A stretch of 63,977 nt of DNA from Octopus bimaculoides (lineage: Eukaryota). Positions 1 to 63,977 of the stretch are shown here, piece by piece. Under the pieces are notes generated by a model, which saw nothing but the letters and a program-made list of their open reading frames with translations, was not told where the DNA came from and did not search any database. The stretch is taken from positions 961,643-1,025,619 of the forward strand of contig NC_069009.1 in NCBI RefSeq assembly GCF_001194135.2, given 5' to 3'. Positions within the stretch are counted from its first letter, which is position 1; each line of letters starts with the position of its first letter. Both the position numbers and the translations under genes were made by a program.

Positions 1-37
1 CATTATTTGAAAAAAACTGGTACAACAGAGAACCTCT

Positions 38-335
38 TCATCATCATCATCGTTTAACGTCCACTTTCCATGCTAGCATGGGTTGGACGATTTGACTGAG
101 GACTGGTGAAACCGGATGGCTACACCAGGCTCCAATCTGATCTGGCAGTGTTTCTACAGCTGGATGCCCTTCCTAACGCCAACAACTCCGAGAGTGTAGT
201 GGGTGCTTTTACGTGCCACCCGCACGAAGGCCAGTCAGGCGGTACTGGCAACGGTCACGCTCAAAATGGTGTATTTTATGTGCCACCCACACAAGAGCCA
301 GTCCAGGGGCACTGGCAACGATCTCGCTCAAAAGT
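38..335 (-). mobile_element. SINE 3' part with (CAT)n/(GAT)n tail and internal repeat unit
   Basis: CATCATCATCGTTTAACGTCC tail plus body GGATGCCCTTCCTAACGCCAAC. The same sequence recurs at about 35230-35420, 42540-43030 and 62365-63190. Confidence 0.8.
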
Positions 336-346
336 CCCGAAAATGA

Positions 347-1723
347 TTAAACCAAAGACATCACAGTGACCGGATTTTTCCCCTTATGAATGCGTTTGTG
401 TGTTTTAAGAGTACCCTTTTCAGAGAATGATTTATCACAGATATCGCACGTGTACGGCTTCTCTCCTGTATGAATTCGTTTGTGTATAGTCAAGTGTTCA
501 TTTCGAGAGAACGATTTGCCACAGATATCACAGTGAAATGGTTTCTCCCCTGTATGAATGCGCTTATGCTTAGTTAAGTGACTCCCATCGGAGAAAGATT
601 TACCACAGATATCACACTGATACGGTCTCTCTCCTGTGTGAATATGCATGTGTGTATTTAGTTTGCCTTTCTCAGCAAATGATTTACCACAGATCTCACA
701 GTGATATGGTTTCTCTCCTGTATGAATACGTCTGTGTGTAGTCAAGTTGCTGCTTTCAGAGAAGGATTTACCACAGATATCACAGTGATATGGATTTTCC
801 CCTGTATGAATGCGTTTATGTCTAATCAAATGATGATTGCGAAAGAACGACTTGCCACAGATATCGCACTGATATGGTTTCTCTCCTGTGTGAATGCGCT
901 TGTGTTTAGTCAAGCAGCCTCCGTCGGAAAACGATTTACCACAGACATCACAGTGATATGGTTTTTCTCCAGTATGGACACGTTTATGGATAGTTAGATG
1001 ACCAATTTGAGAGAATGAACTACCACAGATATCACAGCGATACGGTTTCCCTCCTGTATGGATGCGTTTGTGCGTAATCAAGGCATGACTATGAGAGAAT
1101 GACTTACCACAGACGTCACAGCGATATGGTTTCTCTCCGGTATGACTACGTTTGTGTGCTGATATTTTACCACTCTCGGAGAAAGATTTTCCGCAGATAT
1201 CACAATGATATGGTTTCTCTCCTGTATGGATGCGCCTATGTTTAGTTAAGTCTCCATTTTCACAGAACGATTTACCACAGATATCACAACAATATGGTTT
1301 TTCCCCTGTATGAGTTCGTCTGTGCCTAATTAAATTACTACTTCCAGAGAATGATTTTCCACAGATATCGCAATGGTAGGGTCTCTCTCCTGTATGAACA
1401 CGTTTGTGAGTAGTCAAGCTGCTATTCTGAGAGAACAATTTACCGCAGGTGTCACACTTATATGGTTTCTCACCTGTATGACTATGTTTGTGAGTAAGAA
1501 CTTTACCTTTCTCAGAGAATGACTTACCACAGATATCACAGTGATGTGGTTTCTCTCCTGTATGAATACGTTTGTGCGTAGTTAGGTTACCTTTCTGAGA
1601 GAATGATTTACTACAGATATCACAATAATGCAGCATCTCTTTCTTTATATCACAAGGAACGTCAATCCTTTTAGTCTGTCTTTTACGCTTAACCTTGTCA
1701 CTACACATTTCATATTCCATCAC
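347..1723 (-). CDS. C2H2 zinc-finger protein ZF1 (15 fingers, TGEKP linkers); true start uncertain
   Basis: 458-aa ORF of tandem CxxC...HxxxH repeats with HTGEKPY linkers. The C-terminus HKGKNPVTVMSLV is a frameshifted linker/finger. Confidence 0.93.
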   Translation of the reverse strand: MMEYEMCSDKVKRKRQTKRIDVPCDIKKEMLHYCDICSKSFSQKGNLTTHKRIHTGEKPHHCDICGKSFSEKGKVLTHKHSHTGEKPYKCDTCGKLFSQNSSLTTHKRVHTGERPYHCDICGKSFSGSSNLIRHRRTHTGEKPYCCDICGKSFCENGDLTKHRRIHTGEKPYHCDICGKSFSESGKISAHKRSHTGEKPYRCDVCGKSFSHSHALITHKRIHTGGKPYRCDICGSSFSQIGHLTIHKRVHTGEKPYHCDVCGKSFSDGGCLTKHKRIHTGEKPYQCDICGKSFFRNHHLIRHKRIHTGENPYHCDICGKSFSESSNLTTHRRIHTGEKPYHCEICGKSFAEKGKLNTHMHIHTGERPYQCDICGKSFSDGSHLTKHKRIHTGEKPFHCDICGKSFSRNEHLTIHKRIHTGEKPYTCDICDKSFSEKGTLKTHKRIHKGKNPVTVMSLV

Positions 1724-2636
1724 TTTTTTTCCTCGAACCTCAACACAGATATTTTCTTCCTTGCATTTTCACTGCTCTACTGTGACATGCTATTATCGTT
1801 GTCGGTATACAATAATGCTGGAAAACACTTCTGTAACCCAAGTCTAAATAAAACGAAAATTCCTTTGATAAATTATTTGGTGACATGTAAAACGCACCTG
1901 TTCTGACGACATGTTAAAAGCATCAAGTACACTCTGCGGAGTGGCTAACATTAAGAAGGGCATCCAGCTGTAAAGAGAATGATCTGCCAGAGGTGTCAGT
2001 CATATGGCTTGTTTCCTGCATTCGTACGGACTTAAAACACCTCTTTGTGTAAAATTTGCCCAAGTTTCACTCTTCACCACCCAGATTACTCTGTCAAATG
2101 CTTATCGCTTCACATTACTTCAAATTAATCGCGCATTCTATTTCAGTTTCGATATTTTGATCACGTGATGTTTATTTTGAGAACACTGTAGGCCAGGTAT
2201 GAGAGGCCACATCTGGCCAGTGTGAACAGAGAACCAGTAGAATGTTTGGACTAGATATGGCCAGTTTAAATGCAAAAAAAAAAGGCTAAGTTGAATCCTA
2301 TATAATTTTGTACATTTTCCAAATAGTGAATAAGACAGAAACGTTGCTATAACTCTCAATTCAGAAGAAATATTTCACAGTAATTCACCATAGATATATT
2401 ATATGAACAGTGTTATATCTGTTGTGTATAACATCTTCCTCTTGTGTTTAAAACCTGATCAATATTCATGATGTAAAAATTCCTTTATGCCTCAGACGTC
2501 TGATATTCTGAAATGATATAGAAACACTTGAAGCTATAGAAAATATATAAAAAGAGATTCAACAATAGAAACATTACTATATTTAAAAAGAATAAACTAG
2601 ATATGAACTTTTAACAGAATTAAATCTGAGCATGAT

Positions 2637-2805
2637 CGTTACCAGCGTGTTTACGTCCCCGTAACTTAGCGGTTCGGCAAAAAGAGACCGATACAAAAAG
2701 TACTAGGCTTCCAAAGAATAAGTCCTGGGGTCGATTAGCTCGACTAAAAAGGCGGTGCTCCAGCATGGCCGCAGTCAAATGACTGAAACAAGTAAAAGAG
2801 TAAAA
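2637..2805 (+). mobile_element. 3' half of the abundant tRNA-headed SINE
   Basis: GTGTTTACGTCCCCGTAACTTAGCGGTTCGGC...AAGTAAAAGAGTA, shared with copies at 40050-40260, 44135-44535, 49105-49500 and 55600-55795. Confidence 0.8.
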
Positions 2806-4664
2806 AGGCAATAAATTTAAGGGTTGGGGGGGGGGTACTCATGTCGAAGTTATGCCTCCTAAAATGTGTACCTGGGTACGCATGGTTAATGACAGTCTTA
2901 TAAATTAATTAAATTAATGACCACGATGGTATTTGCGATGCATTAATTTACACTCGTCTCTCTCCCAATCTGTACAGGATGGTTGGTACACCACCACAAC
3001 ACAAACATCTTTAAAATAACTTATAAAACAATTTCAAAATAAACTTTTAGCTTCATTGTAGAGTTTAGTCGAGTACTAACGAGGTTTTATTTTCATTTCA
3101 TTAAACAGACAGCAGTGTGTTTAACTTTCTGAATGTTAAAACGAAATATCGCCTTAATTATTAATTTAATTCAATCATTGACAGCAAATATAATTAATAT
3201 TGGCATCTCTAACCAGCAATATCAAAAGCTTTTCAATTACCGATGTTCCCCTTAATTTTAGTAGATAATCTGTAATATATATATATATATATATCTTACC
3301 TTTTTTTGGTAGTATTTACAGCAAAAGATCGTCTATATGAACAGCAATACATACAACATTACTCGTTGTTTAGGCGCGAAGCTATGGGAGGTAAGCACTT
3401 GACAACGGAAATTTTGAAAAACCGACTGGGAAATATGAACAACGAAAAGAACTAAGTTTCTGTACATAAGCTGAAAGATGTGGTTTAAGTACCCTGTATA
3501 ACATTTTTTTTTTCTTGGTGGTGGTGGAATTTCAGAAAACTTTTGCGAACTTGTGTTCTGCACACGGGAATTCATACAATTAGGCAAACAAAATCGTGGG
3601 TGATTTAAGAGCGATTTTGCTGTTATTTTTAGCACATCACTTTGACGTATTGCCGTTTTCCAATATTTTTCTCTGCCTTGCCGACTTGCGGAGATAAAGC
3701 TTGTCTATTGGTTCCATCACAAACGACCTTGATAATTTAGTAGGTTGACCTGACTACAAATCATTTTCTTACTATTGATCCGTAGACATTAAACAACTCC
3801 TTAATAAATAAATCTAGACCAACGGAGCCGCGCCCTCCTCTCATGTTAGAAATATAGATAATTGGGTCACTGGAGTCAGTTACTCTCCCCGCCCCCTAAA
3901 ACCTCTACTAACCCTTAAATTTCTCTGTTCTGATCAAGTGTGAAAGTAGACACAAGCCCCACGGTTATATTTTTCTATTATTTTTTCGTTTTTATTTTTT
4001 GTTCACCTATTACTTGTTCCAGTCATTAGACTGCGGCCATACTGGGGCACCACATTGAAGAATTTTTAGTTGAACGTATCGACCCCAGAATTTTTTTTTT
4101 CCCCTTTTACTCGTTTCAGTCATTGGACCAGCTTGAAGAAGTTTTGGTCGCAGAAAAATCAGCATTTTAAAATATATATTTAGAGTCTTTTGTTTTTTTT
4201 TCTCTCAGCACTTTCAAATTAATGAGAATAAGTTGAACTTTCTCTGGCCGTTGAAGGTCTAACAGAAACCTAGTCATTCTAACATACTTTCTTATCATTT
4301 ACCTAAATAGGGAGATGGGTGTTTCTCCATAAAAATGACAAATTCTGGTTTTTGTGATAAAGAGAAATAACCCAGAAATCGTGATATACAGATATTGCTT
4401 TGAGCTGAATGGTGGGGTGCTAGATTCCCTTGTTCGAAAATATAAGGACACAGATCATGTCGTATAGCCAGCTGGAGACGCTGTCTCCTAGGGCTAAATT
4501 ACAGTAACATTCGTCCTAAACCAGGACTGCCATGTTATGTTGGCAAAAATTTTTCCTCCAAAGTAGCGTTGCTGAATATAATATAAAAAAAATATACATG
4601 CATATATAAATATATATATATATATATACATACACACACACACACACATATATATATGACAGAC

Positions 4665-4820
4665 TTCTTTCAGTTTCTATCAACCAAATCCACTCACAAG
4701 ATTTTGGTCAGCCCGCAGCTAAAGTAGAAGACACTTGCCTAAGGAAGCCATGCAATGGGACTGAACCCTGAACCATGTGGTTAGGGAGCAAGCTTCTTAC
4801 CATACAGTCACACCTGTGCC
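4665..4820 (-). mobile_element. 5' (tRNA-like head) half of the same SINE
   Basis: Reverse strand reads GGCACAGGTGTGACTGTATGGTAAG...GGTTCAGTCCC (A/B-box-like), then AAGTGTCTTCTAC. Confidence 0.75.
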
Positions 4821-5311
4821 TATAATGAAGTATTCCCATTTATGGTGTGCGTATATATTTCTAGCATAATAACCTATAAGGTAATGTTATCACTGAAACA
4901 TGAAAAGACATCTGTCATACACACAACTGGACAAACATTAATAGTAATTTTTTATTCATTCAGAAAATATCTTAAATGGAATATATATGAATATTATGAA
5001 AGAACAGATTTTATTAAAAATATCAGAATGGTAGATATTGATAAGAAGATATAAAAAATATAGGGTTAGCAACTTGTTAGAACATGCTGTTATACATTTA
5101 TTGTTGTATAAGACATTCCTTTCAACAAATGACTTTTGATATTAATACAGTCACTTGAGAAATATAGATGTAGTTAATTGTCTTTTTTGAGAGGATATAC
5201 CACAGAATCAGTTACATGGTTTCTCTTCCATATGAATGTGTCTGTGTTTATCTTAGAGATTTATTTGAGAGAAAGGTTCACCACAGATGCCACAATGACA
5301 TGGTTTCTCTC

Positions 5312-6691
5312 CTAATGAATGAGTCTGTGAGTAGTCAAGTGATCTATTTCAAAGAATGATTCACCACAGACATCACAACGATGTGATTTCACTCCTGAAT
5401 GAACACATTTGTGTCTACTTAAATGTCCCTTTTGAGTGAATGATTTACTGCAGATATCACAGTGATATGGCTTCTCACCTGTATGGATAAGCTTGTGTTT
5501 AGTTAAGCTAACTTTTATAGAGAATGATTTACCACAGATATCACAGTGATATGGTTTCTCTCCTGTATGAGTACGTTTATGTACAGTTACATTACTTTTT
5601 TGAGCGAATGATTTACTACAGATATCACATTGATATGGCTTCTCTCCTGTATGAGTAAGTTTGTGTGTAGCTAACTTATCTCTCACAGAGAATAATTTAC
5701 CACAGATATCACACTGAAAAGGTCTCTCGCCTGTATGAATAAGTTGGTGAGTAGTTAAGTCACTGTTTCGAGAGAATGATTTACTACAGATATTGCAATG
5801 ATATGGTTTCTCTCCTGTATGAATACGTTTATGTACAGTTACAGCACTTCTGTGAACGAATGATTTACCACATATATCACAATCATATGGCTTCTCTCCT
5901 GTATGAGTAAGTTTGTGTGCAGCTAAGTTAACTCTCACAGAAAATGATTTACCACAGATGTCACAGTCATATGGTTTCTCTCCTGTATGAATACGTTTAT
6001 GTACAGTTACAGCACTGCTTTGAGTGAATGATTTACCACAAATATCACAATGATATGGCTTCTCTCCTGTATGAGTAAGTATGTGTGTAGTTAAAGTTGC
6101 TTTTAGGGAGAATGCTTTCCCACAAGTATCACAGCAATATGGCTTCTCTCCTGTATGAATACGTATGTGTTTAGCTAAGTTAACTTTCACAGAGAATGAT
6201 TTATCACATATATCACAATGATATGGCTTCTCTCCTGTATGAGTAAGTTTGTGTGTCGATAAATGCTGCTTTTGGGAGAATGATTTTCCACAAATATCAC
6301 AGTGATGCAGCTTCTCTTCTGTATGAATACGTTTGTGAAGAGTAACTTTACTACTTTTAGAGAATGGTTTACCACAGCTATCATAATGATACAGGTTCAC
6401 TCCTGAATGAACATGTTTGTGTACAGTTAGGCTGCTTTTGTGAGTAAATGATTTACCACAGACATCACAGCGATATGGTGGCTCTCCAATATGAATGAGT
6501 TTATGAATATCCAATGCATTATTTGTAGAGAATGATTTACCACAGATATCACAATGATATAGTTTTTGTCCCATGTGAATATTTCTGTGAATAGTTAGGT
6601 TACCTTTTTTAGAGAATGATTTTTCACAGATATCACAGTGGTATACAGATTTTCCTCTTTCTTTGGGCATCTCTGCAGGTAAAACTAACAA
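5312..6691 (-). CDS. C2H2 zinc-finger protein ZF2 (16 fingers, one degenerate); start uncertain
   Basis: 459-aa ORF of C2H2 repeats ending [12 protein letters not shown]. The ORF start is a non-ATG codon; an in-frame ATG (MPKERGKS) lies just inside. Confidence 0.92.
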
Positions 6692-7554
6692 AACTCAAAG
6701 TTTCTCACACAATTCCTCTTTCTGTAATTTTTTTCTTCAACAAAATGTCTGGAAATTTTCTTTCTTCTTGTTTTTATATTTTATTCCTAACAAATATTAC
6801 AACTGCTATATTATTATCAAATATAAGCTTTACTGATATCTTTAAGATGTTGCAAACGTCTTTACAAATTTATCCAAGTTTATTCAGAATTCAAATTTNN
6901 NNNNNNNNNNNNNNNNNNNNNNNNNNNNNNNNNNNNNNNNNNNNNNNNNNNNNNNNNNNNNNNNNNNNNNNNNNNNNNNNNNNNNNNNNNNNNNNNNNNN
7001 NNNNNNNNNNNNNNNNNNNNNNNNNNNNNNNNNNNNNNNNNNNNNNNNNNNNNNNNNNNNNNNNNNNNNNNNNNNNNNNNNNNNNNNNNNNNNNNNNNNN
7101 NNNNNNNNNNNNNNNNNNNNNNNNNNNNNNNNNNNNNNNNNNNNNNNNNNNNNNNNNNNNNNNNNNNNNNNNNNNNNNNNNNNNNNNNNNCTGATATTCT
7201 GAAATGATAGAGAAACAACAGTTTAAGATAGAGTGTAGCATTGGTTATGACAAAGACTTGGTGTTCATTTATATACAACATTTATTACTAAATTTTTAAC
7301 AAGGCTTCATGAAAATCAAGAGTCCATCTTATATGGACATTGTATTTGAGAGGAGTTGAAGGTCTTCAACACAATTTTTGTCCTTGAGTAGCAATTGTTA
7401 TTTCCTAGAAAGTATGAAAAGTAGCTAATATCTCCTTCAAACTTTTCTTTTGTAATGATATTTATTCAAACCGCAAATAATCCCTCTAAACACATAACTA
7501 TGGCACTCCCCCACTACTCTCTTGCTCGTTATCATAGATTGTTAGTCACTAAGG

Positions 7555-7700
7555 GATATGCCATTTTTGTCCATAGCCTTCACGAAATTCTTCATTAAAT
7601 CAAACTTGATATGTTGAAAGGAAGAAGTACCTTTTTTCATGTCACCCGAAGACTTTCTTGGACACTGTGTTCACCAGGAACGAAAGTGCTCCCAGATCCG
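7555..7700 (-). mobile_element. Degenerate DNA-transposase fragment (family not assigned)
   Basis: Minus strand reads PGEHSVQESL...KVLLP/(frameshift)HIKFDLMKNFVKAMDKNG, resembling the LPPLHIKLGLMKNFVKAM motif I recall from invertebrate transposon-derived ORFs. Confidence 0.55.
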
Positions 7701-8235
7701 CAATCGTGAAATGTAATTACAAAAACCCTTAAATCACACAATTCACATATTTTTTTTTGTTTGCATAGTCGTATATAAATTCCCGTGTGTAGAACACAAA
7801 TTCGCAAAGAATTTCTGAAAGTTTTTTTTAAAAAGAAGGCAGTTACGAGAGGTTATATGGCGTGCTTAAACCAGAATTTCGCCATTCCAATTTTTAAAGT
7901 TCGCATTTACTTTACGTTATGTGAGACCCTTACGTATATGGATTAAAACAATTTTTATCTGTTCTATAACACAAAATATACAAGTATACGAAGTTTGAAA
8001 GTGTTTCGGTACCAAAAACACGACATAAAACATAAATGAAAAGTGTTGCTCATCAATTCAGAAGGATCCACTTTGTTTACTTCCGGTTTTGAAGACAAAC
8101 CTATTTAAACTAATTTTATAATAAATTTTAATTAATTCTGATATAATTAACGCGGCCTTCATTCGTTTCGGCTCGACGAAGCCAAAACAAAAAGTCGCTT
8201 GTTTCCGTGACAACTCGACAATTCACTTCGGATAT

Positions 8236-8905
8236 CTTCGTGACCTCCGTTCTTGTCTGTGCGTGTGTGTTCGCTTGTTGTTGCCTCTGTGTCTGTGTGT
8301 CCGTACCGCTTTTTGTGTCTGTGTCTGTGTGCGTGCTTGTTCTTGCCTCTGTGTCTGCGTGTGTGCTTAATCTAGCCTCTGTGTCTGTGTGTCCGTACCG
8401 CTTTTTGCCTCTGTGTCTGTGTGCGTGCTTGTTCTTGCCTCTGTGTCTGCGTGTGCGTGTGTGCTTAATCTAGCCTCTGTGTCTGTGTGTCCGNNNNNNN
8501 NNNNNNNNNNNNNNNNNNNNNNNNNNNNNNNNNNNNNNNNNNNNNNNNNNNNNNNNNNNNNNNNNNNNNNNNNNNNNNNNNNNNNNNNNNNNNNNNNNNN
8601 NNNNNNNNNNNNNNNNNNNNNTCTGTGTCTGTGTGCGTGCTTGTTCTTGCCTCTGTGTCTGCGTGTGTGCTTAATCTAGCCTCTGTGTCTGTGTGTCCGT
8701 TCCTGTTCTTGCCTCTGTGTCTGCGCGTGCGTGTGTGCTTAATCTAGCCTCTGTGTCTGTGTGTCCGTGCTGCTTTTTGCCTCTGTGTCTGTGTGTCCGT
8801 TCCTGTTCTTGCCTCTGTGTCTCCCTGTGCGTGTGTGCTTTTCTGGCCTCTGTCTCCCTGTGCGTGTGTGCTTTTCTGGCCTCTGTGTCTGTGTGTCCGT
8901 GCCGC
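8236..8905. repeat. GT/CT-rich minisatellite, about 30-bp subunits forming an about 92-bp trimeric higher-order unit; spans a gap
   Basis: Subunits CTCTGTGTCTGTGTGTCCGTACCGCTTTTTGC / CTCTGTGTCTGTGTGCGTGCTTGTTCTTGC / CTCTGTGTCTGCGTGTGTGCTTAATCTAGC repeat in order. Confidence 0.9.
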
Positions 8906-10029
8906 TTTTTGCCCGTCAATTCAGAAAGATCCAAAACAACGATTATTTTCTTCCCTCCGATAACTTACTGAACACATAAAAATAAAAGTTGATGTGAATA
9001 ATACCGACACATTTATAAAAAAATCTACTGTACAGAGTGACGTCATAATGAGAACTTCAGCCAAGGTAGACAATGACAGAATATTTATAACACTTACGTA
9101 TTATATAATAGACCCAATGTGGAGGAGGAAGATATCACAATAAATCCAAAGTGGACAAAGATAGTAAACAGGTAATATAGAGATCCAGCGAGGAAGAATT
9201 CGCAAGTCAGAACTTAAGCCAAGGTAAACAATGACAGCTTCGTAAGAACTTCTAGGTTTTACTATGAACGTTATATTTTTAAGATCAACGTAACAAAGAA
9301 TGCAGTAGATAATTTCTTGACATAGTTAATAAGCAATCATGTCTATTAAATTAAATCTCAGCTAATTATCTGTTAAATGGATGTGGCAGGTAATGTAGAC
9401 GAGGATCCACCAACCGCACGGAATAAAGGAAGAGAAATATTGCGGAAGGTCAAAGGTTGTCAGGGGGAAGTAACTCTACATTTAACCTGGATTATTTAGA
9501 GTTCAGTTAGTATATCAGTTACGTGTGGTGGTCCTACATGTAACTGGGAAGGAAATAGACCAAATGATGATTATTTTTCAACATAGTCACCCCGCCCACC
9601 CCTGTGTTCCTACCCTCGAAGCTGCAGTCTTTGCATTCCATTGGTGAAGAGCTTTTATCCTACTTCGTCGTTACTGCAATACTAGTTCCCAGGTGTTTTT
9701 TTACTTTCATGTTGGGCTGGGCCGTCGAGGCCCTAAGCACTTTTGGTGCTTCCATAAAAGATTATGTAATCCAAAATATAAACAATATTAAACGATAAAA
9801 TAAAACTTTTTTTTTTTTGAAAAAAGCGAAATAAAATAGTAAGTGGGAAAATAATGTTTATTTCCACTTTATTAATATTTGAAAAGTTTACTCCTACTTT
9901 TTTTGAAGTGCAAAGTCTCTGATCAGATCCACATAATGAATCTCCTCTGAGGCACAAGTCAGGGCAAGGTCGTTTATAGGACATCAGTCACCCATGCATA
10001 CTAGCTTCCCCTCCCCACACCACCAATGT

Positions 10030-10215
10030 TGTCCTAGGGAATGGCAAAGGCCACTACAGCTTGGCCTCGGTGACATTGCAGCTTATTTCTGCAGCTGAGT
10101 GAACTGGAGCAACATGTAATAGAGTATCTTGCTCAAGAACACAATACATAGCTTGGTATGGGAATTGAACTCACTACCTCATAATTGTGAGCCCAATGCA
10201 CTAAGCCATATGCCT
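10030..10215 (-). mobile_element. tRNA-headed SINE, second family (TGTGTTCTTGAGCAAG core)
   Basis: Similar to 57005-57125 (+) and 57820-57985 (-). Confidence 0.7.
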
Positions 10216-11669
10216 TCACATACATGTATATGTGAAGGAGCATAGCTTCATATATATATATATATATATTTGACAGGAAGGACAACAAAAGAAAGAAAGA
10301 GACCTTGATATGTAAATAGAGGAATTTATCTGTAAAAATATGTGACACTTATTCAGTAGCCATGATAGAACTCCGAGTTTNNNNNNNNNNNNNNNNNNNN
10401 NNNNNNNNNNNNNNNNNNNNNNNNNNNNNNNNNNNNNNNNNNNNNNNNNNNNNNNNNNNNNNNNNNNNNNNNNNNNNNNNNNNNNNNNNNNNNNNNNNNN
10501 NNNNNNNNNNNNNNNNNNNNNNNNNNNNNNNNNNNNNNNNNNNNNNNNNNNNNNNNNNNNNNNNNNNNNNNNNNNNNNNNNNNNNNNNNNNNNNNNNNNN
10601 NNNNNNNNNNTCACATACATGTATATGTGAAGGAGCATAGCTTCATATATATATATATATATATTGTGCCACTCCCTGTAAGAGGCATCTGTGCTAGTTC
10701 ATGTAAAAAACACACATGCCGATCCATGTGGTTATTCGACTTATCCCCTTCCCCTGAAATTGCTGGCCTTGTGCCAAAATAATTTCAGAGACAATAATGC
10801 CTTGATATATGAGTTAATCTAATCCTGGAGACTGCTCCTAAAGTGAAAACTCATTAAGCAAAGCAATAATTTCCCATAGAAGCAATGTTATAAATTGTAA
10901 TTCATTCCCAGAAAACTATTTTACCTCTAAAATTTATAATACTTGTAAATAAATGACAATAAAACAACAGAAGAATGTAAAGAATATTTTATTTAAAGTA
11001 AAAACAATGTTCAGAGCATTTATAAGAAAAACAAATATTATTTATAATTGTTTTCTGAATCACTTTCACTCACACTAGACTTGCACATCACTTGATCATT
11101 TATAAGAATATTATTATTATTCCACATCATCACAGATCATTTATAAGAATATTATTATTCTAATTGTTTTTGCGTGGATTTTCCTGCATTTTATATTTTT
11201 CACTATATATGTGTGTGTGTGTGTATGAAAAAGTTGAATTATATTTCATCCTTTAATTTGGAGGATTCCAGAAAATGATTTCTAATATAGATTCTTCATA
11301 TTTTGCTGGTGTAAGTTTGCGAATATGAAAATAATACTTGTATATGGTGTGTTGTGTAAACTTATGGAAAGGAATCCCATAGAACTCAACAAATTTGTTA
11401 AAAGTGGAGAAGAGAATATGTTAAAATTTAAGAGAATTTTAATTCACGCATATGATCGTTTCAAACAGCGATATTAAAATCATGCAAATTTATGGTTGCG
11501 GAAGGTGGTCTCATTCACTTCTCCTCCACTTATGTCGTCCGATGAAGCGACGGTACTGCGAACATCCAAGACGTGACGTGGCATTCCATCCACAGAAATG
11601 TAAGGATGACCCTGGTCTCCCTTTCGTCTCTCACACATCAAAGGGTGGACATGGAAATAATTATGACAG

Positions 11670-12827
11670 TCACTGGTATTGTTTCTTTCTCATATGACTG
11701 CGCTTGTGAGTACTAAAGCTGCTTCTATGAGCAAATGATTTACCGCAGATATCACAATGATATGGCTTCTCACCTGTGTGAGTACGCGTGTGAGTACCAA
11801 AGCTGCTTCTATGAGCAAATGATTTACCGCAGATATCACAATGATATGGCTTCTCACCTGTGTGAGTACGCTTGTGATCAATCAAAGTACCATATCCAGA
11901 GAATGATTTACCACAGGTATCACAGCAATATGGCTTCTCTCCTGTATGAACACGTTTGTGAATAGTTACGTGACTAGATGAAGAGAATGATTTCCCACAG
12001 ATTTCACACTGATATGGGTCCTCGCCTGAATGAATGCCTTTATGAACAGTTAAGGCACGTCCATAATAGAATGATTTACCACAGATATCGCAATTATATG
12101 GTTTCTCTCCTGTATGAATGTATTTGTGTCTATTTAGGTAACTATTTTCATAGAATGATTTACCACAGATATCACAGCGATATGGCTTTTCTCCTGTATG
12201 AATGCGTTCGTGAGTAGTCAAATGATAAATATCATGAAATGATTTACCACAGAGGTCACAGTGTAGATATTTTCCTCTTATGTGAAGCTGTTTGTGTGTC
12301 GTTAAATTAGAAGCTTGCGAGAATGACTTACCACAGATATCACAGAAATAGGGCGTCTCACCTGTATGAATACGTCGGTGAGTAGTCAAGTTACCTCTCC
12401 GAGTGAACGACTTACCACAGATATCACAGTTATGTGGTTTTTCACCTGTATGAATACGTTGGTGACGGACTAAGTCATTTTTTCCATTGAATAATTTACC
12501 ACAGCTATCACAATGATATGGCTTCTCTCCCGTATGAATACGTCGGTGAGTGCCTAAGCTACCTTTCTGAGTTAATATTTTACCACAGATATCACATTCA
12601 AATGTTGTTTTGCCCTTTTCATTCTTTACATCATTAGAAAAATCAATTTTTTCAGCTTGTTTTTTACATTCATCTTCACACCTATATAATTCATTTTCCA
12701 TAATCTTCCTTTCTCTTGTCACAGTACACAAATATTTTCCTTCCTTTTGTATATTGCTCTTAACAAATATTTCTACTGATATATCTCCGTCATTAATAAT
12801 CTTCGTTAATATCTGAAGATGCTGCAA
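11670..12827 (-). CDS. C2H2 zinc-finger protein ZF3 (11 fingers); likely start MENELY at 12701
   Basis: 385-aa ORF. The acidic/basic leader [27 protein letters not shown] is shared with ZF4 and ZF5. Confidence 0.92.
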
Positions 12828-13589
12828 ACTGCCTTGTTAATTACTTTAACTCATTAACATTCAGATTACTCTGTCAAATGTAATACTTATTTAAATTCTT
12901 GTGAATTAATCATTCATTATCTTATAGCTTTAAGATTCCACTGATATATTGTTTATATCTAGAATGACATTGTAGGATGGGTGTGAGGGCTGGGATCTGG
13001 CAGGTTTGAATAAAGAATATGTAGATATTTTATTGAAATATGGCCGGTTTAACCTTTTAGCATTCAGATTCCTTTGTCAAATTTAATGCTTATTTATTCA
13101 TATTGTCTTGAATGAATTATAGATCATCTCATAGCTTTGAGATTTCAGTGATGTGATTACTTCTTTCAGTTCAGCAGATATATTTTGCAATAATTCCGTA
13201 TATATTTATAGAAACAGGGTTATACGTGTTATGTATAACATCTTTGCTCAGTCTTTAAGATGTTCAATACGAATGACATTGTTTATATAAAAATTCTGTG
13301 ATGCAGATGTCATTTTATAATCTGAAACGAAAGAGAAACAACAGTGTCAAACATACAAGATAATTAGAGATTAGAGAGATTAAAAGATTGCAAGTTTTAC
13401 TACATTTTTATATAGACATGATCATAAAGGTGCAGGCATGGTTGTGTGGTAAGAAATTTGCATCCCAACCACATGGTTCTGGGTTCAGTCCCAGAGTGGC
13501 CAATCAAAGCCTTGGGAGAGGATTTGGTAGATGGAAACTCAAAGAAGCTTGACACATACAACGGGCTTCTTTCATTGCTCTTTGGTCAG

Positions 13590-13950
13590 TCCTGATCGGG
13601 GGCAACATGTCGTACCAGAATATTGTTTCCAGTGGTGAGATGTGTCCCCTCTCCACCATGGCCTTGACTGTTCGATGAGGTCTCTGCACAATCCCATTTC
13701 CACTTGGCCTGTATGCCATTCTGCAAAAACATGCACTTTCCACCTATCAAGTATCTCCTTCAGTGCCTCTGAATGAAACGTTGTGCTGTTATCCATACGT
13801 CCCTGCTGCTAAGAATACATCATTTACAATATGTGCCCTCTCGTCCACAGTACCTGCTCTCAGTTCGCTCCAAACGGCAATCCAGCCTGGCCCAGTCGAC
13901 CATCGAGAGATATGTCCCTTGCCGGTAGTGTGTTACATCCACTGCTAGTC
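13590..13950 (-). mobile_element. Gypsy-like LTR retrotransposon integrase fragment (frameshifted)
   Basis: DNSTTFHSEALKEILDRWKV / AYRPSGNGIVQRPHRTVKAMVERG resembles the rve core D...SGNGxVER motif. It is absent from the paralogous ZF5 upstream region. Confidence 0.75.
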
Positions 13951-14030
13951 ATCTAAAAAAAAAGGTGGAAACACTGAGACAAAAATGCACACATGAATAT
14001 ATTTAAACTGACATATATTTAATATATTTA

Positions 14031-14252
14031 AGGCGGCGAACTGGCAGATTCGTTAGCACGCCGGGCGAAATACTTAGCGGTATTTCGTCTAGCGTTACGT
14101 TCTGAGTTCAAACTCCGCCGAGGTCAACTTTGCCTTTCATCCTTTCGGGGTCGATTAAATAAGAACCAGTTACGCACTGGGGTCGATGTAATCGACCGAA
14201 ACTCCTTGTTTGTTCCCTATATGCTTAGCCCCGTGTGGGCAATAAAGAAATG
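14031..14252 (+). mobile_element. tRNA-headed SINE with Nin/Deu-domain-like core
   Basis: GAGTTCAAA (B-box) then CCGAGGTCAACTTTGCCTTTCATCCTTTCGGGGTCGAT. Copies at 15495-15680, 19455-19620, 30010-30170 (-), 39310-39425 (-), 55040-55165 and 56820-56975. Confidence 0.75.
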
Positions 14253-14584
14253 AATTAATTTAAACTGACACAAACTAACAATTCGTTTACAAAATTTGAA
14301 CTTTCATTTTGTCGATAAATGTGACAGGTAATGAATGAATACGAGCCAACCAAATTTATATTTTCATATTTAAATTCCGATAGAATTGTAATATACACAT
14401 TCTGAATGGTATTTATAGCAAATGTCATTAATACATATTCATTTTTCTATAACTTAATATTCATAATTTCAGCAGGTTTGGAATAGCATTTATAATTGGT
14501 AAAATGTAAATAAATCTTGAATATCCAAAGATTTCTGACTAACAGGTTTGTACAAAGAAAACGAACTTCAGTATAAAATCAAGA

Positions 14585-15150
14585 TGAAATTATTACTTTA
14601 CTCACAATTTAATCTCACTAGTTATCTTCCATAAAGTCCTTTCCCAGGCAGTTTTGATACAAAAATAGAAATTAATCGAGAAAAGTCAATAATTTTAGAC
14701 GAGATCAAAGAACATCTGACAGAAGAAATAGCTCAAACAGAAAACTATGAAAATGGGGAATTTATAAAATATGTAATGGTTTTCTTTAAATACCGAAACG
14801 AAATTAGATGATGCGGTGTTTCTTCTGGCTGTTTTATGTTCTGAGATCAAATGCAGCCAATGTAAATGTTTACCTTTCATTGCTTAGGAATTATTACTTT
14901 ACTCACAATTTAATCTCACTAGTTATCTTCCATAAAGTCCTTTCCCAGGCAGTTTTGATACAAAAATAGAAATTAATCGAGATCAAAGAACATCTGACAG
15001 AAGAAATAACTCAAACAGAAAACTATGAAAATGGGGAATTTATAAAATATGTAATGGTTTACTTTAAATACCGAAACGAAATTAGGTGCTGCAGTGTTTT
15101 TTCAGGTTCTTTTATGTTCTGAGATCAAATCCTGCCGATGTCAATTTTTA
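14585..15150. repeat. About 300-bp tandem duplication of the conserved ZF upstream block (putative non-coding first exon)
   Basis: GAAATTATTACTTTACTCACAATTTAATCTCACTAGTTATC... occurs at about 14586 and 14888. The second copy lacks about 23 bp. Confidence 0.85.
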
Positions 15151-15361
15151 CCTTTCGGTATCAATAAAATAACGATCCATCAAAAACAGAGATCGATGGT
15201 AGATACTTATCGCCCCACACCCCCAATATTAGGTCTATTGAAAAAAAAAAAACCTTTACGCCTAGCGGATAACTATAGAAATAATTATATCAAGGCGAAC
15301 AACTCACTAATCACTGATCTACCACCTTTAGAAAATCGAAAAATGTTTTAAAACTTATATT

Positions 15362-15481
15362 TATTACAGCCATATCACGTTGAATGCACTGGTTTTCGTG
15401 TGATCACCGAAGTTAAGCTATGTCGAGCCTACCGAGTACTTAGATGGGTAACCGCTTGGGAGGCATACGTGATGAAAGCAT
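15362..15481 (+). pseudogene. 5S rRNA-like copy (degenerate)
   Basis: About 120 nt colinear with metazoan 5S: TACAGCCATATCACGTTGAATGCACTGGTTTTCGTGTGATCACCGAAGTTAAGC...AGTACTTAGATGGGTAACCGCTTGGGA. Box A and box C are recognisable; the termini do not pair well. Confidence 0.85.
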
Positions 15482-16450
15482 CTCACTCACATTTTAAGGA
15501 AGCGAGGTGGCAGAATCGCTAGCGCGCTGGACAAAATGCTTCGCTACTTTCTGAGTTCAAATTCTGTCAAGATCGACTTTGCCTTTTATCCTATTGTGGT
15601 TGATAAAATGAGTACCAGTTGAACACTGGACTCGATGTAATCCACTAGCCTACTCACCAGATTTCAGACGTTGTGCCTTTATAAGAGATTTTTACTAAAA
15701 GACATGATTTAGTGTGAGAAAATGTTAACGTATATAGTTGGTGTGCATAGCATGGCCCCAACACGCATAAGAAAAGGACAAGGAGATGTAATCTTCCTTT
15801 TTCACAAATATAACATTTATTACAGCAAAGTTAATACAGTTCATACAAATGCTCTCAAAATATATGACAATAAATTTCTGTTTGCCAAGAGGACAATAAA
15901 TGTCTGTTTTAAATTTTAGTTAAAAGGGGAAATTAATCTATGTGCATACAAATGTCAGAACTATGCAAATGTGCTATGGAGCATGTTATATCCCACTTGT
16001 GTTTGCAGTACAAAATCGAATCACTTGCTCAAATTTAATGGTAAATCCAAAGAAAAGGTGGTGGTGGTTGGGGAATATGTGTGGTACAGCGGATAGAGGG
16101 TAATGTTTCATAAAAGTGTGAGGGGCTTATGAATGTACATGTGTGTGTGTGGGTGTATATTATTATATCCTTGCCTTGAGACTGTGTGATAATTGTAAAC
16201 GAGTGTCACTGCCATACAAGCAGAGTCCATCACCAATCTGCCACAAAAACATGTCTTGGTCAGGGGGAAATGTTATCTTACTTTGAAACAATTGAAGGTT
16301 GGCAACAAGAAGGCCATCTGGACAGAAAATCCACCTCAACAAATTGCATCTGATTCATGAGACAGAAGTAGACAGGAAAGCAACAATGGTTTGTCTCTAA
16401 TATGAATGTTCTTGTGATTAAAGCTGCTTATAAGAGCAAATGATTTGCTA

Positions 16451-17681
<1,231 letters not shown>

Positions 17682-18401
17682 ATGTTTTCTTTCGTTTTGT
17701 ATATTTCTCTTAACAAATTATTTTGCAATAATTCCGTATATATTTATAGAAACAAGGTTATACGTGTTATGTATAACATCTTTGCTCAGTCTTTATGATG
17801 TTTAATACTAATGTAGTTTATATAAAAATTCTATGATGCAGAGGTCATCTAATAATCTGAAACAAAAGAGAAATAACAGTGTCAAACATACAAGATAATT
17901 AGAAAGCTTCACATATGCCAATTATCAAAATGAATTCAAATTGAAATAAAACAGAAATTCCCTAACCCTGACCCTAAAACCCTAGTGAAAATCGTGCGGG
18001 TGTTAACCAGCTATTTTTATCCCATGTCTATACCTCAAATCCAACAAGACTTATTTGAATTGTTGTGTAAACTCTGATAGTTTAGTATGAAGGAATTCGG
18101 TAGTAATAAATTTACGTCGCAACTCTCTACGACAAATTGCCTTACTTCTAAACGCACTGTAAATAAACCAATGTAGTAAATATTTTCTCTTTCTTCACTT
18201 CTTTCCAACCTGTTAATGAAATTTATTTGTGCAACTATGAAACTGTTTTTATAGCGGCGAAAAAGAACAAACTTATCTTCAACATACATGCACGTTACAT
18301 ACATGTACATTCAACATGTCCTTTCAAGTGTCTCGATATATGGTTAAATGTTTACATCTTGACCCAGAAATGAAAAGTTTGTACAAAGAGAAAATGAACT
18401 T

Positions 18402-18571
18402 ATATACCTGTTGTAATTTGGTTATCTATAGTCCGATCTATCTATAGTTCGAAGAAAGAAAACCGTTGGAAAACAGTTTATAGCAGAGACTCCAGCCTAG
18501 AAGATCTGAAGAAGAAATTGCAATTCCGAAATATCATCGGACTATAGATAACCAAATTACAACAGGTATAT
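18402..18571. mobile_element. MITE, about 170 bp, with 36-bp perfect terminal inverted repeats and TA-rich ends (Tc1/mariner-like)
   Basis: ATATACCTGTTGTAATTTGGTTATCTATAGTCCGAT ... ATCGGACTATAGATAACCAAATTACAACAGGTATAT. It is absent at the equivalent position upstream of ZF3 and ZF5. Confidence 0.85.
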
Positions 18572-19127
18572 TAGTCTATTGTTTGTTCTATAGTGCATTG
18601 TTGTACCATTCTAAACTTTTTATTCTTTATAAATAAAAATAAGATGAAATTATTACTTTACTCACAATTTAATCTCACTCATTATCTTCCATATAGTCCT
18701 TTCTCCGGCAGTTTTGATTCAAAACTGGAAATTCATCCAGAAAAGTTGTTAATTTCTAACGAGAGGTGAAAGAACATCTGACAACATTACCATAGTGATC
18801 CTATGGTAATGGGGAACTTATAAAACGTGCATTGGTTTGCTTTTCAAATACCGAAACGAAATTGTAGTAGTGAACCAAAATTAATGGCAATTATTCAGGC
18901 CAAGCAGTGTTTCTCCTGCTTTGACCTCAAATCTTACCGATGTTAATTTTACCTATCATTGCTTCGGAATAAAAAAAAAACAGAGATCGATGACAGCTAC
19001 TATTAGGCCTATTCATAACTTTGCCCCTAATGGATAATTGAAGAAACAATCGTATCAAGAACAACTGACCAAATTGCTAATAAAACACCTTTAGAAAATG
19101 CGAATGTTTTAAAACTGTTTTTATTAA

Positions 19128-19441
19128 TATTACAGCCATAACAAGTTGAGGTACTACTAAATCAGCGCGGACCCGAACGCGCGAGCTAGTCGTGAGTGGT
19201 CGATCCTAACCCTAACCCTAAACACGTATTCATTTACACACGCGGGTTAGGGATAGGGACAGGGTTAGGGTTAGGGACAGGGTTAGGATCGACCACTCAA
19301 GACTAGCTAGCGCGGACGCGCGGCTTTAGTAGTACCTCAAGTTGAATGTATCGTTTCTCGTCCGATTACTGTAGCTAAGCAACGTCGAACCTACTGAGTA
19401 CTTATGGTCGAACGCTTAGGAAACCTATGAGTTGTAAGCAT
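19128..19441 (+). pseudogene. Second 5S rRNA-like copy, interrupted by a MITE
   Basis: TACAGCCATAACAAGTTG [insertion] AATGTATCGTTTCTCGTCCGATTACTGTAGCTAAGCAACGTCG...AGTACTT. Flanks are paralogous to the first copy. Confidence 0.8.
19149..19337. mobile_element. 189-bp MITE with inverted telomere-like (CCCTAA/TTAGGG) arms
   Basis: TIRs AGGTACTACTAAA...TTTAGTAGTACCT, flanked by the direct repeat CAAGTTG (19142-19148 and 19338-19344). Confidence 0.88.
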
Positions 19442-19961
19442 CTCACACACCTTTTTAAGACGGTGAGCTAGCAGAACCGTTAAGCGCTGGACGAAATGCT
19501 TAGCAGTTCTAAGTCCGCCGAGTTCGACTTTGCCTTTCATCCTTTCGGTGTCGATAAATAAGTACTAGTTGAGTGCTGGGGTTGATGTAATTGATGAGTC
19601 CCCTTCCCCGAATTTCAGGCCTTTAGAGGTAGCTTAGTGTACAGTAATACAGATAAATTCCTCTATTTACATAATTTCGAGGTCTCTTTCTTTCTTTTGT
19701 TGTCTTACCTTTTCTATCAATATTTGCACCACTTTTCTGAGAGTACGTAGTAGCCAGTCAGAGTTATATAACTGCTGAAAGTCTCCCGTAAGGGTGAATG
19801 TATGATTCAAATTTAATTGGTGTTACTGTATTTACCTACGGGCTTGTGATTTTGTATTTGTTTTCGCTAACGAGCGAGGATTTTGACCAAAAATAAATTG
19901 AATAAACATAAACGTGTAGCATATCAGCGATCGAAAGAGAATACTTAGAATATAATATAGC

Positions 19962-19977
19962 GGCCCTAAAAAGGGCC
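19962..19977 (-). terminator. Histone H3 3' stem-loop
   Basis: Minus strand GGCCCT-TTTT-AGGGCC, 30 nt after the H3 stop. Confidence 0.93.
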
Positions 19978-20006
19978 ATTTAAGATACTGACAAAGCAAC
20001 AGCGAC

Positions 20007-20426
<420 letters not shown>

Positions 20427-20596
20427 TCAACAAATAATGAATAAATGACGAGACCAACCGTCNNNNNNNNNNNNNNNNNNNNNNNNNNNNNNNNNNNNNN
20501 NNNNNNNNNNNNNNNNNNNNAAATCGGGCGGGAAGATAGCTTTCTTAGATTTCCAAATGACAGCTGCCCGCCAAACCGAGACTGCTGCTGATATGA

Positions 20597-21040
<444 letters not shown>

Positions 21041-21071
21041 GCTTAGAATTTTAGGCTTCTTCAAACATACC

Positions 21072-21087
21072 GGCCCTTTTCAAGGCC
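21072..21087 (+). terminator. Histone H4 3' stem-loop (one mismatch)
   Basis: GGCCCT-TTTC-AAGGCC followed by ACC; the fifth stem pair is C-A. Confidence 0.88.
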
Positions 21088-22102
21088 ACCTACTATTTAA
21101 TTTAAGTCAGCTCTTCTAAATCGATGTGCTTCATTTTGTTTAGGCGTTAATTTGCAGCTAGTGGTTTTCAAGGTGCACCCTTTTCCGGAAAACATGGATG
21201 GATGATCACATCCGCTCAATGCACTTGATCGATCCTTTACGAAATGTTTACTCTAAACAATTTACGTTTTATATCGGTAAATCAATTATTTCTGGACACT
21301 TGCAATCACGATCTAATAGGGACGAGAGAAAATGAAAACTAATATTTGTGCCAACTAATCGATCGTTCAGCAGTGGAAAAAATCTGTCCCATCGGACGGC
21401 TGTGTCTCGGCAAATATCGTTAATGAGCTATGTTGTCGTTCCATTCATTATGCTGAAGACGATGGAAAAAATATATTTAAATAAAAAAAATATAGTACTG
21501 TTTCTACTTCAGGTGTTAGCGGCTGACTGCACGCGTTTGACGTTCTGATTCAATATGGGGAAGTCTGAAAATATCTAACTAAAAATATGAAAATAAGGAA
21601 GGTATCAGACGGTTGTTAAGATGCAAACATGTTTGTTTATATATATTCGCTTTGCAAACATGTTTGTTTATATATATTCGATCATTGGTGACTGAGAACT
21701 TGTAAGTAATTGACCGAAAATATGAAAATAAGGGAGGTATCAGACGGGGCAAAAAAAATGTGATTAAAAAGAATTTGCAAACGTTTGTTTATATATATTC
21801 GCGGCTTTTTTAGAACAATAAAAATGGATGAATGAAATTTTTTGCATACATCATCTTGTATGTTCTATACTTTTTTTAATTGCATTTCATTTTCCTATTT
21901 AGGTGTTTCTAAAAGACCACTCGGAAAATTCACCAGATCCGAGTTTTCCCGTATTTTTTCTTTAAAAAAATTATAAATACCTGTGCTTCGATGTACACAA
22001 ATCGTACGTTTCCTCCCCCAATCCATTCTATCGCAGAAATTAATTCGGAGAAAATAGATCGCAAATCAGAGAATCGGAATTAACTTTCATGAGAATATGG
22101 GT

Positions 22103-22118
22103 GGTCCTGAAAAGGACC
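22103..22118 (-). terminator. Orphan histone 3' stem-loop without an intact ORF
   Basis: Minus strand GGTCCT-TTTC-AGGACC, then ACCCA and a downstream GAAAG. Confidence 0.7.
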
Positions 22119-22379
22119 GGTATTCGATGAACAGAAAACTAAGCAGGTTTACTTTTGAAGCTTGTTAGAATGACATTCTAATGGATAAAAGGGCCCAGCA
22201 ACAAGATTCGCCCTCTCTTTAACCCGTGAGCACTTGCAGAACACATTTCTCTGGCTGGGCCTCTAGGCTAATAGGCTTGTCGTGTCTCCTGAGGCAATGG
22301 GCCCGCGTAACGAAGAACGGCGAACTCACAGTGCATGAGATGGCTACAAAGAGCAACGCACTTCACCCCTGTGTATAGT

Positions 22380-23050
22380 GTAAATAAAACTGTTTGAGAA
22401 CCTGCTAGAGGGAATTGGGACCTGATTACTTCAGTCCTTGGTAAATTCTACTCTCGTAACTATTTTCACAGCTTCATATTCAAGTAGCTTGATTTTCCAA
22501 ATAGCTGTTTTTTTATAGTTCTATATATGGATGCACAATCAACAGTCATATGCTTTAATCATTTAAACTGTACAACAAACGTTTTATTTTAGTCTTTGGT
22601 CAGTAAGTGTTATTTCCTGTTTGATTCTGTTTACAAGTCAAAGGTTTAGTAGAAAGTGGGTTATACATCTTTAGATTGTATACGTGACTTTCTACTATAA
22701 AATTAAAGAAATAGACGGAACGCTGAATTGGTAAAACATACATATATTTAGTTATACATCTTTAGAGGTGAGAATAACGAGCTGTCGAGTATAAGACCGA
22801 AAGATGTAGGGACAGCTTTTAAACACGTCCATGCTCAATCGCTGGCCAGCGAGAATGAGAATGAATTGAGCGGGAAACGCTTGCTTGTTTTATTCTACGC
22901 AGGCGTTACTACAAAGGAAATAGCTACGATTCCCTGTGCTGAGTTGCTGAAGCAGAAATATTGACGTAACAAATATCACCAGAGCATATCAAACAATCTG
23001 TGATAAGGAGCAGGAGTAGTGGGTAAGTGCCATAGCTATGTGTTTTAAAT
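22380..23050 (+). promoter_or_regulatory. Paralog of the ZF6 upstream/5'UTR region with no ZF downstream
   Basis: Blocks match 58360-58590 and 58690-58850; 22835-22900 resembles 57525-57590. The TTGGTCA|GTAAGT donor is conserved (22603 vs 58560). Confidence 0.6.
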
Positions 23051-26000
23051 ATATGTAACTCAATCTATTGAGAATAATATATTAGATATAACTGTTACGT
23101 ACTCAAAAACAAGGTATACATACACTTGTACGTGCGTTCATGTATCCGGATACTATGCATGGAGATATATCTATATCTGTACGTTTGCTTAAGGATATGT
23201 GGATATATAAGTGTATGTATATGGTTACTAGGGTGTAACTGTAAGATATGTGTGGAGATGTATGCGTATATTCATGTATGTCGAGCTATGCATAACGAGG
23301 TGTACATGTATACGCTCTAGTATGTTGGCGAATGTATCTGGATGAGGGCGTGTCTATATACACACATATACATATACTGTGACTTCTAAGTTAGTGTATA
23401 GATAAGTTTATAAAGCTAAGAATTTTTAGTGGTGTGTTTGGGATGGTCACTGACCATTCATCACAATGATATCAAATTACAACCTTAATCTACATTTCAA
23501 CGAGTGGTCTAGCTAAAAAATTATTTGTGACCACTAACATCTCATCCAAGCCAACATCCTGTTCTCAATTCTATAGCATTTTATCTCTTATTATACTTTG
23601 TTTTTATTTCCTTTGTTACTTTATTCCAGTTTTGCTAAATCTTATTTATATATGTATCTAACTTTATTATCCTTATTTTTACTTTTATTTTTATACTTTA
23701 TTTTTTACCTTTTTTCTTTTCTTTCTATCTTATACACGCCAGTTAAATATAAACTCAATCCAATCTATTTAACATTCACTCTATGCTGAATAGTGGTACA
23801 GTATGGGCAGATTTTTGAAATCCAACGAACCTCTATACAAATATACCTTTTTAAAGGGATGTGATAAACCTATTATAATGGATAATACTAAGTGTACTTT
23901 TTCTTTTGTGATGTAATCTTTGGACTAAAAATTGTTGGCTGCTGAAGAGAGTTTTAAACCATCTTTTATATCAATAATATACCTATGGTGATGTAATAAC
24001 AGATTGTTTATAAAGTTTGAAACATGTGTACCACGATATCCTTTGTGTTTTGTTTTCAATTTATGTTTGATATATTCTCTCACCTCTGCCACTATCTGGC
24101 ATATACAGTCGCTTTTACACCGACTTCAAAAAATCCACGCCCCCACATATATAAAAAAAATTATAAGATTTTACGGAAAGCGACGATTTTTTTTTTGACA
24201 AGTATAGTACTCATCGAAATTTAGCCAAAATACATTGCAGAGTGTGTAGATTGCAATTACATTTGAATCGAATATATTTAAAAACAAATTGGCGGGCTCG
24301 TACCCATATATATTAGCACACGTCACATATATATATATAGAAAATGAAACGGTGATCTTTCGATACCAACCCTCCTTTTTGCTTGAGCGTTTGTTTACAT
24401 CAATTCGGCAATTTCCGTAATGAAAGAGGGAAAGGATGTTAGTCAGCGACAGCTTTGATTTGTTAGGTAGCAGACAGCAGGGACCCCCTCTCTTAAGAAC
24501 ACATGCCAGTTATCTCTCTTTGCACCTCTCTTAAGAACACATGCAAATTATCTCTCGCTTTCTCTCTCTATCTCTAACAGTAACCCTAACATTAACCCAT
24601 ATATATTAGTACACGTAACATATATATATAGAAAATGAAACTTGAAACTATTTTCCTTTTCCCTTCAATTTGCGATATAATCTTAATTAAGACACTCTGA
24701 AAAGTATGTATATGTGAATGTATGTATGTATAGGACTGTGTGAGCCCGTATGTATGATATGTATTTTTATGTATGTATACGACTCCTCTTACTACGTACA
24801 CGCCTACCATGTTTGCATTCTATTGGTGCAGAATCTTACATCATAAAATAGTGAACAGCAAATGTCACGCAATACTAGTTCTCGGGTAAATGTTTTTTTT
24901 TTCTTTCCTGTTGGGCAGGGCCGGATTAAGACTCATCGAGGCCCTAAGCACTTATAAGATTTTGGTAGATTATGTAATTCAAAATATAAACAATAACAAA
25001 CGATAATATATATATATATATTGAAAACGAAAGAATTTCTGGAGATGTACTCACATAGCAAGTGACTTAATCTTAGATCGTGTGCTGGTGTTTATAAGCC
25101 ATTTCAGAAACACACAAAAACAGTTAGATACACTAATGAAGCAATACGCAGGAAAGAGAAGGCGTCATAAGAAAACTTACGTTAAAAATAACATGCACAC
25201 GATTTTTTTTCTCAATAGAAGTAAATTCCAAAGTAAACGTTTCTAGTAGAGAAGTAGGAGAGAACAGGACATAACTACAGAGAAATCTACGGATGCACAT
25301 ACGCACATAATAGAGAAAAATGAAACAATTATGGACGACTTGCTCCGAAACACCACCGAGTGGGGAACGCTTCTCAAAAATAACCTGCAGTTGTTTCCTT
25401 CAAAATTCCTACATGCTCGAAATGTACATACATCAAGGTATATTTGTAGAAAATTTCACGAAAAAATATTCATTTTCCTGGAGTTTAAGTGGACTCTGTT
25501 GGAATTTCCGAAAATTGTCCCCCACCCCCATTCCAAAACACTTTCACTAAAAGCCCATCTTTTTTGTATGTGTATGAAAGTGGCTAGGGATCATTCGTAT
25601 TTGCTTTATTTGATTCTGTAAAATCCAGATACGCATACACTTCTCCGTGCTTAATTAGCTTAGGCGAAGCAAAAATAATTTTTCGTTTTCAGAGTTGACT
25701 ACATCCGATATAAAAGAAAGTCAGATGTTTGAACTGTTCAGCATCATAAATTTCCCAGAGTTAAATAAAACTGTTGGACACTCTATCTGTACCTACTTAA
25801 TCTTCAGTGTAGAATTTACATATATACACACACACAAAATTGTGTACGCGCAACCATAAGGCTACCTTTCCACAAAGATTTCCTTAAAAAAATTCTTGTG
25901 GCCAAATATTGTTATGTTATTTATTCATGTATGCAGTTTTAATTTACAGTGGATCGCTTGAAATAATTAAGAAAAAGAATGTTAATTAGCTTATTTCAAT

Positions 26001-26294
26001 TAAATAATGTAAACGTTTTATAAAAGATATTTATGGTATTTCACTCGTTATATTTAAAGCAGTCATCATCATCAATTATAACAGCTTGAAATAATTAAGA
26101 TTGCTAATTAGGTTTATGTAGTTATTTTGCAGCTTATTTCTTTAAAGCAATCTAGGATGGCTGTGTGGTAAGAAGCTTGCATTCCAGCCACATTGGTATG
26201 TTATCGCGACAGTTTGTTTTTCTCAACCTGACCTGCAGCGGACCCTGGGCTATAAACTTTGTTATTTTGCAGCTTTTGAAAATTATTTTTTCAG

Positions 26295-27192
26295 ATGATG
26301 GCCGTTTGGTACCTGCTCTGCTCTTTGTCTGCAATATTTTGTAAGTTTTATTTTTTTTTTATTCTATTTTTTTCCATAACTTATTTTTGTTAAGGCAAAC
26401 CTACTCAGGTGCACAGAGGTCTGGAATGGGTCACTCACATAAGTTGGATTTTCTTTGTTTTGACAAGGATTTTTCCAATTTTGTTTTCACCACAGCTTTA
26501 GAAATGATGCATTTTATTGGAAGAAATTTTTGGAAAATTTATGATTTTCCACCACAATCCAACTTATAAACTATCTACCTCATTAACAACTTATATACAG
26601 AACCTCAGGTCCCAAAACATTCCCTAGTTGATTAACAGTGAGCCATCACACCCACCCCATACAACACTAATCTTGGCATTGTTTATAAGAATCACCCACT
26701 ATCTTTCAAAACCACAACCCCTCATTATTTAATAAATTCTCAGATGCAATCCTCTCATGTAAACACAGATCCTATTCATTGTTTGCTGATTATGTTAAAT
26801 CTATGTAATTCCTTGATTACGATTAACCTTAAGTTACAACTTAGTTGCACTAGTGACATATCACTTCCACTAATACCACCTCCCCCATTCTAAATATTTC
26901 CTTAAGATTACCTTTACACATTCCTGCTACCCAGCACATACCCCTTTACAAAGGACCCCGTCCTCATACTTTGAATTCTTACCTGATCATCTTAGTACTT
27001 CCTACTCCTACTTTTACTACCAACTCCCTCTATTTACTCATACATGTCTACATACCTCAGTACTTTCATGTGCCACCGACCCATCTTCCTTTTTCAGATT
27101 TCCCCTTTGCTACACTACTAGCATCTGTAAACTTTTGTTTTCATCTTTTACAGGTTTGACAAGTGCAAACACTTATAAAATCACCCAAAGTG
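26295..27192 (+). CDS. Ig-family gene C, partial: signal-peptide exons 26295-26340 and 27154-27192
   Basis: Spliced MMAVWYLLCSLSAIF-C-LTSA-NTYKITQS-G. Both donors are GTAAGT, phase 1, and the exons are homologous to exons 1-2 of genes A and B. No adjacent Ig exon is visible; it may lie in the 28823-29777 gap. Confidence 0.75.
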
Positions 27193-29930
27193 GTAAGTAA
27201 ATTCACAAACCTTTTTTTTCTCCTTTTAAACTAGACACTATCTTTTCAGTTCTGTCTTCTATTTCTTTCTCTTAACTCATAGCTTTTAGTCAGTTTTGCT
27301 TTTTGGTTTCTTAAAATGTTTTTATTTTGACCATTGAGAAAGGCTAAAGAGCCAGAAACTCACATCAGGGAATGCACTGGAGCAGGGGTTTTCAACCAGG
27401 GTCATGATGGCTTGTGGAGATTCATATAGGATGGCCACCTTCATTCTTGCCATGGATCCAACAAGCCACAGCATTGTGGTGAGCGCCATTCCATGCATTG
27501 GCAAGACTTCTATTCCTTGATGACCTTTCTAACACCCACCACTTTACAACATGTAGTGGCTGCTTTTCTTTATTGCACCACCACTGAATTGGTTACCATG
27601 TAGCTGCGATTATGATAGTCATTCTAAATAGGATTGTGGTTATGATGTTTGTCATCATCATTCAATGTCCATGTTTCATGCAGAATTCGTTGCCCCTTTT
27701 TAATGCCAAACATTTTACAGAGTACTGGAGGCTTTTTTTACATGGCACCAACATTAGTAAGTCGCCAAGTAACTGTGAAGGCAAAGAAAGTGGAAGGAAA
27801 AAGCCCTGACTGAAGAGCATACCAGGTGTCGAGAGGTTAAAATAAGTGGGGTGGGTGTAATTGGATAGAGACATGGTTTAATCAGACATACACCCACGTC
27901 TGATGAAACCATGTCTCAGTAAACATAAATCTCATTAAGTTCAATCTCGTTAGGTTAAGTGTAATAAGATGTTTAATTTATTTTGATAATCTATTTTGCA
28001 CATTTTACCTCTTAATTTCCATGGCAAAAATATTAACCCTTTAGCATTCAAATTACTCAGTCAAATGTAATGCTNNNNNNNNNNNNNNNNNNNNNNNNNN
28101 NNNNNNNNNNNNNNNNNNNNNNNNNNNNNNNNNNNNNNNNNNNNNNNNNNNNNNNNNNNNNNNNNNNNNNNNNNAAAAGTTTTAGATTCAGGCATGATTT
28201 TGTTGCCTCATAACTTCTAGAAAAATGGATACTTTTCAATGAAACTTTCAACAAACAATCTCTTAGATCATACACATTGAGCGTATGTAAAGATTTGTTG
28301 GAAAAAAAAATTTTCCGAGAGGAGTTTCGGAAAATTCACACGACCCGACATTTCATAACTTCTCAGAATTTTCGTAACTTTCAGGAAAATGGGTATTTTT
28401 TAAGGAAATTTTACACAAATACCTTTCAAACAGCGTAGATGACGATTACAAAGACATCTGGGCATAACTACAGGGTTTTACCCCCTAGACTTTAGGAGGT
28501 CATAACTTTCAGAAAAATGAATATTTTTTAATGAAATTTTCTATGCATATAGTATTTTGGTAAATATGTTACTTACGTGGAAAAAATGCCATGTTCTAGA
28601 ACCGCAATTTCCGCTCTTGTCTACCTGTAATTAAAAAAACAAAAATCAAGAGATTTGGCTGCTATTTCTAGCATGTGTAGAGACCTCCTATGCTTAACTT
28701 CATGCGCAAATAACAGATTGTTCTCGTGGGTGTATACGGGGTGGAAGGGGGGAGGGTCACATGGCGGAGATGTAAACGGAACCCTACCCCGCTTTAGTTT
28801 TTTTTTTTTCTTTTTTAACAGANNNNNNNNNNNNNNNNNNNNNNNNNNNNNNNNNNNNNNNNNNNNNNNNNNNNNNNNNNNNNNNNNNNNNNNNNNNNNN
28901 NNNNNNNNNNNNNNNNNNNNNNNNNNNNNNNNNNNNNNNNNNNNNNNNNNNNNNNNNNNNNNNNNNNNNNNNNNNNNNNNNNNNNNNNNNNNNNNNNNNN
29001 NNNNNNNNNNNNNNNNNNNNNNNNNNNNNNNNNNNNNNNNNNNNNNNNNNNNNNNNNNNNNNNNNNNNNNNNNNNNNNNNNNNNNNNNNNNNNNNNNNNN
29101 NNNNNNNNNNNNNNNNNNNNNNNNNNNNNNNNNNNNNNNNNNNNNNNNNNNNNNNNNNNNNNNNNNNNNNNNNNNNNNNNNNNNNNNNNNNNNNNNNNNN
29201 NNNNNNNNNNNNNNNNNNNNNNNNNNNNNNNNNNNNNNNNNNNNNNNNNNNNNNNNNNNNNNNNNNNNNNNNNNNNNNNNNNNNNNNNNNNNNNNNNNNN
29301 NNNNNNNNNNNNNNNNNNNNNNNNNNNNNNNNNNNNNNNNNNNNNNNNNNNNNNNNNNNNNNNNNNNNNNNNNNNNNNNNNNNNNNNNNNNNNNNNNNNN
29401 NNNNNNNNNNNNNNNNNNNNNNNNNNNNNNNNNNNNNNNNNNNNNNNNNNNNNNNNNNNNNNNNNNNNNNNNNNNNNNNNNNNNNNNNNNNNNNNNNNNN
29501 NNNNNNNNNNNNNNNNNNNNNNNNNNNNNNNNNNNNNNNNNNNNNNNNNNNNNNNNNNNNNNNNNNNNNNNNNNNNNNNNNNNNNNNNNNNNNNNNNNNN
29601 NNNNNNNNNNNNNNNNNNNNNNNNNNNNNNNNNNNNNNNNNNNNNNNNNNNNNNNNNNNNNNNNNNNNNNNNNNNNNNNNNNNNNNNNNNNNNNNNNNNN
29701 NNNNNNNNNNNNNNNNNNNNNNNNNNNNNNNNNNNNNNNNNNNNNNNNNNNNNNNNNNNNNNNNNNNNNNNNNNNNNNTTATTATTATTGTGTTGTATTT
29801 TTTACAGAAACCCACCGTTTTCGTATCAGGCTTTCACCTTTTTACATACTATTGTTTGTTTGTTGTAAAATTAGTGTAACTCAAATAATTTCTGTTGTTT
29901 TTCAGTTTCAGAAAATAATTTTTACAGATC

Positions 29931-32456
29931 ATGGAAATTCTAAAGTTCTTCTGTTTGTCTGCAATATTTTGTAAGTCTTTGTCGTTCTTTTTCTTTATAA
30001 TTCACTCTTATTTCTTTATTGCCCACAAGGGGCTAAACATAGAGGGGACAAACAAGGACAGACAAAGGGATTAAGTTGATTAAATCGACCCCGGTGCGTA
30101 ACTGGTACTTATTTAATCGACCCCCGAAAGGATGAAAGGCAAAGTCGACCTTGGCAGAATTTGAACTCAGCCAATGAAATAGTCATGTAGTAACGCCTTA
30201 CAGTCATTTTCCTGAAAGTCACGAGGAAACAAATCCAACTCTTGTGAATTTTCCAAAACTATTCCTCACCCTCAGAATGAATTTTTCCTCTAAAAATTGA
30301 GATGTAATCAATCTGTACCATCTAGGGCATATTTGTAGAAAATTTCTTTAAGAAAATATCCATTTTTCAGGCACTTGTGAGTAAGCAAAATCAAGTAGGG
30401 CACACTTGTGTAGGTATGCCACTTCACTTAGAAACAAGGAATGTATAGTGACAGGAAGGGTTTCTGGCTGTAGAAGAGAAAAGACAGTCTTTGTGACATG
30501 CAAGATGAAATGGTAAATGTTAAAACAATGGCAGACATCAGCATTGTGATACAATCGCCATTCTATTGTGATCATAACCGTATTGACTCGTAGCATAGTC
30601 TTGTCAGTTTATATATATTTTTTATTGTTAATACAAAAGATGTTCATGAAATACAAGATTCAATCTTCTTGTGTATTACAGGTGTAGAACATCTTCATCA
30701 GAAATTCAATATTTAGGCTTATGTTTCACATCAATGCAGATTCATGTTGCTGTGTTTCATTCTTCATCCATCTCACCAGGTGTGAGAGGGTGGATGTGGC
30801 CAGTTTGAACATAAAACAATAATATTTGGGCCACATATGGCTTGGTTAACCCTTTGGCAATAAAATTACTGTCTAATGTACTGTTCATTTATTCACATTG
30901 TTTTGAATTCTATCATCTGAAAATCAAAAACTTTGTTTTCATCTTTTACAGGTTTGACAAGTGCAAAAGTTTATATCACCAAAAGTGGTAAATAGATTCA
31001 CAAACCATTTTTTCTCCTTTTAAACTAGACACTATCTTTTCAGTTCTGTCTTCTAATTCTTTCTCTTAACTCAGCTTTTTTAGTCACTGTTTTACTTTTT
31101 GGTTTCTTAAAATGTTTTTATTTTGACCATTGAGAAAGGCTAAAGAGCCAGAAATACACATTGGGGAAGCACTAGAGCAGGGGGTTTCAACCGGGGTCAT
31201 ACACCCATGTCTGATAAAATCATGTCCCAGTAAACATAAATCTCATTAAATTAAAACTTGTTAGGCTAAATGTAATAAGATGTTTAACTTATTTTGATAA
31301 TCTATTTTGCACATTTTACCTCTTAATTTCCATGACAAAAATATTAACCCTTTAGCATTCAAATTACTCAGTCAAATGTAATGCTTATTTATTCACAATG
31401 TTTTGAATGAATCACACATTATCTCAGCTTTGAGATTTCAATGATGTGATGCTTTATTTCCAGAATGACATTGTAGGTTAGATGGGAGAGGTCAGATATG
31501 GCTAGTTTGAACATCAGACAAGTAGAGTATTTGGGTCTGATATCGTTAGTTTAAATGCTAAAGGGTTACATTTGGATGTGAGATGAAGGCATGGCTGTGA
31601 TTAGGAACTTTTATTTCCAAGCGTATAATTTAAGGTCCAGTCCCCCTGTATGGCACCTTGTTTAAGTGTCCTCCACTATAGCCCCAGGCCAACAAAAGCC
31701 TTGTGAGTGGATTAGGTAGATAGGAGCTAAAAGGAGCCCATTGTGTGATGTGTGTATATATGGGATATTATAGCCTTGTTTGGAAACAGATGGAGGTTAG
31801 TGACAGGAAGAGTATCCTACTGTTGAGAATGAAAACTCTTATCCACGAAACATGGAACAGTGGGCATCATAATGATGCTGATTTTCTGTCTTGATGAATT
31901 TTTAGTTGAATGAATTGACCCCAGTACTTATTCTACTGGTCTCTTTTGCTGAACCACTAAGTTACTGGGACATAGACACACCAACACTAGTTGGCAAGTG
32001 GTGGCGGAGAACAAACACACATATAAATAAACAACAGGCTTCTTTCAGTTTCCATCAACCAAATCCACACACAAGGTTTTGGCTCATCTGAGGCTGTAGT
32101 AGAAGACACTTTCCCAAGGTACTGTGTAGTGGGACTGAACCCAGAACCATGTGATTGGGAAGCAAATTTCTTATCTGATTTCTTTATTTCAGGAAATGTT
32201 GTGCTCAATGGAAATGTCACTCTTATGATAACAATACCAAATATGAGACGACCAGTGGTTTGGAGGTGTCACAATTATAAATATGAATGTGACAGGACGT
32301 GTGCTAACGGCACTAACTATAAAGTTACGCAGAGTGGAAATCATTCCACTCTGTGGATTCGAAATGTGACAAAGGAATGTTTGACTTGGAGATTCGACGA
32401 TGACAACCTTCAAGGTGGAACAATTCATTTGAAGATAAACAGTAAGGAAATGATTC

Positions 32457-32488
<32 letters not shown>

Positions 32489-33776
32489 TCCTTTATTGGC
32501 CATTGAGGGTTGAGACAGTGGAAAATATTTAGGATGGTACAGTGTAGGTTTTAGCATGTAAAAAGTCATAAAATAAATGAAAGGAAGTCAAAAAAAGTAA
32601 ATTCCCCAATAGAGGTGTGTACCTCTCCAATTTACAGGTACACACTGAGAGAAGGCCCATTCACTCAAGCAATGCTCACCTATCAACAAACTGCTTGGAA
32701 GGCGGCACTTCCCTCTCCACCCATACCTATAATGGTGATACTTAAAAAAGTTAAATTAAATTTTTTTAAGAATTGAACATACAAATTTCCCAATAAGTAA
32801 GTGGTCATATTATTTATATCCTACATCAAACTACAGTACCTTTGATTTGGCTGCCATCATTGAAAGATTGAAAATACTTCTCAAATTTTATGCACTATCT
32901 TCTATAAGTATTTAATTTTGTTCACATTCTTTTTCATGATGCGTTTGGTGTAGACACCGATCAAGTCTACAGTCAAACACTTACAAAGCTCAATTCAGTT
33001 CAATTTAAAAGCATAGATAAGCTATGCATTGTAAGCCACACCATGATTTGCAAAATAATTTATCTTACGTTATGCTTCACCCCTGATATGCCTTTTTCTT
33101 TTACTCATATTAAAATTGCTGCCTCTAGGGCAGCGGACTTGCGGTCATAGGATCGCGGTTTCGATTCTTCTGAAGAGGAACATATAATCTTTTAGATATA
33201 GTAATCTAGGATACTGATGTGTGTTGACCCTTTTGTTATTAGATTTTTGTTGAAATACACTGCCTTTGTTTCAATTAATCTTTAAATAAAGAATTTAGTA
33301 AAATAACTTCATCACTTCTAAGTTGCTGTTTGGAACATAAATTACTATGAAATTTTGATGGAAGCTTTAAATTTAGATCATTTTAAACCTATTGTTACTT
33401 TATTTCTGTGGAAATACACTGGCTTTGTTTCAATTAATTTTGAAAATATAAAATAATTTAGTAAAATAATTTTGTCATCATTAAACTGGTTTTTCGAACA
33501 TAAATTAACAGGAAATTTTGATGGAAGGTTTCAATTTGGATCATTTAAAAAAAAAAGAGGGCTTTGCACCATCGAAACAAGGGCAGTCTTGAGCAAGTTG
33601 GAATGCAAAGGGTATATAAATGATATGTTTTATTGTTGATCTTTGTATGTGATACAACACCAATATCTGTGGCATATGATGATATCACACTGAAATCTTT
33701 TGCAGATGGTGGAACCAGCAGCCTCAGAACCAGCTTCATCTTTGTCATTGGGATTATAATTGCTGTCATCATTTAA
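29931..33776 (+). CDS. Ig-family gene A: 131-aa signal peptide + single Ig-like domain + GPI-signal-like tail
   Basis: Exons 29931-29970, 30952-30987, 32193-32441 and 33706-33776 are all GT-AG, phase 1, and sum to 396 nt. Protein: MEILKFFCLSAIFCLTSAKVYITKSGNVVLNGNVTLMITIPNMRRPVVWRCHNYKYECDRTCANGTNYKVTQSGNHSTLWIRNVTKECLTWRFDDDNLQGGTIHLKINNGGTSSLRTSFIFVIGIIIAVII. Confidence 0.85.
31348..31565. mobile_element. piggyBac-like MITE (218 bp)
   Basis: TTAA|CCCTTTAGCATT...AATGCTAAAGGG|TTA. Partial copies at about 2080-2290, 12855-13150, 28035 and 30780-30910. Confidence 0.75.
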
Positions 33777-35933
33777 ACAGTTTAAGAAATACCAGTAATA
33801 ATCTCAGGTGCTAGAAGGACACTTTTTGATATTTAATCTTTTATCTTTAATCAGTTTCAGTCATTTTGCTGAGGCCATGCTAGAGCATTGTCTTGAAGGG
33901 TTTTTAGTTGAACAAACTGAAACCTGGGCCTTTTTTTTTCTAAGCCTAGAACTTATTCCATTGGTCTCTTAGGCTAAACCACTTAGTGATGGGGACACAA
34001 ACACACCATCACCAATTGTTAAGCGGTGATGGGGGATAAATACAGACGCGCAACCAACGTCTTTCAGTTTCCATCTCTCAAATTCACTCAAAAGGTTTTG
34101 GTTGGCCCAAGGCTATAGTAGAAGACACTTGCCCAATGTGGGACTGAACCCGGAACCATGTGGTTGGGAAGCAAGCTTGATTTGTTCGCCTAAAGGCAGT
34201 GTTCCAGTATTGCCGCAGTCAAATGACTGAAACAAGTAACATATTTTTAATTTCATTTATGTCTCCCCTCTCTTTCAATAAAGTCTCTTTCTTTATCCGT
34301 AGTCTCTCATTTCTCTCTCTCTCTCTTTCTACACAAAAATGAAATGTATTAGTTACCCCATTGGCACCAAAACTTCCAAAGGGAAACTGTATTTTTTTTT
34401 TCCTCTAATTCACTTGATACCATCTATTCTGCAATTTGGGATTAAAATATCCAGTGATGTAAAATATATATAGCAGCATCATGCAGGCATAGCGTGGATT
34501 TGAACCTCAATCGCCAAATTTCACTTAACAGTTCAACAGAAATTTTCTCATGGTAAAACAATAGTTTTTCTGTGAGTGACAGCAGTTACATTTGCCAGAT
34601 GCTTTTTGCTAAGCAGAATATCATTGCCACTTGGCCCTTCTAACCTCTTCTATATAACTTAAAGTGAAAGTGACAAGACAATAGACTTCTCAAACTACTC
34701 ACTGTTTGGATAACAGTATGCCTCTCTTTCTCGCTATATTGTGATAGTTATAAATACTAAAACACCGTAGGAAGAAAGGGAGTTGGCAAAAACGAGATGA
34801 TGCAGAAGGCGACCACAGGCAGAATCCAGTTAGTGACAACCGTGTTTGGCTTAACAAATTGTAACAACCATGGAAGTAACCAACACGGAAGTTGTCTTGT
34901 CCCATATTCTCCTCACCGCTGTTTCATTGACAAGAACAATAAAGGTATCTTTCTATCAACTTCCTACACTTACATTCATTCTATCTTCCACTGACCCCTT
35001 TTTTAGCATCTAGTAGGAGGCTAACATAAAAACAGCAACAACATACAAAAAAAAAAAAAACTCTCTCTGTAGTTTATATATTATACACCTGCCCGTTGCG
35101 GTATGGCATATCTTAAAGTAATGAGAAATAAATCTGGAGTCAACATTAACTTTGTCCACTGTTCTTCTTATTTCACATCTTACAACATGCCGTTACAATT
35201 ACATTAACCAGCCTGACTGACCTTCATACGGGTGACATGTAAAAGCACCCACTACACTCTCTGAGTGGTTAGTGTTAGGAAGGGCATCCAGCTGTAGAAA
35301 CTCTGCCAAATCAGATTGGAGCCTGGTGTAGCCACCTTGTCCACCAGTCCTCAGTCAAATCGTCCAACCCATGCTAGCATCGAAAGCGGACATTAAACGA
35401 CGATGATGATGATGATGATGATTACAATTGGTGACCTTCGACTACAATGAATAATTATGTCATTACAGATATTTTGTTTTAGTATTATACTTGTTGCACA
35501 CACAAATATTTCTTTAGAAGAATTTATTATTCTTCATGTCTTCTGCCCTGACTTTGTTACCACTAAGCTTTAGTATTGTCACTGACGGCTTCAGTGTGGT
35601 TGTTGAGTGTATTCGGGCTTGTGTTAGGAGACTTTTCAAAGATTTGGGCTGTCTCTTACTTTTTATAATTGTGTGCGTTTGGAGGGTTAAATTCATATAT
35701 ATATATATGACCACTTTACTGAGTGTACTGGGTACATTTTATGTAGGCATGAAAGCAACAATGAAAGATCACTGGAATGCTTTGTCTCTCATATAAATGC
35801 TCGTGTGAGTAGTTAAGCTGTTTGTAATGAGCAAATTATCTGTCACATGTCACAATGATATGGCTTCTCTCTTGTATGAAAACATTTGAGACTAGTTAAA
35901 GTGCTAATCTTGGAAAATGATTTACCACAGGTA

Positions 35934-37124
35934 TTACAGTGATATGACTTCTGTATGAAATTGTTTGTGCCTAGTCAACAGATTATTTTGAGAAAATGAT
36001 TTACCACAGATATCACAATGATATGGCTCCTCACCTGTATGTGTACGTTTGTGAACATTTAAGTTACCAACTCCAGAGAAGGATTTACCACAGATATCAC
36101 AGTGATATGGCTTCTCTCCTGTATGAATACGCTTGTGAGTAGTTACGTTACTAGTTTCAGAGAAGGATTTACCACAGATATCACAATGATATGGCTTCTC
36201 TCCTGTATGAATGCGTTTGTGACGAATCAAGGTATTATTTTGAGAAAACGATTTACTACAGATATCACATTGATATGGCTTTTCTCCGGTATGACTGCGT
36301 TTGTGAATAGTTACGTGACCATTTTCAGAGAATGATTTACCACAGATATCACAGTGATATGGCTTCTCTACTGTATGAACACGCTTGTGAGTAGTCACGG
36401 TACTAGCTTCAGAGAAGGATTTACCACAGATATCACAATGATACAGCTTCTCTTTGGTATGAACATACTTGTACTTAGTTAAGTTACCAGTTTCAGGGAA
36501 GGATTTACCACAGAAAACACACTGATATGGCTTCTCTCCTGTATGAACACGCTTGTGCTTAGTTAAGTTACCAGTTTCAGAGAAAGATTTACCACAGATA
36601 TTACAGTAATATGGCTTCTCTCCTGTATGAACACGCTTGTGCTTAGTTAAATTACCAGTTTCAGAGAAGGATTTACCACAGATATCACAATGATATGGAT
36701 TCTCTCCTGTATGAATACGTTTGTGACTAGTTAAGATACTATGTCTAGAGAATGATTTACCACAGATATCACAATGATATGGCTTCTCTCCTGTGTGGAT
36801 GCGTTTGTGATCAGTCAAGTGATAATTTCGAGAGAAGGATTTACCACAGATATCACAGTGATATGGCTTCACGCCTGAATGAATGTATTTGTGAACAGTT
36901 AAGTTGTGTCCATAAGAGAACGACTTACCACAGATATCACAATGATATGGCTTCTCTCCTGTGTGAACACGTTGGTGAATGACTAAGTCAGCTTTCCGAG
37001 AGAATAATTTACCACAGGTATCACAATCATATGATATTTTGCCCTTTTCATTCTTTTCCTCATCAGGAAAATCCATTTCTTCAGACTCTTTTTTTATATT
37101 CATCTTCACTCCAATATAATTCAT
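35934..37124 (-). CDS. C2H2 zinc-finger protein ZF5 (13 fingers, one degenerate); leader frameshifted relative to ZF3/ZF4
   Basis: 396-aa ORF. The ancestral ATG at 37131 is out of frame because of a T7 run at 37089-37095. Ends HTEVISL*. Confidence 0.88.
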
Positions 37125-40100
37125 TTTCCATATTGTTCCTTTCTCTCGTCACAGTACACAAATGTTTTCCTTCCTTTTGTATATTGCTCTTAACAAATAT
37201 TTCTACTGATCTATACGTGTTATGTATAACATCTTTGCTCAGTCTTTAAGATGTTCAATACTAATGATGTAGTTTATATAAAAATTCTGTGATGCAGATA
37301 TCATCTGACAATCTGAAACAAAAGAGAAACAACAGTGTCAAACGTACGAGATAATTACAAATTAGAGAGGTTAAAACCAAGGAAGTTTTACAACATTTTC
37401 ATATAGACATGACCATAAAGGTGCAGGCACGGTTGTGTGGTAAGAATTTTGCTTACCAACCACATGGTTCTGGGTTCAGTCCCAGAGTGGCCAATCAAAG
37501 CCTTGGGTGGAGGATTTGTTAGGTGGAAACTGAAAGAAGCCTGACATATACCAAATACCAAAATGTATTCTAGTCAAAATAAGCAAAACAGAAATTAAAA
37601 TATGAGGTACCTTTCATTAAATCCAAATTCAATCGTTTAAACAGGAGTGCTCTCCCTTTGTTTACTTTCAATTTACAAAGAAGGCGCGTCATAAAAAGGC
37701 TTTTTTTCTAATTCCTTTTCTTCTAACAGTTTCTTTGAGGAGAAGAAAGACAAATATTGAATTTCTCAAACTAATTATTCAAACTACCCTAGAAAGAATT
37801 TAGGTAAATGACTTAAGGTCATGATGAGGAATAACAGAAAATACCGTATCTATTTCATGAGCGTGACAATAATCCAACTCTACAAGACATGCAGAATTGT
37901 CAGTGCCAAAGCCTCCTGCAGCAGCTAAAAGGTTACTGAAAAATATCAGAAATCCTAGGGGTTTTATAAGCCACTTTAGATATTTCTAGAAGCGTCCAGA
38001 AATTAAATTTCAGAACAATTTTGATGGAAAACTTGGATGGCTTCGGCTAATAACTTATTAAGGTTAACAATTATTAAACCAATGAAAAGAAACTTTTCGA
38101 ATTGTCTTCGTCTAAATTTGTATTTTAGCACCAAAAGAAAATTTTCACAGAACAACTCCAGTTGATTTGAAAACATATCTGCTACAAAACTATTGTAGTA
38201 CAAAATCTTGAATATCCTAAGATTTCTGATTATAAAAGGTTTGTACAAAGAGAAAACGAACTTCAAAAGAAGAATAAGCTGGAATTATTACTTTACTCAC
38301 AATTTAATCTCAATCGTTATCTTCGAAAGAGTCCTTTACCCTACAGTTTTGATTCAAAAGTAGAGATTCATCAAGGAAGTCTGCTAATTGCTGACAAGAA
38401 ATGAAAGAACATCTGACATCAGAAATAACAGTGATCCTATGGTAATGGAGAATTTATAAAACATGCATTGGTTTGCTTTTCAAATACCGAAACGAAATTA
38501 TAGTATTGTCCCAAAATTAATGGCAATTATATATTTATTTAAAGCAAAAATGAATTTCATTTCCATAATTAGTATATAAACTTATCTCAATCCGCTAAAT
38601 TTGAAATCGATAGTGTAGCGACGCAAGTCATAAATAAACTTTATTGGCAGCAAACATGACCATTACATCATAGAGTACTAAGAACCGTATTTCGTGAAAA
38701 ATTTCTCTTTGAAGAAAGTTTAGAATTCTAATATGGGCAGAAATTTTAACCGACGGGGGAAAGACTTCCGCTCCCACCTTCTCTCCCAAATTTATTTATT
38801 TTGTAATTTTTTTTGACAAAAATCCCCGTTTTCGGATACGGAGATTCCGGAAAATTGCCAAAACTGGGCATTTGTGAAATTTCCCCCTAATTTCTTCAAT
38901 TTTGACTTTTTTCCCCAACACGAAGCCTAACCTTGAAACCGTAACCATAAGTATAGAAATGTTTTGAAATTTTTGTCCGAATCATGGTGTCCATATTTTT
39001 CCGCATATTTAGANNNNNNNNNNNNNNNNNNNNNNNNNNNNNNNNNNNNNNNNNNNNNNNNNNNNNNNNNNNNNNNNNNNNNNNNNNNNNNNNNNNNNTT
39101 TTTTTTTTTTTTGTTTTTTTTCCAACATATTTTGTAAAGAAAAAAATTCTGAAAAAAGTTTTGTTTATGTGTAAATTCAAGAGATTTGGCTGCTATTTCT
39201 AGCATGTGTAAAGACACTGGTTAGAAATCACCTGCGCATGTGCAAATAATGATAATGTAAATAATCGTGTTAATACAATACGCGCCTTCCTTCCTCCGAA
39301 ATTTTGCAGGAGGGACCCATCCCGAAAGGATGAAAGGCAAAGTCGACCTCGGTGGAATTTGAACTCAGGACTTAACGGCAGACGAAACACCGCTAAGCAT
39401 TTCGCCCGGCGTGCTAACGATTCTACCTAAAATACTAGAGTACTTGAGCCCTCAATAATGTCGGGGTTTGTGTTGGAAAATTTGCACGATCGGAGTAATG
39501 AGGACAATTGAAAACGCGGAAGTAACAGGTAAGGAAGAAAATTACATTTATCACATTTCTAAAGAGACATCAAAAGGGGGTTATTTTGGTAATTTTTCTG
39601 ATTAACACCCGCACGATTTTCACTAGGGTGTTAGGGTTAGGTAATCGTGCAGGTGTTAATCTGAAAAATACCGTTATATAAACGAAATTTTCTAATACAG
39701 GCGCAGGGGTAGCTATGGGGTAACAACTTTATTTCTCAACCACATGGTTCCGGGTTCAGTTCCACTGCATGAAATTTTGGTAAATTTTACCGAAATTTTC
39801 TATAAATATGCTTCGGATTGTGTAGATTCCAATGATATCGGATTTTACTGTGAATTGTTTTTTTCCTGAGGGTGAAGAGAGGAGTTTCGAAAAATTCACG
39901 AGACGAATTTGTTTCCTCGTAACTTTCAGAAAAAAGGGTTATGTTTACAATATTGGCTGAGGTAACGACAATGGATCGCAACCCCCTTTGGGACATTTTT
40001 TTGGCAGATTCGGAATCTCCGCACTCGATATAGTGGGTTCTCTTTTACTCTTTTACTTGTTTCATTCATTTGACTGCGGTCATGCTGGAGCACCGCCTTT

Positions 40101-41931
40101 AGTCGAGCAAATTGACCCCAGGACTTATTCTTTGGAAGCCTAGTACTTATTCTATCGGCTCTCTTTTGCCGAACCACTAAGTTACGGGGACGTAAACACA
40201 CCACCATCGGTTGTCCAGCGATGTTGGGGTGGGGTGGGGGGAACAAACACAGACATACAAACATATACACACACATATATACAATAATAGGATAAACTCT
40301 TATATGAGAATTTATCAAGTAGTTTTCGTGAAAAAAATTCATAGGGAAGAATCTATCGTCTTTCCCTAAATTATATTTATCTATTTATATATATATATAT
40401 AAGGGCATAACTATACAAGAATGCCTCACGTTAACTACCGTAAAAATACATTTTTACCGATGTTTATACACACACACATATATATATATACGACGGGCTT
40501 CTTTCAGTTTCCGTCTACCAAATTCACTCACAAGGCTTTGATCGGCCATCTCTTTACCCCTTCATATTTTTCTTTCCCTTTCACCTTCACCTCCCCATTC
40601 CTACTATCAATTGACCTTGTCTGACCTCTAACCAGTACACTTTCCCTCTCTTCATCTTTCTATTATATCTCCCTGCTTTTCTTCCTCTCTTCGCTTTGCC
40701 CTTACAAATGCATTCCCTACCTTTAGGTCACTTAAAAAAAACCCCTCCATTTAACAACACTGTACAAACTTTATACTTGGAATGACTAATTTGAAATACT
40801 TTTGGAACTTACAAGCTATTGGAATCTTATATGGGTCCAGATGGACTATATGTAATCTGAACCTTTCCCCCCTTGTTTTATTTTTTTTTACGGAATCCCA
40901 CGTTTTAGGCTGTGGAGATTCCGATTCTGAAAAAAAATTAATAAATAAGGGGAGAAAAGGTTCAGATTACATATAGTCCATCTCTGCCCTTATATGTATA
41001 CCATTCTGCCTTAAAAAAATGGATCTACGGATGCAATATCCCCGCTTATCTCATGTCTATTTTCATTCCTCCACTTCACTCTCCATTTCTTATCTAGAAT
41101 AACTATTGCTTAACCATTTTCTCACGCCGTCTCCGATGAAAGGATATATGAAACATCCTGGAAACAGCTGTAATATATATATANNNNNNNNNNNNNNNNN
41201 NNNNNNNNNNNNNNNNNNNNNNNNNNNNNNNNNNNNNNNNNNNNNNNNNNNNNNNNNNNNNNNNNNNNNNNNNNNNNNNNNNNNNNNNNNNNNNNNNNNN
41301 NNNNNNNNNNNNNNNNNNNNNNNNNNNNNNNNNNNNNNNNNNNNNNNNNNNNNNNNNNNNNNNNNNNNNNNNNNNNNNNNNNNNNNNNNNNNNNNNNNNN
41401 NNNNNNNNNNNNNNNNNNNNNNNNNNNNNNNNNNNNNNNNNNNNNNNNNNNNNNNNNNNNNNNNNNNNNNNNNNNNNNNNNNNNNNNNNNNNNNNNNNNN
41501 NNNNNNNNNNNNNNNNNNNNNNNNNNNNNNNNNNNNNNNNNNNNNNNNNNNNNNNNNNNNNNNNNNNNNNNNNNNNNNNNNNNNNNNNNNNNNNNNNNNN
41601 NNNNNNNNNNNNNNNNNNNNNNNNNNNNNNNNNNNNNNNNNNNNNNNNNNNNNNNNNNNNNNNNNNNNNNNNNNNNNNNNNNNNNNNNNNNNNNNNNNNN
41701 NNNNNNNNNNNNNNNNNNNNNNNNNNNNNNNNNNNNNNNNNNNNNNNNNNNNNNNNNNAGTCGTAAGTTACCTCATCATTTCGCATTTGTTGATTCCCTG
41801 AAGATGAATATACGTGGAATTTCAGCAGCTCTTATTTCTTTGGAGGAGGACTCACATATATTTTGAAACATGTGTAGGAATTAAAGGAACTTTTATTTAT
41901 ATGCGTTTTGCTCCATTTATTGTTATTATTC

Positions 41932-41965
<34 letters not shown>

Positions 41966-42539
41966 TCTATACTGTAAAACTTAATTTAATTTTAATTTTT
42001 AATAATTTGAATTTGAGTTTTTACCTGTAAATTTAGATTTTTATCCCTAACCAGATGGCTGCATCTTCTAGGCACTAGTTTCAGGCTCAGAATTTCTGGA
42101 GCCACCACCGACACTGGTTTACATTATTGTTCGATCCCCATATACTGCATTAATACTTCCTCACACTTTCCATTGTGTTGTTGTCTTTATTGAAATAATA
42201 ATTTACTGAATACGCTCGTTTGTCACCTCCATTATAGCTTTGAAAAGATAGCTCTTAAAATCGAACTGCGCTCTTTAAAACTTGTACAAAGAATGAATAC
42301 AAAGTAAAATTACTACCTCCTTTTATAGCAAGTTGATGCAGGTAGTTTATCCTGTCCCCCTCCAACTTTTACTTCATGCAGTTGAAAAAAAACACATTAT
42401 TTATGGGTTGACTCAATATATATACACAAATTTGCATGCATATATATAAATATACACACACATTTGCATGTATATATATATAATGTGCATGCATATTATA
42501 TATACATCTCCGCTTGCAAAGACCTGTTGAGGCAAGTGA

Positions 42540-43030
42540 AATCGAACTCAACGACTGGCACCCATGCCAACGTCGTCTCCTTCATTGGACACGAAACTCG
42601 GCTTGCGAAGACCTGTTGGGGCAAGCGAAATCGTGATGGCACCTGTGCATCGCCTTCCTGGCACTTGTGCCGGTGGCGCATGTAAGGACATTCGAGCGAG
42701 ACCGTTGCCAGTGCTGCTGGACTGGTTCTTGTGTGGGTGCTGCGTGAGATGCACCATTTTGAGCGTGGCCGTTGCCAGTGCCGCCTGACTGGCCTTCATT
42801 CCGGTGGCAAGTAAAAGCACCCACTACACTCTCGGAGTGGTTGGCGTTAGGAAGGGCATCCAGCTGTAGAAACTCTGCCAAATNNNNNNNNNNTCTCGGA
42901 GTGGTTGGCGTTAGGAAGGGCATCCAGCTGTAGAAACTCTGCCAAATCAGATTGGAGTCTGGTGTAGCCATCTGGTTCACCAGTCCTCAGTCAATTCGTC
43001 CAACCCATGCTAGCACGGAAAGCGGACGTT
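42540..43030 (+). mobile_element. SINE with (GAT)n tail
   Basis: Same body and tail as 38-335 and 62365-63190; local duplication across a 10-N gap. Confidence 0.8.
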
Positions 43031-43312
43031 AAACGATGATAATGATACATACACATTTGCATGCATGCATATATATATATATATATATATATNNNNNNNN
43101 NNNNNNNNNNNNNNNNNNNNNNNNNNNNNNNNNNNNNNNNNNNNNNNNNNNNNNNNNNNNNNNNNNNNNNNNNNNNNNNNNNNNNNNNNNNNGTGTGCAT
43201 ATATATATTTGTGTGTGTGTATATATACATATATATTTGTGTGTGTGTGTGTGTATCTAACGATTTTTGTATGTTATTTTAAGTGGCTTATAAACACCTT
43301 CCACGTTGCAAT

Positions 43313-43360
<48 letters not shown>

Positions 43361-43961
43361 CACAAACTCGTGATTTATTTTCCATGCACCGGATTAATAA
43401 TGACAAAGTTATTTTAGTAATCTTTATTGAATTGTAGGCAGTATATTTTAACAGAAAAACGGAAATTTTATAACAAAAGAGTTAAAGTGATCAAAATTAT
43501 AACCTTCCATCTCAAAGTTTTTTTAAATTTATATTCCAAATCTGAGCTTAATTATGGGAAAAGCTTTTTAACTAAATTCTTCGTTGTTTTTGAAAGTGGC
43601 AGAAATGCAGTGAATTATAATAGAAATCATCACCATCATTATCCACAGAAATTCTGACAAATATTTGTCCCTGCTTTTCTAAGTTAGACATATGTAAGTC
43701 AGAGCAGAGTTTTGGAAAATTGGATGTCAATTCGACGATGATGCTGACAGTATAAATAAAGTGGCAGTAATTTAAAGAGTAAAAGTTTATATCAAGGCTG
43801 GTGTACATCAAAATAAGATTTAATAAATCTCTTATTTATTAAATTATAGGTGCAGGCAAGGGTGTGGTAAAATGCTTGCTTCCCACCCACATAGGACCAG
43901 ATTAAATATCAAAAAGTGTCCTTCCAGCATCTGAGATTATTTCTGTTATTTCTTAAACTGT

Positions 43962-46900
43962 TTAAATGATGACAGCATTTATAATCCCGATGACAAAGAT
44001 GAAGTGGGTTCTGAGGCCGCTGGTTCCTTGTGCACCATCTGCAAAAAAATTTCAGTGTGATATCACTATATGTCACAGATATTGGTGTCGTATCACATAT
44101 AAAGATCAACAATAAAACATATCATCTATATACCCTTTTCATTCCAACTTGCTCAAGACTGTGGCCATGCTGGAGCACCGCCTTTATAGTCTAGCAAATC
44201 GACCCCAGGACTTATTCATTGTAAGCCTAGTACTTATTCTATCGGCTCACTTTTGCCGAACCGCTAAGTTACAGGGGCGTAAACACACCAGCATCGGTTG
44301 TCAAGCAATGCTGGGGGGGGGGGCGCAAGCAGACACACAAGCACACACATACATATATATACGTATACATATACGACGGGCTTCTTCCAGTTTCCGTCTA
44401 CCAAATCCAATCACAAGGCTTTGGTCGGCCCGAGGCTATAGTAGAAGACACTTGTCCAAGGTGCCACGCAGTGGGACTGAACCCGGAACCATGTGGTTGG
44501 TAAGCAAGCTACTTACCACACAGCCACTCCTGCACCTATAAGCTACTTACCACACAGCCACCCCTGGAATTATTAATATTATAAATTATTTCCTTACTGC
44601 TTATCTTCAAATCGGTTGTTCCAAAGTTGATATTGTAGTCCGCAAACATCCAGGTCAAACAATCCTCTGTTACTTTTGTTATCGAAAGAGTAGAAGTATT
44701 CCCACTCTGCATAACTTTATAGTTAGTCCCGTTAGCACATGTCCTGTCACATTCATATTTATAATTGTTGCACCTCCAAACCACTGGTCTTCGCATATTT
44801 GGTACTGTAATATTGAGGGTGGCTTCTCCATTGAGCTTAATATTTTCTGAAATAAAGAAATCAGATAAGAAATTTGCTTCCCAAAAACATGGTTCTGGGT
44901 TCAGTCCCACTGTGCAACACCTTTGCCAAGTGTTTTCTACTACAGCCTCGACTATCATAATTGCAGCTACATGGTAATCAAATGAGTGGTGGTGCAGTAA
45001 AAAAAATGCACCCACTACACTTTGTAAAGGGGTCAGTTTTAGGAAGGTCATCAAGAAATAGGAACCTTGACAATGCATGGAATGGAGCTTGCCACAATGT
45101 TGGCTTGTTGGATCCATGGCAAGATTGAAGGTGGCCATTTTATAAGTACCCTCACACAGGCCATCTCGACCCTGGTTGAAACCCACTGCTCCAGTGCTTC
45201 CCTGGTGTGTATTTCTGGCTCTTTAACCTTTCTCAATGGTCAAGTTAAAAATTTAAAGAAACCAAAAAGCAAAATAGTGACTAAAAAAGCTATGAGTTAA
45301 GAGAAAGAAATAGAAAACAGAACTGAAAAGATAGTGTCTAGTTTAAAAAGGAGAAAAATGTTTGTGAATCTATTTACCACTTTGGATAATTTCATAAATC
45401 CCTGCACTTGCCAAACCTGTAAAAGATGAAAACATTAAGTTTTGATTTTCAGATGATATAATTCAAAACAATGTGAATAAACAAACAGTACATTAGACAG
45501 TAATTTGATTGCCAAAGGGTTAAGCCAGCCATATCTGGCCCAAATATTACATAGGCGCAGGAGTGGCTGTGTGGTAAGTAGATTGCTTACCAACCATATG
45601 GCTGCGGGTTCAGTCCCACTGCGTGGCACCTTGGGCCGACCAAAGCCTTGTGAGTGGATTTGGTAGACGGGAACTGAAAGAAGCCCGTCGTATATATTCA
45701 ATAAACTGGGATATTATGGCAGGAAGAACATCTGATTGTATATAAAGAAAACTCTGATCACAAGTATGGAAAATTAGGTGTTCAAACAATGATGATGGTG
45801 AAAAGATAACCCTGAAATCTTTCATATGACAAAACTGTCGCTAACATTGGTTTATCTGTTTATTTCAGGTCCAGTTGTGTTAAGAGGAAATGTCACTTTT
45901 CATACTGAAGAAATAGCCAATATGAAAAGGTCTATTATCTGGGAAAATGGTCGTTGCAGTCTCAGATATGCCAATACATGCTGCAACAATGGTAACTATG
46001 AAGTTAGCCACACTGGTAACATTTCTACTCTTTGGATCCAAAGTGTCTCTCAGGAAGATATGACTTGAGTTTTTCGAAGTGACAATCTCTGCTATGCGAA
46101 AATTACTGTGGTGACAAAAAGCAAGGAAATTACTTCTGCTAATAATAACAACAATAATTTCATCAATCCCCAAGAAGATGAAAGACAATACCACAGAACA
46201 ATCAATCATCTCTTGTATATGGATGATCTTAAAACTGTATGCTGCAAATGATAAACAAATGGAAACTTTATTACAGACAGTACATGGATTTACCAAAGAA
46301 ATAAATATGAAATCTAGCTTGGAAAAATGTACCAACGCAACCTTGAAAAGAGGAAAACTAGTTAAGAGTAGCAACATCACACTAGATAAAGCAAATGAAG
46401 TAAGAGAATTAGACCAAAGCCTTCCCACCAGAAATACATGAAGTTAAAAAAAAAATACAAAGCCCAGTCCTGGCTAAGAAGGAACATATTCAGAGACATG
46501 ACTGAGTTGGGACCTATATACACTGGAAGCTATGCCAACACTATGGAATAACAACAGAAAAAGATGTTATAAGCTCACCCCAGAAAAGGTCACAGAAAAT
46601 GAGAAAGTAACCATATTCTGGGATATGTCAATATGCACAGATAGAGAATTCAAGGCCAATAGACCAGATATAGTTGTCAGAGATCACCAAGATCATCAGA
46701 AATCACCATTGTAGACATATGTTGAGAGGAATTCTTCGGGGTTTGGAGAACTTACCTTTGGAAACATGGGTGTTTCATTCAACATCCTTAAACAACTCTT
46801 ATTCAGGGACCTTTTGAGCAGGATGGGCTACTCAACCTGAAGAAAATTCTAACTGGGCCCCACTTGCAAGGTCATGCACTGTTCATCTTGATATGAGATC

Positions 46901-48067
46901 ACCATGTCGTGCACATATGGTTGTGATGCAAGTGCTTGGTGTACCCTTATCAGACGGGTAGTCATGATGGGTATAATGGGCTTTGTATATTTTACCCCAG
47001 TGTCACTTTGATGGCATGCACTGCTCTCTCACTCAATAATAATAATAATAATAATGATAATCATCACTGAACAAATATTTTTATAATACTTAAGCAAAAT
47101 TAAAAATTTGTAACTTTCAGGGTTTTCTTCTGTGTTTTTTTCTTTTTTCTTTTTTTCTTTCTTTTACCTGTTTTGAATTAATAGATCTTCATAATAATCC
47201 CTGCTGAGATATATTCGTAGTTGACTGAATGGATTGGTTAGTTTCAGTCTCTAGGATCACCTGTCTATATTACAATTTATTTGTTGAACATCTGACATGT
47301 GGCGCACTTGTGCCCTTGTGCAGACAATGTTGATTTGATGGAAGGAGGGAGTTAATGTACAACTCACACATTTGATCCCTATAAGTAAATAATTTGTGCA
47401 GGGCTTCCAGTCAAAACTGCACACTGATATGTCATCTTTGACAGCAGATTCTGTTATATCTTCTACTATATAAATGCAAGTGTATGTGGTTATGTAGCTG
47501 TGTTTAGCCCCCAAAAGGCTGATTTTGGCCATTCGTTTTTGCATTACACACTCAAAAACCATAGGGGAAACCTTTTCAGTAAAAGTTTATTTATCACTTC
47601 ACGATTTGACAGAGGACACCACATAAGTTGGATTATCTCTGTTTTGATGGGTACTTTTCAACTTCAGCATTGGAGGCAGACATTAAATGATGATGATGAT
47701 GATTGTGTAGATTAGGATTATATCAGAAGTTAATATGGAAACAATTTGGTTGGCATGTACATATTAGTACTGACAAATTTCAAGTTTCATCTTGTAGATA
47801 TATGTGCTGTGTGTGAGCCTGCCATTTTTTTCCTTAAATAAATATTCAAAAACCTTTATTTCATTTTCATGTGTGTGGTGAAAAAACAATTTGAAAAATC
47901 CCTCTCAAAACAGAGAAAATCCAATTTATGTGGGTGACCAATTCCAGACTTCTGTTTACTTGTATAGTTATGCCTCAACAAGAATGAATTTTTAAGAAAA
48001 AAAAAAAAAAAAAAACAAACTTACAACATAATGCAGACAAACAACAGAAGAACTTTAGAATGTCCAT
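43962..48067 (-). CDS. Ig-family gene B: 135-aa paralog of gene A
   Basis: Exons 48067-48025, 45416-45378, 44846-44598 and 44038-43962 are GT-AG, phase 1, and sum to 408 nt. Protein: MDILKFFCCLSALCCLASAGIYEIIQSENIKLNGEATLNITVPNMRRPVVWRCNNYKYECDRTCANGTNYKVMQSGNTSTLSITKVTEDCLTWMFADYNINFGTTDLKISNGAQGTSGLRTHFIFVIGIINAVII. Confidence 0.85.
44135..44535 (-). mobile_element. Near full-length tRNA-headed SINE in intron 3 of gene B
   Basis: Head GGTGCAGGAGTGGCTGTGTGG...GGTTCAGTCCC, central TA/GT microsatellite and 3' body. The first about 25 nt of the head are tandemly duplicated. Confidence 0.88.
45869..46120 (+). pseudogene. Ig-family exon D (252 nt, phase 1-1) with in-frame TGA and GC donor
   Basis: CTAAC branch point and TTTATTTCAG acceptor. 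Reads GPVVLRGNVTFHTEEIANMKRSIIWENGRCSLRYANTCCNNGNYEVSHTGNISTLWIQSVSQEDMT*VFRSDNLCYAKITVVTK, then GCAAGGAAAT where A and B have GTAAGGAAAT. Confidence 0.78.
46160..46700 (+). mobile_element. R4/Dong-clade (RLE) non-LTR retrotransposon fragment, internally deleted
   Basis: INHLLYMDDLK/LYAAND (RT YxDD), then HIQRHD*VGTYIHWKLCQHYG and IFWDMSICTDREFKANRPDIVV (RLE PD motif). It starts right after an (AAT)n tract. Confidence 0.85.
46715..47060 (+). repeat. Interspersed repeat ending in an (AAT)n tail, possibly a Dong-related 3' end or SINE
   Basis: Ends GCATGCACTGCTCTCTCACTC-AATAATAATAAT. Confidence 0.5.
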
Positions 48068-48967
48068 AATCTGTAAAAATAATTTTCTGAAACTGAAAAA
48101 CAACAAAAATTATTCCAGTTACACTAATTTCACAACAAACAAGCAGTGGTGGATATCTATTGGGTTGGTGCATAATTATTGTGGGTTTTTTTCAACAAAA
48201 ACAATAGCAATATTTAAGAAAAACATCTTTAAATGACGGTCTGACCGTCTGCCAAGCAAATGGGAAGCAGTAATAGAAGGAGATGGTGAACATGCTCCAG
48301 AATAATTATTTAAAGATGTTTTTGTTACATGTTATTTTTTTAGTTGAATAAAATTTGTTGAAAAAAGCCGCAATAATTATGCACCAACCCAATAATCAGG
48401 AGTCAAGACGAATAATTCTAAAAAATAAATATTTTCAATTCCACCTTTCGTTATTATAATCTTTAATATCTGACGTGTATTTCTGGAGATTTTCGTTAAA
48501 ATAATGCGCATTTTTTTCCAGAAAGATAAAGCCGTTGAGTGGAGCATAATTCTGTACTTGGGAATGTAATTACATTGTTATGTATTTGTCAAAGGTTTTA
48601 ACTGATTCTGTTATTTACAAGCATTGTCAACTTACCGTTTTTCGGGAACGAATACAGTGCAGATGCTTCAATTTAAATCTGGTCTAGTGAGTCCCTCGCC
48701 TGAAATTCAATGATAAGTGTCATTCAGATCCTATTTAAGGAGTTGCTCGGATCCTGTCGTATTGAACGCCATGGCGACTTCTTAATACCTTGCATATTCA
48801 CACGCATACACACACGTATATACACACACACACACACAGAAGGGAGAGAGAGAGAGGGTGTAATGTTTCAAAGAATGTGTACAAGAAAGGGTTTTTGTTC
48901 TGCAATTTTAGTAAACATTGCTTTTATCTATTATTTTTCAGCTGTTATATATAAGTGTTAATACATA

Positions 48968-49105
48968 TAACAAAAGATATTGTGTATGTTTTAATATATA
49001 TAACAATAGATATTGCGTATGTTTTAATATATATATATAACAATAGATATTGCGTATGTTTTAATATATATATATAACAATAGATATTGCGTATGTTTTA
49101 ATATA
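48968..49105. repeat. Minisatellite, about 33-37 bp x4
   Basis: AACAATAGATATTGCGTATGTTTTAATATATAT repeated. Confidence 0.9.
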
Positions 49106-49500
49106 CTCTTTTACTTGTTTCAGTCATTTGACTGTGGCCATGCTGGAGCACCACCTTTAGTCGAGAAAATCGACCCCAGGACTTACACTTTGTAAGCCTA
49201 GTACTTATTCTATCGGTCTCTTTTTGCCAAACCGCTAAGTTACGGGGACGTAAACACACCAGCATCAGTTGTCAAGCGATGGTGGGGGAGACAAACATAC
49301 AAACATATACACACACATATATATATACATATATACGACGGGTTTCTTTCAGTTTCCGTCTACCAAATCCACTCACAAGGCTTTGGTCGGCCCGAGGCTA
49401 TAGTAGAAGACACTTGCCAAAGGTGCCACGCAGTGGGACTGAACTCGGAACCATGTGGTTTGTAAGCAAGCTAATTACCACACGGCCACTCCTGCACCTA
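49105..49500 (-). mobile_element. Full-length tRNA-headed SINE
   Basis: Colinear with 44135-44535. Confidence 0.88.
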
Positions 49501-50044
49501 CATATATAACAGAAACTCCAATGATTGTTTCCTTGAAGTTAGAGGTGATGATTGATATTTCTGATATGTTTTTATTCCATCTAAAGATTACAAAAGATGA
49601 CTGAAGAAACGTTTATTTGAAATGAGGACATTTTTCTCCAATATGCTAATAACTTTCATGTGACACTTTTGAAATGCCAGCAGAATGTCAGTGCCAGTTA
49701 ATTACTAAAGGAATTTTATCACAAATTCTACAGTGGTCGCTAAAATTATGCATGGGAGTTTGAATTTCCTTGCTAATTATAGCTAATTATGTCATTCGTG
49801 ATTTCCTCTGTAATCATGTTTCACATAAATCCGAAATCCCACTTTTCGAGGATAAAACGAATTTGTACTCATATAGAGAATTACTGACATGAAAATGCTT
49901 TTGCATATTTTGTCACAAAATAATGGTAACGCGGTTACCATTATGTGAAAGGAAACCACAAATGACATAGCTAAAATTAGGAAAGAAAGTCAAACTTCTA
50001 CACATAATTTTTAGCAAAGTACAATATGTAACAGGATTCTTTAA

Positions 50045-50640
50045 GTGATTAATTGGCATCAAAATTCTGCTGGCATTTCAAAAGTGTTACATGAAAGTTA
50101 CCAGCATATTGCTGAAAAATTTCCTCGTTTCAAACGAATATTCCCTCAGACACTTTTTGTTGCTTTTAGACAGTATAAAAATATAAGAGAACTATTAACC
50201 ACTTCCTCTAACTCCAAAAACACTACCATTGGAGTTCCTTGAGCACTACTCCGTTAAAAACAGCCGCAGGAGAGGTGAGCCCTGTTCATCGTGCAACAAC
50301 ATGAGTCAAGGCAATTCCACCAGGAATCAACAGAAATGTTATGATTTCTACAGAAGATGAGACATGTAGAGATTCTCATTTGGTGTACGTGGCAGAATGC
50401 ACGAAACACGACTTGATTTATGTTGGTTGTACAACAGAACAATTAAACAAAAGATTCAATGGACGCAGATATGACGTCAGGCACAGTGGCAGTGGTTCGA
50501 TAGAACTTTCTGAACATTTTATTATGTCCAGTGGCTACAGTTTTGAGGAATACCTGAAAGTGCACATTCTCAGAAAAATTCTGAATCTACTACACTTTCA
50601 GTTCTCAAAATGCACGAGGACAAATTTCTCTTGAAATGCA
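50045..50640 (+). mobile_element. Penelope-like element fragment (GIY-YIG endonuclease region)
   Basis: IFPQTLFVAFRQYKNIRELL, then CRDSHLVYVAECTKHDLIYVGCTTEQLNKRFNGRRYDVRH...LSEHF, the VY-x-C...YVG-x-T...R pattern of PLE endonucleases. Confidence 0.82.
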
Positions 50641-53600
50641 CTGCCTTTGCTTCAATTAATTTTGGAAATAATGAGGAATTTAGTAAAATAACTACATTGT
50701 CATTTAGCTGTTGTTTGCAATATAAATTAACCTGAAATTTTAATGAATGGCATGGCTGTGTGGTAGGAAATTTGCTTCCCAACCACATGGTTCTGGGTTC
50801 AGTCCCACTGTATGGCAACTTGGGTATGTATCTTAAAAGAAGCCCATCATATATATGCATGTGTGTGTGTGTGTGTGTTTGTCCTCCACCACTAATTGAC
50901 AACTAGTGCTGGTCTGTTTATGTCCTCATTCACAAATGAGCTTTTTGACAAAAGAGACGGGGCCCTGAAAAAGTAAGTGCTGGGGTGCCCCAGCATGGCC
51001 ACTGACTAATGACTGAAACAAGTAAGGGATAAATGATGTGCTGGTGATGCCAACATTGCCTTTGATCTGCATGAGAGAACGGAACAGTTAAACACACAGA
51101 CACACACACACACAAACACACACACAGAAAAACACACACACAGAAAAACACACACACAGAAAAAAACACACACACACACACACAGAAACACACACACAAA
51201 CACACATCTAGAGAGAGAGAGAATCAACAGAAGATGAGATTCAGAGACGCTCAATACAGGCTATTCCACAATTAACTATCTATTTCAATGAAATCAAGCA
51301 AATTTTTAAAGAACTGACAAAATTTTATGCTTATTACTTATGGTACCAACGCAAATTTTACATCACAACTTTATTGAAAATTTTCAACATGTATTCCTGA
51401 AAAATTCAAATCTATCATCTGCATTGCTAAACACATTTGGAAATATTTCAGGAGTTACCTTCTGCATGGCTAACTAAATGCATTCTTTAAGTTCAGCTGA
51501 ACTATTGTTTCATCCGGGAGACGGAAATAGAGAAAATGACTGCAGGGAAATTGAGAAAAGCTGTCACGAAGAGATAAGGAATGAAAATAAAATTATTAAC
51601 AAAATTATAAATTTAATCACTTAACATAGGCACAGGAGTGGCTGTGTATTAAATAGCTTGTTTACCAACCACCTGGTTCCGGGTTCTTTTCCCATTGTGT
51701 GGTACCTCGGGAAAGTGTCTTCTACTATAGCCTCAGGCTGACCAAAGCTTTGTGTGTGAATTTGGTAGAGGGAAACTGAAAGAAGCCCATCATATATATC
51801 TATATATATATGCATGTGTGTGTATATGTTTGTGTGTCTGTGTTTGTTCCCCCAACATCACTTGACAACCGATGGTGGTGCGTTGATGTCCCTGTAACTT
51901 AGCGGTTTGGCAAAAGAGACCGATAGAATAAGTCCTGGGGTCAAAACCACGATCCTATGACCGCAAGTCCACTGCCCTAACCACTGGGCCATTGCGCCTC
52001 CACAAAGGATGAACTAATTATTAAGTAAACATATATTTCAACAAAACATGCACTAAATTGAATTTGATAGGTCTTATAGAGCCTAAACTTAGCATGAAAT
52101 TATTGCATTGATAATGTTGTTTATTCCGTCTCACTACTGTAAACAACATGTGGAGAACCACTACGCAAACTGGGCAGATATTCTTGTACATGTAAATTGT
52201 GTTTTTCTTTGAGAAATATTGGTAAAATTCTGCCAATAAGAAGAGACCATTAAGATTTTATTGAAATAGTGTCATATCTCAGAATTTCATGATTTATTTA
52301 CCTTCACATCTATTAAAAATGTGCCAAAACTCAAGTTTTTGTGGCCTGCTGTTTTGAATTTACCCAAGTCTGTGTCGTATCTTGCTCGACACTGTTATGT
52401 CCTGTATTATAACGGCGTAATTTGCCATCAGCCTGACTGGCCTAAACTGCATGACTGGCTGCAAATCGCATTCCACACATTGTGGCTGTCTACTATTTTT
52501 TAAGATTTTTTTTTTTCTACACACAGTATCATTATTTTATTTTCATTCTCCATTTTTTTTCTGCACATAATCATTATTATTTTTCTGTCGTTTTCATTTT
52601 CTATATAGGACAAAAAAAATTTTTTTTCTTTCAATTTCTTATCATAGAGCAATTACCATAATTTTTTTTCAACACTTAAGTATTATGCAGAATAACAGTA
52701 TGAAACACTGCAAAATCAACCTGTGACCCCTTTTGTAACGCTTTATCCCATTGTCTCTTCGAGTTCTACTTATTCTATTTTAAGCAAAACAAAAGAGACA
52801 CTTCGGATAAAAGGTCATTGTGAGATCACAGGCTGTTCGAGGAAAGAGTTTAAACAAAGACATGAAAATAACAATAATAAGAACACTCAGAGAGCACAAA
52901 CCTCCACCTGTAGTACGTAGTTTGCTTACGAACCACATGGTTCCGGGTTCAGTCACACACACACACACACAATGTGCACAAGCATTACAGTGTTGTCCTC
53001 CACTTTAAACTATTAATATGCCAGCTGCTGCTACTCTTGCCATGTTTTTCTGACCCAATAAAAGCTATAGATTATATTCTGTTTTTTTCCAAAGTTTTTT
53101 ATTACACTGTCTCACTAAGAGAAATTTAATACTAACTGAACCAATTACATTTCATGACTCATATACACACACACACACACACATACACAAAGTGTGCACT
53201 AGCATTAGATTGTTTAAATCCACTTTATACTACGAACTGTCAGCTGCTGCATTTAAAGTCTTGCCTTGTATTTGCCTTGTGTCAATAAAAGTTGTGTTGT
53301 GTTGGCACTCCGTCGCTTATGACGTCGAGGGTTCCAGTTGAGCCGATCAATGGAATTATATATACTGTGTGGCAAAAAGTGAAAATAAAGTGTTCATTTT
53401 TTTTTCCTTTACAACTGAAAGTGTTGGAGATTTCCAAAGAGGTTTGTTTTCTTTCTACAAAATGAAACTTGAAAGTGCATTTCTAAACAATATGAGAACC
53501 GAAATAACAGCCAAATCTCCAACAAACTCTCTTGATACACGCCCACACATATCTGTATGTGATGTACATACAACATAGAAGTTGGCACTCCGTCGCTTAC

Positions 53601-53941
53601 GACGACGAGGGTTCCAGTTGATCCGATCAACGGAACAGCCTGCTCGTGAAATTAACGTGCAAGTGGCTGAGCTCTCCACAGACACGTGTACCCTTAACGT
53701 AGTTCTCGGGGATATTNNNNNNNNNNNNNNNNNNNNNNNNNNNNNNNNNNNNNNNNNNNNNNNNNNNNNNNNNNNNNNNNNNNNNNNNNNNNNNNNNNNN
53801 NNNNNNNNNNNNNNNNNNNNNNNNNNNNNNNNNNNNNNNNNNNNNNNNNNNNNNNNNNNNNNNNNNNNNNNNNNNNNNNNNNNNNNNNNNNNNNNNNNNN
53901 NNNNNNNNNNNNNNNNNNNNNNNNNNNNNNNNNNNNNNNNN

Positions 53942-54363
53942 CGCCCACACATATCTGTATGTGATGTACATACAACATAGAAGTTGGCACTCCGTCGCTT
54001 ACGACGACGAGGGTTCCAGTTGATCCGATCAACGGAACAGCCTGCTCGTGAAATTAACGTGCAAGTGGCTGAGCATTCCACAGACACGTGTACCCTTAAC
54101 GTAGTTCTCAGGGATATTCAGCGTGACACAGTGTGACAAGGCTGACCCTTTGAATTACAGGCACAGCAGAAACAGGAAGAAAGAGTGAGAGAAAGTTGTG
54201 GTGGAAGAGTACAGCAGAGTTCGCCACCGTCCCCTGCCGGAGCCTCGTGGAGCTTTAGGTGTTTTCGCTCAATTAACACTCGCAACGCCTGGTCTGGGAA
54301 TCGAAACAGCGATCCTATGACCGCGAGTCCCCTGCCCTAACCACTGGGCCATTGCGCCTCCAC
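53942..54363 (-). mobile_element. tRNA-headed SINE (third family)
   Basis: Minus-strand head GTGGAGGCGCAATGGCCCAGTGGTTAGGG...GTTTCGATTCCC. Partial copies at 53290-53350 and 53575-53716. Confidence 0.8.
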
Positions 54364-54903
54364 ACTTTGTATTATATTGTGGTAGTATGACAAAATAAGG
54401 TGTCCCCAGAAATAATTCATATCTACATACAATCTGCCAGGAATGTGTTTGATATGAAACATTAAGATATCCAAAGGATTGGGCTGTTAACCGCTAAATT
54501 CTTATCATCATTGGTAGCTTGCCTCACCAAGGTGTCAAGTGATGCCTGTGAGGGCACTTGACTATGTTTTTCTCTTTCTTCTCTTCTCTTCCCCCTATTC
54601 CTTTTTTTTTCTGCTTTCCTTTTCTATTTTTTTTTTGTCTTTCTTTTGTAAAATTTTATATTATGGAAGAATCATGACTATCGTTGAAGGTTTGTATTTT
54701 AATTAGATAAATAAGTTAAAAAAATTAAGCAATGTGTTTGTGGAGCATATGCAGTCGTAGCTGAGTGGTAAGAAGCTTGCTTCTCAACCACATGGTTCCA
54801 GGTTCAGTCCCACTGTGTAACACTTAGGCAAGTGTCGTTTACTATAGCCTCAAGCCGACCATAACCTTGTGAGTGGATTTGGTAGAGGGAATTTGAAAGA
54901 ACC

Positions 54904-54998
54904 CGTGGCTGAAGAGCGCGGCTATCCATGTAAACTGATGCGAATTGCAGGACTCAGTGAACATTGACACCTTGAACGCACATTGCGGCCCCCGGATC
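54904..54998 (+). pseudogene. 5.8S rRNA internal fragment
   Basis: CTGAAGAGCGCGGCT...GCGAATTGCAGGACTCAGTGAACATTGACACCTTGAACGCACATTGCGGCC matches the conserved 5.8S core (GAATTGCAGGAC, GAACGCA). Confidence 0.85.
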
Positions 54999-55566
54999 CC
55001 ATCGTCCCAGCCCCCCGTTTGGTCGAAAGTATAAAAAAGGGCGGTGAGCTGGCAGAAACGTTAGCATGCCTGGCGAAATGCTTAGCGGTATTTCGTGTGC
55101 TGTTATGTTCTGAGTTCAAATTTCGCTGATGTCGACTTTGCCTTTCATCCTTTCGAGGTCGATATAAAACCATGGGGAATTTTCTAGGTCATTTGTGGCC
55201 GAAGGGAGGTCTTTACCCCTTACTATCCTATACACTCTGAAAAGGTATTTATTGAAAACTTTGTAAAAAATACTCATTTTCCTGAAAGTTTCGAGTAAAG
55301 AAAGCAGCCATGTGTGAATNNNNNNNNNNNNNNNNNNNNNNNNNNNNNNNNNNNNNNNNNNNNNNNNNNNNNNNNNNNNNNNNNNNNNNNNNNNNNNNNN
55401 NNNNNNNNNNNNNNNNNNNNNNNNNNNNNNNNNNNNNNNNNNNNNNNNNNNAGAGCGTAGCTCGAAACGTCAAAGACTTTCCGTATTCCCGAGCGTCATA
55501 CTAATATATACTTTTGTTATTTACACCACCTGTCCTCGTCTGTTGTTATTTTTTGTATATTCTCCC

Positions 55567-55598
<32 letters not shown>

Positions 55599-57519
55599 TT
55601 GTGTGTCTGTGTTTGTCCTCCCAACATCGCTTGCTGGTGTGTTTACGTCCCCGTAACTTAGCGGTTCGGCAAAAGACAGTGCGATAGAATAAGTACTAGG
55701 CTTCCAAAGAATAAGTCCTGGGGTCGATTTGCTCGACTATAAAGGCAGTGCTCCAGCATGGCCACAGTCAAATGACTGAAACAAGTAAAAGAGTATTTTC
55801 CTGCAAGTTACGACGCAACGAAATCTGAGGCGAAGGACACGTACGCCCATTTTTTCTATCAATCATTTATTTTTGTAAATATTATTCTCTTTCAGTCTTG
55901 TTATTAACTAAAATAACTCCAATTGCTTCCTGTAAAATCACCACATATTACAGGTACATCTTAGGTCTGAATAAAGAACTCTTTTAATGTAGAGTTACTT
56001 CCCCGCTAACAATTACTGAACTTTTTATCCCGCAATATGTTCCCATTCCCTGCTGTTGATTGATTCTTTTGTATATATAACCGGTTACATCCGTTCAACA
56101 GATAATTAGCTGAGATTTAATTTGATAGACGTGATTGCTAATTAAGTATGTAGAGAGATTATCTACTGCATTCTTTATCACGCTAATCTTAAAAACATAA
56201 CGTCTATAATAAAACCTAGAATTTCTTATGAAGCTGTCATCGATTGCCTTGACTACCTGAATATACTGCGACGTCGTCCTTACCTGATCTAAATATTATC
56301 TGCTTATTGTCCACATTGGATTTATTGCGATACCTTCCTCCTCTACATTGGGTCTATAAATAATACGTAAGTGTTATATATATCCTATTATTCACATCAA
56401 CCTATCTTTTTAATGTGTTCAGTAAATTAAAGGAAAGAAACTGACGGAAATAGATAAATGTAACGAAAATAATTATGTTGTTATAAATATATATAAGGGT
56501 CTCACGTAATGTAAAGTAAATGCGGATTATCAATATTGGATTAACGAAGAGGTTAATCTAAGCAACAACAGAATTCCAGTTGAAGCAGAATTCTGGTTTA
56601 ATCCCTCATAACTTTTTTACCTTTTAAATTTTCAGAAAATGTTTGTAAATTTGTGTTTTACACACGGGGATTCTTACGACTATAGGAAAAACAAAAAATA
56701 ATTGTGTGTGATTTAAGGGTTATTTAGCTGTTGTTTTTTGCACATCTCATTACCACCTGATACACTCCTGGTTTCTCACCCTGACGTATTGATGTTTTTC
56801 AATATTTTCTCTCCGTTTGTCTTCAGAGTTCTGAGTTCAAATTCCGCTGAGGTCGACTTTGCCTTTCATCCTTTCGGGGTCGATAAATTAAGTACCAGTT
56901 GCGTACTGGGGTCGGTCTAATCGACTGACGTCCGTTCCCCAAACATTTCGGACCTTGTGCCTAGAGTGGAAAAGAATATTTTCTCCCCATAAATATTATT
57001 ATATGACGGCGCATGGCTTAGTGGTTAAGGGCGTTGCACTCACGATCTAGCGATCGTGATTTCGATTCCTAGACCGGGTAGCGCATAGTGTTCTTGAGCA
57101 AAGCATTTAATCACATGTTGCTTGATATCTGCCGCTTGGTACATAGTGCCCCTGTTCAGACAACATCAATCTTATGGAGAGAGAGAGAGAGAGAAAGTTA
57201 GCTAATGTGCACTATTAACATTAATAATAAATGCGCCTATAGGAAAGTGGTTATACACCATTAGGTGTACACCTGCTTTCCTATATTAAATTCTAAATAA
57301 CAACGTAACGCTGACTCCGATCTGTGAACACAACAATATTTATTTATGGTGAAAATAGGCAACCTTAAATTGTCTGGTTGCTGAGACGCCTTCTGTGAGA
57401 GAGCATGGTTGCTGAGACGCCGGAATGTTAATGTGAGCTGTCCCCAGAGTTGGAAAGATGGAGAGACAGCTTGGTACGACCACGCTCAATGAGAGAGCTT
57501 GTTGGACCCGTCTTGCTTC

Positions 57520-57700
57520 TTCGCAGGCTGGCGAGAAAAGAGAATGAAAAAAGCGGGAACGCTTAGATGTTGAACTCCACGCATGCGTGGATAAAAACGC
57601 AGTAATGGCGACTGTACCTTTGGCGCCATATGACGTCACTACACGTCCTTTTAAAGCCTAGCCGGTTTCAATGGCGTATGTGTCCCCTGGCTGGACGGGA
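57520..57700 (+). promoter_or_regulatory. CpG-enriched candidate promoter of ZF6
   Basis: 16-bp palindrome TCCACGCATGCGTGGA (57576-57591), CRE TGACGTCA (57631-57638) and ATGGCG (YY1-like) cores. Confidence 0.4.
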
Positions 57701-60093
57701 CACCAGTCCANNNNNNNNNNATGGCGACTGTACCTTTGGCGCCATATGACGTCACTACACGTCCTTTTAAAGCCTAGCCGGTTTCAATGGCGTATGTGTC
57801 CCCTGGCTGGACGGGACACCAGTCCATCGCAGCGTTACTCAGTTTTGCCAGCTGAGTGGACTGGAGCAACGTGAAATGAAGCGTTTTGCTCAAGAACACA
57901 ACGCGTCGCCTGGCCCAGGAATCGAGACCACAATCTTACAATCATGGTGCTGACACCCTAACCAGTAAGCCACGCGCCTCCACAGCACTAACATTGGATC
58001 ACTATAATGAAATTAGTTGTGCAGGTCGTTCGGCAAAAACTTAACGCTCAGACGTCGTCTTTCACAAGGGAGCCCATCAGTGGTGGTGGTAGTAGTAACA
58101 GTAGTAGTAGTAGTAGTGTGTATGCGCGCACACACAAACTTTAAGTGTAGGAGTACATTAGAAAAATTCTATTCTTTAGATAGAGGTTTTATTTCTACAG
58201 TTAATAAAGTCTCCATTACTGTGTCTTCATATTAAGTGTCCTCTTATGGCATTTGGTTTTATTTCTGTTTGTAGGTAAATCACAAATCTACCATGCATGC
58301 AGTCCCCAAAGTTCCAGAAAGTTCTTTCAGCGATAGCCTTACAAACAGACACATTGAGAATGTAAAACCAAAGGAAATTGGGACCTGTTTTCTTCATAGT
58401 CCTTGGCAAATTCTCTAATAGCTGATTTTACAGTTCTATACCAACTTGGTGATGGATGAAGAACCAACGCAGTCATATGTTTTTGCAGCGATGTACGAGA
58501 CTAGCTTAATCATCATTTAAACTGTGGAACAAAAGTCTTATTATTTTAGTCTTTGGTCAGTAAGTGTTATTTCCTGTTTGTTTCTCTTTAGAGAGCAAAG
58601 GAAATTACTACTATTCCCTTCACACTTTATTTTGGTGATGTGGACATCAATGTTTTGAAATTGACCTGTTTTTCCTCATATTTCAGACAGATTCAATGCT
58701 GAGTTTTTGAAGCAGGAATATTGTTGCAATTATACTGCTTATTACCACAGTTTGTTTGTCATTTCCTTGACTTGAGCAAATCTCTTAGTGACTAACAATC
58801 TGTGATAACGAGCAAGAGAGTAGTGGGGGAGTGCCATAGTTATGTGTTTAGAGGGATTATTTGCGGTTTGAATAAATATCATTACAAAAGAAAAGTTTGA
58901 AGGAGATATTAGCTATTTTTCATACTTTCTAGGAAATAACAATTGCTACTCAAGGACAAAAATTGTGTTGAAGACCTTCAACTCCTCTCAAATACAATGT
59001 CCATATAAGATGGACTCTTGATTTTCATGAAGCCTTGTTAAAAATGTAGTAATAAATGTTGTATATAAATGAACACCAAGTCTTTGTCATAACCAATGCT
59101 ACACTCTATCTTAAACTGTTGTTTCTCTATCATTTCAGAATATCAGAGGACATTGGCATCAGAGAAATCTTACATCAGAAGCGTCATCAATAATCATTAT
59201 ATTTTGAAGACAGTGTTATGCAGAACTGGATGTAACAACCCTGTTTATGTAAATTAATTGTGGATTACAGTAAAATATTTCCTCTGAGGTACATTATTGG
59301 TGAAATTTCTTGGATTCACTCTGAAATGGGTACAACCTAAATTTGAATTCTGAATAAACTTGGATAAATTTGTAAAGACGTTTGCAACATCTTAAAGATA
59401 TCAGTAAAGCTTATATTTGNNNNNNNNNNNNNNNNNNNNNNNNNNNNNNNNNNNNNNNNNNNNNNNNNNNNNNNNNNNNNNNNNNNNNNNNNNNNNNNNN
59501 NNNNNNNNNNNNNNNNNNNNNNNNNNNNNNNNNNNNNNNNNNNNNNNNNNNNNNNNNNNNNNNNNNNNNNNNNNNNNNNNNNNNNNNNNNNNNNNNNNNN
59601 NNNNNNNNNNNNNNNNNNNNNNNNNNNNNNNNNNNNNNNNNNNNNNNNNNNNNNNNNNNNNNNNNNNNNNNNNNNNNNNNNNNNNNNNNNNNNNNNNNNN
59701 NNNNNNNNNNNNNNNNNNNNNNNNNNNNNNNNNNNNNNNNNNNNNNNNNNNNNNNNNNNNNNNNNNNNNNNNNNNNNNNNNNNNNNNNNNNNNNNNNNNN
59801 NNNNNNNNNNNNNNNNNNNNNNNNNNNNNNNNNNNNNNNNNNNNNNNNNNNNNNNNNNNNNNNNNNNNNNNNNNNNNNNNNNNNNNNNNNNNNNNNNNNN
59901 NNNNNNNNNNNNNNNNNNNNNNNNNNNNNNNNNNNNNNNNNNNNNNNNNNNNNNNNNNNNNNNNNNNNNNNNNNNNNNNNNNNNNNNNNNNNNNNNNNNN
60001 NNNNNNNNNNNNNNNNNNNNNNNNNNNNNNNNNNNNNNNNNNNNNNNNNNNNNNNNNNNNNNNNNNNNNNNNNNNNNNNNNNNNNNNNNNNNT

Positions 60094-62163
60094 GGTAAAT
60101 CTTTCTCTCTGTTGAATACCTTAAACGTTCATAAAAATATTCATATAGGAGAGAAACCGTACCATTGTGACATATGTGGTGAATCATTTTCTAGAAAGAA
60201 CACCTTAACTGCTCATAAACGCATTCATACAGGTGAGACACCATATCATTGTGATACCTGTGGGAAATCATTTCCTCACAGAAATACCTTAACTGAACAC
60301 AAACGTATTCATACTGGAGAGAAGCCATACCACTGTAATATCTGTGGTAAATCATTCTCTCAAAAATCTATTTTGGCTATCCACATGCATATCCATACAG
60401 GTGAGAAGCCATATCACTGTGATGTCTGTGGTAAATCTTTCTCTCAAAACCCCCATTTAAGTGCACACAAGCGCATCCATACAGGAGAGAAACCATATCA
60501 TTGTGATATCTGTGGTAAATCATTTACTCACAAAAATACCTTATCTAACCACAAACCTACTCATACAGGTGAGAGGAAATACCATTGTGATATATGTGGT
60601 AAATCATTCTCTCGTAATGATCTCTTAAGTGTACATAAACGTATTCATACAGGAGAGAGACCATATCACTGTGATATCTGTGGTAAATCATTCAGTCGTA
60701 GTCACCACTTAACTGCTCACAAACATATTCATACTGGAGAGCAGCCATATCACTGTGATATCTGTGGTAAATCATTCTCTCACAGAAGTACCATGGCTGT
60801 ACACAAACATGTTCATTCAGGATTGAAACTATATCACTGTGATATCTGTGGTAAACCATTCTCTCAAAGTAGTAAAGTTACTCTTCACAAACGCATTCAT
60901 ACAGGAGAGAAGCCATACCACTGTGATATGTGCAGTAAATCGTTTTCTTATAAAACAAATTTAACCAATCATAAACGTACTCATACAGGTGAGAAGCCCT
61001 TTCACTGTGATAATTGTGGTAAATCTTTCTCTTACAAAACTAATTTAACTATCCACAGACGCACTCATACAGGAGAGAAACTATATCACTGTGACACCTG
61101 TGGTAAATCATTCTCTCACAAAAATACTCTAACTCTGCACAAACAGACTCATACGGGAGAGAAACTATATCGCTGTGATGTCTGTGGTAAATCATTCTCC
61201 CAGAGTGGTAAAGTAACTCTTCACAAACGCATTCATACAGGAGAGAAACCATATCACTGTGATATATGTGGTAAATCATTTTCTTACAGAACTAATTTAG
61301 CTACCCATAAACGTATTCATACAGGTGAGAAACCATATCAGTGTGACAACTGTGATAAATCTTTCTCTTGCAAAAGTAATTTAACTCTTCACAAACGTAC
61401 TCATACAGGTGAGAAACCACACCACTGTGATATCTGTGGTAAATCATTTGCTCACAGAAGTTCTATAACAGTACACAAACGTACCCATACAGGAGAGAAA
61501 CCGTATCACTGTGATATCTGTAGTAAATCATTCTCTCGAAACGGTGACTTAGCTACTCACAAACTTGTTCATACAGGTGAGAAACCATATCAGTGTGACA
61601 TCTGTTATAAATCATTCTCCGTGAGAGTTAACTTAGCTAAACACAAACGTATTCATACAGGAGAGAAACCATATTGCTGTGATACTTGTGGAAAATCATT
61701 TTCCCAAAAGGAGCATTTAACTAAACACAAACTTACTCATACAGGAGAGAAGCCACATCATTGTGATATCTGTGGTAAATCATTCACTCACAGAAGTGCT
61801 GTAACTGTACATAAACGTACTCATACAGGAGAGAAACCATATCACTGTGATATCTGTAGTAAATCATTCTCTCGAAGTGGTGACTTATCCACTCACAAAT
61901 TTATCCATACAGGTGAGAAACCTCACCACTGTGATATCTGTGGTAAATCATTCTCTGTAAAAGTTAACTTAACTAAACACAAACGTATTCATACAGGTGA
62001 AAAGCCATATCACTGTGATATCTGCAATAAATCATTCACTCAAAAGGGACATTTAAGTAGACACAAATGTATTCATTCAGGAGTGAAACCACATCATTGT
62101 GACACCTGTGGTGAATCATTCTCTGAAATAGATCACTTGACTACTCACAGACTCATTCATTAG
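60094..62163 (+). CDS. C2H2 zinc-finger protein ZF6 (24 complete fingers plus one partial; 5' part in gap)
   Basis: The frame is open from the gap edge and ends [12 protein letters not shown] as in ZF2. The leader at 59340-59419 matches the ZF2 leader at 6820-6898. Confidence 0.93.
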
Positions 62164-62364
62164 GAGAGAAACCATGTCATTGGGATAAGTTGCTAATCCT
62201 ATATGTTTTTATATATACTCACCAATATCTACCATTCTGATATTTTTAATAAAATCTGTTCTTTCATGATATTCATATATATTCCATTAAAGATATTTTC
62301 TGAATGAATAAAAAAATACTATTTATGTTTGTCATTATGTGTATGATAGATGAGGAATGTATAT

Positions 62365-63190
62365 TCATGGACTGGCTCTTGTGCGGGTGACACATGAAAT
62401 GTTTCGAGCGGGATCGTTGCCAGTGCCCCTGGACTGGCTCATGTGCAGGCGACACATGAAATCTTTCGAGCGAGATTGTTGCCGGTGCCCCTGGGCTGTC
62501 TCTTGTGCGGGTGACACATGAGGTTTTTCGAGCGAGATCGTTGCCGATGCCCCCGAGCGAGATGAGCGTGGCCGTTGCCAGTACCGCCTGACTGGCCTTC
62601 GTGCGGGTGACACGTAAAAGCACCCACTACACTCTCTGAGTGGTTGGCATTAGGAAGGGCATCCAGCTGTAGAAACTCTGCCAAATCAGATTGGAGCCTG
62701 GTGTAGCCATCTGGTTTCACCAGTCCTCAGTCAAATCGTCCAACCCGTGCTAGCATGGAAAGCGGACGTNNNNNNNNNNTTGTGCGGGTGACACATGAAA
62801 TGTTTCGAGCGGGATCGTTGCCAGTGCCCCTGGACTGGCTCATGTGCAGGCGACACATGAAATCTTTCGAGCGAGATTGTTGCCGGTGCCCCTGGGCTGT
62901 CTCTTGTGCGGGTGACACATGAGGTTTTTCGAGCGAGATCGTTGCCGATGCCCCCGAGCGAGATGAGCGTGGCCGTTGCCAGTACCGCCTGACTGGCCTT
63001 CGTGCGGGTGACACGTAAAAGCACCCACTACACTCTCTGAGTGGTTGGCATTAGGAAGGGCATCCAGCTGTAGAAACTCTGCCAAATCAGATTGGAGCCT
63101 GGTGTAGCCATCTGGTTTCACCAGTCCTCAGTCAAATCGTCCAACCCGTGCTAGCATGGAAAGCGGACGTTAAACGACGACGACGACGAC
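62365..63190 (+). mobile_element. (GAC/GAT)n-tailed SINE with about 62-bp internal tandem repeats, present twice across a 10-N gap
   Basis: ACTGGCTCTTGTGCGGGTGACACATGAAATGTTTCGAGCGGGATCGTTGCCAGTGCCCCTGG x3. The two copies are essentially identical, probably an assembly duplication. Confidence 0.8.
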
Positions 63191-63977
63191 AGTGATAAAA
63201 TTACCTCAGAGGACATTATGCTAGAAATATATATGTGCAAACCATAAAAGATGAAATGCAGTTTGGCTCTGTCTGAGGAAACACTACTGACACTATTTTC
63301 ATAGGCAACTGCAAAAGAACTGCTTAGCTAAGTATAAAGTATTATATGTAGCATTGGTTGGTACGAAGAAAGCCTTTGATAGAATATCCCGCTATGTGAT
63401 ATGGTGGGCTCTGAGGAGGTTATGAATAGATAAGTGGCTCGTGAAAGCTGTACAGACCATGTACAAAAAGGTTGTCAGTAAGGTGAGAATCACGAGTACA
63501 GCGAGGCTATAGTAGAAGACACTTGCCCAAGGTGCCACGCAGTGGGAATGAACCTGGAACCATGTGGTTGGTAAGCAAGATACTTACCACACAGCCACTC
63601 CTGCGCCTTATAAGTAAGTTATAAGTGACGGATTTATCAATATATATTCCTACTTTGAAAGTAAAATATATTTATTACCTATTTCTAAATAGGAAACATA
63701 TAAAAATAGTGTTACACAAACAGTAACCAAACCGGCTATAGGGGCTTGATATTTCTTCGCTTGCTGTTTCAGGGGAAATTAACGCATGCGCAATCGGACC
63801 TGTCTAATTTGAAAAACACAAAACATTTAGCTGTTATTTCTAGCATATCTATTTTTCTGTTGAAGGCTTCATATTTTTTCGCCTTGTTCCAGAAGTAATC
63901 AATGCATGAGCAAACGATCATATCAGCTATCTTTCGATATGATGTGATATCATATCGTAAGATAGCCATCATATCCA

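Follow-up and report, generated by a model that had tools for sequence, protein, structure and literature searches.

The window analysed here is a stretch of 63,977 nucleotides from Octopus bimaculoides and is 100% identical, gaps included, to chromosome CM046629.1 of assembly GCA_001194135.2. It holds six long C2H2 zinc-finger open reading frames and a divergent H3/H4 pair, the zinc-finger and histone setting reported in a preliminary description made from the sequence alone. Positions 29931-33776 are the gene LOC106883299, referred to below as gene A. Spliced from the window sequence, its four exons and three GT-AG introns, all in phase 1, give a stop-free open reading frame of 131 amino acids with its ATG at 29931 and its stop codon at 33776, just as described before. 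This protein is an exact sequence match to XP_014789745.1 (RefSeq) and A0A0L8FHS3_OCTBM (UniProt), which carry the name "uncharacterized protein LOC106883299 isoform X3". Two annotation pipelines have produced the identical protein, and its presence as an exact sequence in NCBI and UniProt means that the reading frame is not a chance one. Isoforms X1 and X2 use leader exon 1' of a duplicated 5' cassette and exon 2', which with the intron downstream of it shares 90% DNA identity with the exon 2 region of gene A. The features are collected in Table 1.

Table 1. Features of gene A, gene B and their surroundings, in window coordinates.
Feature	Position	Strand	Content
H3/H4 pair	20007-21040		Divergent histone genes
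Extra 5' coding exon	24862..24885	+	MSRNTSSR; RefSeq isoform X1; donor GTAAAT
Alternative leader exon 1'	26295..26340	+	MMAVWYLLCSLSAIF; isoforms X1/X2; within duplicated 5' cassette
Alternative exon 2'	27154..27192	+	C-LTSANTYKITQS-G; isoforms X1/X2
Gene A exon 1	29931..29970	+	ATG and most of putative signal peptide (MEILKFFCLSAIF); ends in phase 1; donor GTAAGT
Gene A exon 2	30952..30987	+	Putative signal-peptide end (C-LTSA), predicted cleavage site, predicted Ig A strand (KVYITKS-G); phase 1/1
Gene A exon 3	32193..32441	+	Body of Ig-like domain (A' to G), four sequons, Cys51/58/62/88; symmetric phase 1/1
Gene A exon 4 (coding part)	33706..33776	+	GPI-signal-like module: N109-G-G-T-S-S, spacer LRTS, 13-residue hydrophobic FIFVIGIIIAVII, stop
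Gene B exon 4 (coding part)	43962..44038	-	GPI-signal-like tail NGAQGTSGLRTHFIFVIGIINAVII
Gene B exon 3	44598..44846	-	Ig-like domain; 70.6% amino-acid and 79% nucleotide identity to gene A exon 3
Gene B exon 2	45378..45416	-	LASAGIYEIIQS
Copy C, lone decayed domain exon	45869..46120	+	Antisense within gene B intron 1; 45% identical to A
Gene B exon 1	48025..48067	-	Putative signal peptide

A convergent paralogue on the minus strand (gene B, LOC106883582, 48067-43962) has the same layout of four exons with all introns in phase 1 and matches XP_014790131 at 100%. Both genes have been annotated since 2015 and are found in RefSeq and UniProt, so the family is not "hidden" as had been claimed. The earlier gene model corresponds exactly to isoform X3, and the family is already annotated but uncharacterised. 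No description of it was found in the literature searched, where the LOC, XP and UniProt identifiers of gene A were not mentioned and nothing specific to an octopus immunoglobulin-superfamily or GPI family appeared; the helical orphan protein of the octopus visual-system atlas is a different protein. The third copy in the window, copy C, is dead: an in-frame TGA at 46066-46068 takes the place of the F-strand Trp, the donor is GC and not GT, the Cys of E-C-D is gone, and a search for leader and tail exons found none.

The dead neighbour raises the question of whether the exons of gene A are themselves relics, either of an annotation artefact or of a decaying pseudogene, that give no functional protein. 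Exon 1 of gene A is also flanked by assembly gaps (the gaps in this part are 28075-28174 and 28823-29778), and several family "proteins" in the databases are truncated models in which the exon 3 donor is read through into the intron (…GKEITSANNNNNNSF). Against this, the reading frames are intact and the splice sites canonical in A and B, purifying selection acts between them (see below), the domain is kept across four octopod species, and its fold is predicted very confidently. Spliced mRNA of a homologue exists as well. It is seen in Logan contig L003, which comes from SRR3401912, an octopus meta-transcriptome (PMC11662614), and includes the whole coding sequence of homologue P0017 without interruption, together with its UTRs. 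The contig aligns in blocks to exons 1, 3 and 4 of A and B, and the introns are absent. This intron-free full-length homologue in octopus RNA-seq data goes against the refuting outcome named in the preliminary description, a lack of spliced transcripts in every tissue. The RNA evidence is that of P0017, since retrieval yielded no gene A transcript, and a second contig, L004, was set aside because it carries intron-like sequence. An artefact or pseudogene is largely refuted by these observations and would now be very surprising.

The precursor encoded by gene A runs MEILKFFCLSAIFCLTSA and then KVYITKSG...NNGGTSSLRTSFIFVIGIIIAVII. Its leader has a hydrophobic core, ILKFFCLSAIFCL, followed by T-S-A, which by inspection fits the -3/-1 rule, and the low-confidence AlphaFold2 (AF2) model from a shallow full-length alignment (pLDDT 48.7) has a lone helix at this place. 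The spliced sequence agrees in this respect with the signal peptide ending in LTSA that had been proposed. A signal peptide of 18 residues, encoded by exon 1 and the start of exon 2, would direct the protein to the ER and be cleaved after LTSA. Residues from about 19 to 108 would then form a single I-set-like Ig domain, with the A strand supplied by exon 2 and strands A' to G by exon 3. The four sequons noticed previously are present (N33VT, N64GT, N75HS and N83VT), so that the domain may bear four N-glycans, and the mature domain has four cysteines, C51, C58, C62 and C88.

A classical GPI signal consists of a cluster of small residues, a polar spacer and a terminal hydrophobic run, according to the rules of Udenfriend and Kodukula and the big-PI rules of Eisenhaber. 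By inspection, the C-terminus of gene A (N109-G-G, then TSSLRTS, then FIFVIGIIIAVII and the stop) fits this layout. Exon 4 may therefore be read as a self-contained attachment signal with its omega site at N109, G110 or G111, a polar spacer of 5-7 residues, a hydrophobic end of 13 residues and no cytoplasmic residues. Once GPI transamidase had removed this signal, a glycoprotein some 90 residues long would remain, tethered to the outer leaflet by its lipid. Hydrophobic ends of 13-18 residues at the extreme C-terminus are found in A, B, P0002, P0004, P0007, P0017 and P0023, and one of 11 residues in P0018, whereas other family members have transmembrane segments of 14-27 residues followed by basic (K/R-rich) tails. 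The contrast with these transmembrane paralogues supports the GPI reading for gene A, and the claim of a GPI-signal-like end with no cytoplasmic part agrees with the signal rules for gene A while its transmembrane relatives differ. The gene A product is probably held on the cell surface by a GPI lipid anchor.

The same gene and fold could instead yield a type I membrane protein that retains its hydrophobic end with practically no tail, or a protein that is secreted or shed. Some relatives are clearly transmembrane proteins, the O. sinensis isoforms P0005 and P0006 stop early (…SILSLG) and might be soluble, and one of the three candidate omega sites has Thr at omega+2. However, the Arg in gene A is followed by only 13 uncharged hydrophobic residues (F119-I131), fewer than a stable single-pass helix needs, and there is no basic stop-transfer residue. 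The true transmembrane paralogues have the longer segments and K/R-rich tails given above, and the N-G-G-T-S-S cluster, the spacer and the terminal hydrophobic run make up the classical GPI arrangement. Retention of the end or release of the protein is accordingly judged unlikely.

The fold of the domain was approached through structure prediction and profile comparison. The queries for the structure and representative searches were RefSeq isoform X2 and family sub-sequences. An exact-protein look-up returned no record for gene A isoform X3 or for P0004. AF2 run on an alignment of 33 family sequences gave a model with a mean pLDDT of 96.2, a pTM of 0.87 and eight beta strands; the model from the shallow alignment of seven full-length sequences was unusable and was left out of the fold search. 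All 32 Foldseek matches in the PDB at E<=1e-3 are Ig domains of the V/I-set (obscurin, titin, VL, NCAM2), and the best TM-scores are those of obscurin Ig32 (0.69/0.71, rmsd 3.3) and titin I10 (0.66/0.67). The sequence signals are weak and point the same way. The family profile compared with PDB sequences places titin, obscurin, CD2, myotilin and CD79b on top with E-values of 0.014-0.3. The Pfam I-set model gives gene A 13.4 bits, below its curated cut-off of 23.7 (E 0.081). Over the 33 family domains, I-set matches nine and Ig_3 four, all below threshold, and no Pfam model, with I-set, V-set and Ig_3 among the Ig models, reaches its curated threshold. Trp49 (W32 in the numbering of the domain alignment) is kept without exception, in 33/33 domains, and falls within the predicted strand C. 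The family domain is thus predicted to be a beta sandwich superposable on known Ig domains, and the check by AlphaFold and Foldseek bears out the single V/I-set-type domain of the earlier reading.

The cysteines of this domain are unusual. At the canonical B- and F-strand positions gene A has I38 and F93, and none of the 33 family domains has Cys there, which extends the reported loss of the canonical pair to the whole alignment. Although the B-F disulfide is typical of I-set domains, it is not obligatory, as many titin domains illustrate. Four other conserved cysteines had been pointed out. C58 is present in 33/33 aligned domains and C62 in 32/33, so this C-x-x-x-C pair is near-universal, whereas the WxC...EC pair co-varies: C51 and C88 occur together in 15/33 domains, are both missing in 14/33 and are mixed in 4/33. 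These two pairs appear to stand in for the B-F disulfide, with pairings suggested by the alignment. C58-x-x-x-C62 could form a local disulfide staple at the C'/D crossover, and the hydrophobic pair I38/F93, packed against Trp49, may replace the missing bond in the core. Co-occurrence and strand topology indicate that C51 is probably linked to C88, joining the end of strand C to the E-F loop; since C88 is about three positions away from the residue opposite C51 in the canonical Ig register, such a link would require a folded-back E-F loop. The family domain would then be an Ig fold that lacks the hallmark disulfide and uses a C-x-x-x-C staple instead.

The extent of the family was determined by searching its profile against 1.84 billion protein representatives, which gave 33 matches. 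At 50% identity the family falls into about 30 clusters across the species matched. In these searches it was confined to Octopus species and Argonauta, apart from one weak relative in abalone, in keeping with the proposed lineage-specific, multi-copy family. When the 33-domain profile was run through a word-indexed protein search, three further proteins only were gained, and the exhaustive search of representatives was by far the more informative of the two. The three weakest profile matches, the bacterial proteins P0034, P0035 and P0039 (E 8e-8 to 6e-4), were rejected as fold-level noise, as they consist of repeated Ig-like or cadherin-like modules and their E-values are summed over many repeats. 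The family is not uniformly one of tiny GPI-anchored single-Ig proteins, as had been supposed: its members have one to four tandem domains, a second domain type, and either GPI-like ends or true transmembrane segments that continue into a cytoplasmic tail. Paralogues that differ in their type of anchor are also known elsewhere among IgSF adhesion molecules, for example NCAM and apCAM. The O. sinensis locus of P0002 has one family gene and no zinc-finger gene within 10 kb, and is therefore uninformative for synteny.

Many of the paralogues share one 12-Mb chromosome in O. bimaculoides and one 21-Mb scaffold in O. sinensis. Between species, even the closest pairs reach only about 70% identity, which suggests fast birth-and-death evolution. 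Together with the alternative leader exons and the many isoforms, this lineage-specific tandem expansion would suit a diversifying repertoire of innate-immune pattern recognition, comparable to the FREPs of snails or the VCBPs of amphioxus, in place of cell-cell recognition or adhesion. A crude comparison of exon 3 between A and B, a single pair and thus a weak test, shows purifying and not diversifying selection (dN/dS 0.30). The core made up of the BC loop, C, C' and C-x-x-x-C has a dN/dS of 0.04 (five synonymous and one non-synonymous change), and even outside it the value is 0.40, with no sign of positive selection in this pair. Inspection by eye revealed no ITAM/ITIM-type motif in the cytoplasmic tails of the transmembrane members, and the family is without a lectin or fibrinogen partner domain. 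An immune repertoire is on balance improbable.

Several known systems resemble the octopus gene. Its product would share the overall design of Thy-1/CD90: a signal peptide ahead of a lone Ig-like domain (about 90-110 residues) with several N-glycans, then a GPI signal, and nothing on the cytoplasmic side. The Thy-1 gene likewise has separate exons for the Ig domain and the GPI signal. However, comparison of the family profile with the human Thy-1 mature sequence by hhalign gave a probability of 0.1% (E 0.5), Thy-1 keeps the canonical B-F disulfide that the octopus domain lacks, and it is a single-copy vertebrate gene in contrast to a large tandem family. Thy-1 is thus an analogue and not a homologue. 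The closest predicted structures are I-set domains (obscurin Ig32, titin I10 and NCAM2 Ig, TM 0.62-0.71), which share the length of about 90 residues, the A-B-C-C'-D-E-F-G order without a C'' strand, the invariant C-strand Trp, an L-x-I-x-N-V-type E-strand motif and the weak I-set HMM matches. The octopus domain differs from them in falling below the Pfam gathering threshold, in having no B-F cysteines, in its family-specific E-C-D-x-T-C loop and WxC...EC pair, and in the shortening of the D-x-G-x-Y-x-C motif to (D/E)-C-L-T-W-x-F. Ly6/uPAR proteins, the second class of very small GPI proteins, combine a three-finger fold with 8-10 Cys arranged in the LU-domain pattern; this reading was rejected on the strength of only four mature Cys, the predicted Ig fold and the lack of a match to Pfam UPAR_LY6. 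The squid brain glycoprotein Sgp-1 (Williams, Tse & Gagnon 1988), the object of a search for a homologue of Thy-1, is reported to be about 100 amino acids long, heavily glycosylated and probably GPI-anchored. By description only, it is like gene A a small glycosylated cephalopod protein with a probable GPI anchor. No squid protein is among the 33 profile matches from the 1.84 billion representatives, so any relation to Sgp-1 is either below HMMER detection or involves a sequence outside the searched set. IgLON and Drosophila Dpr/DIP proteins are similarly multi-gene, small, glycosylated Ig proteins, often GPI-linked, that bind pairwise at cell surfaces. They have two or three canonical Ig domains and are conserved across phyla, whereas the octopus proteins are octopod-restricted and have a single divergent domain in the GPI-like forms.

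The favoured interpretation, given odds of about two in three, is that the LOC106883299 product is a GPI-anchored glycoprotein with a single I-set-like Ig domain that serves as a surface recognition or adhesion molecule or as a co-receptor. The recognition function is inferred from the architecture and from other small GPI-linked Ig proteins. Having no cytoplasmic part, the protein would depend on its Ig domain for any action, whether in cis or in trans, and its partners may include transmembrane relatives with several domains from within this octopod-restricted family. As the core is nearly frozen and the other surfaces vary, a shared binding face with a paralogue-specific periphery seems likeliest. 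Octopuses have lineage-specific expansions of surface and regulatory families such as protocadherins and C2H2 zinc fingers; the present family would be a further one, restricted to octopods as far as detected, with a very divergent Ig-like domain. Its matched GPI-like and transmembrane members offer a tractable set for studies of binding and of expression in the nervous system, suckers and haemocytes. Should they prove to be recognition molecules, they would open a new way into cell identity specific to cephalopods; otherwise they would be one more uncharacterised small IgSF family. A bolder and improbable proposal is that the family, with putatively GPI-linked single-domain members such as A and B and transmembrane members of one to four domains, acts as a combinatorial cell-surface code, in which the frozen BC-loop/C/C'/C-x-x-x-C face would be the pairing interface and the variable faces would give specificity. 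Such a code would be an independently evolved, octopus-specific counterpart of neuronal identity systems of the Dpr/DIP or IgLON type and would stand alongside the known protocadherin expansion of octopuses.

Gene A (LOC106883299, plus strand) and gene B (LOC106883582, minus strand) are a real gene pair, correctly modelled, and belong to a divergent, lineage-specific Ig-like family. Splicing of the four gene A segments gives a 131-residue open reading frame ending in TAA, MEILKFFCLSAIFCLTSAKVYITKSGNVVLNGNVTLMITIPNMRRPVVWRCHNYKYECDRTCANGTNYKVTQSGNHSTLWIRNVTKECLTWRFDDDNLQGGTIHLKINNGGTSSLRTSFIFVIGIIIAVII, and agrees in every detail with the four-exon, GT-AG, phase-1 structure proposed in the preliminary description. 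In the sequence from 29500 to 34300, all three introns are phase 1, with AG and GT at every internal boundary and a good polypyrimidine tract. The leader ending LTSA, four sequons (N33VT, N64GT, N75HS and N83VT) and GGTSS with a hydrophobic C-terminal tail are likewise present in the product. The gene is not "hidden" as was claimed: exact-sequence look-up finds this product in NCBI and UniProt (XP_014789745.1 / A0A0L8FHS3_OCTBM), annotated though uncharacterised. The introns of gene B (XP_014790131) are all phase 1, as in gene A. Chromosome CM046629.1 of GCA_001194135.2 matches the window at 100% identity, N gaps included. Feature coordinates are collected in the table.

Coordinates of genes, exons and repeats within the window
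Feature	Position	Strand	Basis
Gene A exon 1	29931-29970	+	spliced in silico, AG/GT boundaries
Gene A exon 2	30952-30987	+	spliced in silico, AG/GT boundaries
Gene A exon 3 (domain exon)	32193-32441	+	spliced in silico, AG/GT boundaries
Gene A exon 4	33706-33776	+	spliced in silico, ORF stop TAA
Gene A exon 1' (isoforms X1/X2)	26295-26340	+	RefSeq isoforms
Gene A exon 2' (isoforms X1/X2)	27154-27192	+	RefSeq isoforms
Gene A extra short exon	24862-24885	+	RefSeq isoform X1
Gene B exon 1	48067-48025	-	match to XP_014790131
Gene B exon 2	45416-45378	-	match to XP_014790131
Gene B exon 3 (domain exon)	44846-44598	-	match to XP_014790131
Gene B exon 4	44038-43962	-	match to XP_014790131
Copy C domain exon	45869-46120	+	profile scan; antisense within gene B intron 1
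C2H2-ZNF ORF	347-1723	-	long ORF
C2H2-ZNF ORF	5312-6691	-	long ORF
C2H2-ZNF ORF	11670-12827	-	long ORF
C2H2-ZNF ORF	16539-17681	-	long ORF
C2H2-ZNF ORF	35934-37124	-	long ORF
C2H2-ZNF ORF	60112-62163	+	long ORF
Histone H3/H4 divergent pair	20007-20417; 20729-21040	-/+	ORFs
Conserved intron 3 start (A; B; C)	32442-32490; 44597-44560; 46121-46160	+/-/+	sequence comparison
SINE-like element copies	32129-32165; 44897-44860; also 4757, 13481, 34140, 37472, 44473, 45606, 50795

An artefactual or pseudogenic gene A is hardly credible. Its exact coding sequence was not found among Logan contigs; a 1067-nt Logan contig (L003) from SRR3401912, an octopus meta-transcriptome (PMC11662614), encodes an uninterrupted 138-residue homologue (P0017) flanked by 5' and 3' UTRs. 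This contig aligns in blocks to exons 1, 3 and 4 of both A and B and to sequence downstream of them, skipping the introns, so an octopus does transcribe and splice the four-part architecture. The substitution pattern also indicates purifying selection on both genes. For exon 3 of A versus B, dN/dS is 0.30 (Nei-Gojobori, single pair), falling to 0.04 in the 30-residue core PNMRRPVVWRC-NYKYECDRTCANGTNYKV (five synonymous changes, one non-synonymous) versus 0.40 outside it. Across the family, the C' strand with its CxxxC motif is the most conserved part, followed by strand E and the BC loop. The proposal that the family is a diversifying immune repertoire is quite improbable, and the single A versus B comparison gives no hint of diversifying selection.

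The predicted model supports an Ig-like, specifically I-set-like, domain. Against Pfam, gene A matches I-set alone (13.4 bits, below the cut-off of 23.7), and the only families recurring over the 33 aligned domains are I-set (nine members) and Ig_3 (four members). Among PDB sequences, the family profile ranks Ig domains of titin, obscurin, CD2, myotilin and CD79b highest (E 0.014-0.3). AF2 yields a poor model from seven sequences (pLDDT 48.7) and, from the 33-domain alignment, one with mean pLDDT 96.2 and pTM 0.87. Strands of the 92-residue domain are predicted at 5-7, 17-22, 30-34, 37-41, 51-56, 59-64, 73-77 and 83-87, in the order A, B, C, C', D, E, F, G and without C''. In a Foldseek search of this model against the PDB, every one of the 32 matches with E<=1e-3 is an Ig V-set or I-set domain, which bears out the Ig-like domain claimed earlier and gives no sign of a fold unrelated to a beta sandwich. 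Obscurin Ig32 (0.69/0.71, rmsd 3.3 Å) and titin I10 (0.66/0.67) give the best TM-scores; antibody VL domains and NCAM2 come next. By predicted fold the domain belongs to the IgSF; its sequence passes no curated Ig model, and the hallmark disulfide is absent.

I38 and F93 stand at the canonical B- and F-strand cysteine positions, whose loss had been correctly noticed; the strand C Trp49 is invariant in the 33-domain alignment. In the motif E-C58-D-x-T-C62, the first cysteine occurs in 33/33 domains and the second in 32/33, including the abalone repeat. Fifteen domains have both C51 (W-x-C) and C88 (E-C-L-T-W), 14 have neither and four are mixed, and a subfamily without these two cysteines carries an alternative pair, F-C-D-x-x-x-C, in the F-G hairpin. 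The parsimonious pairing would be C58-C62, a local loop at the C'/D crossover, with C51-C88 tying the E-F loop to where strand C ends; in the canonical Ig register, the latter needs an E-F loop that is folded back.

On inspection, cleavage of the gene A leader after A18 would obey the -3/-1 rule. The C-terminus reads N109-G-G-T-S-S / L-R-T-S / FIFVIGIIIAVII-stop, with small residues from omega to omega+2, a spacer of 5-7 residues and 13 hydrophobic residues with nothing beyond, and exon 4 codes for exactly this GPI-signal-like module. Family C-termini are of two types. A, B, P0002, P0004, P0007, P0017 and P0023 end in 13-18 hydrophobic residues (11 in P0018), whereas P0008, P0010, P0011, P0012, P0016, P0019, P0020, P0028, P0031 and P0036 have transmembrane segments of 14-27 residues followed by K/R-rich tails. 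Because of this contrast, a GPI signal is supported for A and B. A transmembrane or secreted gene A product is unlikely, and A and B are probably Ig-like, GPI-anchored proteins.

The best reading, with a probability of roughly 0.65, is a signal peptide, non-canonical I-set-like domain and GPI anchor acting through the Ig domain. The signal peptide would direct the product into the ER, where the domain would fold with two non-canonical disulfides and four N-glycans, and GPI transamidase would exchange the exon 4 peptide for glycolipid. This would leave on the outer leaflet a glycoprotein of about 90 residues, acting solely through its Ig domain. Its frozen BC/C/C'/CxxxC surface is a candidate common binding face, the variable A, B, F-G and G surfaces may confer paralogue identity, and transmembrane multi-domain members are plausible partners or signalling subunits.

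This predicted design of single Ig domain, glycans and GPI anchor is that of Thy-1/CD90. Homology to Thy-1 was rejected (hhalign probability 0.1%, with a human query sequence that may be approximate), as was Ly6/uPAR membership. The design of a small Ig protein with a GPI link is a familiar one. Sgp-1, reportedly a squid brain glycoprotein described in 1988, is an obvious lead for comparison; the profile search returned no squid protein.

A word-indexed protein search gave seven relatives, all Octopus, all "uncharacterized" and none with a precomputed Pfam domain. Exhaustive search of 1.84 billion representatives with the family profile gave 33 matches (26 at E<=1e-10), none from squid, cuttlefish or Nautilus. 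The three weakest, bacterial proteins with repeated modules, were regarded as noise and left out of the taxonomic look-up by name. The other 30 comprise 24 from O. bimaculoides, O. sinensis or O. vulgaris, two from Argonauta hians, three Logan contigs (P0017, P0037, P0038) and P0032, in keeping with the lineage-specific, multi-copy family first suggested. P0032 (Haliotis rufescens LOC124119024, 562 residues, five repeats), from abalone, is a weak relative and the sole non-cephalopod one; its E of 3.8e-11 is summed over individually weak repeats. It shares C-x-x-x-C, the strand-C Trp and the STLTI..V..ADAGTW motif, and may point to an earlier origin of the domain within molluscs. As far as these searches show, the family is octopod-restricted; its sequences are already public in databases, and no published description of it turned up in the literature covered.

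Many paralogues lie on a single chromosome (CM046629.1) in O. bimaculoides and on a single 21-Mb scaffold in O. sinensis. Proteins carry one to four domain copies in tandem, each preceded by an exon-2-like "xxYxIxQSG" segment. In some members encoded outside the window (P0019, P0022, P0024, P0030, P0031, P0033, P0036), one or two copies of an unrelated, unannotated module of about 90 residues follow the Ig-like domain, with its own cysteine pattern (KPKIE..C.Y.V.A.CSLP.T.I.C...).

Genes A and B are convergent, with one C2H2 zinc-finger gene (35934-37124) between them. The zinc-finger/histone setting described before is confirmed by six C2H2 ORFs of up to 683 residues, with a mutual DNA identity of about 75-82%, together with a divergent H3/H4 pair. 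The O. sinensis entry P0027 ("zinc finger protein 239-like") joins zinc-finger repeats to a family domain and is probably a gene-model chimera of neighbouring genes. The six-frame translation of the window, scanned with the family profile, contains three domain exons and no more. The third, copy C, is a dead relic: an in-frame TGA (46066-46068) replaces the F-strand Trp, the donor is GC, the E-C-D cysteine is lost and no leader or tail exons were found. It belongs to the "TEE-I..W.N" subfamily (nearest P0029), not that of A/B.

RefSeq isoforms X1 (P0048) and X2 (P0001) of gene A use a second leader cassette upstream, followed by the shared exons 3 and 4. This cassette is a tandem DNA duplication of exon 1, intron, exon 2 and the start of intron 2 (26295-28074 versus 29931-31385; 90-94% identity), and RefSeq isoforms use either copy. 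Identity is 90% between 27129-27405 and 30928-31200, and 94% between 27887-28074 and 31198-31385. Assembly gaps at 28075-28174 and 28823-29778 separate the cassettes. Because of collinearity with the downstream copy, the domain exon of the upstream cassette is expected inside the 956-N gap, which may hide a further domain exon or gene copy.

Paralogues and species share the opening of intron 3, which reads gtaaggaaat... and then runs into an (AAT)n microsatellite. Several database entries are truncated gene models that continue past the exon 3 donor into intron sequence (C-termini "...GKEITSANNNNNNSF"); intron 3 read-through accounts for the "...KEITSANNNNNNSF" ends of P0015, P0029, P0037 and P0038, which are therefore such models. 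A SINE-like element with core GGGACTGAACCC..GAACCATGTG..TGGGAAGCAA has at least nine copies in the window. In A as in B, one copy precedes the exon 3 acceptor by no more than about 30 nt, and this insertion is therefore older than the A/B duplication. A repeat of about 105 nt occurs as two tandem copies in gene A intron 3 (33242-33341, 33402-33504) and singly near 50.6 kb (50624-50726). It also ends the 3' UTR of L003 (962-1067; 80-83% identity), the remainder of which is collinear with sequence downstream of gene B (43774-43528).

Follow-up and report, generated by a model that had tools for sequence, protein, structure and literature searches.

A minus-strand interval of Octopus bimaculoides DNA (43962-48067 of the window, by which we mean the whole stretch of 63,977 nucleotides that was analysed) encodes a small Ig-like protein, and it raises the question whether this protein is a V-type receptor whose binding loop is being diversified on a fixed scaffold, as an earlier note had proposed, or a less exceptional member of its gene family. 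Overall, the gene is a real but ordinary lineage-specific member of the IgSF. The explanation that we consider probable is that it encodes a small GPI-type single-Ig glycoprotein of an octopod-restricted family with a constrained core and a drifting surface, a family that would have grown by gene and exon duplication and whose members would have exchanged segments with one another.

An intact four-exon gene of an octopod family

The interval corresponds to LOC106883582, here called gene B, whose product of 135 amino acids is encoded by four exons. The coding sequence runs on the minus strand from an ATG at 48067 to a TAA that ends at 43962, the same limits as those given in the earlier note, and its translation is 100% identical to the NCBI protein of LOC106883582. 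Its coding parts are the following:

48025..48067, minus strand: coding part of exon 1, 43 nt, encoding MDILKFFCCLSALC plus one base, donor gtaagt
45378..45416, minus strand: mini-exon, 39 nt, phase 1-1, encoding (C)LASAGIYEIIQS(E), flanked by acag and gtaaat
44598..44846, minus strand: Ig-like domain exon, 249 nt, phase 1-1, encoding NIKLNG...DLKIS, flanked by tttcag and gtaagg
43962..44038, minus strand: coding part of the last exon with the stop codon, encoding (N)GAQGTSGLRTHFIFVIGIINAVII, GPI-signal-like

Exon 1 codes for the N-terminal portion of a signal peptide, and the N-terminus as a whole (MDILKFFCCLSALCCLASA, followed by G) is signal-like. The shared exon structure and domain exon described earlier have stood, but the 39-nt mini-exon was missing from that description and had to be added. 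It was located by means of the NCBI protein of gene B and is required at 45416-45378 because a direct splice from leader to domain, which was rejected, creates a stop codon at the join (TAA in gene B, TGA in gene A); AG/GT borders are found at all four exons, whose phases agree only if the mini-exon is part of the gene model. The mini-exon would supply the end of the signal peptide, with a predicted cleavage between ASA and G, and strand A of the domain. Gene B is thus an intact four-exon octopus gene. The case for its expression is based on the NCBI model and on a transcript from a relative, a spliced RNA of a family member found in an octopus RNA library with the same layout of leader, mini-exon, domain and tail. 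In practical terms, the analysis has corrected the model of gene B and assigned its domain to a fold.

Gene B has an inverted paralog in the window, gene A (LOC106883299), which possesses two alternative modules of leader and mini-exon, and a third domain exon of the family lies between the exons of gene B itself:

26295..26340, plus strand: gene A alternative leader exon 1a, encoding MMAVWYLLCSLSAIF, partner of mini-exon 27154-27192
27154..27192, plus strand: gene A alternative mini-exon 1a, encoding (C)LTSANTYKITQS(G)
29931..29970, plus strand: gene A leader exon 1b, encoding MEILKFFCLSAIF, partner of mini-exon 30952-30987
30952..30987, plus strand: gene A mini-exon 1b, encoding (C)LTSAKVYITKS(G)
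32193..32441, plus strand: gene A Ig-like domain exon, 249 nt, phase 1-1, the comparison paralog
33706..33776, plus strand: coding part of the gene A last exon, encoding (N)GGTSSLRTSFIFVIGIIIAVII and the stop
45868..46116, plus strand: third family domain exon, exon C, antisense within intron 1 of gene B

The claim that genes A and B share the same 249-nt Ig exon has been confirmed, the match being far beyond chance because tblastn gives E=4e-39 with 73% amino-acid identity. Exon C carries an in-frame TGA at the near-invariant F-strand Trp of the family and is probably a relic pseudo-exon. The ortholog of gene B in O. sinensis is intact and lies in conserved synteny, with the same antisense C exon in its intron 1.

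The family was delimited by an exhaustive HMMER profile search of 1.84 billion proteins, which retrieved 36 representatives at E<=1e-3, compared with the 3-7 relatives found by a word-indexed protein search; at 50% identity the family comprises about 34 representatives. Those with E<1e-7 that were looked up come from Octopus bimaculoides, O. sinensis, O. vulgaris or Argonauta hians, with four exceptions, namely two contigs, of which one is octopus RNA, a protein from Haliotis and a protein with MBG/GLUG repeats. None of the family representatives looked up bears a functional name, and a literature search on the LOC identifiers and on octopus IgSF expansions returned nothing concerning this family. 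We are dealing with an octopod-only (Octopus, Argonauta), chromosomally clustered and fast-evolving gene family, whose members have 1-4 such domain exons and tails that are either GPI-like or transmembrane. Gene B matches the family motif PNM(K/R)RPVVW-x(8)-EC-x3-C ... STLWI ... W-x-F-x-D, located within the 249-nt exon, and carries every invariant or near-invariant column (W31, E39, C40, C44, V52, W73, F75, D77 and L87). Many database models of family members are fragments or read-throughs.

Domain fold and cysteine pattern

The AlphaFold2 model of the gene B domain (pLDDT 96, or 96.3 to one decimal; pTM 0.87) comprises 90 residues in eight strands, A, B, C, C', D, E, F and G, and C'' is absent. 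All listed Foldseek matches in the PDB are Ig domains (best E 2.4e-4, top TMq 0.62-0.69), including VL, obscurin, titin and sDscam Ig domains. Ig folds are Greek-key sandwiches made of two sheets with 7-9 strands; as modelled, the domain is an Ig-like beta-sandwich and a member of the IgSF, and the Ig-like assignment made earlier is borne out. An hhalign comparison aligns I20 with the canonical B-strand Cys, and W31 with the invariant Trp that packs into the core of Ig domains, the probability of the match to the canonical Ig domain being 18%; W31, the strand C Trp, is invariant in 36 of the 36 family domains. The domain exon (249 nt, phase 1-1) is bordered by tttcag and gtaag in 9/9 exons examined.

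The earlier designation as V-type is not sustained by the model. V-set domains are about 105-125 residues long and have C' and C'' as additional strands. The domain of gene B looks I-set-like rather than clearly V-type because its model has 90 residues and eight strands and C'' is absent; 8 residues lie between C' and D, and the sequence links are to the I-set. In the Foldseek alignments, VL matches take about 105-110 columns for the 90-residue query, and I-set matches are of equal length. A Pfam scan of the single domain of gene B gave no match at threshold, and gene A gave only an I-set match at E=0.13; the four-domain paralog P0004, with 23.6 bits for I-set, falls just short of the cutoff (23.7), and 56.8 bits were scored by the Haliotis relative.

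The canonical B-F disulfide is missing from the gene B domain, I20 and F75 standing at the two Cys positions, the latter within the motif E-D-C-L-T-W-M-F. A B-F disulfide is common in the IgSF but not obligatory, CD2 domain 1 being an example without it. The domain exon of gene B has four Cys, at positions 33, 40, 44 and 70 in domain numbering. C40 is invariant in the family and C44 is present in 94% of its domains, and C33 and C70 occur both in 17 domains, neither in 15 and one alone in 4. Because of this co-occurrence, we infer that the domain is probably stapled by C40-C44 (CxxxC) and by C33-C70 (strand C to the E-F turn). Three N-glycosylation sequons, at N19, N46 and N57, are also present.

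Constraint, drift and mosaic ancestry

In the core PNMRRPVVWRC(H/N)NYKYECDRTCANGTNYKV, which takes in the BC loop, the C and C' strands and the segment from C' to D, genes A and B differ at 6/90 nucleotides, five of the differences being synonymous and one H/N. The synonymous ones are exactly those that had been listed (AGA/CGA, CGA/AGA, TGT/TGC, ACG/ACA, GGC/GGG), and the N-terminal strands and the segment after the F-strand Trp diverge as had been described, at 6 residues in 14 codons and 9 residues in 17 codons, respectively (for the latter RFDDDNLQGGTIH vs MFADYNINFGTTD). At most one non-synonymous change in 6 has a binomial P of about 0.001 in a hand calculation from site counts. Core omega is 0.04 between A and B and 0.10 between B and the O. 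sinensis ortholog, ranges from 0.04 to 0.13 among other pairs and is 0.27 on a tree of nine exons, on which the N-terminal region has 0.90, the middle 0.44 and the post-Trp region 0.82; overall pairwise omega is below 1. These values argue for purifying selection on the core and near-neutral evolution of the flanking segments (omega 0.8-0.9), and with intact exons and splice sites they uphold the earlier view of a real gene under purifying selection. The family is defined by this constrained stretch from the BC loop to the C'-D segment, with the pattern PNM+RPVVW-C-NYKYECDRTCA-G, which is probably the functional or structural site; residues exposed on the other strands change at a nearly neutral pace.

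Selection alone does not account for the difference between conserved and variable segments, part of which reflects mosaic ancestry, probably gene conversion. Four-fold sites differ between A and B at 9/23 positions vs 113/1220 in the non-coding flanks (Fisher P=1.6e-4), that is, four times more in the exon than in the flanking DNA, and the tail region, with divergences of 0.077 for A-Osi458, 0.117 for A-B and 0.243 for B vs its domain ortholog Osi106, groups differently from the domain exon; these two observations indicate mosaic evolution, with gene conversion as its probable route. Over codons 73-82, gene A further agrees with a distant O. sinensis paralog at 16 polymorphic sites in a row (P=4e-4). 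The 110 nt that precede the domain exon did not tell orthology from paralogy. An apparent signal of selection obtained with introns as the neutral reference (non-core dN about 3x intron divergence) was rejected, four-fold sites being equally raised, and the excess over introns therefore points to different age or sequence exchange, not selection.

It is conceivable, if doubtful, that the conserved core of A and B is itself mainly a recent gene-conversion tract between neighbouring paralogs and not a product of constraint. Such a tract would fit the A-B core divergence, which equals that of the homogenised flanks (0.093) and is half of that between B and its ortholog (12/90) and between A and Osi458 (14/90), as well as the clearly discordant grouping of the tail region. 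However, the differences in the core are synonymous in 5/6 cases, and the same residues are kept in 36 domains from four species; the A-B run test within the core is not significant (P=0.43), and the ratio of core to non-core differences, 6:45 for A-B vs 12:30 for B and its ortholog, is marginal at an estimated P of about 0.06. Because the residues are kept across 36 domains, constraint on the core exists regardless of conversion.

The reading as a V-type receptor, in which the FG loop and neighbouring strands would be diversified by positive selection for ligand specificity on a fixed scaffold, seems unlikely to us. Non-core positions of A and B do differ more than the core (45/156 vs 6/90 nt, Fisher P=1.7e-5), and their non-synonymous divergence of about 0.24 per site is 2.6x that of the non-coding flanks (0.093; P=4e-6), but synonymous and four-fold sites are raised as much as non-synonymous ones. 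Segment omegas of 2.4 (post-Trp, B vs ortholog) and 1.5-1.65 (N-terminal, some pairs), together with an overall omega of 0.97 in a recent O. sinensis paralog pair, would accord with diversification; the few segments above 1 have just 1-4 synonymous changes behind them, are significant in no comparison and were rejected as signs of positive selection, the corresponding tree regions having 0.90 and 0.82 with no codon outlying. A site-wise counting analysis of 9 exons (SLAC-like, of low power, its parsimony being crude on saturated synonymous sites) found no significant site and no region significantly above 1, all region omegas being <=0.90. N-glycan sequons also shift between A (N15, N65) and B (N19), which would accord with diversification. 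The FG loop itself, for which a role as the diversified CDR3 equivalent had been claimed, consists of 5 residues (77-81), of which D77, N79 and N81 are kept family-wide (D-x-N-x-N), and the BC loop beside it, the CDR1 equivalent, varies least in the whole domain, with the lowest mean entropy of any segment in the close subfamily (0.51 bits; FG loop 1.30). An antigen-receptor-like V-set domain would instead concentrate its variation in the BC, C'C'' and FG loops and keep its framework constant. In place of one variable surface on a fixed scaffold, variation is scattered, a pattern that the earlier note itself had named as contrary to its proposal: the positions that vary point outward from both sheets, on strands A, B, D, E, F and G, and the highest entropies in the close subfamily fall at alternate strand positions, burial being judged from this alternation and from conservation. 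The domain, with its 90 residues and absent C'', is moreover not clearly V-set. An antibody-like CDR3 diversification of gene B is thus not supported; the earlier interpretation survives as a real, Ig-like gene under purifying selection and is lost as to V-type, FG/CDR3 loop, binding surface and positive selection.

Membrane attachment and comparison with other surface proteins

GPI-anchored proteins have an N-terminal signal peptide and a C-terminal signal in which small residues at the omega, omega+1 and omega+2 positions are followed by 5-10 polar spacer residues and then by a closing hydrophobic run of 10-20. The tail of gene B, read by rule of thumb, is GPI-signal-like because it has small residues (N-G-A), a 9-residue polar spacer (QGTSGLRTH) and a 13-residue hydrophobic end (FIFVIGIINAVII) followed by the stop, with no cytoplasmic tail, and the protein is probably GPI-anchored at the cell surface. 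We think it improbable that the hydrophobic stretch is a true transmembrane anchor of a type I protein: the multi-domain paralogs P0004, P0005 and P0007 do have clear transmembrane segments with basic cytoplasmic tails, but the run in gene B has only 13 residues up to the stop codon, and the N-G-A with its spacer in front of it is the classical omega-site layout. The favoured GPI-type product would be a small secreted-pathway glycoprotein with a cleavable signal peptide, the 90-residue I-set-like domain, three N-glycan sequons and the GPI-type signal; its mature form of about 92 residues would be attached to the outer leaflet of the plasma membrane, in an architecture like that of Thy-1 or CD48, and by analogy it may have a role in cell-surface recognition or adhesion.

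A role in cell recognition or in host-microbe interaction could reasonably be proposed for this clustered family of small Ig-like surface proteins, which is confined to octopods; the traits that draw attention to it are its putative unusual disulfide pattern, its fast-evolving exposed residues and its mosaic exon evolution. No adaptive immunity is known in cephalopods, whose large nervous systems are thought to depend on expansions of surface-recognition families, the protocadherins for instance. A bolder view, to which we give little credence, is that the dozens of clustered members form a lineage-specific recognition repertoire (immune or neuronal/cell-identity) that gains new specificities by patchwork exchange of exon segments; if this were true, domain exons would be kept different as leaders, tails and introns were homogenised, and the invariant BC-C-C' face would be a common signalling or dimerisation site. 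That gene B is a decaying duplicate or an annotation artefact without function is very improbable: relic exons such as exon C with its stop at the conserved Trp, the many fragmentary or read-through database models and a non-core omega close to 1 are set against an ORF intact across four exons with canonical splice sites, a core omega of 0.04-0.10, the presence of all family-invariant residues (W31, C40, C44, W73, F75, D77, L87) and an intact, syntenic O. sinensis ortholog.

Among known systems, chelicerate sDscam, vertebrate KIR/LILR and MHC-type genes resemble the octopod family as clusters that encode Ig-domain surface proteins, with mosaic exchange and with more divergence in domain exons than in introns; sDscam Ig1 also occurs in the list of Foldseek matches (rank 34). 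The resemblance is limited to this evolutionary pattern, and, unlike in such systems, there is no evidence in the octopod family of alternative-exon arrays, homophilic binding or balancing selection. CD2, CD48 and CD58 are likewise IgSF surface proteins encoded by clustered, fast-evolving genes, with an N-terminal domain without the canonical disulfide and, in CD48, a GPI link; they have two domains (V plus C2) vs one in gene B, and the weak profile matches to CD2 (E 0.1-0.2), which fall on CD2 domain 2, are not significant. The I-set domains of titin, obscurin and twitchin (PF07679) are among the best sequence matches and share the top fold ranks with antibody V domains; obscurin Ig32, for example, has a TM of 0.67/0.67, and these domains also have about 90 residues with C' present and C'' absent. 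They belong to intracellular muscle proteins, whereas gene B is predicted to be extracellular and glycosylated and has its own cysteine pattern.

The nearest non-octopod relative is the Ig-repeat protein LOC124119024 of Haliotis rufescens (profile E=7e-9; hhalign 79%, E=1.6e-5), which differs in its five tandem repeats, additional cysteines and transmembrane tail but shares the CxxxC after strand C', the 'STLxI' E strand, a Trp ('GTW') for the usual F-strand Tyr and the absence of the F-strand Cys. Thy-1 (CD90) has no detectable sequence similarity to gene B and keeps the B-F disulfide where gene B has I20/F75, with CxxxC and C33/C70 instead. In form it is nevertheless alike, for both have just one small Ig-like domain, a mature length of some 90-110 residues, several N-glycans (sequons in the case of gene B) and a GPI-type C-terminal signal without a cytoplasmic part, and a squid brain glycoprotein was reportedly described as Thy-1-like by Williams, Tse and Gagnon in Immunogenetics 27:265 in 1988.

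Gene models, exon C and their genomic setting

The Ig-like exon of gene B (LOC106883582) is present in three copies within the window (tblastn): in B itself, in its inverted paralog gene A (NCBI LOC106883299), whose domain exon matches that of B at E=4e-39 with 73% identity (tblastn), and in a third domain exon, C. The coordinates, domain sequence and core codon differences that the earlier note listed for B have all been confirmed by translation, tblastn and the match to LOC106883582. The exact domain sequence was recovered from the minus-strand translation of 44846-44598, the joined exons match NCBI 'uncharacterized protein LOC106883582' (135 aa) at 100% identity, and the coding limits, with the ATG at 48067 and the stop codon ending at 43962, equal those of the note.

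Exons and modules of the Ig-like family in the window
26295-27192 (+), A leader and mini-exon module 1 (starts 26295/27154)
29931-30987 (+), A leader and mini-exon module 2 (starts 29931/30952)
32192-32449 (+), tblastn match A
44847-44590 (-), tblastn match B
45868-46128 (+), tblastn match C
48067-48025 (-), B coding exon, leader
45416-45378 (-), B coding exon, 39-nt mini-exon
44846-44598 (-), B coding exon, 249-nt domain exon, phase 1-1
44038-43962 (-), B coding exon, tail and stop
45868-46116 (+), exon C, family domain exon antisense in B intron 1

The proposal that A and B have the same exon structure and 249-nt exon holds for the shared layout, but it has to be amended by a mini-exon and by two alternative leader modules in A. 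The mini-exon is essential, because splicing the leader straight to the domain exon, a model that was rejected, puts a stop codon at the junction (TAA in B, TGA in A). Gene A is otherwise laid out like B, and its two tandem modules, which give isoforms X1/X2 and X3 different 5' ends, are separated by an assembly gap (run of N, ~28.8-29.8 kb). Exon C carries TGA (46066-46068) in place of the near-invariant F-strand Trp, and its O. sinensis counterpart (locus L003, 19081-19368, minus strand, annotated LOC118768153), likewise antisense, has a different lesion, a 27-nt deletion taking out the Cys region. Exon C thus looks like an old relic, conserved in position and predating the O. bimaculoides/O. 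sinensis split. Directly 3' of it, at ~46180-46700 (+), lies a fragment resembling reverse transcriptase (YMDDL motif, in-frame stops), apparently the decayed remains of a retroelement inserted in the B intron.

The window lies at ~1.00-1.01 Mb of Octopus bimaculoides chromosome record CM046629.1 (assembly GCA_001194135.2); besides a cluster of C2H2 zinc-finger genes it includes a pair of histone genes (H3 and H4), numerous SINE-like repeats and gaps in the assembly. A (+) and B (-) point towards each other across ~10 kb that contains a zinc-finger ORF, and their inverted similarity is colinear across leader, intron pieces, domain exon and tail (blastn). Six long C2H2 zinc-finger ORFs flank and separate the Ig-like genes.

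Neighbouring features
347-1723 (-), long C2H2 zinc-finger ORF
5312-6691 (-), long C2H2 zinc-finger ORF
11670-12827 (-), long C2H2 zinc-finger ORF
16539-17681 (-), long C2H2 zinc-finger ORF
35934-37124 (-), long C2H2 zinc-finger ORF
60112-62163 (+), long C2H2 zinc-finger ORF
20007-20417 (-) and ~20726-21040 (+), divergent histone H3/histone H4 gene pair
106-369, 42582-42980 and 62273-63121, repeated ORF-like element (MKPDGYTRLQSDLA.FLQLDALPNAN.SESVVGAFTCH...), partly tandem, probably a satellite or transposon family
44157-44541, 45545-45700, 49104-49508, 40040-40550 and 44874-44950 (the last beside the Ig exon), tRNA-derived SINE-like repeats, very abundant
32470-32500 (A) and 46140-46160 (C), (AAT)n microsatellite directly 3' of the domain-exon donor

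In A, in B and in three paralogs from O. sinensis, the domain exon's polypyrimidine tract and acceptor border on a SINE-like fragment, which therefore predates the duplications of these genes. The (AAT)n tract is read through in several database models of family members, which end '...NNNNNNSF' (P0010, P0022, P0032) and are probably annotation artefacts.

Selection and mosaic evolution of the domain exon

Between A and B, omega (Nei-Gojobori) is 0.30 overall; the segment values are 0.95 (N-terminal 14 codons), 0.26 (middle), 0.25 (post-Trp) and 0.04 (core, with 5 synonymous changes and 1 non-synonymous). Between B and its O. sinensis ortholog (LOC115225106, locus L003) it is 0.27 overall and 0.10 in the core, in agreement with the view of B as a real gene with a core under purifying selection; the post-Trp value of 2.4, from 1 synonymous and 9 non-synonymous changes, is not significant. 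On a tree of nine exons from the two species, omega is 0.90 (N-terminal), 0.27 (core), 0.44 (middle) and 0.82 (post-Trp), 0.49 overall, and no codon on this tree is significant. Taken together, the segment and tree values indicate that the core is clearly constrained and that the domain outside it evolves at close to the neutral rate; the positive selection envisaged earlier is not demonstrated. The family's most suggestive hint of adaptive change, itself not significant, is the recent O. sinensis paralog pair LOC115225458 and LOC115225109 (loci L002 and L005), with an overall omega of 0.97, 22/82 residues but only 1/22 four-fold sites differing, and 8 non-synonymous and 0 synonymous changes in the middle segment.

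Different segments also carry different histories. Divergence of A from B is 113/1220 sites (0.093) in aligned non-coding DNA and 51/249 in the domain exons; among the four-fold degenerate sites of these exons it is 9/23 (0.39; Fisher P=1.6e-4 against non-coding). The exon tree pairs B with LOC115225106, a pairing supported by the antisense C exon also found in intron 1 of that ortholog, and A with LOC115225458 and LOC115225109. The tail region groups otherwise: A is nearest to LOC115225458 (0.077), then to B (0.117). B and its domain ortholog stand far apart here (0.243), and the tail of that ortholog is similar to the one of its neighbour in O. sinensis (0.145). At codons 73-82 a tract is shared by A and a distantly related O. 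sinensis paralog (permutation run test, P=4e-4 pairwise, ~0.014 once corrected for 36 pairs). These patterns indicate segment exchange among family members, or homogenisation of flanks, so that part of the contrast between conserved and variable segments reflects their separate histories.

Fold and placement of the variable residues

The single domain has no significant Pfam match, and AlphaFold2, given an alignment of 36 family domains, returns a model of very high confidence (pLDDT 96.3, pTM 0.87). Its eight strands (4-6, 16-21, 29-33, 36-40, 50-55, 58-63, 72-76, 82-86) correspond to A, B, C, C', D, E, F and G, with no C''. The top Foldseek PDB matches are all Ig domains (TMq 0.62-0.69), among them antibody VL domains, obscurin Ig32, titin I10, twitchin Ig26 and sDscam Ig1; weak sequence-profile links lead to titin, obscurin and CD2. 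On Pfam I-set, a four-domain paralog scores 23.6 bits (cutoff 23.7) and the Haliotis relative 56.8, and in the hhalign alignment the canonical B-strand Cys falls on I20 and the invariant Trp on W31. The domain is therefore Ig-like, as had been proposed, but without the canonical disulfide, and it resembles I-set domains; a V-type assignment is not demonstrated. All family domains carry C40 and 94% carry C44, the two forming a CxxxC motif; C33 and C70 occur together in 17 domains, singly in 4 and in 15 not at all; another subfamily has C76/C81 in their place. We infer disulfides C40-C44 and C33-C70.

Variation was mapped by AlphaFold2 secondary structure and per-column entropy. It is lowest in the BC loop (PNMxRP) and strands C and C', and highest at columns 1, 15, 19, 34, 53, 55, 58, 60, 74, 76, 80, 82 and 84; the 27 differences between A and B are distributed likewise. 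Variable columns alternate with conserved hydrophobic ones in strands B, D and E of one sheet and C, F and G of the other, and the FG loop (77-81) retains D77, N79 and N81. Variation is thus spread over both faces, with no concentration in a loop of CDR3 type and with an invariant CDR1 equivalent; neither a diversified FG loop nor a diversified surface on a fixed scaffold is borne out.

Family reach and likely role

An exhaustive profile search, run over 1.84 billion representatives, gave 36 matches at E<=1e-3; of those at E<1e-7, 28 were looked up, a set that does not include P0025, P0026 and P0027. The 24 with a species name other than Haliotis belong to O. bimaculoides, O. sinensis, O. vulgaris or Argonauta hians and are all labelled 'uncharacterized'; the exceptions are P0014 (octopus RNA library contig), P0029 (sequencing-run contig), P0031 (Haliotis protein) and P0030 (MBG/GLUG-repeat protein). 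P0027, a database model fusing zinc fingers to the family domain, is probably a chimeric prediction. Family proteins have 1-4 tandem domains, and many members share the chromosome of B (e.g., LOC106867739, ~55 kb off). A 1067-nt octopus RNA library contig encodes a family member without interruption, laid out in the same way from leader through mini-exon and domain to tail, which shows that genes of this layout are spliced and expressed.

Sequons lie at N19, N46 and N57 in B and at N15, N46, N57 and N65 in A. The B tail reads NGA, QGTSGLRTH, FIFVIGIINAVII and stop. GPI signals combine small omega-site residues, a spacer and a hydrophobic end, with no cytoplasmic tail. The B tail shows each of these, with 9 residues in the spacer and 13 in the hydrophobic end, and would fit such a signal. 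Judged solely from this architecture, the most likely role of B is in recognition or adhesion at the cell surface, as a glycosylated protein with a GPI anchor. Multi-domain paralogs have true transmembrane segments and cytoplasmic tails, and the nearest relative beyond octopods is the Haliotis Ig-repeat protein, with which the family has the CxxxC motif and the F-strand Trp in common.
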